Shown here: one piece after another, positions 1 through 64,000 of the stretch
Layout: the number at the start of each line of letters is the position of its first letter
Numbering within the stretch: the stretch's first letter is position 1
Source: an uncultured Enterobacterales bacterium
Lineage (GTDB): Bacteria; Myxococcota_A; UBA796; CAJQPC01
DNA: 64,000 bases
Reading direction: 5' to 3'
NCBI GenBank assembly: GCA_964604165.1
Contig: CAZRYF010000016.1
Location: 5,229-69,228, forward strand
Notes under the pieces: model-generated
What the model saw: only the letters and a program-made list of their open reading frames with translations
The model's database searches: none
What the model was told of the DNA's origin: nothing
Program-made: the position numbers and the translations under genes

Positions 1-40
1 GCCAGGGGCGTAGCATACCGAATGGACAGGAGGGCAGTCA

Positions 41-1003
41 ATGCAGCAGGTCTCGGTGCCGGATCCACCTGCCTCCTCCCTGAAGGACCGACGAGTTTCT
101 GTGGTGGTGGTCACTTTGGATCGGCTGGAGGAGATGCGGCGTCTTCTTCCCTCGGTTGTGGCTCAGACCTGGACTCCGGACGAGGTGGTGGTGGTGGATG
201 CAGCGCCGTCGAAGGCCCTGGAGTCCGTACTAAAGGCTCACCAGGAAACGTCTGGGATTTCCATGAGGTATCTCACGTCCGAGCGGGGGATCTGCCACCA
301 GCGCAACCGGGCGGTGAGTGCTTGCACGGGGGACTTCGTCTTCTTTTTTGATGACGATGTGGAGCTGGAGGTGGACTATATTGAGCACGCAATGGCCGCC
401 TTTTCGATGAAGGCCTCTCCGCCTGTGGGGGGGGTGGCGGGAACGCTGGTCGACCCTCGGATTCATCCGGGTTGGAAGCGCTGGCTCTTCCACTCTCTCT
501 CCCTTTCTCACGCGGGGCGCGCGGTTCCAACCGCTGGATACCCGAATGGGGACATGAGAAGAGTGGAGGATATCGTGGAGGTCATTTCTGTTCCCCTACT
601 CGAGGGATGTCGAATGGCCTTTCGGCGGGAGGTTCTTGAAGAGGAGCGCTTTCAACAGTTTCTGCCGGGCTACTGCCGGGGAGAGGACGGTGACTTCTGT
701 GCTCGTGTCGCTATTCGATGGACGCTCTTGCAAACCCCCGAGGCACGTCTCCGACACCATGAATCGGAGGCCGGACGTCTCGTGGGGGAGGCGATTGTCT
801 ATCAGCGTGCCTTTTCCCGCAGTCGGTTTTTTCGGCTCTACAGCTCGGGGCTCCTCTCGCATTGGCCACGGTTTCTATGGGGGATGCTCGGGTGGGGGGG
901 GTGGATCGTCGCACTTTCGGTAAGGAATCTCGAACCTCGATTGTTTCGGGGCTTTGTAAGAGGAGTTTGGGCGGGTTGGAGGGCAGGCTCAACGTCGCCA
1001 TAG
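41..1003 (+). CDS. Glycosyltransferase family 2 (GT-A fold)
   Basis: ATG at 41 is preceded by AGGAGG (27-32). N-terminal 'VSVVVVTLDRLEEMRRLLPSVVAQTW...VVVVDAAPS' and the 'FFFDDDV' DxD-type motif are typical of GT2. High GC3. Confidence 0.8.
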   Translation: MQQVSVPDPPASSLKDRRVSVVVVTLDRLEEMRRLLPSVVAQTWTPDEVVVVDAAPSKALESVLKAHQETSGISMRYLTSERGICHQRNRAVSACTGDFVFFFDDDVELEVDYIEHAMAAFSMKASPPVGGVAGTLVDPRIHPGWKRWLFHSLSLSHAGRAVPTAGYPNGDMRRVEDIVEVISVPLLEGCRMAFRREVLEEERFQQFLPGYCRGEDGDFCARVAIRWTLLQTPEARLRHHESEAGRLVGEAIVYQRAFSRSRFFRLYSSGLLSHWPRFLWGMLGWGGWIVALSVRNLEPRLFRGFVRGVWAGWRAGSTSP

Positions 1004-2485
1004 GCCGGAGGTGGCCTCTTGGAGCAAGGCCCGATCGGTCTCGTCCACTGTTGCCTTCCAAGTGCTCCAGGTGCTTGCGAGGATCAAGACTGCGGTGGTG
1101 GCGAGCCGGTAAGCCATCGTGGCGGTCTCTCCTCCGTACCAGGCTGCAAGGCTCGCCAGCCCCCAAACGAGAAGCATGCGGGCATTCGCTGACGAAATGG
1201 GAGTGACTCGGAACAGTCGCCAGACCAAGAAGGCCCGGCCCGTCGACCAGCTGATCAGGGCCAGGCTGCTGGCAAGCGCGGCACCTGTCATTCCCCAGTC
1301 CGGGATCCAGATCCAGTTCAGGATCAGGTTTATTGTGACCGCTCCGACTCCGACCCCCAGGTTCAATGCTGCGTGGCCGCCATGGGCCAGACAGGTTCCC
1401 GCAGGCTCCAGAAGAACTTGAATGGCTCGGCCCGCAATCAGGAGAGCCAAGACCGTCGCCGCACTCTGATACTCATGGGAGAAGAGCTGGACCAGCAGAT
1501 CTGGCAAAAGTAGCGCGACAAGAAACAAGGGAGCCGATCCGATGACAACCCACCGGGTCATGCGGTGAAGTTGCACGGCAAGGATCTCGAATTCACCCGC
1601 GTACAGCCACCGGGCAGCTCGGGGGGCGAAAACACCGTTGATGGCGACCAGTGGCATGGCTCCAAGCATGGCGAGCGCCATGGCCACTCGGTAGACGCCG
1701 ACGTCGGAAAGGGTCGCCAGCGCGGAGAGCATCAACAGGTCTGCGGAGAGAAGAGTGCGGTGTAGAAGGCCGGAGAGGGACTGGGGCAGCGAGAAGCTCA
1801 GCAACGCAGGCCATTGAGTGGGTTGTTTGGGCTCTTGGGCGAGTCTCGCGGAGAGCAGACTGCGCACCCGATGCGCTCCCCGAAGGAGGGTCAGCATGCG
1901 AGCCAGAACCAGCGCACCAAGCGCGCCGATCACTCCCCAGCCGAGCGCCATGGCGACTCCACAGCCGAACAGGATGAGCAGCGGTTGTCCTACTTGCTGC
2001 ACGCTCCAGAATCCGCGCATGTCGCGACCGCCGACCAAGGTTCCTCCCGCCAACGAAGAGAGGCTTCCGGCGACGATTCCCACGCCAACCCAGGCAGCCA
2101 ACACGCGATGCTCCGTGCCCATGGAGGGGTGAAAGAGGCCCAGGCCCCAGGCGATGCAGGCAAGTGTGGTGCCACCTGTGAAGGCCAGCAGAAGTGAACC
2201 GCGCAGCATGGACCCGAGGGGGGAAGGCGCGGCCTCCTCTCGGTGCCTGGCAGTGTAGAAGACTGCCGCCGAGTCGCTTCCAAGGGTGCCCAGAGACGCG
2301 CCGAACAGGACCAGGGTAGCTGCCAAAACGTAGAGCCCGTAGTCCGCGGCTCCCAGAACCCGGGCCAGGAGCCAGATGGTCGCCAGACCCGCAACACGTC
2401 CGATCACTGCACCCGACAGGCTCAACAACGAATGACTTGCCAGTTTTCGTGCGTGGGTCGGTTCAGGGGAGATGGGTCTTCCCAT
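989..2485 (-). CDS. Polysaccharide biosynthesis/export membrane protein (Wzx/MOP-type flippase-like)
   Basis: 498-aa polytopic hydrophobic protein. The N-terminus 'LLSLSGAVIGRVAGLATIWLLARVLG' resembles Wzx-type flippases. It is embedded among glycosyltransferases, and its 3' end overlaps the upstream GT2 convergently by 15 nt. Confidence 0.7.
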   Translation of the reverse strand: MGRPISPEPTHARKLASHSLLSLSGAVIGRVAGLATIWLLARVLGAADYGLYVLAATLVLFGASLGTLGSDSAAVFYTARHREEAAPSPLGSMLRGSLLLAFTGGTTLACIAWGLGLFHPSMGTEHRVLAAWVGVGIVAGSLSSLAGGTLVGGRDMRGFWSVQQVGQPLLILFGCGVAMALGWGVIGALGALVLARMLTLLRGAHRVRSLLSARLAQEPKQPTQWPALLSFSLPQSLSGLLHRTLLSADLLMLSALATLSDVGVYRVAMALAMLGAMPLVAINGVFAPRAARWLYAGEFEILAVQLHRMTRWVVIGSAPLFLVALLLPDLLVQLFSHEYQSAATVLALLIAGRAIQVLLEPAGTCLAHGGHAALNLGVGVGAVTINLILNWIWIPDWGMTGAALASSLALISWSTGRAFLVWRLFRVTPISSANARMLLVWGLASLAAWYGGETATMAYRLATTAVLILASTWSTWKATVDETDRALLQEATSGLWRR

Positions 2486-2575
2486 GGTTGGGTGGCGGGT
2501 ACCCGTTGACCGCTGAGTTCGGAAGAGAACGGATGGCCACGGCGGTCAGAGGGACCTCCTGGAGGTCTTGGGTGC

Positions 2576-3379
2576 TCAAGGGAAGGGACGCCGAATGTGG
2601 CCAAAGCCCAGATAGTTTCCCGACTTTCGCACGCCGCGGAGGGAGTAGCGAAGGAGGCATTTGAATGCGATGGGACGGCCTATCTCGAGGACCTCTCGGT
2701 AGACTCGCCAGCGGTACCTCGCTTTCTGGATCTTTTCTGAAAGAAACGATCGGGTGCGGATTCGGTGCCTGGTCAATGGTTTCGACAGAATGTGAACGAG
2801 GTGCCCTCTCTGTACCAGTCTCATCCAGGTTGCGTAGTCCTGGCAGTACGGCAGGTGCGGAAACGTGACGTTGGGGCACTGGTGACGATCGATCATCGTC
2901 GCGGACGTGGAGACGACGTTCTCCACCAGCATCTGGTCCCAGCCAGCTGTCTCCAAAGAAGGCAAATAGGCTCCTGTCACCTGGCCCTTCTCGTTGATAA
3001 TGGTTGTGCCGGTTGTGCAGATTGCTGCCCCCCTTTTTTTCATGAAGGTCAGCTGCTTCTCCAACTTGGTAGGAAGCCATACATCATCGGAGTCCAGGAA
3101 GGCGACAAAGTCGCCCTTTGCCTGTTCAAGTCCCGCATTGCGAACCGCTCCGGGGTTCCCGGTGCTGTTGTGTACAAGCGCTGTCACTCTTTCGTCTCCG
3201 TTCGCGAATGTCTGGATGATCTCCATGGATCCGTCCGACGAGTTGTTGTCGACGATGAGAAGCTCCCAGACCGTGTGGCTTTGATCCAAGACCGATTGAA
3301 TGGCCTCCTCAATGAACAGGCCCTTGTTGAAGTTGGGCATCACGATTGAAACGAGGGGAGGGGAGGCCTTGCTATTCAC
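2576..3379 (-). CDS. Glycosyltransferase family 2
   Basis: 'VSIVMPNFNKGLFIEEAIQSVLDQSHTVWELLIVDNNSSDGS' and 'VAFLDSDDVW' form the canonical GT2 N-terminal signature with a DxD motif. Overlaps the upstream GT2 stop by 8 nt. Confidence 0.85.
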   Translation of the reverse strand: MNSKASPPLVSIVMPNFNKGLFIEEAIQSVLDQSHTVWELLIVDNNSSDGSMEIIQTFANGDERVTALVHNSTGNPGAVRNAGLEQAKGDFVAFLDSDDVWLPTKLEKQLTFMKKRGAAICTTGTTIINEKGQVTGAYLPSLETAGWDQMLVENVVSTSATMIDRHQCPNVTFPHLPYCQDYATWMRLVQRGHLVHILSKPLTRHRIRTRSFLSEKIQKARYRWRVYREVLEIGRPIAFKCLLRYSLRGVRKSGNYLGFGHIRRPFP

Positions 3380-4478
3380 CGTGCACTACCAGGTACTCGT
3401 TGTGGTTGACCTTCCATAGTCCGAAAAGCGTGCCCACGGACGACGCCACGCGGCGAATCCCCTTGATGAGCTGAGGCCATCCAGAAACCAAACTGCCCAG
3501 GGTGATGGAACCTATGCCCGCGCCGAACCGGGCCGCCGCGAGCACCAACACCTGGAGCACTGTTCCCACACTTCTGCGGTTCTTCAGTCGGCTGATGGTG
3601 TCGCCGCTTCCGTTGCGGAATCCGCGCCGCAGAATCCACTTCAGGGTCAGCCGGGACGCTGGCACGAACTCGTGAACCAGGGCCTCCTGGCACCAGACGA
3701 TTCGAAACCCCATGGAGCGGGCCCGTCGAAAGAAGTGGATGTCTGAGGAGCCGGTGTATCGAAAGTCCGTGTCAAAAGCCGGCTGCACTTTTTGGAGGAC
3801 TTTGCGGTCCACCAGCACGTTGTTGGTGTAGGCCTTTCCCACCTCTGTTCCTGTCCGATACGTCTTCCACGAGTCGAAGGTCCGGCTCTTGTGGCCCCAG
3901 GCGGGAGCGTCTTCCGGAAGAACAGCATGTACGGGCCCGGTGACGATTTCGGCACCGGTATCTCGCCAAACCTGTACCAGGTTTCCAAGCCATTCCTCGT
4001 CAGCGATTTCGTCGTCGTCAATGAAGACCAGGGCCGCGTCACTGTCTTCGAGGTGGTCCACGACGGCCTGCCGCGCAAAGGGAATTCCTCGTCTCTCTTC
4101 TTCGATTAGATGAACTGGAAACGGGACGTGGCCCTCCAAGTTCTCAAGTGAGATTTTTGGGGGGAAAGCAGGGTCATTGTCGACCACCAGGACTCTGAAC
4201 TGGAAGCCGTTGCAGTCGGCCAGGTCCTGCGCACCCAGGCTCTGAAAGAGACGAGTAAGACTCTTGGGTCGCCTGTAGGTGATAATGCCAATGGCTATCT
4301 GGATGGGCTCTTCCACGTGGGTCCTGGCAGTAGGCAAGAACAGGTGCTGCGAAGGTCTGATGACACGTTCCGGCACGGGAATCAACGGGTCCTGAAGTCC
4401 CTTGGGAGCGGGGGGGGGCGGCAATCCAGTTGATGTTCGCTGGAGGAGTGGATAGCGCCTCTCTCGTGCGACACCCAT
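3372..4478 (-). CDS. Glycosyltransferase family 2
   Basis: 'IGIITYRRPKSLTRLFQSLGAQ...VLVVDNDP' and 'LVFIDDDEIADEEW'. I chose the ATG at 4478 because AAGGAG lies 8 nt upstream. The ORF-track start at 4514 is a TTG without an SD. Confidence 0.75.
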   Translation of the reverse strand: MGVARERRYPLLQRTSTGLPPPPAPKGLQDPLIPVPERVIRPSQHLFLPTARTHVEEPIQIAIGIITYRRPKSLTRLFQSLGAQDLADCNGFQFRVLVVDNDPAFPPKISLENLEGHVPFPVHLIEEERRGIPFARQAVVDHLEDSDAALVFIDDDEIADEEWLGNLVQVWRDTGAEIVTGPVHAVLPEDAPAWGHKSRTFDSWKTYRTGTEVGKAYTNNVLVDRKVLQKVQPAFDTDFRYTGSSDIHFFRRARSMGFRIVWCQEALVHEFVPASRLTLKWILRRGFRNGSGDTISRLKNRRSVGTVLQVLVLAAARFGAGIGSITLGSLVSGWPQLIKGIRRVASSVGTLFGLWKVNHNEYLVVHGE

Positions 4479-6283
4479 CCCCGACACTCCTTGTCTTTCG
4501 GGCCTTCTTGACAAGAGGGCACTTTGGGCTGGCTGCTCTCGTCACCGCCCTCTCGCTGGTTCCATGGGGGTCGTTGTCGTGGAGAAATGGCTTGTTTTCC
4601 AGCCCCTCGGAGGCCCTCATTCTGTTGGCCTGGATCGGGGGCTACCATATGGCCGTGGCGCTGGCGCTGCGGTTGTTTGTCGCGGTCGGGTGCGGCCTGA
4701 GCGCTCGATGGGTCTCATGGCGAGTCGATCCAAAGAGTGTGGCGCTGACCCTTTTTCTTTCCACCCTTGCCCTGTTCGTCATGGTGAATGGCATTCTGGC
4801 GTTCCCCATTGCCTACTCCCCGTTTCGCCAGCGGGGTGTGCCTCTCTTCACTCCATCGGGTCTCGGGGCGCTGCTGGTTCTGGTCTCGATTCCAATGGCC
4901 GCCTTTTGGGTGGGGCAGAAGTGGTGGGAAGAGCGCCGTTTTGCCTTTGGATTTGCAATGACTTGGGGCCTTCTCACTGTGGGCTTTCTTGCGTGGTCCC
5001 ACGCCGCTGCCCAGCCGGTGAGCGCTGACTTGGAGCAGCTTGACGTTCGCGGGGAGCGAGCCGTTCTCGACGACGTGGTGGCAGGGGATTCTCCAAAGCG
5101 AGTTCTTGTGTTGGGCCTGGATGGGATGAGCTGGCACGTGGTCAAGGTCCTGCTCTCCCAAGAAAGAGCCCCTCATTTGGCTGGTTTGATTGAGGTCGGA
5201 ACCCGCGCAAACCTGCGCTCGTTCGTGCCTACGCTGTCTGCCTCCATTTGGAACACCATCGCCACGGGTCTGGACGCGGAAGCCCATGGAATCACGGGTA
5301 TGAACAAGTACCGATTGCCGGGCATGACGTCCTACCTGAAGAGTTGGCCCAGGATCAGCAGCATGAATTCATGGAACGGTATCAGCCGGGCAGTGGATTT
5401 GCTCGCCAGACTCGGTGTGGTGGAAAAAACCACCTTTCACCAGCCGGATCGGAAGGCGCCTGCCCTCTGGGATCTTGCCCTGCACCACGGCCAGAGTGTG
5501 GGGGTTGTGAACTGGTGGGCCACCTGGCCGGCCCTGCCGATGGATTCCGATAGCTACATGGTGTCCAAGCCAGTCATGGGCCCGGGTGGCTTCTCGTCCC
5601 CCAGTGTGGAGCGCCTTGTCGAACAGGCTCCTCCCCTGTCTCCTGTTTTCGGGCAGAACTCGCAGGTACTGCTGCATCCCTCGGCGAGAGGGATCTGGAC
5701 TCGCACCGAGCGCGAAATGTCGGTGGCAAACACTCTTTTTGCCGCCTCGTCTCCGGACCTGGCCATGCACTACTCCCACTATGTGGACGGTCTGCATCAC
5801 CGCTTGTGGAAAGGAGGGGACCCGAGTCTGTGGCACAGTGGAGCTGCCGCCTTTCCAGAGGTTCTGTTGGACGCCTACGAGGAGATCGACCACTGGCTGG
5901 GAACGCACTTGGAGCAAATGGCGCCGGATACCCTCGTCCTCTTGGTTTCGGACCATGGATACTCCTTTGATGGGCATGAACACCACTTTGCGCCAGATGG
6001 CGTGTTTTTGGCGGTGGGGCCCGGGGTCAAGGCAAACCATCTCCTGGAGGGACCCTCCGTCTACGACATCGCACCGACGATCTTGGCGGCCCTGGGCCTT
6101 CCCGTTCCCGAAAATATGGTGGGTGCGGTATTGGAGGACCTTTTTGAACCGGGGGCCCTGGCGCCCGTTGTCACCGTCCCCGAGCCATCTTGGTACACCC
6201 CCAAAGCTCTCGATACACCCAGAGACGCTGAAATGGAACAGGGAGAAATCGAGTTCCTTCGAAGCCTGGGGTATGTGAACTAG
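4430..6283 (+). CDS. Membrane-anchored alkaline-phosphatase-superfamily enzyme (type I phosphodiesterase/nucleotide pyrophosphatase-like)
   Basis: Several N-terminal hydrophobic helices, then 'VLVLGLDGMSWHVV...NTIATGLDAEAHGI' and 'LVLLVSDHGYSF' (AlkP-core metal and nucleophile motifs). The start is uncertain. 4430 would overlap the divergent GT2 start; downstream in-frame candidates are GTG 4466, TTG 4508 and ATG 4649. Confidence 0.6.
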   Translation: MMFAGGVDSASLVRHPSPTLLVFRAFLTRGHFGLAALVTALSLVPWGSLSWRNGLFSSPSEALILLAWIGGYHMAVALALRLFVAVGCGLSARWVSWRVDPKSVALTLFLSTLALFVMVNGILAFPIAYSPFRQRGVPLFTPSGLGALLVLVSIPMAAFWVGQKWWEERRFAFGFAMTWGLLTVGFLAWSHAAAQPVSADLEQLDVRGERAVLDDVVAGDSPKRVLVLGLDGMSWHVVKVLLSQERAPHLAGLIEVGTRANLRSFVPTLSASIWNTIATGLDAEAHGITGMNKYRLPGMTSYLKSWPRISSMNSWNGISRAVDLLARLGVVEKTTFHQPDRKAPALWDLALHHGQSVGVVNWWATWPALPMDSDSYMVSKPVMGPGGFSSPSVERLVEQAPPLSPVFGQNSQVLLHPSARGIWTRTEREMSVANTLFAASSPDLAMHYSHYVDGLHHRLWKGGDPSLWHSGAAAFPEVLLDAYEEIDHWLGTHLEQMAPDTLVLLVSDHGYSFDGHEHHFAPDGVFLAVGPGVKANHLLEGPSVYDIAPTILAALGLPVPENMVGAVLEDLFEPGALAPVVTVPEPSWYTPKALDTPRDAEMEQGEIEFLRSLGYVN

Positions 6284-6325
6284 GAGGCGCTAGGGGATTT
6301 CTGTTCGCTGATCCGGGCGAGCACA

Positions 6326-7531
6326 ATGGGGCGTGCATCTTCGGGAGGGTCGGTTTTGCAAGGGTCAGTCCCCCTTTTGAGACGAGGTGGCGTGGCGGTC
6401 ATCCGCTCGAACTTCTTGCGATACAGCGAGACCTTCATCCATGACCAGCTGCGAACACTTGAGAGGTATACACCTCATGTCTTCTGTCGCAGGCGCTGGA
6501 ACACGGACCGGTTCTCCGGCTACGCAGTACATGCAATTGAGGAGTTGCCTGACAATCCACGGCCTCTTCAAAGCGCTCGTTTTCGGGCCACTCAGCGCTC
6601 GGAGCGGTTTGACCAATTGTTCGCGGCAGGGGGGATTGACCTGGTGCACGCCCACTTTTTCTACGATGCTCACTATGGAGTGCGATGGTCGAGGGAGCAC
6701 CGGGTTCCACTTGTCGTGACACTTCACGGCATTGACGTGGGCGTGCTCACGGGGATGGGTCGGTATTCGCCTCGATGGCTCCCGGTTTGGCTCTCCCGGA
6801 AGAGGATCTTTCGAGCCACCCACCTTTTCCTTGCGGACTCTGACGAGTTGCGGGATTTGATCATCTCGTTGGGCTGCCCTCCGAAAAAGGTGAAGGTGCA
6901 CCGTCTTGGTGTGGACATTGACCGCTTCTCTCCAAGGACGGTGGAATTGTCGGGCACGCCGGAAGTTTTGATGGTGGGTCGCCTGGTAGAGAAGAAGGGC
7001 CATGAATATGCCCTTCGCGCAGCCGCATTGGCTAGGGACGCGGGGCTTGAGTTTCGGATGACCCTCTTGGGAGAGGGAAGGCTTCGCCCCCGCCTTGAGT
7101 CACTGGTGCGAACGCTGGGACTGACGGATCGGGTTTTTCTTCCCGGGGCTGTTTCCCACGACAAGGTGAGGAAAGCACTGGGAACCGCAGCCATTCTGCT
7201 CGCTCCAAGCGTCGTAGCCCGGAACAAGGACAGAGAGAGCGGAATGATCGCCCCCAAAGAAGCATCGGCATGTGGAGTGCCGGTGGTGGGCACCTGGCAT
7301 GGAGGCATTCCGGAAATCATCGAAGACGAGGTCACCGGGTTCCTTGTACCGGAGCGAGACGTAGGGGCGCTGGCTCGCCGCTTGATTCAGCTGCTTCGGT
7401 CCCCGGAGTTGAGGGGCAAGCTGGGGCGCGCTGCCCGGGAGAAGATGGTGCGCGAATACGATCTGAGGGATCGTGTTGCTGCCCTGGAGGAGATCTACGA
7501 CTCGGTGTTGGCGGCTCACCCGAGCGGCTGA
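6326..7531 (+). CDS. Glycosyltransferase family 1 (GT4-like, GT-B fold)
   Basis: C-terminal 'LLAPSV...ESGMIAPKEASACGVPVVGTWHGGIPEIIEDEVTGFLVPERD' is the Glycos_transf_1 EX7E-type signature. Confidence 0.85.
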   Translation: MGRASSGGSVLQGSVPLLRRGGVAVIRSNFLRYSETFIHDQLRTLERYTPHVFCRRRWNTDRFSGYAVHAIEELPDNPRPLQSARFRATQRSERFDQLFAAGGIDLVHAHFFYDAHYGVRWSREHRVPLVVTLHGIDVGVLTGMGRYSPRWLPVWLSRKRIFRATHLFLADSDELRDLIISLGCPPKKVKVHRLGVDIDRFSPRTVELSGTPEVLMVGRLVEKKGHEYALRAAALARDAGLEFRMTLLGEGRLRPRLESLVRTLGLTDRVFLPGAVSHDKVRKALGTAAILLAPSVVARNKDRESGMIAPKEASACGVPVVGTWHGGIPEIIEDEVTGFLVPERDVGALARRLIQLLRSPELRGKLGRAAREKMVREYDLRDRVAALEEIYDSVLAAHPSG

Positions 7532-7537
7532 AGGGGG

Positions 7538-8371
7538 CTACTCCTCGTCCGCCCGTCGCTGAAGAGAGAGCCGCCGGGCCAATGTCTCCTCTGCTGCCCG
7601 ATGAACCTCCGGGAGCAGTACCCCTGAGGTGATGATGAACTTTAGATCCTGCACCATCAGGGTGGTCAGCAGCCCAATGGCAATTTCCTCAGGGGTATAG
7701 GGATTGGCCGCAAGGGCCTTTCGGACCGCATAGCTGGCAGCCCAGCGCCGGTGGGCGGCCACGCAGCCAAGCACTTCGGCGGTGCTGGGGCGCTGGGCGG
7801 CTACGAGCACGGCGTCCCGCTCGGTGATGCGGGGGTTGTCGAGCAGGTGTTGGATGACCCGATGGTCTCGATCACGAAGGAGGCGATCCAGCAGAAAACG
7901 ATCCGAGCCGCGGGCTGCCTGCCGCCGGGTTCCAAGGGGCATGTTGATGTGGTTGTTCTCAGGCCATGCCTGCTTCAGGCCGCGCCGGTTCACCCGGGGC
8001 GCCAGGAATAGGGCGGCGACCTGGGGCAGGTCGGCTTCCTGGGCCATTCCATAGAGGTCCTGCACCCGCTCGTAGGGGAGCGCCCCTACCAGTCCCGGAT
8101 CCAGCCCCATCTCAACCAGGGCAGCCCGGGCCTGGGGGTTTCCCTGCTCAGCGCGCTGGATCAACAACTCCAGGGTGGCCACCAGCAGGACGTCTTCCAG
8201 CTGAATCAGGAAGTTGTGCAGGGCGTGGGGGCGCATGCTGCGGTCTCGAATGGAGGCCACCAGCCGAAGCAGGAGGCGGATGGTTTCCACCACAGAGTCC
8301 TGCTGGTCTCCTGTTCTCAGCTGGGAGAGGCGGTCCGCTGATGGAGGGGGGGGGTCGGAATCCATGTCCAT
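7538..8371 (-). CDS. Hypothetical alpha-helical repeat protein
   Basis: 277-aa ORF with high GC3, starting at ATG 8371. Helical, Leu-rich repeats such as 'HLLDNPRITERDAVLVAAQRPSTAEVL'. No family recognised with confidence. Confidence 0.5.
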   Translation of the reverse strand: MDMDSDPPPPSADRLSQLRTGDQQDSVVETIRLLLRLVASIRDRSMRPHALHNFLIQLEDVLLVATLELLIQRAEQGNPQARAALVEMGLDPGLVGALPYERVQDLYGMAQEADLPQVAALFLAPRVNRRGLKQAWPENNHINMPLGTRRQAARGSDRFLLDRLLRDRDHRVIQHLLDNPRITERDAVLVAAQRPSTAEVLGCVAAHRRWAASYAVRKALAANPYTPEEIAIGLLTTLMVQDLKFIITSGVLLPEVHRAAEETLARRLSLQRRADEE

Positions 8372-8391
8372 GGGCGGTATCCTATCCGGCG

Positions 8392-8574
8392 ATGAAGAAG
8401 CGTCCGATGCTCCTGGTTGTTTCGTGTGGGGTCCTCCTGATCTTGGCGGGGCTTCAACACATGTTGGCTGAGGAGCCCAACGAGGAGGTCGAAGCGGAGC
8501 TTCAGGACGAGACCGGCATGACCCCCGACGAGCGGGAGGAGCTCATGCGCACCATCGGGTACGTGCAGCAGTAG
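8392..8574 (+). CDS. Small (60 aa) membrane-anchored/secreted highly acidic protein
   Basis: ATG at 8392 gives 'MKKRPMLLVVSCGVLLILAGL' (signal/anchor with VVSC) followed by an acidic tail 'EEPNEEVEAELQDETGMTPDEREEL'. GC3 is coding-like. The stop lies 4 nt before the next gene. The longer ORF-track version (7966..) is antisense to the neighbouring gene. Confidence 0.45.
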   Translation: MKKRPMLLVVSCGVLLILAGLQHMLAEEPNEEVEAELQDETGMTPDEREELMRTIGYVQQ

Positions 8575-8578
8575 CCCC

Positions 8579-9511
8579 GTGACGCCAGCTCCCTTCCTTG
8601 CACTGTATCTTGCTTGCCTTGGCGTCTGCCTCGCGGGGATTGAGGGGCTGAAGCAGGTCGTTCCCGTGGATGCGGAACCACCGCCCCAGAGAATCGCTGA
8701 GGTGGTCGCTGTGCCTCCCAAGCCTGAGGGGGCGCCCAAGCCGCCGGAAGCCATGGAGGGAGGTGAACCGGTCACCCGGGAGGGATGCTTGCAGCTCTCT
8801 TCTGACTACCGGGACGCCTGCTTCTCCGCTCTGGCCTGGCAGCTGGCGGAGCGGGATCCGGACGGTGCTCTCTCGGCATGTGGGGAAGTGACGGACCCGG
8901 AGGGGCGTTGGGAGTGCCATTCGGACGTGGCGGAAATGCACGCGCTGCAGGATGCCGTCATGTCCGAGGGAATCTGCCGGGCGATTCCAAGGAAAAGGTG
9001 GCATGACCAGTGTTGGTTTGGCATGGCCCTCGCCCATGCCAAGGTCCGCTTTGAGGCTGCCCGGGCCTATTGCGAGCAAGCTGGCATGTGGCGCGACTTT
9101 TGCCGGCACGATGTCAATGGAGAGATCGCCCAGGTGGATGCGGCCGCTGCGCTGGCCTGGTGTGACCTGGAGCAGGGGACCTCGCTGCAGCGCAAGACCT
9201 GCTACCACGGCCTTGGGAAGTACCTGGGTCGCAAAGACTCTCGGCTCGCTGCGCAGATCTGTGACGCCGTTCCGACCCATGAGCCGCTGTACCGCCAGAA
9301 TTGCCACCACGGGCTGGGGTGGGCCTTGGCTGAGTCTGAGGAGGCGGCGGCCCTTCGGTTCTGTGAGGCCCGTTCCTCCCAGGCGGACTCCTGCCGGATG
9401 GGAGTCAGCTCCCACGCAAAGCGACTGGACCCTGCCCGCGCCTGGGAGATCTGCGAGGGGGTGGAGGACCGAACACTTCGGGATCGGTGCGCCGCATTCG
9501 CCAGGCGGTAG
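8579..9511 (+). CDS. Exported Cys-pair repeat protein (8 x ~32-aa repeats)
   Basis: GTG start with a hydrophobic N-terminus 'MTPAPFLALYLACLGVCLAG'. It has 16 Cys arranged as 8 pairs (C-x9-13-C), with the first Cys of each pair every 30-34 residues. Confidence 0.6.
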   Translation: MTPAPFLALYLACLGVCLAGIEGLKQVVPVDAEPPPQRIAEVVAVPPKPEGAPKPPEAMEGGEPVTREGCLQLSSDYRDACFSALAWQLAERDPDGALSACGEVTDPEGRWECHSDVAEMHALQDAVMSEGICRAIPRKRWHDQCWFGMALAHAKVRFEAARAYCEQAGMWRDFCRHDVNGEIAQVDAAAALAWCDLEQGTSLQRKTCYHGLGKYLGRKDSRLAAQICDAVPTHEPLYRQNCHHGLGWALAESEEAAALRFCEARSSQADSCRMGVSSHAKRLDPARAWEICEGVEDRTLRDRCAAFARR

Positions 9512-9535
9512 AGACCGCGAGGGGTAAGAGGCCCG

Positions 9536-9976
9536 TCAAAGGGAGCTGCGGCTTCGGGCCACCAGGGTGATGTCCTCGATGCCGGCTTGGCGGGCAGTGA
9601 AGAGCACCTTGCGCACCACACGATAGGGAACCGAGGCATCGGCTCGCAGTTGCAGGCTCTCTCCCGGTCTTTGCTGGAGGGAACCGTAGATTTCGCGCAC
9701 CAGGTCCTCGTCGTTTTCGAGATACCAGCGAACGCCCGTGCGTCGGGAGCCGTCCAGATAGATTCCATCCAGGGTGATGTCGACTGCCCGGGCGGGGTCA
9801 GCTGTAGCGTCATGGGCGCTCGTGGGCAGGACAAAACCGCGGTCGGATGGGCGGACCGCTGGGTCTGACGAATAGGAGAGCAGCAAGAACACCAGGATCA
9901 CCGTGAGCACGTCCACCAGGGACACGAACCTCGGCGAGGCTCGCCTGCGGGGGCGGGCAGGGACCAAGCGTCTCAC
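9536..9976 (-). CDS. ExbD/TolR-family biopolymer transport protein
   Basis: 'PRFVSLVDVLTVILVFLLL' is a TM helix carrying the conserved Asp, followed by a periplasmic ExbD-like domain. The GTG start overlaps the upstream stop (GTGA). Confidence 0.8.
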   Translation of the reverse strand: MRRLVPARPRRRASPRFVSLVDVLTVILVFLLLSYSSDPAVRPSDRGFVLPTSAHDATADPARAVDITLDGIYLDGSRRTGVRWYLENDEDLVREIYGSLQQRPGESLQLRADASVPYRVVRKVLFTARQAGIEDITLVARSRSSL

Positions 9977-10425
9977 CGCTGGCCTCCCAACGCGACTTCA
10001 GGAAAGAGCGGGCCGGCTGCATCGGAGCGCACGGCATCCATCACGTACACCACGCGCTGGACTGTCACGTCATCCGTGGGGACAATTCGGATGCGAGCGC
10101 GGCCCGGAGCCAGCCGCTTGATGGAGCGCAGTGCATCCTGAAGGCCGAGCAGGTCGAGGCCGTTTTCGTCATCCGTGAGCTGTGTTTCGTGTTTCTCCCT
10201 CTCGTCGGGGCTCGCGCGGATGTCGGTCCTGGAGATGGATGCGATGACATGGATTGTGGTGGGCGCAAGCTGTACCACCAGCTCCTCCACCTCCCCTCCC
10301 ATGGACTGGACCTGTCCAGTGGTGGGAAGCTGGAGCTTCATCCGAAGGCCCACCAGCTTCTGGGAGGAGGTTGTAAGCAAGAGAAATGGCAGCAAGAGAA
10401 ACAGCAGCGAGGCCACCGCCAACAT
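9973..10425 (-). CDS. Divergent ExbD/TolR-like protein (no TM acidic residue)
   Basis: Single N-terminal TM helix 'MLAVASLLFLLLPFLLLTTS' without Asp/Glu, then an ExbD-like C-terminal region ('RIRIVPTDDVTVQRVVYVMDAV'). Sits between the ExbB-like and ExbD genes. Confidence 0.55.
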   Translation of the reverse strand: MLAVASLLFLLLPFLLLTTSSQKLVGLRMKLQLPTTGQVQSMGGEVEELVVQLAPTTIHVIASISRTDIRASPDEREKHETQLTDDENGLDLLGLQDALRSIKRLAPGRARIRIVPTDDVTVQRVVYVMDAVRSDAAGPLFPEVALGGQR

Positions 10426-10460
10426 GGAGGCCGCCGTGCCTTGAGTGGGATCCCGGGGAA

Positions 10461-11084
10461 TCAGCTTGCGTTGGGACCAGGCGATGACGCCCTCTTGAGG
10501 GAGAGTGTGATGCGGCTGGCGGCGACCTCAATGTCCTCGAGCAGCAAGCCGGCCCGCGCCTCCAGCCATGCATGGAGTCCCATGGCGGGGATTCCGACCA
10601 ACAGACCGTAGGCGGTGGTGGCCATGGCGGTGGAGATTCCCTCGGACAGCCGTGCAGCCCGCTCGGCAGAGGCTGCATCGCCCAAGCCGGTAAAGGCCAG
10701 GATCAACCCATAGACCGTGCCCAGCAGCCCCAGCATGGTGGCCAGGTTTGACACGGTGGCCAAGGCCCCGATGCGCCGTCGAATCTGCCCTTCTGCCCTG
10801 AGGCCCGTCGTGGACATTGCGTCCCAGGCAAGGTCGGGCTGGATCTCGGCGGCACCCGCCGAAAGAACATCTCCCAGGGGGGTGCCAGCAGCGGCCGTGG
10901 CTGCCTTTGAAAACTGACCGGAGTCGAGCATGGCACCGATGGCGTCGGAGTTCACACGCCACCGAAACCAAAGCAGCCAGGTCCGTTCCACAGTGATGGC
11001 CAGGGACAGGGCCAACAAGGTCGTGATCGCGTACATGAAGGCCGCACCGGGACCGGAGAAGGCATCAAGAAGGGTTGCGAGCAA
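10461..11084 (-). CDS. MotA/TolQ/ExbB-family proton channel protein
   Basis: 'ATVSNLATMLGLLGTVYGLILAF...EGISTAMATTAYGLLVGIPA' is the MotA_ExbB signature. TTG start with GGAGG 4 nt upstream. Confidence 0.85.
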   Translation of the reverse strand: MLATLLDAFSGPGAAFMYAITTLLALSLAITVERTWLLWFRWRVNSDAIGAMLDSGQFSKAATAAAGTPLGDVLSAGAAEIQPDLAWDAMSTTGLRAEGQIRRRIGALATVSNLATMLGLLGTVYGLILAFTGLGDAASAERAARLSEGISTAMATTAYGLLVGIPAMGLHAWLEARAGLLLEDIEVAASRITLSLKRASSPGPNAS

Positions 11085-11412
11085 GGGGCCTCCGCGCTGG
11101 AGCCATTCTCTACTTGCAAGCGCCCGGAGGCAAGGTGCTCGCGCTCAATCTCCTAGCTCTCTCAGAGGGAGAGCCCCCCCCGCTAAGCCCTCACCGCAAG
11201 AAGAAATTGGAGGAGACGCTTTCGGTTTGCGAGGTTCAGGTCCGGCGGGGGGGGGAAACTTTCTCTCTCAAGGGCGGCCGTGCCTCGACCAACACCTCTT
11301 CTGCCAAGCTACAACACGCGGGCGTTTACAGCAACAGGAAACTTGATGCAGGAGGTTCCAACGTCGGAAAACCAGGGCAACTTGACCTGATTTTGAAATT
11401 TTCGCGTCGGGA

Positions 11413-11790
11413 TCAGCAGGCGGCGGATTGGTCTTCGGAGTCGATCTGTTGAATGAGATCGGCCAGGTGGGTCAGCGAGAAGGGCTTTCGAAGTACTTCT
11501 CTTGCGTGACGGCCCGCGAGGGAATCCGAGACTTGCTCCGCGTCGTGTCCTGTGGAAACCAGGACCTTTGTCTCGGGGGATTTCCGCCGGAAGAAATCCA
11601 CGACATCCCGGCCGGTGATACCCGCCATGGTCCAGTCCACCAGGGCAATCTCGATGGTTCCGTCCCGGGCCGCCTCGATGGCTTCCCGCCCAGAGGATGC
11701 GCGCACGATGTCATGCCCCTGGCCCGCCAGGTACTCGGCGAGCACATCGAGGATTGTACGGTCGTCATCAACGACAAGAAGTCGGGCCAT
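11413..11790 (-). CDS. Stand-alone response regulator (receiver domain only)
   Basis: 'ARLLVVDDDRTILDVLAEYL...IALVDWTMAGITG...KVLVSTGH' contains the receiver DD/D/T/K motifs. I prefer the ATG at 11790 (AAGGA upstream) over the GTG at 11811. Confidence 0.8.
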   Translation of the reverse strand: MARLLVVDDDRTILDVLAEYLAGQGHDIVRASSGREAIEAARDGTIEIALVDWTMAGITGRDVVDFFRRKSPETKVLVSTGHDAEQVSDSLAGRHAREVLRKPFSLTHLADLIQQIDSEDQSAAC

Positions 11791-11829
11791 CGAACGTCCT
11801 TGCACGATCACGTTACCATTTCAGGCCGA

Positions 11830-12414
11830 TCACGGACAGGGAACGGTGGAATCCGCCGGGTCTGGAACCGCGGTGACGGACGTCGTTGTGGTCAGCAATC
11901 GACCCCCGGAATCCGTGGCCTCCATTTTCAACGTGACCGGAGCACACGCGAGGAGCTCGGGCGGTGTGTCCAGCTCCCCTTCCGCAAGTGCCTGGACGCC
12001 GAGAAATCCGTACATTCCTGGATAATGGCCGCAGCAGCTTCCTGGGTCATCCACCAGTGCCACCCGGTAGGTGTTGTCGGACACAAGGGTCTCGCTTTGG
12101 TCATGGGTGATGGTGAAATGAAGCGTCACGATGTTCCTTGTGCCACAGACTCGAGCACTTCCAAGCATGTGCCAGCCACCCTGGGGTCCATGCACCATGG
12201 TGAGGGGCGCATTGTTGTCTAGATCCTCCCATTCGAACTCCCCGGTGCCAATTGTCACCGAGGGTTCCTCGCATCGACAGGCCGGGGCAATGGTGCCGAG
12301 TTGGATGCCCGTGTCCGCTGGAGACGCTGTGTCGCAGGAGGCGACAGAGTCTTCTGTGTCGTCCGAAATCGGCGCAGATTCTCGGTCAAGACATGCGAGA
12401 AGGATCCAGATCAT
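11830..12414 (-). CDS. Hypothetical lipoprotein
   Basis: The internal ATG at 12414 gives 'MIWILLAC' (lipobox LLAC) followed by an acidic linker. This start avoids overlap with the upstream gene. High GC3. Confidence 0.5.
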   Translation of the reverse strand: MIWILLACLDRESAPISDDTEDSVASCDTASPADTGIQLGTIAPACRCEEPSVTIGTGEFEWEDLDNNAPLTMVHGPQGGWHMLGSARVCGTRNIVTLHFTITHDQSETLVSDNTYRVALVDDPGSCCGHYPGMYGFLGVQALAEGELDTPPELLACAPVTLKMEATDSGGRLLTTTTSVTAVPDPADSTVPCP

Positions 12415-12425
12415 GGCCACGCAGT

Positions 12426-13610
12426 CTACCCTCCGTCGCGCAGAGTTGTGTCCAGGTCGTTGTCCCAATTCTCGTTGTGGGTCCGGTCCCCCAGCTCCAA
12501 GACAGCTGCGCTTAGCAGGTGCGTGAGAGCGTGTGGGGTGGGGGCCAGGTCGCCGGGGTCGTCCAAGCGGACTCCTTGCCCGGCGGGTTGTTCCACCCAC
12601 AGCTCGCTGTAGGTGGAGTCAGGCAGCAGTCGGGTCCACGCGCCTTTCGAGTCAAACACCTGGGCAAGCCCGAACACGTGGGGCGAATCGTCAATGTGCT
12701 GGGCGTGATCGGTTTCGCCCCCGAGGATGATGACCCCCATATCGGGTTGCCTGGCCACTGCCCCCGGCGCCAGTCGGCTGGCGTCTCGCCAGGCAAACCA
12801 GTCCAGGGCTTCTTGTTCTTCCTGGCGGCCGGGGTTCGGGGAGAGAGCACGCACAAGAGAGGGGGAGTGCAGGCGCCCTTCCTCCAGCAAGAGTCCCTCA
12901 AAAACTGGCTCATCCTCTCCTGGAAGTCCGTCGTTGTCTCGATCCAAGAAGGGAGGAGACGCGTCCACCAGTTGGTCGTAGGCCATTTCGCAGACAAGAC
13001 CATCTCCATCCAGCGCCGAGAAGCCACACTCGCCTCGCTCGGGATCCCGCAGCTCGGTGAGTAGGAATTGAGGACCTGCAGGCGTCTCCCAGACCACGAG
13101 GCCTGCGACTTTCGGTACGTCCACGTCGGAATCGGCCAGGGTCGCCACCGCCAGGTTTCCACCGTTGCTTCGGCCGATGAGCACCACAGGGAGGGGGCCC
13201 TCTACGTTCAGCATTTCAAGGAGGGTGACTCCCTCAGTGTTCGGTGTGCTGCCCCCGGCAAATCGAAGAGCCGCGCCCACCGCCTGCCGAGAACCAGCGC
13301 CGTGGTAGTCCATTTCGCCGCCGGTCGTGGGAGAACCTTCCCCTCCAGGCAGCTCCACATGCACCTGAACCAGTCCCACATCCTGGCGAAGGAGGTGGTC
13401 TCCACTGGCGGGAAGTTGGTTGGGAGAGAACCCCCCGGGCAAGACCACGCCCACGACACGAGGCAGATCAACCGGGCTCTCGAAGAGGACTTCCAGTGCC
13501 ACATCCTCCACCAGAAGCAACTCGCGCACCGCCTCGGGCGCGGGGCGGCAGCCACCGATGACCGTGGCCAGTAGCATGGCCAGGGGTGGGGCGTGGGTCG
13601 TGGTAGTCAT
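12426..13610 (-). CDS. Lipoprotein, alpha/beta-hydrolase-like
   Basis: The ATG at 13610 (GGGAG upstream) gives 'MTTTTHAPPLAMLLATVIGGC'. 'VVLIGRSNGGNLA' fits the G-x-S-x-G nucleophile elbow. Confidence 0.5.
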   Translation of the reverse strand: MTTTTHAPPLAMLLATVIGGCRPAPEAVRELLLVEDVALEVLFESPVDLPRVVGVVLPGGFSPNQLPASGDHLLRQDVGLVQVHVELPGGEGSPTTGGEMDYHGAGSRQAVGAALRFAGGSTPNTEGVTLLEMLNVEGPLPVVLIGRSNGGNLAVATLADSDVDVPKVAGLVVWETPAGPQFLLTELRDPERGECGFSALDGDGLVCEMAYDQLVDASPPFLDRDNDGLPGEDEPVFEGLLLEEGRLHSPSLVRALSPNPGRQEEQEALDWFAWRDASRLAPGAVARQPDMGVIILGGETDHAQHIDDSPHVFGLAQVFDSKGAWTRLLPDSTYSELWVEQPAGQGVRLDDPGDLAPTPHALTHLLSAAVLELGDRTHNENWDNDLDTTLRDGG

Positions 13611-13665
13611 CAAGTGTGCGCTCCCACGCCGAGTCTTGCCAGACTTGGTGCCATTCGCAAGCCCC

Positions 13666-16056
13666 ATGACCAAGATTCTCTCCCCACTGCCAGTGGAATT
13701 GCTTCGACGAAGAGTCGACCCGAACGAGTTGGGATTCTCCTGCACATCGGAGCTTGCGACCGCAGACATCATCATCGGGCAGGAGCGGGCCCTCAAGGCG
13801 ATTCACCGGGCCATGGCCGTGGATGGCCCCGGATTCAACCTTTTTGCGGTGGGGCTGGCCCGCACGGGACGACAGGCCACGGTGCGGAAGATCTTCGATG
13901 AACTCAAGCCGCGGCGACGGCGGCGGCGGGACTTTGTCTTCGTCCAGAACCTGGAGAACACCGCTCGTCCCCGGGTGCTGGTGTTGCCGGTGGGGCGGGC
14001 CGACGAGCTGCGCCAGGACCTGCATGATCTGCGCCGCCGCCTGCCAACGGTCATCAAGAACCTGTTGGACCAGGAGGTGCTTCGTAAAGCGCGGGAGATG
14101 GCCTCTCTTCACCAGGAAATCGATACCCGCACAGCCTACGTGGAGCTGGGTGGATTGGCAGGGGAATACGGCCTTACCCTGGGAAGCATTGGGGAAGGAG
14201 GCGAGGCAAGACCAGCCTTGTTCTACGTCCACGAAGAACAGCCCCTCTCCCGGGCTGCCCTGCGGGTCGGCGTGGAGACCGGCGAGGTGCAACTGGATCG
14301 GCCTTCGGAAGAGGTCGCCAGTGCTTTCGACACCATGAGCAAGGTGCTCGCCATGCGCATGGCGGAGCTCTCCCAGGTGGCCCTGGAGCGACAGCGTGAG
14401 GTGTTGCGGTTGCAGCGGCGCGGAATCTTCGAGGGCCTGCGGCCTGTGTTTGAGCCCCTGCGGAAGCGGTTTACCCCGGCGCGTTCTTGGCTCACTACCT
14501 TGCAGCGGGCGGTCTCCCACTCTTTCCATGTCTTCTCCGAGGGACCGGAAGCGGGGGTGTCGGATGAGCAGGCGCTCCTGGAGGCGTTCTACCCCAACAT
14601 CATCCACCGGGGAGCACGCACCCAGAAGGCACCGGTCATTGTGGTGGCGGATCCCAGCTTTGCCAACGTGATGGGGGGCGTGGATATGGGGCTCGGTGAG
14701 GGCTCTCCCACCGCAGGCTTCTCCCGGCTGCGGGCAGGTGCACTGCTGGATGCAGATGGCGGCTACCTCATTCTCAATGCCCGGGCGCTGCTAGAGGAGC
14801 CCCTGACTTGGCGGGCCCTGAAGCGGGCCCTGGTGGGGTCCCAATGGGAGGTTCGAAACCCCGAGACGCTCACGGGCGGAGCGGTGGCCCCGATTCGCGC
14901 GGAGCCGGTGCCCCTGGACGTCAAGGTGGTGCTGCTGGGCGATCCGGGGGTGTACGAGATGTTGCGGTCCCGGGACCCGGAGTTTCAGAACCTGTTCAAG
15001 ATCAAGGCGGAGTTTTCCCCGCAGGTGGACTTCACGGAGGAGACCCTCGGGCAGTACGGTCAAATCATCGCCCGCATGGTGGCTGACTCCGGGCTGAAAC
15101 ACCTGGATCATGAAGCGGTGGCCCGGTTGGTGGAGGAGGCTATCCGACACGGGGGAAGGGGGGGGCAGATCTCAGCGCGGTTTGAGAGGATCAAGGACGT
15201 CGTGCGCGAGGCCGGGCAGGTGGCTGAGGGAGGGGTGGTGCACAGGCGTGATCTGGAGCGGGCCCTCTGGGAGCGGGAGGAGCGCGTGGAGCTCTCCCGC
15301 GTGCGAATGGACCGCGCCATTCGCGAGGGTCGGATCCGCATTCAAGTATCGGGAGAGGTCGTGGGCCAGGTCAACGCCCTTGCGGTCTACCACACGGGGG
15401 ATCTGGACTTTGGGCGGGCCTTTCGGGTCACAGCCCAGGTGGGCGCTGGCAGGGGTGGGGTGGCCTCCATCGAGCGCGAGGTGGGAATGTCCGGCCGAAC
15501 CCACGACAAGGGGATGCGGATTCTCACAGGGTTTCTTCGGGGTCACTTCGCTCGCACGCGCACTCTGGCCATGAAAGCATCCATTTGCTTTGAGCAGTCG
15601 TATGTGCGGATCGATGGTGACTCGGCCTCTGCCGCTGAGCTTCTCGCTTTGCTCTCTGCCATTTCCCGGGTACCCCTGCGCCAGTCCATGGCGATCACCG
15701 GTTCTGTGGATCAGTTCGGATTTGTGCAGGCCATTGGTGGCGTGAACGAAAAGATCGAGGGGTTCTTTCGGACTTGCCGGGAAGGGGGGCTCACCGGGGA
15801 TCAGGGAGTTTTGATCCCTGAAACCAACGTGTCGGATCTCATGCTCTCCCAGGAAGTGTGCGATGCGTGCGCCGCGGGCGACTTTCAAGTGTGGCCTGTT
15901 TCTCGGGTGGAGGAGGCGCTGGCGCTCTTGACCGGACGGCCGGTGGCATCGGCTGCAGACCCGGACTCCTGGGAAGAAGGAGGCGTTTTTGCATTGGTAG
16001 CGGCAGCGCTGGAAGAAATGGAGACCACCGTGCGCAAGGCCAGCCGCGGGAAGTAA
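13666..16056 (+). CDS. Lon-like protease with degenerate AAA module (LonC/LonB-like)
   Basis: The C-terminal S16 domain has an intact Ser-Lys dyad context ('RIDGDSASAAELLALLSA', 'IGGVNEKIEGFF'). The N-terminal P-loop position reads 'AVGLARTGRQATV' instead of GxxGxGK[ST]. ATG at 13666 ('MTKILSPLP'). Confidence 0.8.
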   Translation: MTKILSPLPVELLRRRVDPNELGFSCTSELATADIIIGQERALKAIHRAMAVDGPGFNLFAVGLARTGRQATVRKIFDELKPRRRRRRDFVFVQNLENTARPRVLVLPVGRADELRQDLHDLRRRLPTVIKNLLDQEVLRKAREMASLHQEIDTRTAYVELGGLAGEYGLTLGSIGEGGEARPALFYVHEEQPLSRAALRVGVETGEVQLDRPSEEVASAFDTMSKVLAMRMAELSQVALERQREVLRLQRRGIFEGLRPVFEPLRKRFTPARSWLTTLQRAVSHSFHVFSEGPEAGVSDEQALLEAFYPNIIHRGARTQKAPVIVVADPSFANVMGGVDMGLGEGSPTAGFSRLRAGALLDADGGYLILNARALLEEPLTWRALKRALVGSQWEVRNPETLTGGAVAPIRAEPVPLDVKVVLLGDPGVYEMLRSRDPEFQNLFKIKAEFSPQVDFTEETLGQYGQIIARMVADSGLKHLDHEAVARLVEEAIRHGGRGGQISARFERIKDVVREAGQVAEGGVVHRRDLERALWEREERVELSRVRMDRAIREGRIRIQVSGEVVGQVNALAVYHTGDLDFGRAFRVTAQVGAGRGGVASIEREVGMSGRTHDKGMRILTGFLRGHFARTRTLAMKASICFEQSYVRIDGDSASAAELLALLSAISRVPLRQSMAITGSVDQFGFVQAIGGVNEKIEGFFRTCREGGLTGDQGVLIPETNVSDLMLSQEVCDACAAGDFQVWPVSRVEEALALLTGRPVASAADPDSWEEGGVFALVAAALEEMETTVRKASRGK

Positions 16057-16064
16057 GAGCGCCG

Positions 16065-16784
16065 CTACTCGCAGGTCTCGTTGGGGTCCTCATAGGCGAG
16101 CAGGCTCAGACTGCTGACGACCACGGGATGGGTCGGGTCGTTGGAGGCCACTTGCAGGACCCCCTCGTAGGCTCCTCCTGCCTGGGGAGTGGCCAGGATC
16201 TCCAGCGTCGCAGTGCCACCCGGTTCCACCGATTCGGCGGAGGAATCGACGAGGGAAAAGCTCCCGCTCACAGTGACTGAGTCAATTTCCAGGGACTCCT
16301 CTCCCGGGTTCTCCAATGTGGCGACCTGGCGGAGATCGCAATGAATCGGCCGGAATCCAAAGTCCACAGACTCCGGGGACAGGCTTGCCACGGGAGCCAC
16401 CCCGGCTCCGGTAAACCTGACCAGTTGCTCCCCGTTGGGGACCAGCCAGGCTTCCCAGCTCGCGTTGGTTGTGGGGGCAAAGGTGACCTGGATGTCCAAG
16501 ACATCGCCATCCTCCAGATCCACGAGGGCGGGGGCATCCGTGGTGAACACCGCCTCGTCACCTACGACCCGATCCAGGCCGGCAATCACCAGGGTCTGTT
16601 CACCGGAGTTCCGTGCGCTGATGGTGCGGGAAGACGTTCCATCCTGGAGGACCGAGAGAGAGCCAAAATCGACTTCTGCGGGCAGCACCACCAGCCGGCC
16701 CTCCCTGGGCGGCGGGCCAGCGGAGTCGTCTTCGCCTGGGCCGAAGGGCTCACAGGCCGCAAGTAGGAGGAGCGTCCCCAGCAT
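16065..16784 (-). CDS. Lipoprotein with two Ig-like (ASH/PapD-like) domains
   Basis: 'MLGTLLLLAACEPFG' (lipobox LAAC). Two repeats carry the pattern 'VDFG...V/R...T..L.N.G...L.I..v' typical of Ig-like beta-sandwich domains in envelope proteins. Confidence 0.6.
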   Translation of the reverse strand: MLGTLLLLAACEPFGPGEDDSAGPPPREGRLVVLPAEVDFGSLSVLQDGTSSRTISARNSGEQTLVIAGLDRVVGDEAVFTTDAPALVDLEDGDVLDIQVTFAPTTNASWEAWLVPNGEQLVRFTGAGVAPVASLSPESVDFGFRPIHCDLRQVATLENPGEESLEIDSVTVSGSFSLVDSSAESVEPGGTATLEILATPQAGGAYEGVLQVASNDPTHPVVVSSLSLLAYEDPNETCE

Positions 16785-16810
16785 GGACCCACGGTACCTC
16801 GTGCAGTGGG

Positions 16811-18403
16811 TCAGCGCAGGTGGGTCCCCAGGGTGAGTCCATGTTCCAGGGAGGAGGTCCAGACGTCTGCGTAGGGGTAGGGAACGCCCCGGAACTCGTA
16901 CCGCAGCACCAGGTCTCTGCGGTGGCTAAGGGGCATAGCAAGCTGGGCAGCCACACCCGGGGCCAGGGTTGTCGTTGCCTGGCGATGGGGGCCGCCCTGG
17001 TCCTCAAAAAAGCGCCAGGGAACGACCCATTCCACCTGTGGACCCACCCGGAACCGCCGGCCAGGAGCACCCAACGGAGCGACCATCCCGAGGGCCGCGG
17101 CCCCGGATTGAACGGTCGTGAGGGGTCCCTGCTCCTCGACGATTCCGCTCCCATAGGTGGCTCGGAGTCGAATCGAAGGGGACATCCAGGACGGCCCGAC
17201 AGTCAGCCACTTGTGGGCTTGGACCTCCAGGGACACGGGGTTCATCACCCCTGCGCCGGGTCCGTGGCGAAGCACGGCGCCCGCGGCCAGTCCCACCTCA
17301 GATTCGAAAAGCAGATCCTCGGCCCGGTAGGTTTTTCCTGCCTCCAGGCGAACGCGCCGTCGAACCAGCGTCTGGTTCTGGGCGTCTCGAATCTCGATGA
17401 CATGGGCGCCGGGGGCCACATCGATCACGTCGGGCAGCACCCCCCGGGGCTGGCCATCCACCAGGACCGCCCCCTTGGCGAGAATGGCGTCGGCCGCGGT
17501 CAGTAGTGCCCGTTCAGCGTGACTCCGGGTGGAATCGTTCCCGGCAAGGTAGATCTTCTCCCGGCCCACAATACGGAATTCGGCTCGCGGAACCTGCATC
17601 CCGCCCGTGTGTTCGATGGTGGCGTCCCGCGCCCAGTCGTGGGCTTCCGTCACATCTACCAGGCCGTCTCGATCCAGATCCGCGGTGCGGGCAGAGTCTG
17701 TCAGGGCATCAATGAGAAAGTGCGTGTAGACCCCGTTTTCCAATTTGGGGTCCTCCATGGCTGGCTGGTAATACTGGGCGGCGTACAGCCGGGCCTCGGA
17801 TTCACTGACGTTTCGCAGACTGCGGGGTGGAGGCGGATCCCCTTTCAGTCCAGCAAGCAGCTTGGAGGTCTCGCTGCCCAGGGAGGACTTGTCCCGGCCA
17901 TTGTGGCAGGTGTCCAGGACCAGTACCCTGCGCCGGGCATCCACCGCCCCCACGGTCTCCTCCAGCCAGTCCACCGCCAAGCCTGTCTCTTTCGCCTTGG
18001 AGAGCACCCCGTCGGAGGGCAAGAACCACAAGCGAGTGCCCTCCGTGGGGTCCAGGGTCAGGGTGCCGTGTCCCGACATGTACAGCAGAAAGGTGTCATC
18101 TCGCTGGAGGCCGGAGGTGGCCTCATGGATCGCTGTCTCGATCTGGGTTCGGCTGGCGGTCTTTTGCGTGTCGAGTACGCGCACGTGGTCAAACCCGGCG
18201 TCTCCCCCCAACGCAGCGGCCAGGTCTCGAGCGTCCTTTCCCGAAAAGCGCAGGGGGGCCAACTCCGGGTCTCCGTAGTTGTCCACGCCGACCAGCAGGG
18301 CGACGCGGCGGGGGGCGTAGGCCGTCTCCAGGTCCGCCGGTGTCGGCGTGGAACCCAGGCTGCCGGCCAGGGCCACGGGCAGAAAGAGAAGAGAACCAAT
18401 CAT
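16811..18403 (-). CDS. Secreted caspase-family (peptidase C14) protein with PEGA-like and C-terminal beta-rich domains
   Basis: Signal peptide 'MIGSLLFLPVALAGS'. 'VALLVGVDNYGD', 'FLLYMSGHGT' (His) and 'VLVLDTCHNG' (Cys) form the caspase dyad. 'DLDRDGLVDVTE' is a Ca-binding-like loop. 'VLVDGQPRGVLPDVIDVAPGAHVIEIR' is PEGA-like. About 190 aa of alternating beta-strand pattern follow at the C-terminus. ATGA overlap with the upstream gene. Confidence 0.8.
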   Translation of the reverse strand: MIGSLLFLPVALAGSLGSTPTPADLETAYAPRRVALLVGVDNYGDPELAPLRFSGKDARDLAAALGGDAGFDHVRVLDTQKTASRTQIETAIHEATSGLQRDDTFLLYMSGHGTLTLDPTEGTRLWFLPSDGVLSKAKETGLAVDWLEETVGAVDARRRVLVLDTCHNGRDKSSLGSETSKLLAGLKGDPPPPRSLRNVSESEARLYAAQYYQPAMEDPKLENGVYTHFLIDALTDSARTADLDRDGLVDVTEAHDWARDATIEHTGGMQVPRAEFRIVGREKIYLAGNDSTRSHAERALLTAADAILAKGAVLVDGQPRGVLPDVIDVAPGAHVIEIRDAQNQTLVRRRVRLEAGKTYRAEDLLFESEVGLAAGAVLRHGPGAGVMNPVSLEVQAHKWLTVGPSWMSPSIRLRATYGSGIVEEQGPLTTVQSGAAALGMVAPLGAPGRRFRVGPQVEWVVPWRFFEDQGGPHRQATTTLAPGVAAQLAMPLSHRRDLVLRYEFRGVPYPYADVWTSSLEHGLTLGTHLR

Positions 18404-19083
18404 GGGGCCACCTCCACCATCCTGGCATCACAGGACCAGCCTTGCCCACGTGCTCGCTGGCAAAGGTGGGCAGGGTCTCCGCTGAGCGTCTCCACAAGGG
18501 CCAGGGAAGACAGAGGTTCTTTGTGGCCCACGAGGGCGAAGAACCCTTGGGAGTCGGAGGCGTCAAGGGACCAGGCATGGACAGAGTGGGACTCTCCCAG
18601 GTCGCTTTGACCCGCTTCCATGAACTGGGTGGCCACAACCTCCACGGAGTCCGCCGCATGGACCAGGTACACCCACCCGGGGTCGGAGAGATGGGCCCGG
18701 AAGAACAGGGTGTCTCCTTTGGAGTACTGCGTGCCCACCGCGTGACGAGAGATGGTCTCTCCCTGTTTCACGGCCATCTTCAACGAAAGGGAAGGAGCGG
18801 TTGCCTCCAGTCCCTTGGCCACCATGTGGTCGGTGTTCTTCGGCTCTTCCAGCCCGGGCGCCTGGATCCACATGAGCGCGGACGCCGCCAGGGCCAGTCC
18901 GACGCCGGCCCAGATTCGCCGCGGTGCCCGACGTGGGCGGATGCCCCACTCTTCATCGACTTGAGAGAGGGTGCGCTCGGCGAGTCCTGGTGGCAGGGAG
19001 GCGGTGGCCAGGGAACTCCGCACTGCGGGTGTTGGCTCGGGCTCGTCCCCCAGCAACCACTCTTTGAGTGCTGCTTCATGCAT
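18400..19083 (-). CDS. Single-pass anti-sigma factor candidate with DUF4384-like extracytoplasmic domain
   Basis: Lies immediately after, and overlaps, the ECF sigma gene. One TM helix 'IWAGVGLALAASALMWI'. The periplasmic part contains 'YSKGDTLFFRAHLSDPGWVYLVHA'. The start is ATG 19083 or 19092 (AAGGA upstream). Confidence 0.6.
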   Translation of the reverse strand: MHEAALKEWLLGDEPEPTPAVRSSLATASLPPGLAERTLSQVDEEWGIRPRRAPRRIWAGVGLALAASALMWIQAPGLEEPKNTDHMVAKGLEATAPSLSLKMAVKQGETISRHAVGTQYSKGDTLFFRAHLSDPGWVYLVHAADSVEVVATQFMEAGQSDLGESHSVHAWSLDASDSQGFFALVGHKEPLSSLALVETLSGDPAHLCQRARGQGWSCDARMVEVAP

Positions 19084-19615
19084 CGGGGGCATCCTTCGCG
19101 AGAGCGACTCGAAGAGCCGCCCTTGCCCGGGAGATACGGGCGCGGGCGTTGTCCGGGGAGATTCCCACCATTTGGGCGACCTCCCGGTGGTCGAATCCCT
19201 GAACTGGCCCCAGGAGAAAGGCCTCTCGCAGAGGATCTGGCAAAGAGGCAATGGCGGCTTCCACGTCCAGGGTTCCGCCGGCGGGGCGGGTGGTTCTGGA
19301 CTTGTGCTCCCGGTCCAACTCCACCTCTTCAATGCGGCGACCGCTCGTGCGCAGGGCGTCGTGGAAGGTGTTTGCCGCAATTCGAAACAGCCAAGGTTTG
19401 AACATCTGGCCTGTCTTGAAGGTGCTGCGGCTGCGGTAGACCTTGAGCCAGGTCTCCTGGAAGAGGTCTTCCGCCTGGACCCCACGGCGGGTGCGTCGCA
19501 CCAGGAAACCGTAGACGGATCCCTGGTGTCTCTCAAAGAGGGCCTGGTAGCTGGGCCTGTCCCCGTGCTGCACCCGGAGCATCAGTTCCTCGTCTGTGAG
19601 AGTGATGCGTGACAT
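19076..19615 (-). CDS. ECF-type RNA polymerase sigma-70 factor
   Basis: Region 2 'DLFQETWLKVYRSR' and region 4 'REAFLLGPVQGFDHREVAQMVGISPDNARARISRARAALR'. The 179-aa size is typical of ECF sigmas. Confidence 0.85.
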   Translation of the reverse strand: MSRITLTDEELMLRVQHGDRPSYQALFERHQGSVYGFLVRRTRRGVQAEDLFQETWLKVYRSRSTFKTGQMFKPWLFRIAANTFHDALRTSGRRIEEVELDREHKSRTTRPAGGTLDVEAAIASLPDPLREAFLLGPVQGFDHREVAQMVGISPDNARARISRARAALRVALAKDAPDA

Positions 19616-19632
19616 GGACTGTCAGTGGGGCA

Positions 19633-21180
19633 CTACGCCCTTTGGCGGGTGGGTGTGACAGGAAATCGCAGTCCCGCTGCCGCCAGAACACTCAGAAGGA
19701 GGCAGAGCATCGGGAACCAATCCCCGTGCTTCCGGTAGAAGGTGTCGATGCGGCCGGGTTTGATCTCGACCACCCGGGCGACCTCCTCATAGGGGGCGGT
19801 CTCATGGGAGATGCGGCCCACAGGGTCGGCGTTGAGGCTGACGCCGGTGTAGGCCACTCTGTACATGGGAATCCCCAGCTCCACCGTGCGGTTGATGGAG
19901 AGCATGGCGTGCTGGTGAGGTGCAAACATACTGCCGAACCAACCGTCGTTGGTCACGTTGACAATCAGATCCCCCGCCGAGTGGTTCTTTCGAATGAACG
20001 GTCCCAGGATGGCCTCGTAGCAGATGGCCACCGTGAAACGGAAGCCCGGGGCCTCAAAGACGACCGGCTTGTCACCAGCCTCGAAGTCTCCTGGGCCCTT
20101 GATCCACTCTTTGAGAATCGGAAAGGTGTCGGCCAGGGGGATGTACTCTCCGAAGGGGAGCGGCACCATCTTGTCGTATCGGTCTGCCAGCTCTCCGTCT
20201 TCATTCACCAGGTAGACGGAATTACGGTACTCGCGAAACTTGCGGCCGGTGTCTGGGTCGACCTTTCGCTCAGAGAATCCCGCGCCGAGCAGGAGCGGTG
20301 CTCCGAGATTGCGGGTGACATTCTCCAGGAAACCCCGAATCCGATAGGCGCTGTTGGGTCGGGGATCGTGCAGGATGGCCCCTTCCGGCCAAACGACAAG
20401 GTCTACATCCTCCCGGATCAGGCGATCACTCAAGATCTTCCAGGAGCGAAGCGTCTCCACGGCGGATTGCGCCATGCGCACCTGCATGGTGACCTCGTGT
20501 TGGATCTGAGTGACGCGGACCGTGGGCCAGGTCTCGGTGATTGCATCGATGCGCTCTACGCGGGCGGCTCCCCAGGCCGCATTGGCAAGAGCCAGTCCCG
20601 TAGCCCCTGCCAGGAGTCCCCGCGGCGCCCCCGCCCCTTCACGCGCCCGGTAGATCCACTCTGCAATGGCGCAATTGAGGAAGAGGATCAGCCAGGAGAC
20701 GCCGGCTGTTCCGGTCACGCTCGCAAGCTGAATGACCGGGAGTACCTTGTACTGGAAGGAGCCCACAAAGAACGGAAACAGCGACCAGATAAAGAACTCC
20801 AGCACCACGAACCAGCAGGGAATCAGCAACGTCCAGGCCGCGCCATAGCGGCGGCGGATCTGCGGCACCCAAGCAAAAGCCAGGGCCCATGGAATCGCGA
20901 AGAAGAGTGCGTACAAATGCACCGCTACGATGCACAGGATGGGGGGCACATTGGAGTAGATGACGAGGGTTTCTGCCAGCCAGAAAAAGCAGGTGCAGAG
21001 GCCTGCGTAGCCGGTGAGATAGGCCAGGACGGTGTTTCCGGCGGTGTCGTCCTCCCGCAGTGACCAAAGCAGGGGCACGTAGAGCACCCAGGTCAGGTGA
21101 GCCCAATTCAGCGGTGGCGAGACGATTGCCAACCCCAGGCCTGAAAGGATGGCTGCAGCAAATCGGCCCGGCGTAATCAT
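19633..21180 (-). CDS. lnt: Apolipoprotein N-acyltransferase
   Basis: Polytopic N-terminus plus a CN-hydrolase domain with 'VAICYEAILGPF' (catalytic Cys) and 'NVTNDGWFG'. The ATG at 21180 ('MITPGRFAAAIL') removes a spurious N-terminal extension that mirrors the neighbour's repeat. Confidence 0.85.
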   Translation of the reverse strand: MITPGRFAAAILSGLGLAIVSPPLNWAHLTWVLYVPLLWSLREDDTAGNTVLAYLTGYAGLCTCFFWLAETLVIYSNVPPILCIVAVHLYALFFAIPWALAFAWVPQIRRRYGAAWTLLIPCWFVVLEFFIWSLFPFFVGSFQYKVLPVIQLASVTGTAGVSWLILFLNCAIAEWIYRAREGAGAPRGLLAGATGLALANAAWGAARVERIDAITETWPTVRVTQIQHEVTMQVRMAQSAVETLRSWKILSDRLIREDVDLVVWPEGAILHDPRPNSAYRIRGFLENVTRNLGAPLLLGAGFSERKVDPDTGRKFREYRNSVYLVNEDGELADRYDKMVPLPFGEYIPLADTFPILKEWIKGPGDFEAGDKPVVFEAPGFRFTVAICYEAILGPFIRKNHSAGDLIVNVTNDGWFGSMFAPHQHAMLSINRTVELGIPMYRVAYTGVSLNADPVGRISHETAPYEEVARVVEIKPGRIDTFYRKHGDWFPMLCLLLSVLAAAGLRFPVTPTRQRA

Positions 21181-21261
21181 CGAGGGGCGATAGCCTGCTG
21201 GCGCGAGGCTGTCAGCCCCCTTGGCGCCGGGAGGAGCCGGGAGTACTATGGGGCCCTTGGA

Positions 21262-22458
21262 GTGTGGATGATGCTTGTTCTGTGGATGTTGGGTGGATGG
21301 GTGTGGGCGGAACCGGTCGACGGGGCCCTGGAGAGTGTTCCCGCGGTGGAAGAGGCGCCGGCCGTGGAAGAGGCGCCGGCCGTGGAAGAGGCGCCGGCCG
21401 TGGAAGAGGCGCCGGCCGTGGAAGAGGCGCCGGCGTTTGGGGGGATCACGGAGGAAGAACTGCACGCCCTGGAGGCTGCATCCTTTTACAAGATTGGGTT
21501 GGAGTTGGTGGCGCGCGGGTCCTTTGCCGAGGCGCTGGCGATTTTTCGGCAGGTGGAGGACCGCTATCCTGTGACAGCTGCCTCAGCGGGGGCCGCCGGT
21601 CAGATCGCGGCCTTGGAGGCCCTTGCCCAGGCTGGAAACCTTGAGACCCCTCGAGGCGGGCTGGATGGCGTGACGGAGCTCGCCATCAACCAGGCCATCG
21701 CCATGCCCCTGATCATGGGTCTGCTCCTGCCGGGGGCTACATTTCAACCCGGGGAGCCCCTGGTTCCTGTGGCCATGGGCATGGCTGGGATGGGGGTTGG
21801 AATCGGCGGGGCCATGGTCCTGGACCAGATCCGGGGTGTGGACACAGCGTTCGCCATGTCCCTGTTCACGGGAGAGTGGCTGGGGGCCCTGAACGGGCTC
21901 GCGGTCTCCGCAAAGTGGCCCCCTCGCGGCTACAGGGGGCTCTGGGCAGAGACCTTGACGGGCACCTTGTTGGGTGCTGGAGCTGCAGTGGCGGCGAATC
22001 AGTACTTGGATGTGACTGCAGGGCAGGTGGCTTCCATGAACACCGGCGCTTTGTGGGGGGGGTATGCTGGCCTTATGTCCCAGGAGTTTGACACCCCGGC
22101 AGACGGCCTCGTGAGAACCACTGCCTTCGTGAACAGCGGTGCCTTGATTGGGGCGGCATTGGGCACCCGGTTTGACCCTGATCGGAGGCGTGTGAACATG
22201 ATCACGCTCTCAGGGGTTGCCGGTACGGCCATGGCGGGGGGGACGGCGATTCTGCTGAACTTCTATGGCAGCTTGTACGACGATGAGCCTACGGTGGCGC
22301 TGATCATGGGCGGTTCAGCCGCGGGCCTGGGCCTTGGAGCATTCTTGACCCGGAACGCTGACCCGCACCGCGGTGCCGTGGCTGCATCGTCCTTGCAGTT
22401 GGCTCCCTTCGCGGGTCAGAACGGGGAGCTGGGCCTTGGAGCACAGGGGACCTGGTAG
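21262..22458 (+). CDS. Hypothetical Gly/Ala-rich membrane protein with (PAVEEA)x5 linker
   Basis: Signal-like 'MWMMLVLWMLGGWVWA', a 5x 6-aa tandem repeat, a TPR-like helix pair 'FYKIGLELVARGSFAEALAIFRQVEDRYP', then several Gly-rich hydrophobic segments. Confidence 0.55.
   Translation: MWMMLVLWMLGGWVWAEPVDGALESVPAVEEAPAVEEAPAVEEAPAVEEAPAVEEAPAFGGITEEELHALEAASFYKIGLELVARGSFAEALAIFRQVEDRYPVTAASAGAAGQIAALEALAQAGNLETPRGGLDGVTELAINQAIAMPLIMGLLLPGATFQPGEPLVPVAMGMAGMGVGIGGAMVLDQIRGVDTAFAMSLFTGEWLGALNGLAVSAKWPPRGYRGLWAETLTGTLLGAGAAVAANQYLDVTAGQVASMNTGALWGGYAGLMSQEFDTPADGLVRTTAFVNSGALIGAALGTRFDPDRRRVNMITLSGVAGTAMAGGTAILLNFYGSLYDDEPTVALIMGGSAAGLGLGAFLTRNADPHRGAVAASSLQLAPFAGQNGELGLGAQGTW
21346..21435 (+). 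repeat. Perfect 5 x 18-bp tandem repeat (encodes (V/A)EEAPA x5)
   Basis: GTGGAAGAGGCGCCGGCC is repeated head-to-tail five times. Only the final base of the last unit differs. In frame within the 21262-22458 CDS. Confidence 0.95.
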
Positions 22459-22462
22459 ATTC

Positions 22463-23107
22463 TTAGAAAGACCAGGTCACCTCTCGGTTCTCAAGCTTGA
22501 GCAGCACCGTGCCCGTTCCGGTGCCGGTTTCGGACCACCAGCTATCCAACAAGGTGACAAGCATGTAGGACAGGTCCTCGGTCACCGGGTCGTTGCAGGT
22601 GTCTCCCTGGTCGTTGTGCACAATGAAAAGCTCCACTTCTGGAGGCGAGTCACTGGAGAACTCCCGGTTCCAGCACACGTCAATGTAGTGCTCGGTACAG
22701 CCACCTGTGTACCCGACGCTCAACTCAAGCAGGTTGCGGTCCGTCACGTTCATGGAGCTTAGCGTGAGGGCTGCGCTGTCCATCTCGGCAGGGCAGTCCA
22801 CAACGGGGGGATTGTCGAGCCGGCCGATGCCCGTGTCCATACTGGTGTCTACGTCCGCATCGCTGTCAGAGTCGCTGTCGGCGTCGGTGTCAGAGTCACT
22901 GTCAGAGTCGCTGTCGGCGTCGCTGTCGGCGTCAGCGTCTCCGCCTTTGCCTCCGCTGGCTGGTACGCAGGTTCCCTCGTTGGTCATGAGGTACCCCTCC
23001 ATGCAGGCCGTGGGCTTGCAGGCGCTGAGGAGTAGGAGGGAGAGCAGGGTCACAACTGGCAATGTAGTCTTCGAACCCGGTGCAATGCCAGGGTGGCCCC
23101 GAAGCAA
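22463..23107 (-). CDS. Hypothetical lipoprotein with Asp/Ser/Ala acidic linker
   Basis: TTG start gives 'MLRGHPGIAPGSKTTLPVVTLLSLLLLSAC' (lipobox LSAC). A 31-aa 'DADADSDADSDSDSDSDTDADSDSDSDADVD' tract precedes a Cys-containing globular domain. Confidence 0.55.
   Translation of the reverse strand: MLRGHPGIAPGSKTTLPVVTLLSLLLLSACKPTACMEGYLMTNEGTCVPASGGKGGDADADSDADSDSDSDSDTDADSDSDSDADVDTSMDTGIGRLDNPPVVDCPAEMDSAALTLSSMNVTDRNLLELSVGYTGGCTEHYIDVCWNREFSSDSPPEVELFIVHNDQGDTCNDPVTEDLSYMLVTLLDSWWSETGTGTGTVLLKLENREVTWSF
22847..22939 (-). repeat. Imperfect GAC-NNN hexanucleotide repeat tract (Asp-Ser/Ala/Thr linker)
   Basis: gtcgctgtc/ggcgtc/agagtc-type units encode DADADSDADSDSDSDSDTDADSDSDSDADVD. Confidence 0.8.
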
Positions 23108-23135
23108 GAACCCCCAGCCCGAAGGCTGGGGGTTC
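23108..23135 (-). terminator. groEL 3' GC-rich hairpin (terminator candidate)
   Basis: Perfect 12-bp inverted repeat GAACCCCCAGCC-cgaa-GGCTGGGGGTTC, 22 nt after the groEL stop. Only a weak T-tract follows (TTGCTTCGG), and it abuts the next gene's TTG start. Confidence 0.45.
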
Positions 23136-23157
23136 GAAAAGACGCTGGTTTGGGGGA

Positions 23158-25174
<2,017 letters not shown>

Positions 25175-25289
25175 GATGTAGTACCTCTTGCGATTTGGGA
25201 GGCAGGAGGTAGGCACGGCGCGGGCATTCGTCAACCCCTACCGCCACCTTTTTTTGGTTGGGGAGCACAATAGTTTTGGGCCCGGGCCG

Positions 25290-25328
25290 CCAAAAACAAA
25301 CGCGGGGAGACCGGCTGGCCTCCCCGCG
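25290..25328 (-). terminator. Strong Rho-independent terminator, minus-strand specific, with no annotated gene upstream
   Basis: The minus-strand RNA reads CGCGGGGAGGCC-AGCC-GGUCUCCCCGCG followed by UUUGUUUUUGG: a 12-bp stem with one G.U pair and a 4-nt loop. On the plus strand the same position is an A.C mismatch and there is no U-tract. It lies upstream of the candidate groES promoter. Confidence 0.55.
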
Positions 25329-25636
25329 AGGTGTTTGGAAAAGGGACGATGCGGCGAATTCCGCCTCGTCTTTCCCTTGGCTTCAGTGGACAGGTCAGGG
25401 CAGGGAAGAATGTGTCCACCAAAGACGGATGGAAAAGAAGCAGGAAGCGTGCCGAAATTGCAACCCGCTGGAATTCGGTGGTTTCAGGAGGACGGAATCC
25501 CCGAATGCCCTGTGGATCACGACACGATTGTCACGGTGAATCGCTGTAGGGAGTTGACGCTTGTTTTCTCGGGATTAGCTTCCGGTCAAGACACGACCGG
25601 CACGGGATTCGGTCGGGCAACTTTGAAGAGGTACAC

Positions 25637-27538
25637 ATGGGAAAGATCATCGGAATCGACCTGGGAACGACCAACTCGGTGGTTTCAGTCATGGAAGGGG
25701 ATGCCCCCACCGTCATCGTCAACGAGGAAGGCGGCCGCACAACGCCGTCGGTGGTTGCGTTCACCAAGGACGACGAGCGCCTGGTAGGCGCCGCAGCCCG
25801 TCGGCAGGCCATCACGAACCCGGAAAAGACCATTTCGTCCATCAAGCGATTCATGGGGTACCGGTTTGACGAGGCCGCCAAGGAGCTGGAGCGGGTTCCT
25901 TTCAAGGTGACCCGTGGCGACGGCGGCGACTGCCGGGTGGATATCGATGGCGAGAAGTTCTCGGCCCCCGAAATCTCCGCCATGGTGCTCCAAAAGCTGA
26001 AGCTCCAGGCGGAGCGCTACCTGGGCTCGCCGGTGACGGAGGCGGTGATCACCGTGCCCGCCTACTTCAACGACTCTCAGCGCCAGGCCACAAAGGATGC
26101 TGGCCAGGTCGCGGGCCTCGAGGTGAAGCGCATCATCAATGAGCCCACGGCGGCAGCTTTGGCGTACGGCATTGACACCGAGAAGGATGAGGTCATTGCC
26201 GTGTTCGACTTTGGTGGCGGTACCTTTGACATCTCCATCCTGGAGGTGGGTGAGAGCGTGGTGGAGGTCAAGTCCACCAACGGCGACACCCACCTGGGCG
26301 GTGACGATGTGGACCGGGTGGTCATCGACTGGTTGATCGCCGAGTTCAAGAAGGACACTGGCATCGACGTCAGCAAAGACAAGATGGTGCTGCAGCGCCT
26401 TCGGGATGCTGCCGAGAAGGCCAAGATCGAGCTCTCCGCTTCTCCGCGGACCTCCATCAATTTGCCCTTTCTCACGGCGGATGCCTCGGGTCCGAAGCAC
26501 CTGGAAGCCGAGCTCACCCTGGCGAAGTTCGAGCAGATGATCGACCCCATTATCGAACGCACCCTGACCCCCTGCCGCAAGGCCATGAAGGATGCAGGCG
26601 TGACCTCCTCGGAAATTGACCAGGTGCTGCTGGTGGGAGGTTCCACCCGGATTCCCCTGGTCATTCAGAAGGTGACGGAGTTGTTCGGCAAGGAGCCCAA
26701 CCGCTCGGTCAACCCGGACGAGGTGGTGGCCATGGGCGCTGCCATCCAGGGCGGAATCTTGGGCGGCGATGTCACGGACATGCTGCTCTTGGACGTGACA
26801 CCGCTCTCCCTGGGCATTGAGACCCTGGGGGGTGTGTTCACCATCCTGATTCCCCGAAACACCACGATTCCTTCTTCCAAGAGCGAGGTCTTCAGCACGG
26901 CGGCGGACAACCAGACCGCTGTGGACATTCAGGTCTTTCAGGGAGAGCGTCAGCTCGCCATGGAGAACCGCTTGCTGGGCAACTTCCGGCTGGATGGTCT
27001 TCCCAATGCGGCCCGGGGGATCCCCCAGATCGAGGTGTCCTTTGACATTGACGCCAACGGGTTGGTGAACGTGAAGGCCAAGGACAAGGCCACGGGACGG
27101 GAGCAAGCCATCACCATCACGTCCTCTTCGGGGCTCTCCGAGGCCGAGGTGGAGCAGCTGGTGCAGGATGCGGAAGCACACGCTGAGAGCGATGCTGCCC
27201 GCCGGGACGAGATCGACGCCAGGAACAACCTGGACAACATGGTCTACCAGACCGAGAAGCTGCTGACGGAGAACGAAGACAAGCTCGACCCGGCTGCAGT
27301 GGCCCCGGTCAAGGACGCCCTGGTTTCTGCCAAGGCGGCCTTGGAAGGAGAGGATGCAGAGGCCATGAAGGCGGCGCTTGAGAACCTCACCGCGTCGAGC
27401 CAGAAAATGGCGGAGGCCCTGTACTCTCAGACGGCTGGCGATCCATCCATGGGGGCTGGGGAGCCCGGGATGGGTTCCGAGAACCCTGGACCCTCGGGTG
27501 ATTCTGACGTGATCGACGCGGAATTCGAAGAGGCTTGA
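25637..27538 (+). CDS. dnaK: Molecular chaperone DnaK (Hsp70)
   Basis: '[16 protein letters not shown]...[12 protein letters not shown]...' is a canonical Hsp70 over 633 aa. Confidence 0.98.
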
Positions 27539-27555
27539 GTCGGATCTGATCGAAT

Positions 27556-27584
27556 GGCCGCCGTGGGAATCCCCCACGGCGGCC
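27556..27584 (+). terminator. dnaK-dnaJ intercistronic hairpin (partial terminator/attenuator candidate)
   Basis: Perfect 12-bp stem GGCCGCCGTGGG-aatcc-CCCACGGCGGCC, 18 nt after the dnaK stop, followed by TTTGGTT. It sits 22 nt before the dnaJ GTG. Confidence 0.5.
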
Positions 27585-27606
27585 TTTGGTTCAATCGGAG
27601 GGGCGT

Positions 27607-28725
27607 GTGGCGCGGGACTACTACGAAACCCTGGGGGTCCCCAGGACGGCGGATGAGAAGGAGCTGAAGAAGTCCTTCCGCAAGCTCGCCTTGCAGTACC
27701 ACCCGGACCGAAATCCGGACGACGCGGACGCTGAGGCGAAGTTCAAGGAGGTCTCAGAGGCTTATGAAGTGCTCTCTGACTCCCAAAAGCGCGCCACCTA
27801 CGACCGGTTCGGACATGACGGATTGAAGGGGGCGGGATTCTCTCCGAACTTCCACAGCGCCGATGACATCTTCTCCCACTTTGGGGACATCTTTGGGGAT
27901 CTCTTCGGAGGCGGTGGAGGGGGCCGGCGTCCTCCCCGTGGACCCCGGCGAGGCTCGGACCTGGAAATCGGCCTGCGGGTCGGGTTCTTGGATGCTGTCA
28001 AGGGAGGGGAGCAGAACCTGGAGGTGCCCCGGCACCCGAACTGTGACCTCTGCGAGGGCAGCGGGGCGAAGCCAGGCAGCACCCCCGAGAGCTGCGATAC
28101 CTGTGGCGGGCGCGGTGAAGTGCTGCAACAGCAGATGTTTCTGCGGGTGCGGACGACCTGTCCGGCCTGTCGGGGGCAGGGGAAGATCATTCGGGAGCGC
28201 TGTGCGGACTGTGGCGGACAGGGCCGGGTGCGCACCACCTCCAAGCTGACGGTGACGGTGCCTCCTGGGGTCGACCACGGCATGCAGCTTCGCCTGGCCG
28301 GGAAGGGGGAGTACGGGGATCCCGGCGGGCCACCGGGCGATCTGTACGTGACCATTCATCTCAAAGAGCACGAGTTCTTTCAGCGGGATGGGCTGGATAT
28401 CTACTGCACGGTGCCCATGAGCTATCCCCAGGCGTGCCTGGGAGCGGAGATCACGGTTCCTACGGTGCATGGGGAGGCGTCTCTCTCCATTCCGCCGGCC
28501 ACTCCATCCGGCAAGGTCTTCGTAATCCGGGGTGAGGGCGTTCCCAATCCCACGCGAAAGAACCAGAGGGGAAACCAGCATGTGCAGGTGGTGGTGGAGG
28601 TTCCCAAGAAGCTCAGCGCGTCGGAGAAGGAGCTGATCGCCAAGCTTGCTGAGTCTCAAGACCAGAAGGTGGGTCGCGGCCGGAAGGGTTTCTTCCGAGA
28701 ATTCCTGGAGGGGATCAGTGGCTGA
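27607..28725 (+). CDS. dnaJ: Molecular chaperone DnaJ (type I, J-domain + Zn finger)
   Basis: GTG at 27607 (GGAGGGG 3 nt upstream) gives '(M)[10 protein letters not shown]...[10 protein letters not shown]'. It carries four CxxCxGxG motifs ([32 protein letters not shown]). Confidence 0.95.
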
Positions 28726-29710
28726 AGAAGCACAACGGATCGATGCACTCGAGCAGCAAATTGCGGCGCTCACTCCGGTTTTTGCGGGCGTCCGAGAAGA
28801 AATCGCCAAGGTGGTCGTGGGCCAGCAGGACCTGGTGGATCGGCTCTTGGTGGGCCTGCTTGCCGATGGGCACCTGCTTTTGGAAGGCCTCCCCGGGCTG
28901 GCAAAGACCACCGCAGTCAAGGCCCTTGCAGACACGTTGGACGCAGAGTTCACACGGATCCAGTTCACACCAGATCTTCTGCCAGCCGATCTGGTCGGCA
29001 CACAGATCTATGATCCAAAGTCCGGCGAATTCCACACCCGGAAGGGGCCGCTTTTTGGCAACATCGTCCTGGCGGACGAGATCAACCGCGCCCCGGCCAA
29101 GGTCCAGTCCGCCCTTTTGGAAGCCATGGAGGAGCGCCAGGTCACCTTGGGAGATGAGACCTATCCCTTGCCGTCTCCTTTCCTGGTGTTGGCCACCCAG
29201 AACCCCATTGAGCAGGAGGGCACCTATCCCCTGCCAGAAGCACAGGTGGACCGATTCCTGATGAAGGTGCGGGTGTCTTATCCGGGCCGTGAGGAGGAAC
29301 GGGAGATCATGCGCCGGGACATCCAGGCGCCGCCCGCGCTTCAATCCGTTCTGGGGCCAAGTCAGCTGCAGGACGCCCGTCGGGTGGTTCGCGCAGTTGC
29401 CATGGAGGCCGTGGTGGCGAGCTACATCCTGGACCTGGTCCGGGCCACAAGAACTCCCACGGCCTTCGGAATCGAGCTGGCATCCCTGGTGGAGTTCGGA
29501 GCTTCCCCGCGGGCTTCCCTGGCCTTGGCGGGGGCGGCGCGGTCCATGGCCTTTCTGGAGGGTCGGGGCTTTGTCACCCCGGACGATGTAAAGTCCGTGG
29601 CGCCTGACGTTCTGCGGCACCGGATCCTGTTGACCTACGAGGCGGAAGCCATGGAAGTGGATGCGGATGCGGTGATCCAGGATCTCCTCGAGCACGTTCC
29701 CACCCCCTGA
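28718..29710 (+). CDS. MoxR-family AAA+ ATPase
   Basis: '[39 protein letters not shown]...[15 protein letters not shown]...[26 protein letters not shown]'. The GTG at 28718 has GGAGG 6 nt upstream and overlaps the dnaJ stop (GTGGCTGA). Confidence 0.9.
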
Positions 29711-29716
29711 CCACCC

Positions 29717-30583
29717 ATGCTCACGCCGGAGGATCTGCGACAGATTCGCCGCCTTTCCTTGCAGGCGGGGCGCCGGGTGGATGGGCTCTTCGCGGGGGGG
29801 TACCGCTCGGCCTTTCGCGGACGGGGCATGGAGTTTGAGGAGGTACGTCCCTATGTGCCCGGCGACGATGTCCGGCACATCGACTGGAACGTGACCGCCC
29901 GGGCCAGCGCCCCCCATGTGAAAGAGTTCAAGGAAGAGCGGGAGCTGACCCTGCTTCTTGCGGTGGATGTGTCTGCGTCTATGCGCTTTGGCTCCGGGGG
30001 ACAGGATGGCCGGACGGACAAGCGGCTCCAGTCGGCGCGAATCGCGGGCGCATTGGCGTGTGCAGCCACGCGAAACAACGACCGGGTGGGGCTCTTGGCC
30101 TACACGGATCGGGTGGAGCTTCTTCTTCCACCGAGAAAGAGCCGGGGCCATGCCTGGACGGTGATTCGGGAGGTTTTTGAGCATCGTCCAAAGCGTGTTC
30201 GCACGGATCTGGGAGACGCACTGGAGCACATGGGGCGGGTGCTCAAGCGCCGGGCTGTGGTGTGCATTGTCTCTGACTTCCTGGATGTGGAGGATCATGC
30301 CCGGGCGCTTGGGGCCTTGGCCTCTCGGCATCGGGTGAGCGCGTTTGTGGTGACGGATCCGCTGGAGGAGGCGGTCGAGGGGCTGGGGCTCTTGGTTCTG
30401 GAGGATGCGGAGACCGGTGAGCGCCGCCTCGTGGATGCAAGTCGGCTGACCCCGGGCCGCCCGGTGCAGGAGCGCCTGGAGGTTTTGGCCAGTGCGGGGG
30501 TGCACAGGACTTCCATCTCCACGGGAGAAGACCCCTTTCGGGCCCTTCAGGGCCACTTTCGCCGCATGGAGAGACTTCGATGA
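29717..30583 (+). CDS. DUF58 (vWA-like) protein of MoxR operons
   Basis: 'FEEVRPYVPGDDVRHIDWNVTAR' is the hallmark DUF58 motif, followed by 'LLAVDVSASM' (vWA-like). Confidence 0.85.
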   Translation: MLTPEDLRQIRRLSLQAGRRVDGLFAGGYRSAFRGRGMEFEEVRPYVPGDDVRHIDWNVTARASAPHVKEFKEERELTLLLAVDVSASMRFGSGGQDGRTDKRLQSARIAGALACAATRNNDRVGLLAYTDRVELLLPPRKSRGHAWTVIREVFEHRPKRVRTDLGDALEHMGRVLKRRAVVCIVSDFLDVEDHARALGALASRHRVSAFVVTDPLEEAVEGLGLLVLEDAETGERRLVDASRLTPGRPVQERLEVLASAGVHRTSISTGEDPFRALQGHFRRMERLR

Positions 30584-31488
30584 TCGCTCTCTTGCTTTTT
30601 GCCTGTGGCGCCCCGGAGCTGGCGCTTCCCCTCTCGCCTCCACGGGCCGCTGTGGAGCGACAGGTGGTCTCGCGACGTGTGGGGTCCGGAGAGGCTGTCG
30701 TGTTCCAGGAGCGCCTGTCCTGGGCCGACGGGTGGACTCCCCCGGAGGACTTCCTGGTGGTGGAGGGTGTCGAGGTGACCCTGGTGGATGAGGAGGTTGG
30801 CGGCACCGAGGACCGCAATTGGCGCACCCGCACCTGGTCTCTTGCGGGGGAGGATGGCTCCTACCACGTGCCTGCTGCCACCTTACGGTTCGTGGGGGAG
30901 GGGGATGCCCACCGGGACGTTCCCGCGGCAGCGGTGGACTTCGACATCGGTGTGGAGGGGCCGACTTCTGACTTGGAGGGGCTGATCGCCCCCCCGGTTC
31001 CGGCGCCCTTTCCGTGGAAGGCGTGGCTGGCGGCGGGAGTGGGACTGCTTTGCCTCCTTGCTCTTGGGTTCTGGGGCTGGCGCCGCTTCCAGCGCCGACG
31101 AGACGCCCCGCCTCCGCCCATTCCCCTGCCGCCACCAGATGAGGAAGCCCTGGAGGCGTGGGCCTCTCTCCAGGCCATGCCTGACCTGGATGACCACGCG
31201 CTCGCCCTGGGCCTCTCCCGTGTCTTCCGGCGCTACCTGGAGCGGGCCCTGGACGGGGTGCTGGCGACTTCTTGGACCCAGCGGGAGATCTTGAGGGCGC
31301 TGAAGAGGCTGGATCTGGACGAGGATCTTCTTGGCCGGTCCAAGAAGCTCCTCTCTGCCACGGATGCGTTGAAGTTCGCCCGGCGTGGGGGAGGAGAACG
31401 GTTCTTTTCCGAGCTGGATCAGGACTTTCGACGGGTCGTTGAGCACACCCGGCCGCTGCCGCCACAGGAGGAGCGCCTCGGTGCTTGA
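30580..31488 (+). CDS. Membrane protein, BatD-like N-half + DUF4381-like C-half
   Basis: Occupies the position of the DUF4381 gene in Bat operons. It has a central TM helix 'WLAAGVGLLCLLALGFWGW', then 'EEALEAWASL...LSRVFRRYLE...SATDALKFAR'. ATGA overlap with the DUF58 gene. Confidence 0.55.
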   Translation: MIALLLFACGAPELALPLSPPRAAVERQVVSRRVGSGEAVVFQERLSWADGWTPPEDFLVVEGVEVTLVDEEVGGTEDRNWRTRTWSLAGEDGSYHVPAATLRFVGEGDAHRDVPAAAVDFDIGVEGPTSDLEGLIAPPVPAPFPWKAWLAAGVGLLCLLALGFWGWRRFQRRRDAPPPPIPLPPPDEEALEAWASLQAMPDLDDHALALGLSRVFRRYLERALDGVLATSWTQREILRALKRLDLDEDLLGRSKKLLSATDALKFARRGGGERFFSELDQDFRRVVEHTRPLPPQEERLGA

Positions 31489-32458
31489 GTTCCAACATCC
31501 CGCCTGGCTTCTTCTCCTCTTGGTGCTGCCACTTGTGGCCTGGCGCCGACGGGGGACCCGGTCCCAGGCGGCTGTGGGTTGGTCTTCTTTGGGACTGGCA
31601 GGGGGCGGACGTTCTTGGCGCTCGGCCCTGTCCCCCCTGCCAGGAGTCTTGGAGATCCTGGGCATGGTGGCGCTGGTGCTGGCCCTGGCCCGTCCCCAGA
31701 AGATCAACCGAGAGGTAATGGTCGAAACCGAGGGAATCGACATCGTGTTGGCCCTGGACGTGTCTGGCTCCATGGAGGCCCTCGACTTTCGGGCGGGCGG
31801 GCGCAAGCTGAGTCGATTGGCGGTAGCCAAGCGGGTGGTGGCGGACTTTGTGGAGGGCCGCCCCCATGACCGCATTGGGCTGGTGGTTTTTGGAGAGGAG
31901 GCCTTCACCCAGGTGCCACTGACCCAGGACCAGGCAGCTCTCCTCTCCTTTCTCGACTCCATCCAGATCGGCATGGCAGGGGCCAACCGCACCGCGATAG
32001 GACAGGCGGTGGCTGTCTCCGCTCGCCAGCTGGCGGCCTTGGAGGCGCCAGGTAAGGTGGTGATTCTCCTCACGGATGGCAGCAACAACGTGGTGCCGCT
32101 CGACCCGCTGAAGGCTGCTTCCGCGGCGCAGGCGCTGGGGGTGCGGATCTACACCATTGGGGTGGGGTCCGAAGGGGGAGCCAGCAGGGGATTTTTCTCC
32201 ATGGGGCGGACGGAAGAGGTCGACATGGAGACCTTGCAGGCCATCGCCGAGGCCACCGGCGGTCAGAGCTTTCGCGCCACGGACACCCGGGCCCTCTTGC
32301 AGATCTACGACACCATTGACGAAATGGAGACCACCACGGCCGAGGTGGCGGAGCTTGTGCACCGGGAGGAGCTCTTCCGCCTGGCCCTGGTTCCCGGGGT
32401 GTTCTTGCTGGCGCTGCAGCTGCTCTTGGGGCAGACCGTTCTGCGGAGGCTTCCGTGA
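31481..32458 (+). CDS. vWA-domain membrane protein BatA
   Basis: GTG at 31481 (AGGAGG upstream) gives 'VLEFQHPAWLLLLLVLPLVAWRRR', a typical BatA N-terminus. vWA MIDAS 'IVLALDVSGSM'. C-terminal TM helix. Confidence 0.8.
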   Translation: MLEFQHPAWLLLLLVLPLVAWRRRGTRSQAAVGWSSLGLAGGGRSWRSALSPLPGVLEILGMVALVLALARPQKINREVMVETEGIDIVLALDVSGSMEALDFRAGGRKLSRLAVAKRVVADFVEGRPHDRIGLVVFGEEAFTQVPLTQDQAALLSFLDSIQIGMAGANRTAIGQAVAVSARQLAALEAPGKVVILLTDGSNNVVPLDPLKAASAAQALGVRIYTIGVGSEGGASRGFFSMGRTEEVDMETLQAIAEATGGQSFRATDTRALLQIYDTIDEMETTTAEVAELVHREELFRLALVPGVFLLALQLLLGQTVLRRLP

Positions 32459-34086
32459 CCTTTGCCGCGCCTGTCTGGCTAAACCTTCTGTGGGGGCTGC
32501 CGCTCCTGGCCTGGCTCCTGTGGAAGGATGCCCGCAAGCGACGGGACCAGATTGCCCGGGTTTTCGGGGAGACCCTGGGGGAGCGCGTTGCCCCGGCTTC
32601 CCTCTGGCGCAAGCGCTCCTGGAAGCGGACCTTGTGGGTGTTGGGAATGGCGGCTTTGCTGTTTGCTGCAGCCCAGCCACGCTGGGGTTTCCAGTGGAAG
32701 GAGACACAGAGCCGTGGTGTGGAGCTTGTGGTGGCTTTGGATGTGTCCCGCTCCATGGATGCGAAGGATGTCGATCCCTCCCGTCTGGAGCGGGCCCGCC
32801 GTGAGATCCAGGACCTGTTGCAGTGGGTACAGGGAGACCGGATCGGGCTGGTGATTTTTGCCGGAGGGGCCTATCCCCGCGTGCCCCTCACCCGGGACCG
32901 AAACGCGCTCCTGCAGATTCTTCGGGCCACGGACTCCCAGGTGCTGCGGGCCCAGGGCAGCTCCCTGGCCGCTGCGCTCTCTGTGGCCAGGGACCTCTTT
33001 GGAGACGAGGCCGCAAGCCATCGGGGGATCGTGTTGATCTCAGATGGCGAGGCTTGGGATCCGGGCTTGGACCACGAGGTGGGTCTCTTGGCGGAACAGG
33101 GCATTCGCGTGTACGCGGTAGGGGTGGGCACCGAAAAGGGGGCGCCCATTCCAGAAACGGGCGGTGGGTTCAAGAAGGACCGCGCTGGGGAGGTGGTGTT
33201 GACCCGCTTGGAAGCGTCTGCACTCAAGGGCATCGCGGCGGCCACCGGTGGGGCCTATGTCCAGTCCGTGGCGGGGGCGTCGGACATGCGAGCCCTGGCG
33301 GACACCCTACACGGTGCGCTGGAGTCAGTGGAGGGGGAAGCCCACCGGGAGCGTGTGTGGGATGAGCGCTTTCAGTGGCCCCTGGCCCTGGGAGTGGCAC
33401 TGCTTCTGGGGGCGGCCTTTTTGGGGGATGGCCGGAGCCTGGCGGCTGCATTGCTTCTGTTGTTCGTGGCCGCACCTGCCCGGGCGGAGTCCTCGGTGGA
33501 TGCAGCGACTCTCTGGGCGGAGGGACAGTCGCTGCACCAGGCAGGCCAGTTCGAGTCCGCCCACCGGGTCTTCACGGATCTTGCAGATCGGGCCCTGGAC
33601 CCGGCGACTGCTTTGAGCGCCCGCTACAACGCGGGCAACGCCTCCTACCGCGGGGGACGCCTTGAAGATGCCCTGGCAGAGTGGAGCCGGGTACTGGAGC
33701 AGGTGCCGGATCATCCCCAGGCCAGCGCCAACGTGGAGCAGGTCCAGCAAGAGCTACAGGCCCGTCGAAAACCCCCTGAGGAGCAACCCCAGGACGGGGA
33801 AGAAGGTGAGGAGGGAGACCCCCAGGAGGGGGAGGAAGGAGAGCCCCAGGACGGACAGCAGCAAGAGAATGGGGAAGAAGGGGATCAGGAGGAGTCAACA
33901 GAGTTGGAGGATCTCTCCCAGCTGGACGACACGGAGCAGACCCCGCAAGAAGGGGAGGAGGCGTCTCCGGTCGCACCGGGTGAGGGGGAGCTGACCGAGC
34001 AGGAAGCGATGCGGTTGTTGGAGCTGATTGAGGAAGGCCGGCCACGGGTGGTCGTTGGCGGCAGATCTCAGGAGAAGGACTGGTGA
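32455..34086 (+). CDS. vWA + TPR protein (BatB-BatC fusion-like) with acidic tail
   Basis: 'FAAPVWLNLLWGLPLLAWLLW', vWA 'LVVALDVSRSM', a TPR region 'LWAEGQSLHQAGQFESAHRVFTDL...YNAGNASYRGGRLEDALAEW', then a Glu/Gln/Gly-rich tail. GTGA overlap. Confidence 0.8.
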   Translation: MTFAAPVWLNLLWGLPLLAWLLWKDARKRRDQIARVFGETLGERVAPASLWRKRSWKRTLWVLGMAALLFAAAQPRWGFQWKETQSRGVELVVALDVSRSMDAKDVDPSRLERARREIQDLLQWVQGDRIGLVIFAGGAYPRVPLTRDRNALLQILRATDSQVLRAQGSSLAAALSVARDLFGDEAASHRGIVLISDGEAWDPGLDHEVGLLAEQGIRVYAVGVGTEKGAPIPETGGGFKKDRAGEVVLTRLEASALKGIAAATGGAYVQSVAGASDMRALADTLHGALESVEGEAHRERVWDERFQWPLALGVALLLGAAFLGDGRSLAAALLLLFVAAPARAESSVDAATLWAEGQSLHQAGQFESAHRVFTDLADRALDPATALSARYNAGNASYRGGRLEDALAEWSRVLEQVPDHPQASANVEQVQQELQARRKPPEEQPQDGEEGEEGDPQEGEEGEPQDGQQQENGEEGDQEESTELEDLSQLDDTEQTPQEGEEASPVAPGEGELTEQEAMRLLELIEEGRPRVVVGGRSQEKDW

Positions 34087-35684
34087 TCGGTCTCTTGCTC
34101 ATGGGGCATGTGTGGGCGGCGGAGGTCTTCCTGCAGGCGGAGACGACGCGCCTGCAGGAAGGGCAGACCGTGGGGGTGCAGCTCACGGTGGTGGATGGGG
34201 AGCCTCGCTCCAGGCCCGTGCTGAGAGTCCCCGAAGGGTTGACTGCCACAAGTGGTGGCAATCGCAGCTCCCAAACCCTCACCCGGGCAGGACGGCGGAC
34301 CACGCGGACCTATTCCTGGAATGTGACCGCGCTGGCGGCGGGCACGTTTCAGCTGGGACCTGTGCGGGTGCGAACCCGCGATCGGGTGCTGGACAGCAAC
34401 ACCCTCACGCTGCAGGTCCAGCCACGGAGCAGCGAGCCAGGGAAGGAAGGCGCCACAGCCACGATGGGGGAGGGCCCATTCTGGGCGGGGCAGACCGTGA
34501 TGTATCAGGTGGCTTTTCGAACGCCTCGGGAGCTGTTGGGAATTCAGTGGAGTCCCCCGGATCTCGACGGATTCATGGCAGCCCCGGGGGTTGAGCCAAA
34601 AGAGCAGAGCTTCGTTCTGGAGGAGGCGGGCCGGCGGTGGACGGTGGTCGAATTGGATGCACCCTTTGTTGCGACGGGCGCGGGCCTTCGAAAGGTGCCG
34701 GCCGGCATCATGACAGGACGTTTTCCGGCAGCCCGGCAGCGAAACCGGGGATTCATAAGGGAAACGCGGAACGATACCTTTGCCACGCGTCCCTTGGAGG
34801 TGGCCGTCAGATCACTGCCCACCGACGGACAACCGGAAGGGTTCAAAGGGCTCGTGGGAACGTTCCAGGCCCGGGCGACCCTGTCCGAGAGTACTGTGGC
34901 TCTCGGGGAATCTGTCACGATGACGGTGACCGTCGTGGGAGACGGCAGTCTGGCGGGACTCAAGCTGCCCCCGGTAGAGGAGGGCCTCGGGTTTCGGGTG
35001 TACGACGACCAGCCGGAGATCCAGGCGGCGGTCCAAGACGGGGTGTTTCTCTCCAAGGCGACCTTTCGCAGGGCGGTGGTTCCGGAGCAGGAGGGCTTGT
35101 TGGCGCTGCCAGCGGTCTCTTTTGTGGTCTTCGACCCGTCTGTAGAAGCCTGGAGAGAGATCCAGACGGCGCCCGCGGTGCTGGAGGTGAAGGCTGGGGA
35201 GGGGGCTGCCGCATTGTCGTCTTTTGTGGACCGCCACGCCGCTGGCGTGGACTCTTTGGCGGAGGACATTCTCCCGATTCATCCCCGGGCGCGGCTTTCA
35301 AGCCAGGCGTTTTCACCGGGGCAGCCCCGGTGGTTGGGGGTGCTCGGTGTTCCCTGGCTGGGTTGGCTTGGGCTTGTGGTTCTGGGGTGGGTGCAACGGC
35401 GAGCGCCAAGTCGGCGCCAACTCCTGAGGGAGCGACTCAAGGTCCTGTCCGATGGGGACCTGCCCGGCTTGGAGGGGGTGCTGCGGGAAGGTCTGGGGGT
35501 GGCCCTTGGGCGATCCGCCGCGGGCATTGATGGGGGAGCGTTGGAGGCGATCCCTGGAGAGTTGGGGGACGAAGCGCGCTCTCTCTACCGCACCCTGGAG
35601 AGGGTCCGGTATGGCGCCGCGACCGAGGCGGGACTTGCGGAACAGGTGCGGGACGTGGTGCACCGCTTGTTGGAGGCCACATGA
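34083..35684 (+). CDS. BatD-like (oxygen-tolerance family) protein
   Basis: Signal-like N-terminus, repeated beta-rich modules ('VGVQLTVVDGEP', 'YSWNVTALAAGTFQLGPVRV'), a C-terminal TM helix 'WLGVLGVPWLGWLGLVVLGW', and the expected position in the Bat operon. GTGA overlap. Confidence 0.7.
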   Translation: MIGLLLMGHVWAAEVFLQAETTRLQEGQTVGVQLTVVDGEPRSRPVLRVPEGLTATSGGNRSSQTLTRAGRRTTRTYSWNVTALAAGTFQLGPVRVRTRDRVLDSNTLTLQVQPRSSEPGKEGATATMGEGPFWAGQTVMYQVAFRTPRELLGIQWSPPDLDGFMAAPGVEPKEQSFVLEEAGRRWTVVELDAPFVATGAGLRKVPAGIMTGRFPAARQRNRGFIRETRNDTFATRPLEVAVRSLPTDGQPEGFKGLVGTFQARATLSESTVALGESVTMTVTVVGDGSLAGLKLPPVEEGLGFRVYDDQPEIQAAVQDGVFLSKATFRRAVVPEQEGLLALPAVSFVVFDPSVEAWREIQTAPAVLEVKAGEGAAALSSFVDRHAAGVDSLAEDILPIHPRARLSSQAFSPGQPRWLGVLGVPWLGWLGLVVLGWVQRRAPSRRQLLRERLKVLSDGDLPGLEGVLREGLGVALGRSAAGIDGGALEAIPGELGDEARSLYRTLERVRYGAATEAGLAEQVRDVVHRLLEAT

Positions 35685-36409
35685 ACCTGCTTTTCTTCCT
35701 GGGGTTGGCCCTGGCCAATCCCGCCTCCCTGTTGGAGACTGCCAATGACCACTACCTGGCGGGGGAGTACGTCGAGGCTGCCCAGGGGTACGGCACCTTG
35801 ATCCAGACCGGTCACACAAGCGGCGACCTGTACTACAACCTGGGGAACGCCTTGTACCGTGAAGGGGAGCTGGCCCAGGCCGTGCTTGCCTGGAAACGGG
35901 CCGAGTGGCTGCTTCCCAGGGACGGGGACATTCTTGCCAACCTGGATCGGGCCCGGGGGCAGGCACTCGATGGCATTGCGACGGACTCGGGGCCTCGCAT
36001 CTACTTTCTCTCCCGCATGTTGTCTGTGGGGGAGCAGGCCTGGGCTTCTGCCTGGCTCTTGGGGTTGTTGGGGTTGCTGTTTGTGTGGAGACGTGCCCGA
36101 CCGGTGGCCTCCCTTTCCATCCCCGTGGTGCTCCTCGGCGTGCCCGGCGCGCTGCTTCTGGTTTCCGCAGCCGGGGAGTTGAATCGACAAGGCCGTCAAA
36201 CCCCGGCGGTCCTGGTGGCCCCTCACGTGGAGGCCACCTCTGCGGGGGAAGGGGGCGTGGCCCTCTTTGAGCTGCATGCGGCCGCAGAGGTGGTGATCCT
36301 GGAGCGGGTGGGGGACAAGCGGCTCATCTCCCTGCCGGACGGGCGGCGCGGGTGGGTCCCAGCGGAGGCCCTGGGCGAGGTGCGGCCTGCGGCACCCATG
36401 CCCGGGTGA
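35681..36409 (+). CDS. TPR + SH3-like protein (BatE-like)
   Basis: TPR 'ANDHYLAGEYVEAAQGYGTLI...GDLYYNLGNALYREGELAQAVLAWKRA', TM segments, and a C-terminal SH3-like 'LISLPDGRRGWVPAEALGEV'. ATGA overlap. Confidence 0.65.
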   Translation: MNLLFFLGLALANPASLLETANDHYLAGEYVEAAQGYGTLIQTGHTSGDLYYNLGNALYREGELAQAVLAWKRAEWLLPRDGDILANLDRARGQALDGIATDSGPRIYFLSRMLSVGEQAWASAWLLGLLGLLFVWRRARPVASLSIPVVLLGVPGALLLVSAAGELNRQGRQTPAVLVAPHVEATSAGEGGVALFELHAAAEVVILERVGDKRLISLPDGRRGWVPAEALGEVRPAAPMPG

Positions 36410-36434
36410 TACATCCGTGGCTTCAGGAGTTTCC

Positions 36435-36941
36435 ATGCGCGTCCTTTCCCTTTTTCTGGTGTTTCTGTCCCTCTCCGGCTGCAGCTGGGAGCGACGGGTC
36501 AAGCACCTCTCCGATGCAGAGTTCAGCCACTACAGCGCCCTCAAGGTCTGGATGACCGAGGAGGAGCAGAAGGCCTTTCTCAAGTTCAAGGAATCACCTG
36601 CCCGGGACGCCTATCTCGTGGACCTGGGCCTCTGGGACCGGTACTACAAGCTCTCCGAGAGCCAGAGGGCCCAGTTGGAAACCGGCGAGGTAGAGCTGGG
36701 ATGGACCCGAGACATGGTGCTCATGGCCTGGGGGCAACCCCACGACATGCAGAAGCTCGTGGGCCGGCAGGCCAAGCGATCCGAGCGCCTCGTCTACCGG
36801 TTTGAGATGCACGAGGGTGGGGTGGTCTACGTGTGGCGGCCAGAGGCCAAGACTGACTACAAAGCCATCAAGCTCTTCCGCCAGGATGTCATCCTGGACG
36901 ACGACATCGTAAAGGAGCTGAACAAGCACGAGAGGTGGTAG
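36435..36941 (+). CDS. Lipoprotein (BamE/SmpA-OmlA-like motif)
   Basis: ATG at 36435 with AGGAG 5 nt upstream gives 'MRVLSLFLVFLSLSGC' (lipobox). 'ELGWTRDMVLMAWGQP' resembles the SmpA/OmlA fold motif. It is the last same-strand gene after the Bat genes. Confidence 0.55.
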   Translation: MRVLSLFLVFLSLSGCSWERRVKHLSDAEFSHYSALKVWMTEEEQKAFLKFKESPARDAYLVDLGLWDRYYKLSESQRAQLETGEVELGWTRDMVLMAWGQPHDMQKLVGRQAKRSERLVYRFEMHEGGVVYVWRPEAKTDYKAIKLFRQDVILDDDIVKELNKHERW

Positions 36942-36962
36942 GGAGGGGTTCTGTTCGCGGCA

Positions 36963-37864
36963 CTACTCGTCGCTCGGGGCGGGAATGGTTCGGCGGATCG
37001 GGTGGTCTTCAAGAAACTCGTCCATTTCCTCTTCGCTCAACCCATCCGGTATGCGAATCACCTCCAGCGATCCGTCTGGAAGTTCATCGACGAGCACATT
37101 TCCAGTGACTTCGTGGGAGGGGTGGCGGTTGGGTGATTCCACAAGTCCTCGGGTCAAGGTGATGGCGTGTTCGTCGTCGTCGGTGGCCACCAACAGCTCG
37201 ACCTCGGTGCCCTCGGGCCCCACACCAAATTCGATGAACTCGTGGGTGCTGAGGTCCGCGGTCGCCACTCCGTCGATCTCCAGGATGACGTCGCCGGTCT
37301 TTAGACCGTATTTCTCGGCGGGAGAGCCGGGGAAAACTCGTCCAATTCGAATGCCGTATTCGTCTTCTCGCAAAGAGATTCCGAGCCCGGCGGGCTTCCA
37401 GTCTGGTATCGAGAGCTGGACCTCGTGCTCGCCGTCCTGCACCACCTGGATCGTGACAAGGTCGCCCCAGATGGTCAACGCGCCATGCCGTCGCATGGCC
37501 TGCAGTGTGCACTCCCCAGCGTTGCCGTAGAGAAAGAAGTCACCTTCAGTGTCGACAAGCGTCCTGCGGCCACAGGTGGCTTGTACCCAAACGGTGTGCT
37601 CGGGCAGAATCGCGGCGTTGCGCACGCTTCCGTGGATGGCGCCCGCCCGGTCTTCGTTCACAGAAGGAGAGCGCAGGGTGGGCTGGGCAAGCGGTTTCGG
37701 GGTTCCTTGGCTTGCAGCGGTCACACCCGGGCCTCGATTCTTTCCATCTTTGTGCTCGCTCTCCTCCAAAGAGGGTGGGGGATGGGTGGGTGGGCTTGAC
37801 AGGAGCAGCCAACCACCCAAGGCAAGCACCAGAAAGCCCACCGCCCAATTCCGCCTGCGCTTGT

Positions 37865-37868
<4 letters not shown>
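36963..37868 (-). CDS. PDZ-domain envelope protein
   Basis: N-terminal anchor 'WAVGFLVLALGGWLLL'. PDZ domain 'GISLREDEYGIRIGRVFPGSPAEKYGLKTGDVILEIDGVATADL'. The start overlaps the stop of the upstream LamG gene by 4 nt. Confidence 0.7.
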
Positions 37869-38839
<971 letters not shown>

Positions 38840-38932
38840 GGAGTCGTCCTGGTGCCAGGGGAATGAGTCAACCTATCCCGCAATGTGGGGGGGGTCAGGC
38901 TATACTCCGGCGCCGCCGGAGGTTCTTTGCGA

Positions 38933-40357
38933 ATGATTCCCGCCTTTCTTTCCGTGTTCCTGGTCGCCTGTACAGACTACGGACTCAACGAGCGCAAGGA
39001 TGACAACTACATCCAGCCCAGCATTTCCGTTTCTCCTCCTTCCCTTGCATTTGCCCTTGCGACCCTGGAGGCTCCGGAAACCGATGTGTTCCAGGTCACA
39101 AATGTAGGCAGTGCCCTGCTGGAAATCGGAAGCATGACCCTGCTTGGTTCTGGCAACTTCAGCTTCACGGCCCCGGACTACTCGGCGGGCCTGGAGCCGG
39201 AAGAGAGCCTCGAGGTGGTGGTGGCGTACACCCCGGATGCCACGGGGGTGCAGGACGATGCCGCGATTTTCATAGAAAGCTCGGATCCCCACAACGACAT
39301 CATTCAGGTGCCCCTGGTGGGGCAGGTGGACATGCCCCTTGTGGTGATCTCCCCGAGCCCCCTGAACATGGGGCAGGTGGTGACGGACGAGTTTGGTGAA
39401 GACACGCTGTTTCTCACCAGTGCCGGGCAGGTGCCGGTCACCCTCAACCGGTGGGAGGTGTCCGGGGATGCGTTCAGCCTGGTGGAAGGGGACGCCTGGC
39501 CCATGACCTTGGAGCCCGGCGAGGAAACCACCCTGGAGGTGAGTTTTGCCCCCACGGAAGCAGGTTCGTTTTCAGAGACGTTTCAGGTTTACACCGAGTC
39601 ACCAGCCCCCGATGCCAGCGCACTTCTGCTGGGAGAGGGCCTCTCTGCCGAGCCCATCGCCGTGTGCAGTGCGAATCCGACCGAGGTGCATCCCGGCGAT
39701 TCTGCTACCTGGGTGGGAAGCAGCTCCTATGATGCGGCCGGCTACCACATCATCCAGTGGGACTGGAACCTGCTTTCGCGTCCCTCGGGCTCTACAGCTG
39801 GTTTCCCATCGGGTGCTTCCGCGGATCGGTCGGGTTTCGTGCCTGACCTTGCTGGGGAGTACCGGGCGCGTCTGATCGTGACCAACGAGCTGGGAATGGC
39901 GTCGGACCCCTGTGTGGCCACGCTGCTGGCGACGCCAGAGGAAGATCTCTGGATCCAGATGAGCTGGGCCCACGCAGGGGATGACATGGACCTGCACCTC
40001 TTGCGGCCCGGGGGCTCGCTGCGAACATCCAACGACTGCTACTACTCCAATTGCCGAAATGGGGGATTGGACTGGGGGTCGCCTGGCGTGACGGCGGACA
40101 ACCCGGTGCTTGATTTGGATGACATCGGTGGGACTGGGCCCGAGAACATCAACATCTCCAGCCCGGAGACGGGCACTTTCACCGTCTATGTGAACGACTA
40201 CCCGGGCAGCACCTACACGGCCGCCAACAACGTGACGGTCACCATCTTTGTGGGGGGCTACCAGGCGTGGACCGACACCCGCCCCATTTCTGGCGAGAGC
40301 GTGGACGAGGCCTTCGCCGAGATCGAGTGGCCCTCGGGCATTGTGACGGGCCTGTAG
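38933..40357 (+). CDS. Lipoprotein with Ig-like/PKD-like domains and DUF2135-like C-terminal domain
   Basis: ATG at 38933 gives 'MIPAFLSVFLVAC' (lipobox). Ig-like repeats carry 'F.V.N.G...L.I'. The C-terminal 'LWIQMSWAHAGDDMDLHLLRPGG...LDLDDIGGTGPENINI...GTFTVYVNDY' resembles DUF2135/YfaP-type domains (from memory). Confidence 0.6.
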   Translation: MIPAFLSVFLVACTDYGLNERKDDNYIQPSISVSPPSLAFALATLEAPETDVFQVTNVGSALLEIGSMTLLGSGNFSFTAPDYSAGLEPEESLEVVVAYTPDATGVQDDAAIFIESSDPHNDIIQVPLVGQVDMPLVVISPSPLNMGQVVTDEFGEDTLFLTSAGQVPVTLNRWEVSGDAFSLVEGDAWPMTLEPGEETTLEVSFAPTEAGSFSETFQVYTESPAPDASALLLGEGLSAEPIAVCSANPTEVHPGDSATWVGSSSYDAAGYHIIQWDWNLLSRPSGSTAGFPSGASADRSGFVPDLAGEYRARLIVTNELGMASDPCVATLLATPEEDLWIQMSWAHAGDDMDLHLLRPGGSLRTSNDCYYSNCRNGGLDWGSPGVTADNPVLDLDDIGGTGPENINISSPETGTFTVYVNDYPGSTYTAANNVTVTIFVGGYQAWTDTRPISGESVDEAFAEIEWPSGIVTGL

Positions 40358-40376
40358 AGCGGGTAGCGTCTCTCCT

Positions 40377-41975
40377 ATGAAGATCACCCTGATCAGTCCT
40401 TACCCGGACATCACCAACTACGGGCTGCGCATCTTGTCGGCGGTGCTTCGGGAGGCGGGCCACGACACCCAGGTGATCTGTCTGCCTGACTTTTCTGGAG
40501 ATGGGGAGATCGCCCACGTGGAGATGTGTCGGGATCGGTACACCCCGCGAACCGTAGAGAGGTTTCTGGAGCTGACCCGGGATTCGGACCTGGTGGGCAT
40601 CACCCTGATGACCCACTATTTCGACAGCGCTCTGCAGCTGACCCGGGCGCTGAAGGACCAGTCGGACACGCCGGTAATCTGGGGGGGGTTTCATCCCTCT
40701 GCCCGGCCCGACGAGTGTGCTGCCCACGCTGACTATGTGGCCGTGGGGGATGCAGAAGACTTGATTCTGTCCCTGGTGGACCACCTGGAGCGGGGGGAAC
40801 TGGACGATCTCTCGCACATTGCGGGGCTCACCTGGCGCAAGGGGGATGTGATCGTAAAGAACGGTGTGGGGGAGCTGGAACAGGAGTTGGACGCCTACCC
40901 CATTCCGGATTTCGGCCCTGAGGGACACCACGTGCTCTTTGAGGGGGAGGTTGTCCCGGTCACAGGCGACCTGCTCCGCCGTTATTTGCACAGCGGGACG
41001 GTCTCCCGCATGTTTGGAAGAACCGGCTACCAGACCATGACGGGGCGGGGCTGCCCCCACGCGTGCACCTACTGCGGCAACAGCTTCACCCGCGACCTGT
41101 ACAAGGGGCAGCGCTACGTGCGCTATCGCTCCGTGGAGCACGTCATCCGGGAGCTGGAGGACGTGAAAGAGCGCTACCCGTTTATCGACTTCTTCTGGTT
41201 CTCCGACGACTCCTTTTTCGGCCGCGATCTGCCGGACATGCTGCACTTTGCTGCGGAATACAAGCGCCGCATCGGGGACCCCTTCTACCTGTTGGGCAGC
41301 CCGGGCACGATCACCGAGGAGAAGTACGCAGCGCTGGTAGATGCCGGGCTCCACTGCATCCAGATGGGCATCGAGCACGGCAGCAAGCGCATCCAGAAGC
41401 TCATGCGGCGCTCCACGATGGGCAACGACAAGATCCTGGAGAGCGCTGAGATCATCGCCCGCTACGCGGATCGCACGGCCCCGCCCCAGTACGATGTGAT
41501 CTACGATCTGCCCTACGAGACGGTGCAGGACAAGATCGACACCCTGAAGCTCATCGCAAGGCTTCCAAAGCCCTACAAGCTCCAGGTGTTCAGCGTCATC
41601 TTCTACCCGGGCACCTCGCTCCACACCCTGGCGAGTCGGGATGGGTTGATCCACGACGAGCGGGCTGAAATCTACGACAAGATGTACTTCGAAAAGAACG
41701 ACAACTACCTGAACACGCTGCTGTACCTGGCGCGGTCCGGGCGGTTTCCACAGGGTTTGTTGAATTTGCTGATCGAGGAGCGGGTCGTGAAGACCATGAC
41801 CTCCGACTACATGCGGCCGGTGGCGGGGGTCTCCAAGCACTTCATTCGGGGGGTGCGCTCCTTGATGAACCACCCGACCCTTGCCCGGGCCCGGTCCATG
41901 GAGACCCTGCAAGCACGTTTTGAGGGAATGACCGGAGCCAACGCCGGGGCGGCGGCGCCCTGGGGCGTTTCATAG
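40377..41975 (+). CDS. B12-binding-domain radical SAM enzyme
   Basis: The N-terminal Rossmann-like 'MKITLISPYPD...LVGITLMTHY' is B12-binding-like. The radical SAM cluster motif is 'GRGCPHACTYCGNS' (CxxxCxxC). Confidence 0.85.
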   Translation: MKITLISPYPDITNYGLRILSAVLREAGHDTQVICLPDFSGDGEIAHVEMCRDRYTPRTVERFLELTRDSDLVGITLMTHYFDSALQLTRALKDQSDTPVIWGGFHPSARPDECAAHADYVAVGDAEDLILSLVDHLERGELDDLSHIAGLTWRKGDVIVKNGVGELEQELDAYPIPDFGPEGHHVLFEGEVVPVTGDLLRRYLHSGTVSRMFGRTGYQTMTGRGCPHACTYCGNSFTRDLYKGQRYVRYRSVEHVIRELEDVKERYPFIDFFWFSDDSFFGRDLPDMLHFAAEYKRRIGDPFYLLGSPGTITEEKYAALVDAGLHCIQMGIEHGSKRIQKLMRRSTMGNDKILESAEIIARYADRTAPPQYDVIYDLPYETVQDKIDTLKLIARLPKPYKLQVFSVIFYPGTSLHTLASRDGLIHDERAEIYDKMYFEKNDNYLNTLLYLARSGRFPQGLLNLLIEERVVKTMTSDYMRPVAGVSKHFIRGVRSLMNHPTLARARSMETLQARFEGMTGANAGAAAPWGVS

Positions 41976-42032
41976 CTCGCCTCGCTGGCGCACTTCGCGA
42001 CCTCGCGACCCAAGCCTGGCGAAAGATACGGG

Positions 42033-43373
42033 CTATCCCCACTCCGCCTCTCGGCGGTAGATGGTCCGCGCGGTGATGCCCAGCAAGCTGGCGGCGAGGG
42101 GCTTGTCCCCGCCACATGCCCGAAGGGTCTCCAGAATCACCTGGCGCTCGATTTCCTTGAGGGGGGTGCCCAAGGGAAAGACCAGGTTGCGGGGTGTGCC
42201 TCGGCCTTGGTGCAAGGTCGAAGGCAGTGTTTCCACGCTGATAAGTCCATCCCGGGACAGGACGACGGCCCGCTCCAGTATGTTCTCCAGCTCCCTGACA
42301 TTGCCGGGCCAGTCATGGTCGGCCAGCATTTCCATGGCGTCTGGAGTCAGCCCTTTCATGGATTTGTTGTTCTTTTTGGCGTACACCTCCAGGAAGTGCG
42401 TGGCCAGCAGAGGAATATCCTCCACCCGGTTTCGCAGGGGAGGCACGAAAAGTTGAATGACGTTCAGGCGGTAGAAGAGATCCTGGCGAAAGGTGCGCGC
42501 CTCCACCGCGGCCTCCACGTCCTGGTTGGTGGCGGAGACGATGCGGGCTTCAGACTTCAGCGTGCGCGTGCCGCCCACCCGCTCGTATTCCCCGTCCTGG
42601 AGCACACGAAGGAGCTTCACCTGTAGGGGCTGCGGCAGCTCGGTGACTTCGTCCAGAAAGAGGGTTCCCCCTTTCGCCAGGTCGAACCGCCCTTCCTTGC
42701 GTTGGGTCGCCCCCGTGAAGGCGCCCGCTTCATGCCCAAAGAGCTCTGACTCCAGCAGGTTCTCCGGAATGGCGCCGCAGTTCACGGTGATGAGGGGCCC
42801 TTCCGCGTGGCGGGAGCGGCGGTGGAGCCCTCGGGCAAGCAAGCCCTTGCCTGTCCCTGACTCCCCAACAAACATCACCGAGGCGTCGGATTGGGCCACC
42901 TGGGACAGCTCCTCCATGAGTCGGCGCATGGAGGGGGAGGAGCCAATGATCGCCTGCTCGGCATCCAATTGTTCTCGCAGAGCCCGGTTCTCCCTGAGAA
43001 GACCGCGGCGTTCCAGGGCGCGGCTGATGGCTGCCACCAGCTCCGTTCGACGAAGAGGCTTGGTCACGTAGTCCCAGGCCCCCTCTTTCATGGCGGCCAC
43101 GGCAGTCTCCACCGTGCCGAAGGCGGTCATGAGAATCACCTCGATGTCCGGGTGTGTGGCCTTCACTGCGCGCAAGAGCTCCAGACCATCCATGCCGGGC
43201 ATCTTGAGATCGGTGACCACGACGTCGGGTCGCATCTCCCGCACCCGCTCCAGGCCCTGGCGACCGTCTGCGGCCTGGGCCACTTCCCACCCCTCGCGCT
43301 GAAGAATCCGCTCCAGGGTCACCCGGTTGGATTCTTGATCATCGACCACAAGGACAAAAGGCATGCTTGACAT
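42033..43373 (-). CDS. Sigma-54-dependent response regulator (NtrC family)
   Basis: Receiver 'FVLVVDDQESN...VVVTDLKMPGMDG'. AAA+ module 'GESGTGKGLLARGLH', 'GAFTGA', 'ELFGHEAGAFTGA'. C-terminal Fis-type HTH 'AASLLGITARTIYRR'. Confidence 0.9.
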   Translation of the reverse strand: MSSMPFVLVVDDQESNRVTLERILQREGWEVAQAADGRQGLERVREMRPDVVVTDLKMPGMDGLELLRAVKATHPDIEVILMTAFGTVETAVAAMKEGAWDYVTKPLRRTELVAAISRALERRGLLRENRALREQLDAEQAIIGSSPSMRRLMEELSQVAQSDASVMFVGESGTGKGLLARGLHRRSRHAEGPLITVNCGAIPENLLESELFGHEAGAFTGATQRKEGRFDLAKGGTLFLDEVTELPQPLQVKLLRVLQDGEYERVGGTRTLKSEARIVSATNQDVEAAVEARTFRQDLFYRLNVIQLFVPPLRNRVEDIPLLATHFLEVYAKKNNKSMKGLTPDAMEMLADHDWPGNVRELENILERAVVLSRDGLISVETLPSTLHQGRGTPRNLVFPLGTPLKEIERQVILETLRACGGDKPLAASLLGITARTIYRREAEWG

Positions 43374-43416
43374 TCTGACACATGGGTTGTCAGGATGTCA
43401 CCTCGCTGACAACTGG

Positions 43417-44949
43417 TCACACGGGAAGGGTCAGCACCACTTCTGTGCCTGCAGAGGTGGATTCCACGGAGATGTTGCCTCCGTGGGCTTCCATGATCTG
43501 CCGGGTGATGGCCAAGCCTAAGCCTGTGCCGCTGGCCTTGGTGGAGAAGAAGGGATCCAGTGCCCGTCTCAGCTCCTCCGGGGTCATTCCGGGACCGTCA
43601 TCGGCCACTGCAATGCGCAGTTCGCCGTTTTGCCTGGAGACCCCCAAGTGCACCTGCTGGGCCCCGGCTTCCACGGCGTTTCGCAGGACATTGAGCAGCG
43701 CCCCTCGCACCTGGTGGCCATCCATGTCCACGTCTCCCAGCGCTTCTTCTGAGAGAGCCAGGGAGACGCCGGCCCGGCGAAGTTCCTCCTCCAAGAGTCT
43801 TGCGACGCCCCGGGCCAATTCCAGGGGATCCTCCGGCTCCAGGACAAGCTCAGGGTGGCGGGTGAGGGCGAGGTAGTGCTCTGTGACCCGCTCCAGGTGG
43901 GTGATTCCCTCGCTCATGGTGGCCAGAATGGCTTCTGTCTCCGGCACGCGTTCGGCGGGCAGCGCGGAGATCTCCTCTCGCAACAGCTCGGCGTTCAAGG
44001 AGAGGGCGTTCAGCGGGTTCCGCACCTCGTGGGTGATCTGGGCCAGCATTTGGCCCACCAGGGCAAGGCGCTCGGAGCGGGCAATACGCTCCCGGTCGGC
44101 GAGGCGCTGGGCCTCGGCGCGGGCAGCCTCTTCTCCGCGTTGTTGCAGGGCCAAAGCCATGGCGTTGGTTTCTTCCGCGAGAATTCCCAGCTCATCCCGC
44201 CGCCCCACTGGCAGGCGCACGTCGTAGTCTCCCCCGGCAATGCGCTGTACGCCGCGGGTCAGAGCGACAATAGGGCGCAGGGCAAGCACGGAGAAGGCCA
44301 GCATGGCCATGCCGAGCACCAGGGCACCCAAGGCCATGCCCCCACTGAAGACCACGGCCCGGCGCTGGGCCTGGGCGGTGCGCTGGTAGACCCGTCGAAT
44401 GGACTCGTCCACGCGGGAAGAGAACAGCTCGATTTCGGTCTCCAGGTTGGACTGGGCGTTGAGAAGGTCTCCTTCCAGTTCGGTGGCCAGATCCGACTGC
44501 CCGGACTCTACAAGATCCAGGAATCCGGTTCCGATTTCCGCGTACTCTGCGTGGGTCATTCGGATGATCTCAAGCCGGCCCCGGATGGAGGTCAGCACGG
44601 CGCGCTCCTGGGCACGGGAGGTCTGGGGAACCGCGCGATCCACAATGGAGACCCCCCGATCCACGGCCTCTCTGACCCGCTCGGCGTAGAGGGCTGCAGG
44701 CCAGGCTTTGCGGGGGATTTCCAGGGCGTCCAGGCGGGAGAGGCGGGTCAGGTCGGTCTCCAGGCGGGCCTGGAAGGACTCCAGCTTGGCGGCGGTGCGG
44801 GCCAGGGGCAGGTAGCCCACGTCGATGACCGTGAGCTCATCTCCCAGGGAGCGCAGCCGGGCGAGCCCCATGCCGAGCGCCAGCACGAACACGAGGAAGG
44901 AAACCAGAAACGCTCCGAGAATTCGAGCGCGAAGGGAAAGACGCCTCAC
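43417..44949 (-). CDS. Sensor histidine kinase (TM-sensor-HAMP-HisKA-HATPase)
   Basis: HAMP 'LRPIVALTRGVQRIAGGDYDVRL', H-box 'ITHEVRNPLNAL', G-boxes 'DDGPGM' and 'GTGLGLAI'. Sits 43 nt upstream of the NtrC-type regulator. Confidence 0.85.
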   Translation of the reverse strand: MRRLSLRARILGAFLVSFLVFVLALGMGLARLRSLGDELTVIDVGYLPLARTAAKLESFQARLETDLTRLSRLDALEIPRKAWPAALYAERVREAVDRGVSIVDRAVPQTSRAQERAVLTSIRGRLEIIRMTHAEYAEIGTGFLDLVESGQSDLATELEGDLLNAQSNLETEIELFSSRVDESIRRVYQRTAQAQRRAVVFSGGMALGALVLGMAMLAFSVLALRPIVALTRGVQRIAGGDYDVRLPVGRRDELGILAEETNAMALALQQRGEEAARAEAQRLADRERIARSERLALVGQMLAQITHEVRNPLNALSLNAELLREEISALPAERVPETEAILATMSEGITHLERVTEHYLALTRHPELVLEPEDPLELARGVARLLEEELRRAGVSLALSEEALGDVDMDGHQVRGALLNVLRNAVEAGAQQVHLGVSRQNGELRIAVADDGPGMTPEELRRALDPFFSTKASGTGLGLAITRQIMEAHGGNISVESTSAGTEVVLTLPV

Positions 44950-45039
44950 AACGGAATCCTAGCCCATCGTCGAGCGCCACGCGATTGATGCCCTTCATTG
45001 CCCGTGATAGGTCCGGCTGTCTGATCGATGGAGGACCTG

Positions 45040-46095
45040 ATGCGCAAAGACTTTTTTTCCCTCTCCCTGCTCGCCCTTGTGGGGTGTGGCGGTGGTTCAG
45101 GCACAGCCACGGAGACCCCTTCTGGCACGGCCGCCTCCGAAGCGACTGAGGCCGCCTCTGGGGCAACAACCCTCTCAGACGAAGAAGCTGGCGAAGCCGT
45201 GGCTACGGTCGGGGGAATGGCCATTTCTTCCCGTGATTTTCAGCAAGCCGCTGCTCGACGCCAGCCCCCGGGAGAAGACGAGGCAGCCAACGGAAAGCAG
45301 GAGGTGCTCGATCGCCTGGTGGCGGAGAAGCTCCTCTACCTCAAGGCGGTGGAGTTGGGCCTGGACCGGGATCCCAAGGTGCAGAAGGTGATGATCAACA
45401 CCCTGCTTCGGGATCAGGTCTACTCGACGGTCAAGAACGCTGACTTCCCTGAGACCGAGCTCCAGGCCTACTACGACTCCCACAAGGAGGACTTCGTGAT
45501 TCCCGCCAAGGTCCAGGTGAAGCGCGTGCTGATCCGGGTCACACCGGATCGGGACGATGCTGCCGCCAAGGCAGAAGCCCAGCGTCTTCGCGGAGAGGTC
45601 AAGGGGGACTTGGAGTCCTTCCGGGACATCGCAAGCGAGAGCTCGGAAGGGCCCTATAAGCGCCGGGGCGGGGACATTGGCTTTGTGGCCAAGGAAGGCA
45701 AGCCAGGCTTGGATCCCGCCATTGTGGAGCAGGCCTTCAACTTGGAGGTGGACACGCTCTCGGAGGTGTTCAAAACCCGCGAGGGCTACAACTTCATCAC
45801 CGTGGCCAAGCGCCGGGACCGGGTGGAGCGAAGCTTTCAGCAGGTGAAGGGCGCGGTCCTTCGCAAGCTCAAGAACGAGAAGCTCAAGGACCTCTATGAT
45901 TCCTACGTGGAAGGCCTGCGGGATGGTGCTGACGTCCAGGTAAACGACGGCGTGTTGGAGACCTTGGAGCTGGCACCTGCGATTCGGGGTGCCCACCCCA
46001 TGCTGGAAGGCATGGAGGGTGCCATGCCAGGCATGCCCAAGGCGCCTTCTCCCAAGCTTGAGCGCAAGCGTCCGCCCACCGCTGGCGACAAGTAG
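45040..46095 (+). CDS. Lipoprotein peptidyl-prolyl isomerase (parvulin/SurA-PpiD-like)
   Basis: ATG at 45040 with GGAGG 5 nt upstream gives 'MRKDFFSLSLLALVGC' (lipobox). Parvulin core 'GGDIGFVAKEGKPGLDPAIVEQAF...EVFKTREGYNFITV'. Confidence 0.75.
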   Translation: MRKDFFSLSLLALVGCGGGSGTATETPSGTAASEATEAASGATTLSDEEAGEAVATVGGMAISSRDFQQAAARRQPPGEDEAANGKQEVLDRLVAEKLLYLKAVELGLDRDPKVQKVMINTLLRDQVYSTVKNADFPETELQAYYDSHKEDFVIPAKVQVKRVLIRVTPDRDDAAAKAEAQRLRGEVKGDLESFRDIASESSEGPYKRRGGDIGFVAKEGKPGLDPAIVEQAFNLEVDTLSEVFKTREGYNFITVAKRRDRVERSFQQVKGAVLRKLKNEKLKDLYDSYVEGLRDGADVQVNDGVLETLELAPAIRGAHPMLEGMEGAMPGMPKAPSPKLERKRPPTAGDK

Positions 46096-46101
46096 ACAGC
46101 G

Positions 46102-47034
46102 GTGTTGTCCACCGCACTTTGGCTTGTGTGCCTCTTCCCTGCCCGGGGAGAGGTGGTCGATCGCATTGCCGCCGTGGTGGAGAAGGACGTGATCACCCTC
46201 TCAGAGGTCTACGCCCTGGGGGGGGAGTTCATTGAGAGTGCCGCCCAAGGGAGTGGCATGGATGATCACGCTCGCCGAGCTGCCGAGCTGGAAGTCTTGG
46301 AGGAGCTGGTGCAGCGCGCCCTGGTGGCCAGGGAGATCGAGGACCTGGGCCTGCTGGTCACCTCCGAAGAGATTGACCGGGCCATTGATGACATTGCCCA
46401 GAGCAACGGCGTGGATCGAGCCCGTCTCAAAGTGGAGGTAGAGCGCTCGGGGCTGGAGTGGGGAAACTACCGCCACGAGTTGGAGCAGGAGCTGCGAAAG
46501 CTCAAGTTTGACCAGGTGGTGATTCAGCCTCGGATCTCTGTTGCGGAAGACGAAGTCCTCGACTTGTACAACCGGCAGGTTCGAAATGCGGACGGTCCAA
46601 CCCGACGCACCATCCAGAGCATTCTGTTGCGGGAGTCCGCAGGACCCGAAGCGGTGGAGCGTCTCGCCGCGGCCAAGGCAAGACTTGCTGGTTCGGAGAG
46701 CTGGGCGGCACTCGTCGCGGAGTTTCCGGAGAGCCCCTATGCCTCCTTGGGAGGGGAGATGGGGGTGTTTTCTGCGGGGGAGCTGATGGAGGCTCTGGAC
46801 GGGCCGGCCTTTGCTCTTGCAGTGGGCGAGACCAGCGACCCGATCGTCGTTCCGGGTGTAGGCACCTTTCTTTTGCGGGTCGACTCGGTGATCTCCGCGG
46901 AACCTCCTGGTCTTGAGAGCGTGCGCAGCGAGCTGGAAGGGATGCTCGTGCAGGAAAAGGTGGCCCAGGAAACCCAGATCTGGTTGGCCCAGGCCCGGCG
47001 CCGGGTCACGGTGGATATCAAGCTGGCCCCATGA
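46102..47034 (+). CDS. SurA-like periplasmic chaperone/PPIase
   Basis: SurA_N-like 'VVDRIAAVVEKDVITLSEV...', parvulin 'GGEMGVFSAGELMEALDGPAFAL..GETSDPIVVPGVGTFLLRV'. Immediately upstream of pdxA, as in the classical surA-pdxA linkage. Confidence 0.75.
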   Translation: MLSTALWLVCLFPARGEVVDRIAAVVEKDVITLSEVYALGGEFIESAAQGSGMDDHARRAAELEVLEELVQRALVAREIEDLGLLVTSEEIDRAIDDIAQSNGVDRARLKVEVERSGLEWGNYRHELEQELRKLKFDQVVIQPRISVAEDEVLDLYNRQVRNADGPTRRTIQSILLRESAGPEAVERLAAAKARLAGSESWAALVAEFPESPYASLGGEMGVFSAGELMEALDGPAFALAVGETSDPIVVPGVGTFLLRVDSVISAEPPGLESVRSELEGMLVQEKVAQETQIWLAQARRRVTVDIKLAP

Positions 47035-48050
47035 AGCGTCCACTGGTGCTGACACCGGGAGACCCGAAGGGCATTGGGCCCGAGGTCGCGGTGGCAGCGC
47101 TCTCCCAGGTGGGGGAGGCGGCGGTGCTCGTGGGAGATGCGGCGGCGATTGAAAAGTGGGCGGGGCCCTTGCCTCGGACCGCCAGCGTGGAAGGGGCCGA
47201 GGGGGTCTGCGTTCTCGAGCCGGTGGAGGCGGGGCCGGTGGAGGTGGAATCCCTGCGTGTTGCCGTGCAGGCTTGCTTGGATGGGCATGCGGGCGCCCTG
47301 GTCACCGGGCCCATCCACAAGGCCAGCCTGGTGGAGCAGGGTTTTGCCCACCGGGGACACACGGAGTTTCTGGGGGAGCTGTGCCGGGTGCCCGATCCGG
47401 TGATGGCCTTTGTGGGGCGGCACCACCGTGCCTCCCTGGTCACCACGCACCTGCCGCTGGCCCAGGTCTCAGTCGGGATTACCCGAGCGCGGGTGCTCCA
47501 GGTGATTCGCGCCTCACACGCCTTTTGTGTGGAGAGGTTGGGCCTGGCTGACCCGCGCATCGCTGTGTGTGGGCTCAACCCTCACGCGGGGGAGGGGGGC
47601 GTGCTGGGCACGGAGGAGCTGCAACACATTGGGCCTGCTTGCGATGAGGCACGAGCGGGCGGGATCCAGGTGGATGGCCCCGTGTCAGCGGAGGCGGCTT
47701 TTCGTTGGAACGCCTCCGGAGGTGTGGACTGGGTGGTGGGCATGTACCATGACCAGGTGCTGGCCCCCTTGAAGCTGGTGGAGTTCGGCTCTCTGGTCAA
47801 CGTGACCCTGGGGCTGCCCATCTGTCGGACCAGCGTGGATCACGGTACGGCGCGGGACATTGCAGGGAAGGGCATTGCGGATACGTCCTCGATGGTGGCA
47901 GCCATCGAGCTGGCCTTGCGTCTGGCTCAGCCTCCCCACATCTCGTCGGGCACCTCGCCCTCGCAGGGCGGATACTCCCCCAGGGATTCCCAGTCCACGA
48001 TGGGGCCCCAGGTGCGGCAGTCCGCTTCGTCGTCTCGATCGGGTTCGTAG
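47031..48050 (+). CDS. pdxA: 4-hydroxythreonine-4-phosphate dehydrogenase
   Basis: 'LTPGDPKGIGPEV', 'GLNPHAGEGG', 'MYHDQVLAPLK' and 'RTSVDHGTA' are PdxA signatures. ATGA overlap with the upstream gene. The last ~40 aa are a low-complexity tail antisense to the next gene. Confidence 0.85.
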   Translation: MKRPLVLTPGDPKGIGPEVAVAALSQVGEAAVLVGDAAAIEKWAGPLPRTASVEGAEGVCVLEPVEAGPVEVESLRVAVQACLDGHAGALVTGPIHKASLVEQGFAHRGHTEFLGELCRVPDPVMAFVGRHHRASLVTTHLPLAQVSVGITRARVLQVIRASHAFCVERLGLADPRIAVCGLNPHAGEGGVLGTEELQHIGPACDEARAGGIQVDGPVSAEAAFRWNASGGVDWVVGMYHDQVLAPLKLVEFGSLVNVTLGLPICRTSVDHGTARDIAGKGIADTSSMVAAIELALRLAQPPHISSGTSPSQGGYSPRDSQSTMGPQVRQSASSSRSGS

Positions 48051-48526
48051 ACCGAGAGACGAAAGGACAGTCCTTCCGCATGGGTGTTGTCGCAGAGCAT
48101 GGCGGTGGACTGGCCCCGGGCCACATTGCTGGGATCCGCGACGATGGACAGGCTGACCCGAAGGGAGTCCCAGCCCCCATCTACTGCGGACTCAATGGAC
48201 TCCAGGGGGTGCTCCTCCGGTGCTGCGTCGGCGAGATGCAGCGCCAGCAGCCCTCCCCCCGTCCATCCGGTTGTCTGGACTCGCACTTCCCGGGTGTCAA
48301 AGGTGGCGGAGCATTCGCTCCAAAGGGTCACGATGGCTGTGTCCACAGGGGCGGAGGAGTCCTGGCCGGGGTCGGTGGGCACGAAGGCGCAGCCTGTCCA
48401 TGCGGTGGAGAGGGCCAGAGGCAAGAAGCCCCTGCCCGCAACTGGTGCGAGCAGGGGCTTCAAGATCGTGGGTGGCCGTGTGCCGGGCGGGCACAGGGGC
48501 CCGCCCCTACTGCCAGACGTTGTCAC
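47927..48526 (-). CDS. Hypothetical lipoprotein (paralog of next gene)
   Basis: 'LPLALSTAWTGC' is a signal/lipobox-like segment. It shares 'T.GW..GG.L', 'GWDSL.vSLsIV.D' and 'C.TWG...PC' blocks with the upstream-encoded protein. The start is uncertain. Confidence 0.5.
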   Translation of the reverse strand: MTTSGSRGGPLCPPGTRPPTILKPLLAPVAGRGFLPLALSTAWTGCAFVPTDPGQDSSAPVDTAIVTLWSECSATFDTREVRVQTTGWTGGGLLALHLADAAPEEHPLESIESAVDGGWDSLRVSLSIVADPSNVARGQSTAMLCDNTHAEGLSFRLSVYEPDRDDEADCRTWGPIVDWESLGEYPPCEGEVPDEMWGG

Positions 48527-49199
48527 AGGGCGTTCCGCCCTCTACCGTCTCGAAGTCCCCACCGGTTCCGAAGAACGCGGGGTCCTCGCCCCAGGTGGTG
48601 CAGACCGAGCTGGTGCCGGCGCTGTCATTCACCTTGAGCAGGTAGGACAAGGTGTCCAGGCGGGCCTGGTCACATTGGAACAAGGTGGTGCCCACCTCTC
48701 CTGTGGTGGTGTTGTTCAACACCACGCTGCCGACGTCGGTAACGATGGGCAGGGACAGGTAGAGGGAGTCCCACCAGCCGTTCTCGTCGAAGCCCTGGCT
48801 GGACGCTGGGACATCGTGGTAGTCCTCCTTCCAACCATTGGTGGCACCGGTCTGGAAGACAGACAGCTCGCCGCCGCTGCTCCAACCGATGGTGTAGAAC
48901 AGGAACCAGTAGCTGTTGGTCGCGGGATCGCATCCGTAGTTCAGCGCTTCGTGGGCGTCGCCAGCGTCCGTGGTCGGATAGCTCGGGTTCGCCGAGTCTA
49001 CGCCGATGGACATGGCGCCGGTGTACTGCTCTACACCGGAATCATCGGTGTCTTCGGAGCAGTCGGTAGAGGTGTCGGCGGTATCGCAGGCATCCCCCGT
49101 GTCACAGGCAGCGGTGTCGGCGCTGTCGCAATTGGGCTTGACCGGCGGACAGGCCACCAAGAGAGTGAAGCATGCAGCCACACCAAGAATTCGGGTCAT
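48507..49199 (-). CDS. Hypothetical lipoprotein with Cys/Asp/Thr-rich linker
   Basis: ATG at 49199 gives 'MTRILGVAACFTLLVAC' (lipobox). Linker 'CDSADTAACDTGDACDTADTSTDCSEDTDD'. The globular domain is paralogous to the 47927-48526 protein. Confidence 0.55.
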   Translation of the reverse strand: MTRILGVAACFTLLVACPPVKPNCDSADTAACDTGDACDTADTSTDCSEDTDDSGVEQYTGAMSIGVDSANPSYPTTDAGDAHEALNYGCDPATNSYWFLFYTIGWSSGGELSVFQTGATNGWKEDYHDVPASSQGFDENGWWDSLYLSLPIVTDVGSVVLNNTTTGEVGTTLFQCDQARLDTLSYLLKVNDSAGTSSVCTTWGEDPAFFGTGGDFETVEGGTPCDNVWQ

Positions 49200-49277
49200 T
49201 TGTGTCTCCTCATCGCGCGTCATTGTTCGCGCGAGCACGCAGCGTATCCACACAGTTGGCGGCCCGCAATGGGGGAT

Positions 49278-51017
49278 TCACCCTTTGCGCCTGGGGTGGT
49301 CACCGTTCTGCTTGATCTGTTCCCGAAAGAGGGAGCGTTGGATTGCATCCAGAAGGGCCTCCAACCCGGTGCCTGCCACAGCACTGCAGAGGAGGCCGCC
49401 ATGCTCAGCGCGGATTTCGGCTTGAGCCTCCTTGGGAAGTCGGTCCTGCTTGTTCAGCACCAGCATGCGGGGAGTCTCGTCGACCCCGAGCTCCTGCAGC
49501 ACGGTGTCCACAGCTTGGATTTGTTGGTGGCGGGTCTTGGAGGCTCCATCCACCACGTGGAGAATCAGGTCTGCTTCCCGGACCTCGTCCAGGGTGGAGC
49601 GGAAGGCATGGATCAGCTCCTTGGGCAGGGCACGGATGAACCCCACGGTGTCCGTGAGAATCACCTCTCGCTCCTTGGGTACCCGCATGCGCCGGGAGGT
49701 GGGATCCAGGGTGGCGAAGAGCTTGTCTTCAGCATCCACCTTGGAGCGCGTCATGCGATTCAGTAAGGTGCTTTTTCCGGCGTTGGTGTAGCCCACAAGC
49801 GCCACCACCGGCAGCCCGACCCGCTTTCGCCGGGCACGTCGCATGGCCCGGTCCCGGCCGATCTTCTTCAGTTGGGTCTCGATGCGTTTCTCTCGCTCGT
49901 CTGCACGGCGCCGGTTGATCTCCAGGCGGGTCTCTCCAGGCCCCCGGCCTCCGATGCCACCGGTGAGGCGGCTCATGGCGGTGGGCATGGCTGCGAGACG
50001 GGGTCGTCGGTAGCGAAGCTGTGCGAGTTCGACTTGCAGCTTTCCCTCACGGGTGGTGGCCCGCTGGGCAAAGATGTCGAGAATCAGCTGGGTTCGGTCC
50101 AGCACTTTCATTTCTGTCGCTGTGGCGATGTTGCGAAGCTGAGCAGGGGACAGCTCTCCATCAAACACCAGCACATCGGCCCCCAGATGCATGGAGCGCA
50201 AGAGGGCTTCTTCCAGCTTTCCCTTGCCCAGAAAGGTGCGGCTGTCCGGGCGGCGCCGGGACTGGATCAGGGTGTCCAGGGTGGTGAGGCCAGCCGTATG
50301 GGCCAGGCGCTTCAGCTCTGCGACGGACTCCAGCGCTTCGGACTTGCTGCCTGTGGCCATGCCGAGAAGAATGGCCTTCTCCCGGCTGTCGGTGGCCTGT
50401 GCTTTCTGGGCCCGGGCGAATTGCGCCTCCAGGTCCCGGATGAAGCTGTCGAAGTCCTCGTCCCAGCCGTGCACGGAGCCGTGGCGCTCGATTCGCCACA
50501 TCTCCTCCTCCTCCCCATCCGGAGGCAGGAGGTGCGCCATTTCGACGGCTCCGGGAAGCCCATCCACCCCCGCCTGGATCACCACAACCGCGTCGAGTTG
50601 CAGCAGGGCCAGGTCGGTGAGGTTGTCTTTGGTGACCCCCTCCCCCCTCAGGTGCGTGACCACAAGGCGCAAGCCCCGGAAACGGCTGCTGCCAGCGCGG
50701 GCTCGCCCCAGGTCCGGAATGAAGATGCGGTGCGCATCCCCCACGATGACCTTTTCGATCCGTCCGGCGCGGTCCACAAGCAGGCCGAGCTGGCGGGAGG
50801 TGGTTCGCGAGAGCTCCGTCAGCCGTCGGGCCAGCTCCGGGTGGAGGAAGTCGCCCCGCGGCACCTGTCGCTTGTAGAGCGCGAGGAGGGGCCGGGTCTG
50901 GGAAGCCTTCAGGCCCTGTGTATTTCCGTGGAGATCAGGAATCGGTCTGCTCGGGCGCCTCCTGGGTGGGGGGAGAAGGCGGCGGGACAGCTTGACTTGC
51001 CGCGGGGGTGGGTGCAA
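49278..51017 (-). CDS. hflX: GTPase HflX with ~200-aa N-terminal extension
   Basis: 'LILDIFAQRATTREGKLQVELAQLRY', G1 'GYTNAGKSTLLNR', G3 'DTVGF', G4 'NKQD'. The only ATG start (51017) overlaps the upstream flotillin gene by 83 nt, so the start is uncertain. Confidence 0.85.
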   Translation of the reverse strand: MHPPPRQVKLSRRLLPPPRRRPSRPIPDLHGNTQGLKASQTRPLLALYKRQVPRGDFLHPELARRLTELSRTTSRQLGLLVDRAGRIEKVIVGDAHRIFIPDLGRARAGSSRFRGLRLVVTHLRGEGVTKDNLTDLALLQLDAVVVIQAGVDGLPGAVEMAHLLPPDGEEEEMWRIERHGSVHGWDEDFDSFIRDLEAQFARAQKAQATDSREKAILLGMATGSKSEALESVAELKRLAHTAGLTTLDTLIQSRRRPDSRTFLGKGKLEEALLRSMHLGADVLVFDGELSPAQLRNIATATEMKVLDRTQLILDIFAQRATTREGKLQVELAQLRYRRPRLAAMPTAMSRLTGGIGGRGPGETRLEINRRRADEREKRIETQLKKIGRDRAMRRARRKRVGLPVVALVGYTNAGKSTLLNRMTRSKVDAEDKLFATLDPTSRRMRVPKEREVILTDTVGFIRALPKELIHAFRSTLDEVREADLILHVVDGASKTRHQQIQAVDTVLQELGVDETPRMLVLNKQDRLPKEAQAEIRAEHGGLLCSAVAGTGLEALLDAIQRSLFREQIKQNGDHPRRKG

Positions 51018-52230
51018 CCCGGTTTACAAGGGCTGGGATGTCTACACCGATGCCAGCTTTGAGTTCCTCCACGAATTTGACCGAGCTTGCGGCGGTGCCG
51101 TCGTGGCCGGGGAGGATGGTCAGCTTGTCTACGTGGATGCCGCTGATGGTGTCCACCAGGGAGGACATCACGTTTTGCAGTTTCTGCATCAGGAAGATGT
51201 CTCGGGCGCTGTCCCCGCCGTCTTGCCAGGTTCGAATCATCTCCTCCAGCACGAGGACGGTGGCCTTGCCGTCCTCCAGGATTTTGGCGGCCTCCCCCTT
51301 CGCTTCGGATTGCCTGGCTTCCATTTGGGCCTTGGCCGGCTCCAGGACGTCGGCAGCCAGCCGAAGGCGCACCTGCTCGATTCGGGCCCGTTGGACCTTC
51401 AGTTCTGCATGGGCGCGGGCCACGGCAGCGTGGACCTCTCCTACTTCCTCGGCCACCAGGGCCTCCCCTCGGGAGTTTGCATCCGCGATTCGCTTTGCGG
51501 TCTCGGCCCGGGTGATTTCAATCTGTGCCTGTGCCTCGATGACCCGGGCCTCCTTTCGGTTGGTGGCATCCTCGATCACGGACTCGGCGTTGTTGGTGGC
51601 CTCGGCGGTGCGGGCTCGGCACTGGATTTCCGCGGTCTGGCGACGGCCGATGGAGTCCAGGTACCCGACCGCATCGGAGACGTTCTGAATCTTCAACTGG
51701 TCCAGGGTGAGCCCCAGTTTGGCCAGGTCGATCTCCGCCTCGTCCAGGAGCTTCTCCCCAAAGGCCAGCTTGTCATCGTTGACTTCTTCCGGGGTCAGCA
51801 GCGCAAGCACGCCGCGCAGGTTGCCTTCCAGGGTGTCCTTGGCGATTCGGATGATCTCGGAGCGTCGCCGGTCCTGAAATCGGACCAGGGCGTTGTGCAA
51901 AAGGGGCTGGTGCCCGGCCACCTTCAGGTTGGCCACGCCCTGCACCGTCAGGGGAATGCCGCCGCGGGAGTAGGCCTCGGTGACCACGACCTCTACGGTC
52001 ATGTTGGTCAGGTCCATGCGGGAGACCCGCTCTACAAGTGGCTTGCGAATGGACATGCCCCCTTTGACGATGCGGTATCCCACCCGTCGGTTATCCACGA
52101 CCGAGTGGCCGCCGCTGAACACCAGGACCTCGTTGGGGCCGCAGATGTAGAGCAGGTTCTTGATGGTGAGCCAGAAGGCCAACGTGAAGAGAATAGCGAT
52201 GCCCAACAAGGCGATTGCAGAGGCGATCAT
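50935..52230 (-). CDS. Flotillin-family SPFH (band 7) protein
   Basis: N-terminal TM helix, SPFH core 'VGYRIVKGGMSIRKPLVERVSRMDLTNMTVEV...GIPLTVQGVANLKV', and a long Ala/Glu/Gln coiled-coil 'flotillin' region. Confidence 0.85.
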   Translation of the reverse strand: MIASAIALLGIAILFTLAFWLTIKNLLYICGPNEVLVFSGGHSVVDNRRVGYRIVKGGMSIRKPLVERVSRMDLTNMTVEVVVTEAYSRGGIPLTVQGVANLKVAGHQPLLHNALVRFQDRRRSEIIRIAKDTLEGNLRGVLALLTPEEVNDDKLAFGEKLLDEAEIDLAKLGLTLDQLKIQNVSDAVGYLDSIGRRQTAEIQCRARTAEATNNAESVIEDATNRKEARVIEAQAQIEITRAETAKRIADANSRGEALVAEEVGEVHAAVARAHAELKVQRARIEQVRLRLAADVLEPAKAQMEARQSEAKGEAAKILEDGKATVLVLEEMIRTWQDGGDSARDIFLMQKLQNVMSSLVDTISGIHVDKLTILPGHDGTAASSVKFVEELKAGIGVDIPALVNRVAPTPAASQAVPPPSPPTQEAPEQTDS

Positions 52231-53519
52231 GACCGCACCTCCTTGCGGGGCGCGAGGATTTCAAGCACGTTCACGCCGGTGGTGTCCGCCAGCTCCTGGA
52301 GGACCTGTTGGACCATGGCCGGGAAGCCCGCGGTGTACCGGGCAAGGGAGGCACCGTCTCCGTCGTCCAGGAGGTTGACCTCTCCAATCTCCACCGAGTT
52401 CACCCGGTCGATCACCGTCTGGAGCACGGGCTCCAGGTTCTGGATCAGGAAGATGTCCCGGGCGTCCTCCCCGGCTGTCTGCCAGGCCTCGGTCATGAGG
52501 GCGAGCACGTGGGCCATGGCGTTGCCGCTCTCCTCGATGTCGGCGGCCGCCCCCCGGGCCCGAAAGGCCTCGGCGGTCTGGTCGGCCTGCGCGGGCAAAA
52601 CCACGTCGGCCATGAGGCGGGCTTCTTCCACCTGGCGACGAAGCTCCTGGAGCTCTTGCTCCGCCTCTGCTCGGGCCTGGAGGGCGGCCTGTTCGGTGGT
52701 CTCTTCCACTGCCCTCGCCTGGGCCTCCAGCTCCGCCTGGACCTTTCGAAGCTCGTTCTGTTTCTGAAGGACTGTGGCTTCCGCCTGCTGGGTGGCCACC
52801 TCCCCCTGTTGTTTCGACTGGGCTTCGGCCTGCTCAGCCTGGGACTTGGCCCTGGATTCGGCCACCTCGGCGGTTTTGATGACCTTGGCGATTTGCTCCC
52901 TGCCGATGGAGGACAGGTAGTTCACGTCATCTGAGACGCTTTGGACCTTGAGGGTGTCCAGCTGAAGCCCCAGCTTGGAGAAGTCATCCCCGGCTTCGGT
53001 CATGAGCGCCTTGGAGAACTTCAGGCGATCCTCATTCACCTCCTCTGGGGTCAAGGTGGCCAGCACGCCGCGCAGGTGACCCTCCAGGGTTTCCTTGCTG
53101 ACCCGGCGAATCTCCTCAACGTCTCGCCCGAGAAACCTCTCGATGGCGTTGTTCACGATCTGCGGAGAGTCGGACACCTTGACGTTGGCAATGGCGTGGA
53201 CCTGCAGGGGAATGCCCCCCTTGGAGTAGGCATTGCTGGTCTGGATCTCGATGGGGAGAATACGAAGGTCCATCCGATCCACCCGCTCGAAAAAGGGGGT
53301 GCGCCAGCGTCGACCGCCGTAGATCACCCGGTAGCCCACCGCGGTGCCGTCGGTGAGTTGGCGACGGCGACCCGAGAAGATCAGCACTTCGCTCGGGTCG
53401 CAGATGAACAGAAAGGAGCGGGCGAGCACCACCAGGACGAGCAGCAGGAAAATCCCGGCAAAGGCACCCTGTGCCAAGGCCATGAGCGCCATGAAGTCGA
53501 GCAAAAGCGGGGTTGTCAT
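52227..53519 (-). CDS. Flotillin-family SPFH (band 7) protein (paralog)
   Basis: Same architecture as its neighbour ('VGYRVIYGGRRWRTPFFERVDRMDLRILPIEI...GIPLQVHAIANVKV' plus an EA-rich coiled coil). ATGA overlap with the downstream paralog. Confidence 0.85.
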   Translation of the reverse strand: MTTPLLLDFMALMALAQGAFAGIFLLLVLVVLARSFLFICDPSEVLIFSGRRRQLTDGTAVGYRVIYGGRRWRTPFFERVDRMDLRILPIEIQTSNAYSKGGIPLQVHAIANVKVSDSPQIVNNAIERFLGRDVEEIRRVSKETLEGHLRGVLATLTPEEVNEDRLKFSKALMTEAGDDFSKLGLQLDTLKVQSVSDDVNYLSSIGREQIAKVIKTAEVAESRAKSQAEQAEAQSKQQGEVATQQAEATVLQKQNELRKVQAELEAQARAVEETTEQAALQARAEAEQELQELRRQVEEARLMADVVLPAQADQTAEAFRARGAAADIEESGNAMAHVLALMTEAWQTAGEDARDIFLIQNLEPVLQTVIDRVNSVEIGEVNLLDDGDGASLARYTAGFPAMVQQVLQELADTTGVNVLEILAPRKEVRS

Positions 53520-53528
53520 TGCGGCCTC

Positions 53529-54134
53529 CTAGTGGCCTGGGGAGATGGACTCGACGGTGGCGATTCCGTCCCGCGCGGCGATGACCAAGACGCGTTCGCC
53601 GGGGGAGATTGTGCGGTGCTCTGGTGTGACGGCGGGGAGGTCCAGAATCTGGCCGTGGGCCTGAACGCGTATCTTCCCTGTGCGATCCGGCCCCAGGGCC
53701 AAGAGGACCGTGGCCTCCAGACCTGCGAGCTTGCTGGCGTGGGAGGTGGAGTCCACGGAGGAGTTTTGAAGCTTGCGAAAGCCCCAGGCCGCGGCGTAGC
53801 CCAGCACGACTCCCAGGCTTCCTGCAGCAGGAAGGTGAATCAGCAGCGGCTGGCCAAGAGAGTGGAGGACGGCGCCGGTTACGCCAAAGGAGCCCAGGCC
53901 GTAGGTCCAGAAGCGCATGGAGAGAAAGGGCAGGAGCATGCCTGAGGAGACACTCCCCACGGCGTTGTCGCCCACGACCAGTTCATGGCCTCCTGCGTCC
54001 ACATCGACATCGACATCGACATCGACATCGACATCGACATCGTGCTCCGCATCAAAGTCATCCCCCCCCAACACCACCGAGGCGGCAATCAGGGCGAGTC
54101 CAAATCCGGCGCTGGCCAGGTAGATCGTCAGCAT
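53529..54134 (-). CDS. NfeD-like membrane protein with (DV)7 insertion
   Basis: N-terminal TM helices and a C-terminal OB-fold-like 'GKIRVQAHGQILDLPAVTPEHRTISPGERVLVIAARDG', as in short NfeD proteins. Lies 9 nt upstream of an SPFH gene, the classical NfeD-SPFH pairing. Confidence 0.7.
   Translation of the reverse strand: MLTIYLASAGFGLALIAASVVLGGDDFDAEHDVDVDVDVDVDVDVDAGGHELVVGDNAVGSVSSGMLLPFLSMRFWTYGLGSFGVTGAVLHSLGQPLLIHLPAAGSLGVVLGYAAAWGFRKLQNSSVDSTSHASKLAGLEATVLLALGPDRTGKIRVQAHGQILDLPAVTPEHRTISPGERVLVIAARDGIATVESISPGH
54001..54042 (-). repeat. (ACATCG)7 hexanucleotide microsatellite (encodes (DV)7)
   Basis: Seven perfect units, in frame in the NfeD-like gene between its first and second hydrophobic segments. 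Confidence 0.95.
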
Positions 54135-54188
54135 AGGGGGGGTGCCAAGCGTGATTCTGGCACAGGCGGTGGGCCAACGGGGGCGAGG

Positions 54189-54548
54189 CTACCGGCTGGC
54201 TGCGATGGCGATCCAGCTCCAGGCGGCGATGAAGCACAGGCCGCCTAAGGGTGTGATGGCGCCAAGGGCCCGTTGTCCCGTCAGGACCAGGGCGTAGAGG
54301 GACCCGGAAAAGAGCGCAATACCGGCCAGAAAGAGCCAGCCCGCCGCGCGGGGAGGTTGGGCGGTGGCGTGAAGGGACCACGCCCCCAGGGCAAACAAGG
54401 CCAGGGCGTGGATCAAGTGGTAGAAGGCGCCGGTTCGCCACACCACAAGCATCTCAGGAGGAACGCGCTCCTTCAAGCCATGGGCGCCAAACGCCCCTGC
54501 TGCTACCCCCACAGCAGCGAGAGCCGCACCGATTCGAATCCAGAGCAT
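54189..54548 (-). CDS. DUF423 (YgdD-like) small membrane protein
   Basis: ATG at 54548 gives 119 aa with four TM helices and 'GAFGAHGL...AFYHLIHALAL...FSGSLY', typical of DUF423. Confidence 0.7.
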   Translation of the reverse strand: MLWIRIGAALAAVGVAAGAFGAHGLKERVPPEMLVVWRTGAFYHLIHALALFALGAWSLHATAQPPRAAGWLFLAGIALFSGSLYALVLTGQRALGAITPLGGLCFIAAWSWIAIAASR

Positions 54549-54585
54549 GGTGTCTACCTCCGCGGCCGGTCTATCATCCCCGGGC

Positions 54586-55632
54586 ATGATTCTCTTCCTC
54601 TTGGCTTGCTTGGGTGCGCCGGATCCTCCGCTTCCGCTGCCGCCGGGGGCCTGGAACTTGGAGGGGGAGGGGGTGGTGGGGGAGCTCACCGTGGAAGACG
54701 GTGGGTGTCGTCTGGGGCTCTGGGGACCCACGTTTCGGGCGGGGGTGGGGGAGTCGGTGCCTTGCGGGCTGGAAGAGGATCCTGGTGGGGTTTGGGTGCA
54801 CTTTCCCCTGGAGATGGGGGCGGGGGCCGGGTTGGCGGTGATGCAGCTGTCGGAGGAGGGAGCGCGGCTTCCCCTGGGAGAGCGGGAAGGGGAATGGGAG
54901 TTCCTGTTGAACAAGCGTCCTGGGCGCCTGACGGAGAAACAGCGCATCCTGGCCATGGCACGCAGCGCGGCAGGTCTGGAAAGAGAGGCGGCCGCCTGGG
55001 AGGGTGGAACCTTTCGCCTGGAGGAAGCTGGTCACCTGGTGGGGCAGCTTCAGCTTGCAGCAGAACCCATGCCACTTATCGAGGTCTTTGATGCGTTCTG
55101 GGCCACAAAGGGCCTCGTGGTGGCAGAAGTGCGGGACGAAGGCCCCGACTTGTTGTTGGAGTTTGACGTGTCCCCTTCTTTTCAGGGGGAGGGCGGGGTG
55201 CTTCGGGTGAACCGTCCGGTTCGGGAGGCCCGGATTCCCTTGGCTGAAGAGGTTCATCCGGCGGACCGGGTTCTCTCTCTCGTTCCGGGCGGGGTGACGG
55301 ACGAGGAGCGGCGGGTCGCCTTGGCCGGCGGCCTGGAAGCTGCGGGCAAGAAGGAGCTGGAGGTCATGCTGCCCCTGGCCACCCAGCTGCTTGAGGCAGC
55401 GAGCTCAATGGGTTGTAAATGGGATGCGCCCTTGCGTCAGCAGGTCGACCTGCTGCTGGTGGGGTACGCGGTGCGGCTTGTCCCGGCCGAAGGCGCTTGC
55501 GGTCTGACCTTGGAGCCCAGCCCCGTACAGCATGGCCGGCGCCTCGCAGCGACCTTGAATTCGGGTGCTCCACCCCGGTGGGTTCTCCGAGCGCTTTCTC
55601 ACGGGATGGAAGAAACACCCTCAAGCCCCTGA
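54586..55632 (+). CDS. Hypothetical lipoprotein
   Basis: ATG at 54586 gives 'MILFLLACLGAPD' (lipobox LLAC). High GC3. Ends 34 nt before the GT2-TPR-sulfotransferase gene. Confidence 0.5.
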   Translation: MILFLLACLGAPDPPLPLPPGAWNLEGEGVVGELTVEDGGCRLGLWGPTFRAGVGESVPCGLEEDPGGVWVHFPLEMGAGAGLAVMQLSEEGARLPLGEREGEWEFLLNKRPGRLTEKQRILAMARSAAGLEREAAAWEGGTFRLEEAGHLVGQLQLAAEPMPLIEVFDAFWATKGLVVAEVRDEGPDLLLEFDVSPSFQGEGGVLRVNRPVREARIPLAEEVHPADRVLSLVPGGVTDEERRVALAGGLEAAGKKELEVMLPLATQLLEAASSMGCKWDAPLRQQVDLLLVGYAVRLVPAEGACGLTLEPSPVQHGRRLAATLNSGAPPRWVLRALSHGMEETPSSP

Positions 55633-55666
55633 GACGCCGACCGACGTGGGGTTCGGAGGTGCTTCC

Positions 55667-58117
55667 ATGAGCACGATCTCGTTGTGTGTCATTGCCCGTG
55701 ACGAGGAACAACTTCTTCCTGGACTCCTGGCTTCGGTCGAGGGAGTCGTGGACGAGGTCATCGTCGTAGACACGGGAAGCTGCGATCGCACGGTGGAGCT
55801 GGCCCGGGCGCAAGGCGCGAGCGTCGTTTCCTTTGAGTGGATCAACGATTTTGCAGCCGCCCGAAACGAAGCCTTGTCCCATGCCACTTGCGAATACGTC
55901 CTGGTGCTGGATGCAGATGAGCGCCTGGCAAAAGGGGATGGCGCCATTCTCAAAGAGATTGTGGCGGCTGGTGATGCGGACCTTGTGCTCTTGGCGCTGT
56001 ACAACAGCAATTCTCTGGATGCCTCCCAAGACGAGATTCTCCAAGGGTCTGCCAGCATGGGCGAACCGATTCTCCTGCCGCGTCTGGTGCGTCGCACGGA
56101 GAACCTGCGCTGGGACGGTGCGGTGCACGAGACCATCGCGGTGGAGCTTTTGGATGGCATGCAGGTCGCGGCCTGTGCCGACGTGCGCATTCTCCATTTT
56201 GGTGATGTTCCGGAGATTCGCGAGGGCAAGAAGAAGGATGACCGGAACCTCGCGCTCCTGGAGGAGCGCTGCAAGGTCGAGGTCGGAAATCCGGTCATGG
56301 CAGCGCACCTGGCCCGAGACTACATCCGTCGCGGCCGCCTTGAGGATGCTTGGGATCGGGTGGAGATCTGTTGGTCCCACCTGGAACAGCACCGAGCCTC
56401 CGATGGTTTTCCACCCGCTGTGGTGGGTCTTGCGACCCTTCGCGCTCACCTGCTCTTGGCCCAGGGTCGCAATCGATGTGCCCTCGAGGCCGTGGAGACA
56501 GGGCAAGGCTGGGGCAACAACCACCCCAACCTGGACCTGATGGGAGGCGCCGCCTGTGAAATGATCGCCTTGGAAACAGGGGGCGCGGAAGGCGTCTCCT
56601 GGTTGGAACGATCGGCCGCGTCTTATGTGGCATGTCTGAAGCGCCACGGTGAGGTTTTCGCCGAGGAGCTTCTCCCGGGCGCTACCAGCTGGGCGGCCAG
56701 CACGCGCCTTGGAACCGTGCGTCTTCTGCAGGGGCGTTGTGAAGAGGCCCTGGATGCCTTTGAGACCAGCATGGTGCTCAAGGAAGATCACGTGGAAGCC
56801 CGTCTCGGATGCGCTGAGGCCCTGTTGGGCTGTGCCCAGCCGGAAGAGGCTTTGGCCGTCGTTGAGCCCTGTTTGCAGGAGAATCTTCCGGATTCCTGGG
56901 TCATTGCAGCCGCTGCATGTGACGTGTTGGGGCGCATTGACGAGCTGGTACTTCTGGCAGGACGAGGACGAGACCTGGCAGAAAACGGATTCATGGCGGT
57001 GCATCGGCGCAGCTGCTTGGAGCAGCTGGAGCTTGCCTGCTGCATCTACGGTGGCAGCCCGGTTCCCGGCGATGGCCCCGTGGGGCTCCTGGGGGCTGTC
57101 ATGTCGCGTCGACCGGAAGGCGCCAATCCCTGGGCTGGGCAGGCGCCGGATCCGGAGCTGGTGACCCGTGTGGCCTTGAACAGCATTCTCGGGGGCCACT
57201 CGGAATTGCTGGATCCCCTGTTTGAGGATCGCGCTGAAGATCTGCTTCCGGGCGTGTCTTCCATTTTGCAGGATGCGTTGTCCCAGCTGGGCGTGAACGT
57301 GGTGGACGATGGCGAACCCACGTACCTGTTCATTGGTGGCGCCGGTCGATCGGGTACGACCCTGGTGCGGGCCATGCTGGATGCGCATTCGGGGGTTTAC
57401 TGTGGCCCAGAGGTCAAGTTGGTCACTGGAATCTGCGAAATGCACAAGGTGTGGACCGAGGCCATGGGGGACAGTTTTGAGGCGTCGGGCGTTGGGTCCG
57501 CCCCTTTGGATGCAGGCGTTCGCAGCTTTGTGGATGCTGTGTTGCGGGAAGTGGGGGGAGATGCACGGTGCATTGCGGAAAAGACGCCCCACAACCTGTT
57601 GGGCATGGAGCTTCTTGGGCGCCTCTTTCCCAGGGCCCGCTTTCTCCATGTGGTGCGGGATGGGCGGGCTGTGGCAGCCTCATTGGTAAAGCAGCAGTGG
57701 GTCCACCCCGGCACGGGCGAGCTGGTTCCCTACTGTAGAGACCACGGTTCGGCGGCCCGCTATTGGGGGGAGATGATTACCGAGGTACGCACCCAGGCGT
57801 TGCAGGTCCAGGACCGGTACATGGAAGTGGTGTACGAGGAGTTGGTCACACAACCTGAGCAGGTCATGCGACAGGTGTTGGCCTTCGTGGGGCAACCCTG
57901 GGAGGATGCAGTGGTTCACCACCATGCGTCCGATCAGCGACTTTCCCCGACAGAGTCCTCCAGTGAGGCGGTCTCTCGGGCGGTGAATACCGATGCGGTG
58001 GACCGCTGGCGCAGGGAGCTGACCACGGAACAGGTGCAGGAGATCGAGTCCGCGGCTGGCGAGATTCTGAGCTGGCTCGGGTACACGACACCGGTGGACA
58101 TCCAGAGCGTTGGGTAG
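55667..58117 (+). CDS. Tri-domain enzyme: GT2 (SunS-like subgroup) + TPR + TPST-like sulfotransferase
   Basis: ATG at 55667 (GGAGG upstream). GT2 'SLCVIARDEEQLLPGLLASVEGVVDEVIVVDTGSCDRT...FEWINDFAAARNEAL...LVLDADERL'. The middle ~330 aa are helical-repeat/TPR-like. The C-terminal 264 aa (57323-58114) read 'YLFIGGAGRSGTTLVRAMLDAHSGVYCGPE...LFPRARFLHVVRDGRAVAAS...VVYEELVTQPEQVMRQVLAFVGQPWEDAVVHHH', collinear with animal tyrosylprotein sulfotransferase motifs. Confidence 0.8.
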   Translation: MSTISLCVIARDEEQLLPGLLASVEGVVDEVIVVDTGSCDRTVELARAQGASVVSFEWINDFAAARNEALSHATCEYVLVLDADERLAKGDGAILKEIVAAGDADLVLLALYNSNSLDASQDEILQGSASMGEPILLPRLVRRTENLRWDGAVHETIAVELLDGMQVAACADVRILHFGDVPEIREGKKKDDRNLALLEERCKVEVGNPVMAAHLARDYIRRGRLEDAWDRVEICWSHLEQHRASDGFPPAVVGLATLRAHLLLAQGRNRCALEAVETGQGWGNNHPNLDLMGGAACEMIALETGGAEGVSWLERSAASYVACLKRHGEVFAEELLPGATSWAASTRLGTVRLLQGRCEEALDAFETSMVLKEDHVEARLGCAEALLGCAQPEEALAVVEPCLQENLPDSWVIAAAACDVLGRIDELVLLAGRGRDLAENGFMAVHRRSCLEQLELACCIYGGSPVPGDGPVGLLGAVMSRRPEGANPWAGQAPDPELVTRVALNSILGGHSELLDPLFEDRAEDLLPGVSSILQDALSQLGVNVVDDGEPTYLFIGGAGRSGTTLVRAMLDAHSGVYCGPEVKLVTGICEMHKVWTEAMGDSFEASGVGSAPLDAGVRSFVDAVLREVGGDARCIAEKTPHNLLGMELLGRLFPRARFLHVVRDGRAVAASLVKQQWVHPGTGELVPYCRDHGSAARYWGEMITEVRTQALQVQDRYMEVVYEELVTQPEQVMRQVLAFVGQPWEDAVVHHHASDQRLSPTESSSEAVSRAVNTDAVDRWRRELTTEQVQEIESAAGEILSWLGYTTPVDIQSVG

Positions 58118-59501
58118 GGCTTCGGTGCAGCACCCGTCGACAAAGACCCAACGGGCCACAGAATCCGGTGGAGCCCGACAGGTGGAGACACTTCGGCAGG
58201 CGGTTTCTCGGCATCCGACCGCGGAGAACATGGCCCGACTTGGCTCGGCCCTTGCCGCGGCCGGGGTGGCAGGAGAGCCGCTGGAGTGGTTCTCCCGTTC
58301 CCTTGAAACGGCGCCTTCTGCGGACACCTGGTGTCGCCTTGCCTCACACTTGCTGACCCTCGGCAAGTCCGAGGACGCTCAGGACTGCTTTCACCAGGCC
58401 CTCTTGCTGAAGCCGGGTTGCTTGCCGGCACAGGTGGGGCTTGCGGGTGTGTTGCATCGCTGCGGCCGATCGGGGGCGGCCTTTGAGCTGTTGCAGCGTC
58501 TCCCGGGAAAGGTGACGCCACAGCACGCCCTGCTGTTGGGCCAGGTCTGTCGCGTGTTGAACCGTCCCCAAGAAGGAATCCAGGCTATCCACAAGGCGCT
58601 GCAGGCGAATCCAGGGACGGAAGCCACGGGCATGCTTTTGCACGCGCTCGCCCACCTGTTGGACCGGCAAGGGAACCATGCCCAGGCCTTTGGCGCGTTG
58701 CAAAAAGCCAATGACATGAGGCGCTTGAGATTCGATCCCGATGCTTGGGATGGGGCTCTGGAGCGGATTGCGCAGGTCTTTACGCGGGAGGCGGTGGCGG
58801 GCGCCCCCAGCTCGGAGAATATGTCGGAGAAGCCTGTGTTCATTGTAGGGGTACCTCGATCAGGCACCAGCTTGGTGGAGCAGATCCTGTCCTGCCATTC
58901 GCGATTTGCTGGGGCGGGGGAGACCGATGACCTCTCGCGGGTCATGGCCGACGGTGACCTGGATCCGTCACACCTGAAGCGCGGCGCCGCGGAGATTCTT
59001 TCGCGGTTGGATGCGGTGGATACCGAGGCATGTCGTGTCAGCAACAAGCTTCCACAGAACTTTCTCCACCTGGGTCTGCTGGCCCTTCTGTTTCCAAGGG
59101 CCCGTGTGATTCACTGTGTGCGCTCGCCCATGGACACCGCCTTCTCCTGTTATTTTCAGAATTTCCAGAGTGACCTTCCCTGGGCGACCCAGCAGGACTG
59201 GGCGGCTCGGTACCTGTTGGCTGAACGGCGCCTCATGGCCCATTGGAAGAGCGTGCTGCCACTGGCCATCCACTCCGTTTCCTATGAGCAACTGGTCCTT
59301 CACCCGGATGCCACGATTCGCTCCATGGTGGGATTCTGCGGGCTTCCCTGGGAGCCGGCCTGTACCGAGCCCCACCTGAACCCGCGGGTGGTCCACACGG
59401 CTTCGAGCCACCAGGTGCGAGCACCTCTCCATGCCCGGTCCGTGGGGCGGGCCCGCGAATATGCGCCGTATTTGGGTAAATTGAGGGCAGTTTTGGGATG
59501 A
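58110..59501 (+). CDS. TPR + sulfotransferase protein
   Basis: TPR-like N-half ('[32 protein letters not shown]...'). The sulfotransferase has 5'-PSB '[22 protein letters not shown]' and 3'-PB '[18 protein letters not shown]'. The start is uncertain: TTG 58110 overlaps the upstream stop, and the alternatives are GTG 58125 and 58182. Confidence 0.75.
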   Translation: [463 protein letters not shown]

Positions 59502-59595
59502 GGCGCGGGGTAGTCTGAATCAATTGGGCGTACTCGTGCATGAAAATGCACGATAGCGGGGCGCGTTTCGTGGGAATCGGTTAGTTCCCGGGGCC

Positions 59596-60723
59596 ATGGA
59601 ACGCGAAATCCTCAAAGATGCCCGCCGCATTGTTGTGAAGGTAGGCACGGCTGTGCTGGCTCGAGAGGACGGGCGCCCAGCGTTGGGGCGAATGGCCCAC
59701 GTGGTGGAGCAGATTGTCGATCTCTTGCGCAGTGGAAAGCAGGTGCTCCTGGTGAGCTCTGGGGCGGTGGGGCTTGGAGCGGAGCGCTTGGGCATGAAGG
59801 GCCCCCCGACTCGGCTGGTGGATCGGCAGGTCTGTGCGGCGGTGGGACAGGGGAGCCTTGTGGCGACCTATACGGACCTGCTGGAGCGACTCGGGCAGGT
59901 AGGAGCTCAGGTGCTCTTGACCGAAGACGACTTCTCGGATCGCACCCGGTACGTGAACCTGCAGCGGACCCTCGAGCGCTTGCTGGCGTTGGGAGTGATG
60001 CCCATTCTCAATGAGAATGACACCGTCTCCACGGCCGAGCTTGAGATCACCGAGGGGGCGGTCTTTGGAGACAACGATGGGCTCTCGGCGTTGTTGGCCT
60101 CCAGAATGGAGGCGGACTTGTTGATCATCTTGAGCGACGTGGACGGGGTCTACAGCGCTCCGCCGGGAGAGGCGAATGCCGTGCGAATTCCCCTGTGGTC
60201 TCGGAACATGCAGGTTGAGCTGGGGCCGGACTCTCCTTTGGGACGTGGGGGCATGGGCTCCAAGCTGGAAGCGGCCCGGGTGGCGAGTCTGTCAGGGGTG
60301 TCGGTGGTGATCGCGAACGGTGGAACGCCGGGCATCATCCGAGAGGTGGTGGAGGGTAAGGATGTGGGGACCCTGGTGCCGGCGGATCGTCAAGGCAACA
60401 GCCGAAAGCGCTGGCTGGCGTTTGCGACGTCTGCCCGGGGCACGCTGGTGGTGAACCGGGGGGCCCGCCAGGCGCTGGAAGAACGAAAGGCCAGCCTGCT
60501 GCCACGGGGGGTGGTGGGGGTGGAGGGGGAGTGGTCCGCCGGTGAGGTGGTGGTCATCGCCGACGAGGAGGGGCTCGCCTTTGCTCGGGGGATGGCGAAC
60601 TGCTCCAGCACGGATGCGCGGGCGTCTCTCGGCAGGCACAGCACGGAGATTGGGTCTTCCCGGGGGGATCGGTGCCTCGTGCACAGTGAGAACCTCGCCA
60701 TATTGCAGGAGGTGGCCCCGTGA
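59596..60723 (+). CDS. proB: Glutamate 5-kinase (with PUA domain)
   Basis: 'VVKVGTAVLAREDG...VLLVSSGAVGLG...NENDTVS...FGDNDGLSA' plus a C-terminal PUA 'GEVVVIADEEGLAFARG'. Confidence 0.92.
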   Translation: MEREILKDARRIVVKVGTAVLAREDGRPALGRMAHVVEQIVDLLRSGKQVLLVSSGAVGLGAERLGMKGPPTRLVDRQVCAAVGQGSLVATYTDLLERLGQVGAQVLLTEDDFSDRTRYVNLQRTLERLLALGVMPILNENDTVSTAELEITEGAVFGDNDGLSALLASRMEADLLIILSDVDGVYSAPPGEANAVRIPLWSRNMQVELGPDSPLGRGGMGSKLEAARVASLSGVSVVIANGGTPGIIREVVEGKDVGTLVPADRQGNSRKRWLAFATSARGTLVVNRGARQALEERKASLLPRGVVGVEGEWSAGEVVVIADEEGLAFARGMANCSSTDARASLGRHSTEIGSSRGDRCLVHSENLAILQEVAP

Positions 60724-62009
60724 CGCTGGAATCCACGCCTGAGGCGCTTGCCCGGAGCGCTCGTGCCGCCAGTCGGTCTGTACAGTCTCTTGCTGGAGTG
60801 GATCGCTCCGATGCCCTTCGTCGGATGGCCCGGGCCTTGTTGGACCGGGAACAAGAGATCCTGGCTGCCAATGCCTTGGATGTGCAGGAAGCCGCGGTGC
60901 GGGTCGAGGCGGGGTCGCTCTCCTCGTCGCTGGCGGCCCGGTTGCAACTGACCCCTGGAAAGCTCTCTGTTCTGTCCGAGGGGCTTCGGTCCCTGGCGGA
61001 TGCTGAGGATCCCCTGGGCCGCGTGCTGCGGCACACCCTCCTGTCTGAAGGCTTGGAGTTGACGCAGGAGAGCGTGGCGCTGGGGGTGGTGTTGGTGATC
61101 TTCGAGTCTCGGCCGGATGTGCTCCCGCAGCTTGCAGGGTTGGCGCTCAAGAGCGGCAATGGGCTCCTGCTCAAGGGAGGGAAGGAGGCGGTGCGCAGCA
61201 ACCGGGTGTTGCACCGGGTGCTGGTGGAGGCGCTGGAGCCGGACCTGCCCGGTGGGTTGTTGGGCCTGGTAGAGACCCGAGAAGCGGTGGCTGACCTGTT
61301 GGTCCTGGATGACTGCATCGACCTCGTCGTGCCCCGTGGGTCCGGGGAGATGGTGCGGGCCATTCAACAGGGGACGCGCATCCCGGTGTTGGGGCATGCA
61401 GACGGCATCTGCCACGTGTTTGTGGATCGGGCGGCCGACCCCGCCCGGGCTGCCTCCATTCTGGTGGATTCCAAGACGGACTACCCTGCGGCGTGCAACG
61501 CCATGGAGACGCTGCTGGTGCACGCCGAATATGGGGGGGCGTTGGATCTGCTAAAAGCCTTGCGTGGGGCAGGGGTGGAGCTGGTGGGGGGGCCGAGGGC
61601 GGCCCCGACCTGGGGGTTGCAGCCGGCGGCTTCCTTGGCTGTGGAGTATGGGGAGCTGACGGCCTGCGTGGAGATCGTGGAGTCTCTGGAGGCTGCCGTG
61701 GACCACATCCACGCACATGGCAGCGGGCACACCGACTGTATTGTGACTGAAGATGGCGCAGCGGCTGCCCGCTTTTTGAATGGGGTGGACAGTGCCTGTG
61801 TGTTTCACAATGCCAGCACGCGTTTTGCGGATGGGTTCCGTTTTGGATTGGGAGCCGAGGTAGGCATCAGCACGGCCCGCATCCATGCGAGGGGGCCCGT
61901 GGGGGTGGATGGCTTGCTCACCACGCGCTGGCGATTGGTGGGCCAGGGAGACACGGTGGCACCGTTCACCAGTGGAGAGCGGACCTTCGAGCACGTGTCG
62001 CTCGGTTGA
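60720..62009 (+). CDS. proA: Gamma-glutamyl phosphate reductase
   Basis: 'VIFESRPDVLPQLAGLALKSGNGLLLKGGKEA', 'GHADGICHVFVD', 'CNAMETLLVH' and 'NASTRFADGFRFGLGAEVGIST'. GTGA overlap with proB. Confidence 0.92.
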   Translation: MTLESTPEALARSARAASRSVQSLAGVDRSDALRRMARALLDREQEILAANALDVQEAAVRVEAGSLSSSLAARLQLTPGKLSVLSEGLRSLADAEDPLGRVLRHTLLSEGLELTQESVALGVVLVIFESRPDVLPQLAGLALKSGNGLLLKGGKEAVRSNRVLHRVLVEALEPDLPGGLLGLVETREAVADLLVLDDCIDLVVPRGSGEMVRAIQQGTRIPVLGHADGICHVFVDRAADPARAASILVDSKTDYPAACNAMETLLVHAEYGGALDLLKALRGAGVELVGGPRAAPTWGLQPAASLAVEYGELTACVEIVESLEAAVDHIHAHGSGHTDCIVTEDGAAAARFLNGVDSACVFHNASTRFADGFRFGLGAEVGISTARIHARGPVGVDGLLTTRWRLVGQGDTVAPFTSGERTFEHVSLG

Positions 62010-62081
62010 TTTCCCGGTTGGTAGGGGCGGTTTTCCCGGGAGAGTAGCCGAAGAAATCCGGTGGGAGTTATGAAATATCGC

Positions 62082-62120
62082 TTGACATTGGCTTGAAGTA
62101 CAGGCATATGGCGCGACAAT
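62082..62120 (+). promoter_or_regulatory. Sigma-70-like promoter candidate for the 62136 lipoprotein gene
   Basis: Perfect -35 TTGACA (62082-62087), a 17-nt spacer, then CATATG (62105-62110). The alternative is TTGAAG-N16-GACAAT (62093-62120). Lies in a locally AT-richer spacer after proA. Confidence 0.35.
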
Positions 62121-62135
62121 TGCATGGAGGCAACC

Positions 62136-63806
62136 ATGTTGCGCACACTCTCTTTGTGTCTGGTCATGTGGGTAGGAGCAGGATGCTCCGAAGATTTCAA
62201 GGGTGGTACGGAAAGCCCGGATGACACCGGTCGACCCGGCAGTCTCGCATTCGATGACGATGGCGATGGCTTCTCCGAAGATCAGGGGGACTGCGATGAC
62301 AGCAACCCGTTGATCTCCCCGGACGAGGTGGAAGAGCCCTACAACGGCATCAACGATGACTGCGACGACGCCACTGGGGATCGGGACGCGGATGGCGATG
62401 GCCATGATGCGGACTTTGCTCAGGGCGGAGACGACTGCGATGACACCAACGCGGCCATCAACCCCAGCGAGCCGGAGACGGCCTACAATGGGATCGACGA
62501 CGACTGTGATCCTGAGACCTCGGACCTGGACAAGGACGGGGACGGCTTCGATGCCGAGAGCAAGGGCGGCGATGACTGCGACGATGAAAACGCCGCCATC
62601 AACCCTGGTGCATTTGAAGACACCACCGATGGCATCGACAACAACTGCAACGACACCATTGATGAGCGCTTTTCACCAAGCTTTGTGGACTTCTACAGCT
62701 TTGTGGGCGAGCGCTCGGCGTTGGGTGTTGACTCAGCGGGGCAGCTTCATGTGGCCTACCAGGATGCTGCCGCCGAGCAGCTGATGTACCGCCACCGCCT
62801 GGCAAACGGCGTGTGGGAGGATGCAGAGGCTGTGGCGATCGCGGGCAAGGGTTCCGGCGCCTACATGGATGGCGCAGTCGATGCCCAGGACAAGTTTCAG
62901 TTGGCCTTTACCTATGGCCAGAGCGGAACGCAGCGGCTGGAGTACGGGTACCGCCAGGTGGACGGCACTTGGGGAGGTTGGGAGATCGTGGCTGAGAAGG
63001 ACACGCCCATCCTCGAGTTGTTTCCGAATGTCGTGGGTGCGGTGCACAGCGAGAACGTGGGCTTTGATGTCACCATGGACCTGGACAGCGGCGGGCTGCC
63101 CTCCTTTGCCTACTACGATGCGGGGCGAAAGGAGCCCGTGCTTTGTGACTTCACCTCGTTTGGAACGGCGATCTATGCCCAGGTCGATGCCTACTACGAT
63201 GTGGGCCATGAAGTGTTGACCGGCTTTGGCATGACCGATGGACCGACGGGCTACACCCCCAGCGTGGCGGTGGATCAAAACGACATGGATCACGTGGTCT
63301 ACTGGGACACCTCGGCTTGGGATGGCGAGTACTTTCCTCCCGGATTCGATGATGAGGCGCAGTACAGCGCGTTCACGGACTTTGACCTGGACAAAATCTA
63401 CTTCTCGGAGGAGATCTACCAGGGCGGAAGCTACACCTCGCTCGCCATCCGTGCGGACAACACCCCGTGCTTTGCATCGCAGGACAACTTCAACGGAGAC
63501 CTGCAGTACAGCTGCTTTGAGGGGGGCGTCTGGAGCCAGGAGGTGGTGGACGCGACCGGTTCTGTGGGCGCCTATGCGGAGCTGGGCTTCAACTCCAAGG
63601 ACGAGCCCTACATCGCGTACTACGATGGCTCGAACTCCGCCCTGAAGATCGCCCACAGGTCTGGGGAGACCTGGCAGCTGATCACCGTGGACTCGGACGG
63701 CCTGGTGGGCAAGGAGCCCAGCATGGCCATCAGCGCGGATGACCGGGTGTTTGTGACCTACTACGACCAGACGTATGAAGCCTTGAAGCTGGCGGAAGGT
63801 CGGTAA
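62136..63806 (+). CDS. Lipoprotein: 3x MopE-type Asp/Cys repeats + beta-propeller-like repeat domain
   Basis: ATG at 62136 with GGAGG 5 nt upstream gives 'MLRTLSLCLVMWVGAGC'. Three 'D.DGDG....GGDDCDD.N..INP...E..NGIDDDCD' repeats. At least 7 C-terminal repeats have the form 'hAY.D......L.Y..R..G.W' (for example 'VAYQDAAAEQLMYRHR', 'IAYYDGSNSALKIAHR', 'VTYYDQTYEALKLAEG'). Confidence 0.65.
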   Translation: MLRTLSLCLVMWVGAGCSEDFKGGTESPDDTGRPGSLAFDDDGDGFSEDQGDCDDSNPLISPDEVEEPYNGINDDCDDATGDRDADGDGHDADFAQGGDDCDDTNAAINPSEPETAYNGIDDDCDPETSDLDKDGDGFDAESKGGDDCDDENAAINPGAFEDTTDGIDNNCNDTIDERFSPSFVDFYSFVGERSALGVDSAGQLHVAYQDAAAEQLMYRHRLANGVWEDAEAVAIAGKGSGAYMDGAVDAQDKFQLAFTYGQSGTQRLEYGYRQVDGTWGGWEIVAEKDTPILELFPNVVGAVHSENVGFDVTMDLDSGGLPSFAYYDAGRKEPVLCDFTSFGTAIYAQVDAYYDVGHEVLTGFGMTDGPTGYTPSVAVDQNDMDHVVYWDTSAWDGEYFPPGFDDEAQYSAFTDFDLDKIYFSEEIYQGGSYTSLAIRADNTPCFASQDNFNGDLQYSCFEGGVWSQEVVDATGSVGAYAELGFNSKDEPYIAYYDGSNSALKIAHRSGETWQLITVDSDGLVGKEPSMAISADDRVFVTYYDQTYEALKLAEGR

Positions 63807-63840
63807 GCGGCGCAGCATTCTCCCTGGCCGGGTCGCACCG

Positions 63841-63878
63841 GTCGGGCCGGGACACATCGGTCGGGCCGGGACACATCG
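63841..63878. repeat. 2 x 19-bp perfect tandem duplication in 3' intergenic DNA
   Basis: GTCGGGCCGGGACACATCG occurs twice head-to-tail, preceded by a degenerate third copy (ggccgggtcgcaccg). Lies 35 nt after the stop at 63806. Confidence 0.9.
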
Positions 63879-64000
63879 GCGGGGAGATAATCCATCCCCC
63901 CCCGCCCATGTCTCCCCTGTGCCCTGGTTGAGGCACCGCGGGGGGGAGATGCCCTTTCTCCCCCTGGTAGTGGGGAACTTCGGCCCGGGTTCGCCAGAAT

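Follow-up and report, generated by a model that had tools for sequence, protein, structure and literature searches.

In the sigma-E pathway, the single-pass anti-sigma factor RseA receives a periplasmic site-1 cut according to the state of the envelope, site-2 cleavage follows, and the ECF promoter is autoregulated and carries a CGT-type -10 element. DdvA of M. xanthus is a transmembrane anti-sigma factor with a periplasmic caspase-fold CHAT domain, for which self-cleavage before the action of RseP has been proposed. In the type III-E CRISPR craspase, the TPR-CHAT protein Csx29 cleaves Csx30, an inhibitor of the ECF sigma factor CASP-sigma/RpoE (PMC10028731; bioRxiv 10.1101/2022.08.17.504292). 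An earlier sequence-only reading of the DNA studied here had presented its candidate caspase-family protease as a class without precedent among anti-sigma-cleaving enzymes; given Csx29 and the CHAT domain of DdvA, this was overstated. Orthocaspases cleave after basic residues (PMC6426788).

The locus described here lies in the window, the whole 64-kb stretch of DNA analysed, where four minus-strand ORFs encoding an ECF sigma factor, an anti-sigma factor, a caspase-family protein and an Ig-like lipoprotein are packed over 16065-19615. We propose, with a probability of about 45%, that they form an autoregulated ECF signalling operon spanning the envelope, in which the candidate caspase would cut the anti-sigma linker at a [K/R]-G motif. 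The proposal is based on the gene identities, the catalytic residues, the conservation of the triad and its overlap, a promoter-like motif, a predicted barrel and the invariant [K/R]-G. The features, all on the minus strand, are:

19633-21180, minus strand: lnt, apolipoprotein N-acyltransferase (LNT_N and CN_hydrolase domain matches; true start uncertain)
19634-19659, minus strand: candidate ECF-type autoregulatory promoter, GTCACA-N16-CGTA (sequence motif conserved across loci)
19076-19615, minus strand: ECF (group IV) sigma factor, 179 aa (Sigma70_r2 3.9e-19, Sigma70_r4_2 8.5e-12)
18400-19083, minus strand: single-pass anti-sigma factor, 227 aa (family profile, zinc-motif relatives, AF2 model)
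18859-18912, minus strand: predicted anti-sigma transmembrane helix, residues about 58-75, WAGVGLALAASALMWIQA (hydrophobic stretch in the sequence)
18811-18816, minus strand: Lys90-Gly91, the conserved [K/R]-G of the periplasmic juxtamembrane linker and candidate caspase cleavage or recognition site (family alignment)
18403-18801, minus strand: predicted anti-sigma periplasmic beta-sandwich, residues about 95-227, with two helices and a Cys208/Cys218 pair (AF2, pLDDT about 95)
16811-18403, minus strand: secreted caspase-family protein (Peptidase C14, orthocaspase-type), 530 aa (Peptidase_C14 3.4e-13)
17588-18310, minus strand: C14 catalytic domain, residues 32-272 (Peptidase_C14 match, dyad, AF2, fold match)
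17339-17476, minus strand: predicted small beta domain after the caspase domain, residues about 310-355 (AF2 strands 312-353, pLDDT 85-93)
16814-17296, minus strand: predicted C-terminal 8-stranded outer-membrane beta-barrel anchor, residues about 370-530 (AF2, pLDDT about 95)
16065-16784, minus strand: Ig-like lipoprotein, 239 aa, last gene of the unit (ASH/HYDIN Ig-like 1e-12, choice-of-anchor D 8.6e-20)

The sequence-only reading had the four-gene layout, its coordinates and all junctions right, and its assignments of an ECF sigma factor, a single-pass anti-sigma candidate, a caspase-family protein and an Ig-like lipoprotein were borne out by these matches and by the relatives described below. 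The sigma ATG lies at 19615, 17 nt downstream of the lnt stop codon (19633-19635); the anti-sigma ATG overlaps the sigma stop by 8 nt (19076-19083), an ATGA overlap joins the anti-sigma gene to the caspase gene (18400-18403), and the lipoprotein ATG follows at 16784 after a 26-nt gap. Independent gene callers made the same 227-aa anti-sigma call in four metagenome records. The lipoprotein lipobox, LLAAC, can be read directly in the sequence.

This operon arrangement far exceeds chance, the 4-nt overlap of the anti-sigma and caspase genes recurring in 61 of 64 related loci. Conservation of the sigma/anti-sigma/caspase triad, which the sequence-only reading had proposed to survey in related genomes, was found in each of the 59 Myxococcota-type MAG loci with sequence upstream of the caspase, in further metagenome loci, in two Gammaproteobacteria MAGs whose caspases are only about 28% identical, and around remote anti-sigma relatives, one of them in the rearranged order caspase-sigma-anti-sigma. 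About 60 uncultured bacterial species retain the genes as a group, all relatives being from uncultured MAGs. At the other junction, 47 of 55 related loci show a 4-nt overlap between the sigma gene and the anti-sigma gene behind it, compared with 8 nt in the window. A lipoprotein homologue lies 3' of the caspase in 51 of 69 genome loci and is usually longer (about 510-530 aa in loci with called genes), and one locus, L080, has an unrelated 451-aa protein as the downstream gene. The comparison supports the view that sigma factor, anti-sigma factor, caspase and Ig-like protein form a conserved, translationally coupled unit, and its being kept together suggests that the protease may control the sigma switch. 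Co-operonic conservation would look alike were the caspase merely a sigma output. Of the 49 loci that extend far enough upstream, 46 have lnt next to the unit; L008, L033 and L048 lack it, and in L028 it is 2.3 kb away. It is the usual neighbour of the unit, not an obligatory part of it.

The sigma factor also matches the NCBIfam sigma70-ECF superfamily at 2.4e-25, exceeding the family cutoff. Ahead of its gene, the candidate promoter places a -35 element at 19654-19659 and a -10 element, overlapped by the lnt stop codon TAG, at 19634-19637. The motif has a single match in the window (0.05 expected by chance), and in the form TGTCACA-N16-CGTA it lies 5' of the sigma gene in 69 of 80 loci, i.e. 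wherever that region is covered; L019 and L062 each have a second, unplaced match. It is kept even where lnt is missing or ends further upstream, its position matrix reads cTGTCACACC-N12-cGGCGTAg, and the spacer is 16 nt in 58 of 63 distinct sites. This conserved promoter, the barrel on the caspase, the zinc-motif relatives of the anti-sigma factor and the invariant [K/R]-G in its linker all go beyond the sequence-only reading and are new findings of this analysis.

The anti-sigma factor is modelled by AF2, with topology inferred, as a short helical cytoplasmic N-terminus, one transmembrane helix (residues 58-70 in the model), a periplasmic linker and a beta-sandwich domain, and its relatives show a hydrophobic peak at the equivalent position. 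On its own the window protein gave no Pfam or NCBIfam match, even at E<=1. The family profile recovered 513 cluster representatives at E<=1e-3, and many relatives carry an N-terminal HxxxCxxC / zf-HC2, which supports membership of the protein in a real anti-sigma family. Among 106 family members, column 90 is Arg in 68, Lys in 37 and Glu in 1; Gly fills column 91 in every member, and no other column is invariant. In the AF2 model this pair sits in a low-confidence linker immediately before the first beta-strand, and the gammaproteobacterial anti-sigma factors also have it (FKGE, TKGI). As judged from the alignment, the [K/R]-G linker fits the basic-residue specificity of orthocaspases. The motif is a short dipeptide, and its conservation could reflect folding or another protease.

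A Foldseek search of the beta-sandwich against the PDB returned generic Ig-like sandwiches only, none at E<=1e-3. The sequence-only reading had seen a resemblance to the DUF4384 core in this domain and described DUF4384 as typically fused to C14 caspases. The literature confirms frequent fusion to proteases and orthocaspases, and also describes DUF4384-type domains on inactive pseudo-orthocaspases. For the core itself the outcome was mixed: every alignment falls at the motif quoted in that reading, YxxGDxLxFR...GWV, but the signal stays below threshold (the best family consensus scores 18.2 bits, the cutoff being 27 bits), spans no more than the N-terminal half of the profile (positions 1-39 of 81), and is confined to relatives and family consensus sequences, with no match for the window protein. 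The similarity is real but below threshold, and membership is only weakly supported.

The caspase has more than 290 full-length homologues, with 45-89% identity among the matches listed, and across homologues of about 45-89% identity His112 of SGHG (18068-18070) and Cys166 of DTCHNG (17906-17908) are invariant. The invariance of the catalytic residues and their surrounding motifs argues that proteolysis is under selection. By Foldseek, the fold matches MALT1 caspase-Ig3 at 1e-9, in alignments that cover the small beta domain too, and also metacaspase 4 and GSU0716; the PEGA domain (PF08308), suggested earlier as a check, was not detected in the Pfam scan. After the catalytic Cys, a disordered linker holds a conserved L-[R/K]-G, with R187 in at least 90% of homologues and G188 invariant. 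Its resemblance to the anti-sigma [K/R]-G was counted for the cleavage-site reading. The predicted barrel consists of eight long antiparallel strands (AF2) and matches the OmpA transmembrane domain at 3.9e-7 (TM 0.67), OmpX, Ail and NspA, and the L080 homologue has a Pfam OMP_b-brl match at 5.6e-6. The caspase is accordingly predicted to be anchored in the outer membrane by its C-terminal barrel, and the models support its being an envelope protein; its signal peptide in the window is short and without a basic n-region.

From these features we infer the topology, a physical interaction of caspase and anti-sigma factor, cleavage, its site and a signal. The sigma factor would be held at the inner membrane by the short helical N-terminus of the anti-sigma factor, and the co-translated caspase would be exported and fixed in the outer membrane by its barrel, with the active His-Cys domain facing the periplasm. 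In response to an envelope signal of some kind, the caspase would engage the DUF4384-like beta-sandwich and cut the exposed juxtamembrane linker (site 1) after the Lys/Arg of [K/R]-G, and an RseP-type site-2 intramembrane protease and cytoplasmic proteases would clear the remainder. The freed sigma factor would then transcribe from TGTCACA-N16-CGTA 5' of its own gene, amplifying the operon. The sequence-only reading had suggested the caspase as site-1 protease or sensing partner; that it cleaves the anti-sigma factor is plausible.

Effector genes are common in ECF operons, and the caspase and lipoprotein could be sigma outputs, with the anti-sigma factor sensing the signal itself or being cut by a conventional protease. 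The induced outer-membrane caspase would then process other substrates in the envelope, e.g. damaged outer-membrane proteins or the Ig-like protein encoded downstream. With one conserved ECF-type promoter ahead of all four genes, the caspase necessarily belongs to the sigma regulon, and the Ig-like protein lies 3' of it in most Myxococcota-type loci. However, the downstream gene is not kept across phyla (L080), unlike the pairing of anti-sigma factor and caspase with its 4-nt overlap; caspase adjacency outlasts gene-order rearrangement, the sensor domain resembles a protease-associated domain, and the invariant basic-Gly motif of the linker agrees with orthocaspase specificity. We consider this explanation fairly unlikely.

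Trans-envelope signalling pairs set an outer-membrane-anchored partner against an inner-membrane-anchored one, a geometry that the caspase and anti-sigma factor would resemble. The beta-sandwich might bind the caspase, serving as its docking domain or, like a pseudo-substrate, as its inhibitor. Signalling would then run through binding and release across the periplasm in the manner of FecA-FecR or RseB-RseA, or the anti-sigma factor would restrain a potentially toxic caspase. Fusion of DUF4384 to inactive pseudo-orthocaspases as well as caspases speaks for a role in regulation or binding and not as a substrate. We regard such non-proteolytic partnership as improbable, since the catalytic residues and motifs are invariant and the most conserved anti-sigma element lies in the flexible linker, not in the folded domain. 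Strongly disfavoured, and very improbable, is inherited synteny without functional coupling, the promoter-like motif being due to coding or some other constraint on the 3' end of lnt: most loci do belong to a single broad Myxococcota-type lineage that also keeps the order from lnt through the operon (from GroES in at least two loci), but the triad is found again in Gammaproteobacteria and with its genes rearranged, the motif persists with lnt absent or ending upstream of it, and the overlapping start and stop codons are kept in those 61 of 64 loci.

With orthocaspases and metacaspases (Microcystis MaOC1; Geobacter GSU0716, PDB 3bij), the caspase shares the His-Cys dyad in SGHG and DxCHxG motifs, the fold, an expected cleavage after Arg/Lys and the frequent DUF4384 association; in the orthocaspase literature searched, none was described with a C-terminal outer-membrane barrel or a dedicated sigma/anti-sigma partnership. 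In the craspase, too, a caspase-like protease cuts a sigma inhibitor and so turns on an ECF sigma factor in an autoregulating locus, cleavage being proposed here, and the C-terminal domains of some Csx30 proteins are DUF4384, which the window anti-sigma factor weakly resembles. That a DUF4384 domain belongs to a protein cleaved by caspase-like Csx29 was counted for the mechanism. The craspase, however, works in the cytoplasm under RNA guidance with a CHAT protease, not C14, and Csx30 is soluble with an unrelated sigma-binding part, with no membranes or outer-membrane anchor involved. The RseA/DegS/RseP pathway resembles the window operon in its single-pass anti-sigma factor, site-1 then site-2 cleavage (proposed here) and autoregulated promoter with a CGT-type -10, whereas DegS, a serine protease of the inner membrane, is activated by the C-termini of outer-membrane proteins, the candidate here is a cysteine protease with a predicted outer-membrane anchor, and the operon has no RseB-like gene. 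In DdvA, unlike here, CHAT, with an incomplete active site, is fused to the anti-sigma factor (about 900 residues) and functions within a dimer; the window operon has a separate Peptidase_C14 protein with its own predicted outer-membrane barrel, its anti-sigma factor has a small beta-sandwich only, and no defence-island context was seen. The two share a phylum, an ECF sigma factor held by a single-pass (ZAS-type) anti-sigma factor, and a caspase-fold His-Cys domain in the periplasm (a predicted location here) proposed to cut a flexible linker beside the membrane helix ahead of RseP, and in this last respect DdvA was counted as a precedent for the mechanism.

The operon comprises four genes on the minus strand, and their order, overlaps and gaps, as placed by the sequence-only reading, all match the ORF list and the sequence:

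19076-19615, minus strand, ECF sigma factor, 179 aa
18400-19083, minus strand, anti-sigma factor candidate, 227 aa
16811-18403, minus strand, caspase-family protein, 530 aa
16065-16784, minus strand, Ig-like lipoprotein, 239 aa, with lipobox LLAAC

In the window sequence, the sigma gene starts 17 nt downstream of the end of lnt, the ATG of the anti-sigma gene precedes the end of the sigma gene, giving an 8-nt overlap, the anti-sigma and caspase genes are joined by an ATGA overlap, and a 26-nt gap precedes the lipoprotein gene. Gene callers predicted the same 227-aa anti-sigma ORF in four independent metagenome records. The sigma and caspase domains named in the sequence-only reading were both recovered with Pfam. 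The first product contains regions 2 and 4 (Sigma70_r2, 3.9e-19; r4_2, 8.5e-12) and scores 89 bits against NCBIfam TIGR02937 (cutoff 42.9), with all NCBIfam equivalog matches under their cutoffs; on this domain content it is an ECF (group IV) sigma-70 factor. The last product carries ASH/HYDIN Ig-like and choice-of-anchor D domains (Pfam/NCBIfam).

The caspase-family protein matches Peptidase_C14 over residues 32-272 (50.3 bits, cutoff 21.4), and Foldseek aligned its N-terminal part with MALT1 caspase-Ig3 (1e-9), metacaspase 4 (1.4e-6) and Geobacter GSU0716 (1.5e-6). Judged by domain match and model, it is a Peptidase C14 with the caspase-hemoglobinase fold. More than 290 full-length homologs were found, 45-89% identical among the matches listed, and His112 (SGHG) and Cys166 (DTCHNG) are invariant in the 32 homologs compared. 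The PEGA domain (PF08308), also proposed as a check, was absent from the protein in the Pfam scan. In the AF2 model the C14 domain is followed by a helix, a small beta domain and eight long antiparallel C-terminal strands that form a barrel (residues 370-529, pLDDT about 95), for which Foldseek returned OmpA-TM, OmpX, Ail and NspA (E 1e-7 to 1e-6, TM 0.62-0.68). The homolog at L080, a gammaproteobacterial locus, scored 27.1 bits against Pfam OMP_b-brl, just under the cutoff of 28.7. In a barrel with an even number of strands both termini lie in the periplasm, so the caspase domain should face this compartment, and we predict an active enzyme of the periplasm that is anchored in the outer membrane.

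The anti-sigma candidate alone had no Pfam or NCBIfam match, even at E<=1. Cluster representatives retrieved by an exhaustive profile search numbered 513 at E<=1e-3, including 86 with E<=1e-30; a word-indexed homolog search, with 11-12 matches, had badly under-sampled the family. Among 106 aligned homologs, 23 carry an N-terminal HxxxCxxC and four reach Pfam zf-HC2 (best 1.3e-8), and two further relatives are annotated zf-HC2 in their source records, indicating that the family descends from zinc-binding anti-sigma factors (ZAS). The window protein has neither the motif nor a zf-HC2 match and is therefore, on sequence, a zinc-less member of this ZAS-derived family that has lost the zinc segment. 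It has a single membrane helix (hydrophobic residues 58-75; AF2 helix 58-70), preceded in the AF2 model by three short helices of modest confidence and followed by a low-confidence linker and a 130-residue beta-sandwich (pLDDT about 95) containing two helices and a conserved Cys pair. Foldseek of this model against the PDB returned generic Ig-like sandwiches only, and the family profile found nothing meaningful among PDB sequences.

The sequence-only reading had likened this extracytoplasmic part to DUF4384 (PF14326), a comparison that stands in part. Below-threshold matches do fall at the motif it quoted, whereas the PF14326 cutoff is not reached and the window protein on its own is unmatched. 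Against a gathering score of 27 bits, the consensus of the family reaches 18.2 bits (E 0.0027), over profile positions 2-37 of 81, and the relatives P0008 and P0009 reach 15.7-17.1 bits; 3 of 106 family members match, at best with 7.5e-4. The aligned region, reported for two consensus sequences and two relatives, places the motif YxxGD..FR..GWV at profile positions 1-39 of 81 in every case, a consistent register that suggests remote kinship. The sandwich and DUF4384 are thus probable remote kin, with membership not established. Going by sequence comparison, the window protein is most likely a genuine anti-sigma factor, and the DUF4384 assignment is weak. A short subfamily (about 175-190 aa; P0200, P0215, P0225-P0256 and others) has neither the Cys pair nor the two helices at the C-terminus and retains the YxxGD..FR core and a [K/R]-G dipeptide; at locus L011, its member still lies between sigma and caspase genes.

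Neighbourhoods of anti-sigma and caspase homologs always contained sigma, anti-sigma and caspase genes, and usually also the Ig-like protein. A scan of one genome per species yielded 69 loci, mostly labelled Myxococcota or Deltaproteobacteria and all in MAGs; every example comes from an uncultured organism. HMM mapping found the order sigma, anti-sigma, caspase in 59 of the 59 Myxococcota-type loci reaching far enough upstream. A 4-nt overlap joins anti-sigma and caspase genes in 61 of 64 loci and sigma and anti-sigma genes in 47 of 55; lnt is adjacent in 46 of 49, making it a usual but not obligatory neighbour. Initial 'no triad' flags for L017, L056, L059 and L075 were artefacts of stop-to-stop ORF starts, and HMM mapping shows the correct order at these loci. 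The same triad occurs in two Gammaproteobacteria MAGs, where the caspases are only about 28% identical, together with a K-G linker and a C-terminal outer-membrane-protein motif; the 4-nt overlap was seen at L080. The sequence-only reading hinged on the triad being conserved outside its source genome, which these gammaproteobacterial and 59 Myxococcota-type loci bear out.

Remote anti-sigma relatives also adjoin C14 genes, one in the usual order and one rearranged; the contig of a further relative, P0260, is too short to show its neighbours. The rearranged locus (L082, Myxococcota_A UBA2385 contig, 865-5065) reads redoxin, C14 caspase, ECF sigma, anti-sigma, and the periplasmic end of its anti-sigma factor is an AhpC/TSA thioredoxin-like (redoxin) domain replacing the beta-sandwich, which indicates that the caspase partnership was retained while the sensor domain was swapped. 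The public records of several MAGs with the Myxococcota-type operon (L012, L014, L051, L053, L067 and others) give Enterobacterales, Klebsiella pneumoniae or Bifidobacterium breve as the source, apparently through taxonomic mislabelling.

Within the anti-sigma alignment, one short element of the periplasmic juxtamembrane linker stands out:

18811-18816, minus strand, [K/R]-G candidate cleavage site (Lys90-Gly91), from the alignment of 106 relatives

Gly91 is the only invariant column across the 106 relatives, and the column before it is Arg or Lys in 105 of them. The dipeptide follows the membrane helix at a distance of about 15 residues, within the AF2 linker of low confidence. Caspase-type enzymes usually self-process in the linker after the catalytic Cys, and a conserved L-[R/K]-G is found in this disordered linker of the caspase itself. 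A basic residue precedes the cut site of orthocaspases, according to a published account (PMC6426788). From this literature and the DxCHxG motif type we infer a basic P1 specificity for the window caspase. The match between [K/R]-G and orthocaspase specificity is suggestive, not proof, and makes the dipeptide a candidate cleavage site.

K-mer counting in the 320 nt upstream of sigma revealed a motif, TGTCACAcc-N16-CGTA, in 69 of 80 loci, that is, in every locus covering the region, with a second match elsewhere in L019 and L062. In the window it occupies 19634-19659, with no other match anywhere in the 64 kb, where chance alone would give 0.05. The motif is present without lnt (L008, L033, L048) and where lnt ends upstream of it (L025, L029, L034 and others), and is therefore not an lnt coding constraint. 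The classic GGAAC/TGAAC-N-CGT ECF pattern was absent upstream of sigma. ECF promoters typically have a CGTA -10 element and a 16-nt spacer, as found here, so the operon is most likely autoregulated from its own candidate promoter. Scanning the window with a position matrix revealed no other copy, and hence no further regulon members were identified there. The TAG that ends lnt sits within the CGTA -10 element (19633-19637, minus strand), and in many related loci the stop (TAG or TAA) likewise falls within CGTA, an unusually tight packing of a housekeeping-gene end and a regulated promoter.

The surroundings of the operon have features of their own. A perfect 18-nt tandem repeat (4.9 copies, 21346-21434) encodes PAVEEA repeats on the plus strand, at the N-terminus of an ORF at 21262-22458, and spurious GRRLFH repeats on the minus strand, in an lnt ORF that is called too long; since Pfam LNT_N starts at residue 108, the real start codon of lnt probably lies near residue 96. 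A LonB/LonC-like AAA+ protease gene (13420-16056, plus strand) converges on the operon end, its stop 8 nt from that of the lipoprotein gene, and the same gene lies directly downstream of the operon in L009, so that the wider synteny is conserved. GroEL (23158-24825, minus strand), with a C-terminal GGM-repeat tail (9-nt repeat, 23164-23228), is upstream of lnt. In L009 and L010, GroES and then a GroEL-sized gene stand ahead of lnt, and conserved synteny thus seems to extend from the chaperonin genes across lnt to the ECF operon. A putative lipoprotein (22463-23107, minus strand) without Pfam match has an extended low-complexity region rich in Asp and Ser, DADSDSDSDSDT; tandem repeats of 12/24/36 nt (22853-22934) code for this region.

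Based on these observations, we propose an ECF module that spans the envelope: the caspase, anchored in the outer membrane, would cut the inner-membrane anti-sigma factor at site 1, site-2 proteolysis would follow and release the sigma factor, and the freed sigma would positively autoregulate the operon. We give this overall scheme a probability of about 0.45, and hold more tentatively the narrower proposal that the orthocaspase is the dedicated site-1 protease of such a pathway. Because the protease would have to insert in the outer membrane and its putative substrate in the inner, the pair could report outer-membrane or barrel-assembly state, or periplasmic geometry.

As the main rival, the caspase may be a regulon product that acts on other envelope proteins. 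We consider this less probable, since the anti-sigma/caspase pair is constant and the gene downstream of it is not, the adjacency persists through gene-order rearrangement, and the anti-sigma sensor domain resembles a protease-associated domain. Less probable again is a non-proteolytic relation in which one protein docks to or inhibits the other; the invariant catalytic residues speak against a purely structural role. Passive synteny without functional coupling is effectively excluded.

Bacterial caspase homologs are abundant, and to our knowledge a substrate or role is known for few. The module described here is compact and widely conserved, with a candidate substrate, cleavage site and read-out promoter and predicted locations of its parts; with these candidates named, an orthocaspase role becomes directly testable by reconstitution. 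If the proposed cascade is correct, an outer-membrane cysteine protease would join the small set of enzymes that start anti-sigma degradation, control of a transmembrane anti-sigma factor would for the first time be demonstrated for a Peptidase_C14 enzyme, and a DUF4384-like domain would gain its first physiological role, as the caspase's target-recognition handle.

The sequence-only reading held that this protease class is not among the established anti-sigma-cleaving enzymes, a statement to be corrected in the light of two known systems. In type III-E CRISPR, the caspase-like Csx29 (craspase) cleaves Csx30, an inhibitor of an ECF sigma factor (PMC10028731; bioRxiv 10.1101/2022.08.17.504292). 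In Myxococcus xanthus, DdvA is a transmembrane anti-sigma factor with a periplasmic TPR-CHAT caspase-fold domain, proposed to cut in the linker of the partner protomer before RseP acts. The window system may work like DdvA by analogy, though it is not a member of the DdvA family: in DdvA the caspase-fold domain is fused to the periplasmic end of the anti-sigma factor, whereas here the protease is encoded by a separate gene. Unlike both DdvA and craspase, the window protease is a separate Peptidase_C14 protein with its own predicted outer-membrane barrel, and the anti-sigma factor has only a small DUF4384-like sandwich. Literature searches on orthocaspases or caspases together with ECF or anti-sigma factors turned up no such module, and caspases go unmentioned in the accessible part of the ECF reclassification paper. 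The sigma/anti-sigma/caspase arrangement is real, strongly conserved and apparently undescribed. If our reading holds, craspase/Csx30, DdvA and the window system would share a design that has arisen repeatedly in bacteria, with ECF sigma factors switched by proteases of the caspase fold. The window system is best regarded as a probable case of ECF signalling under the control of such a protease.
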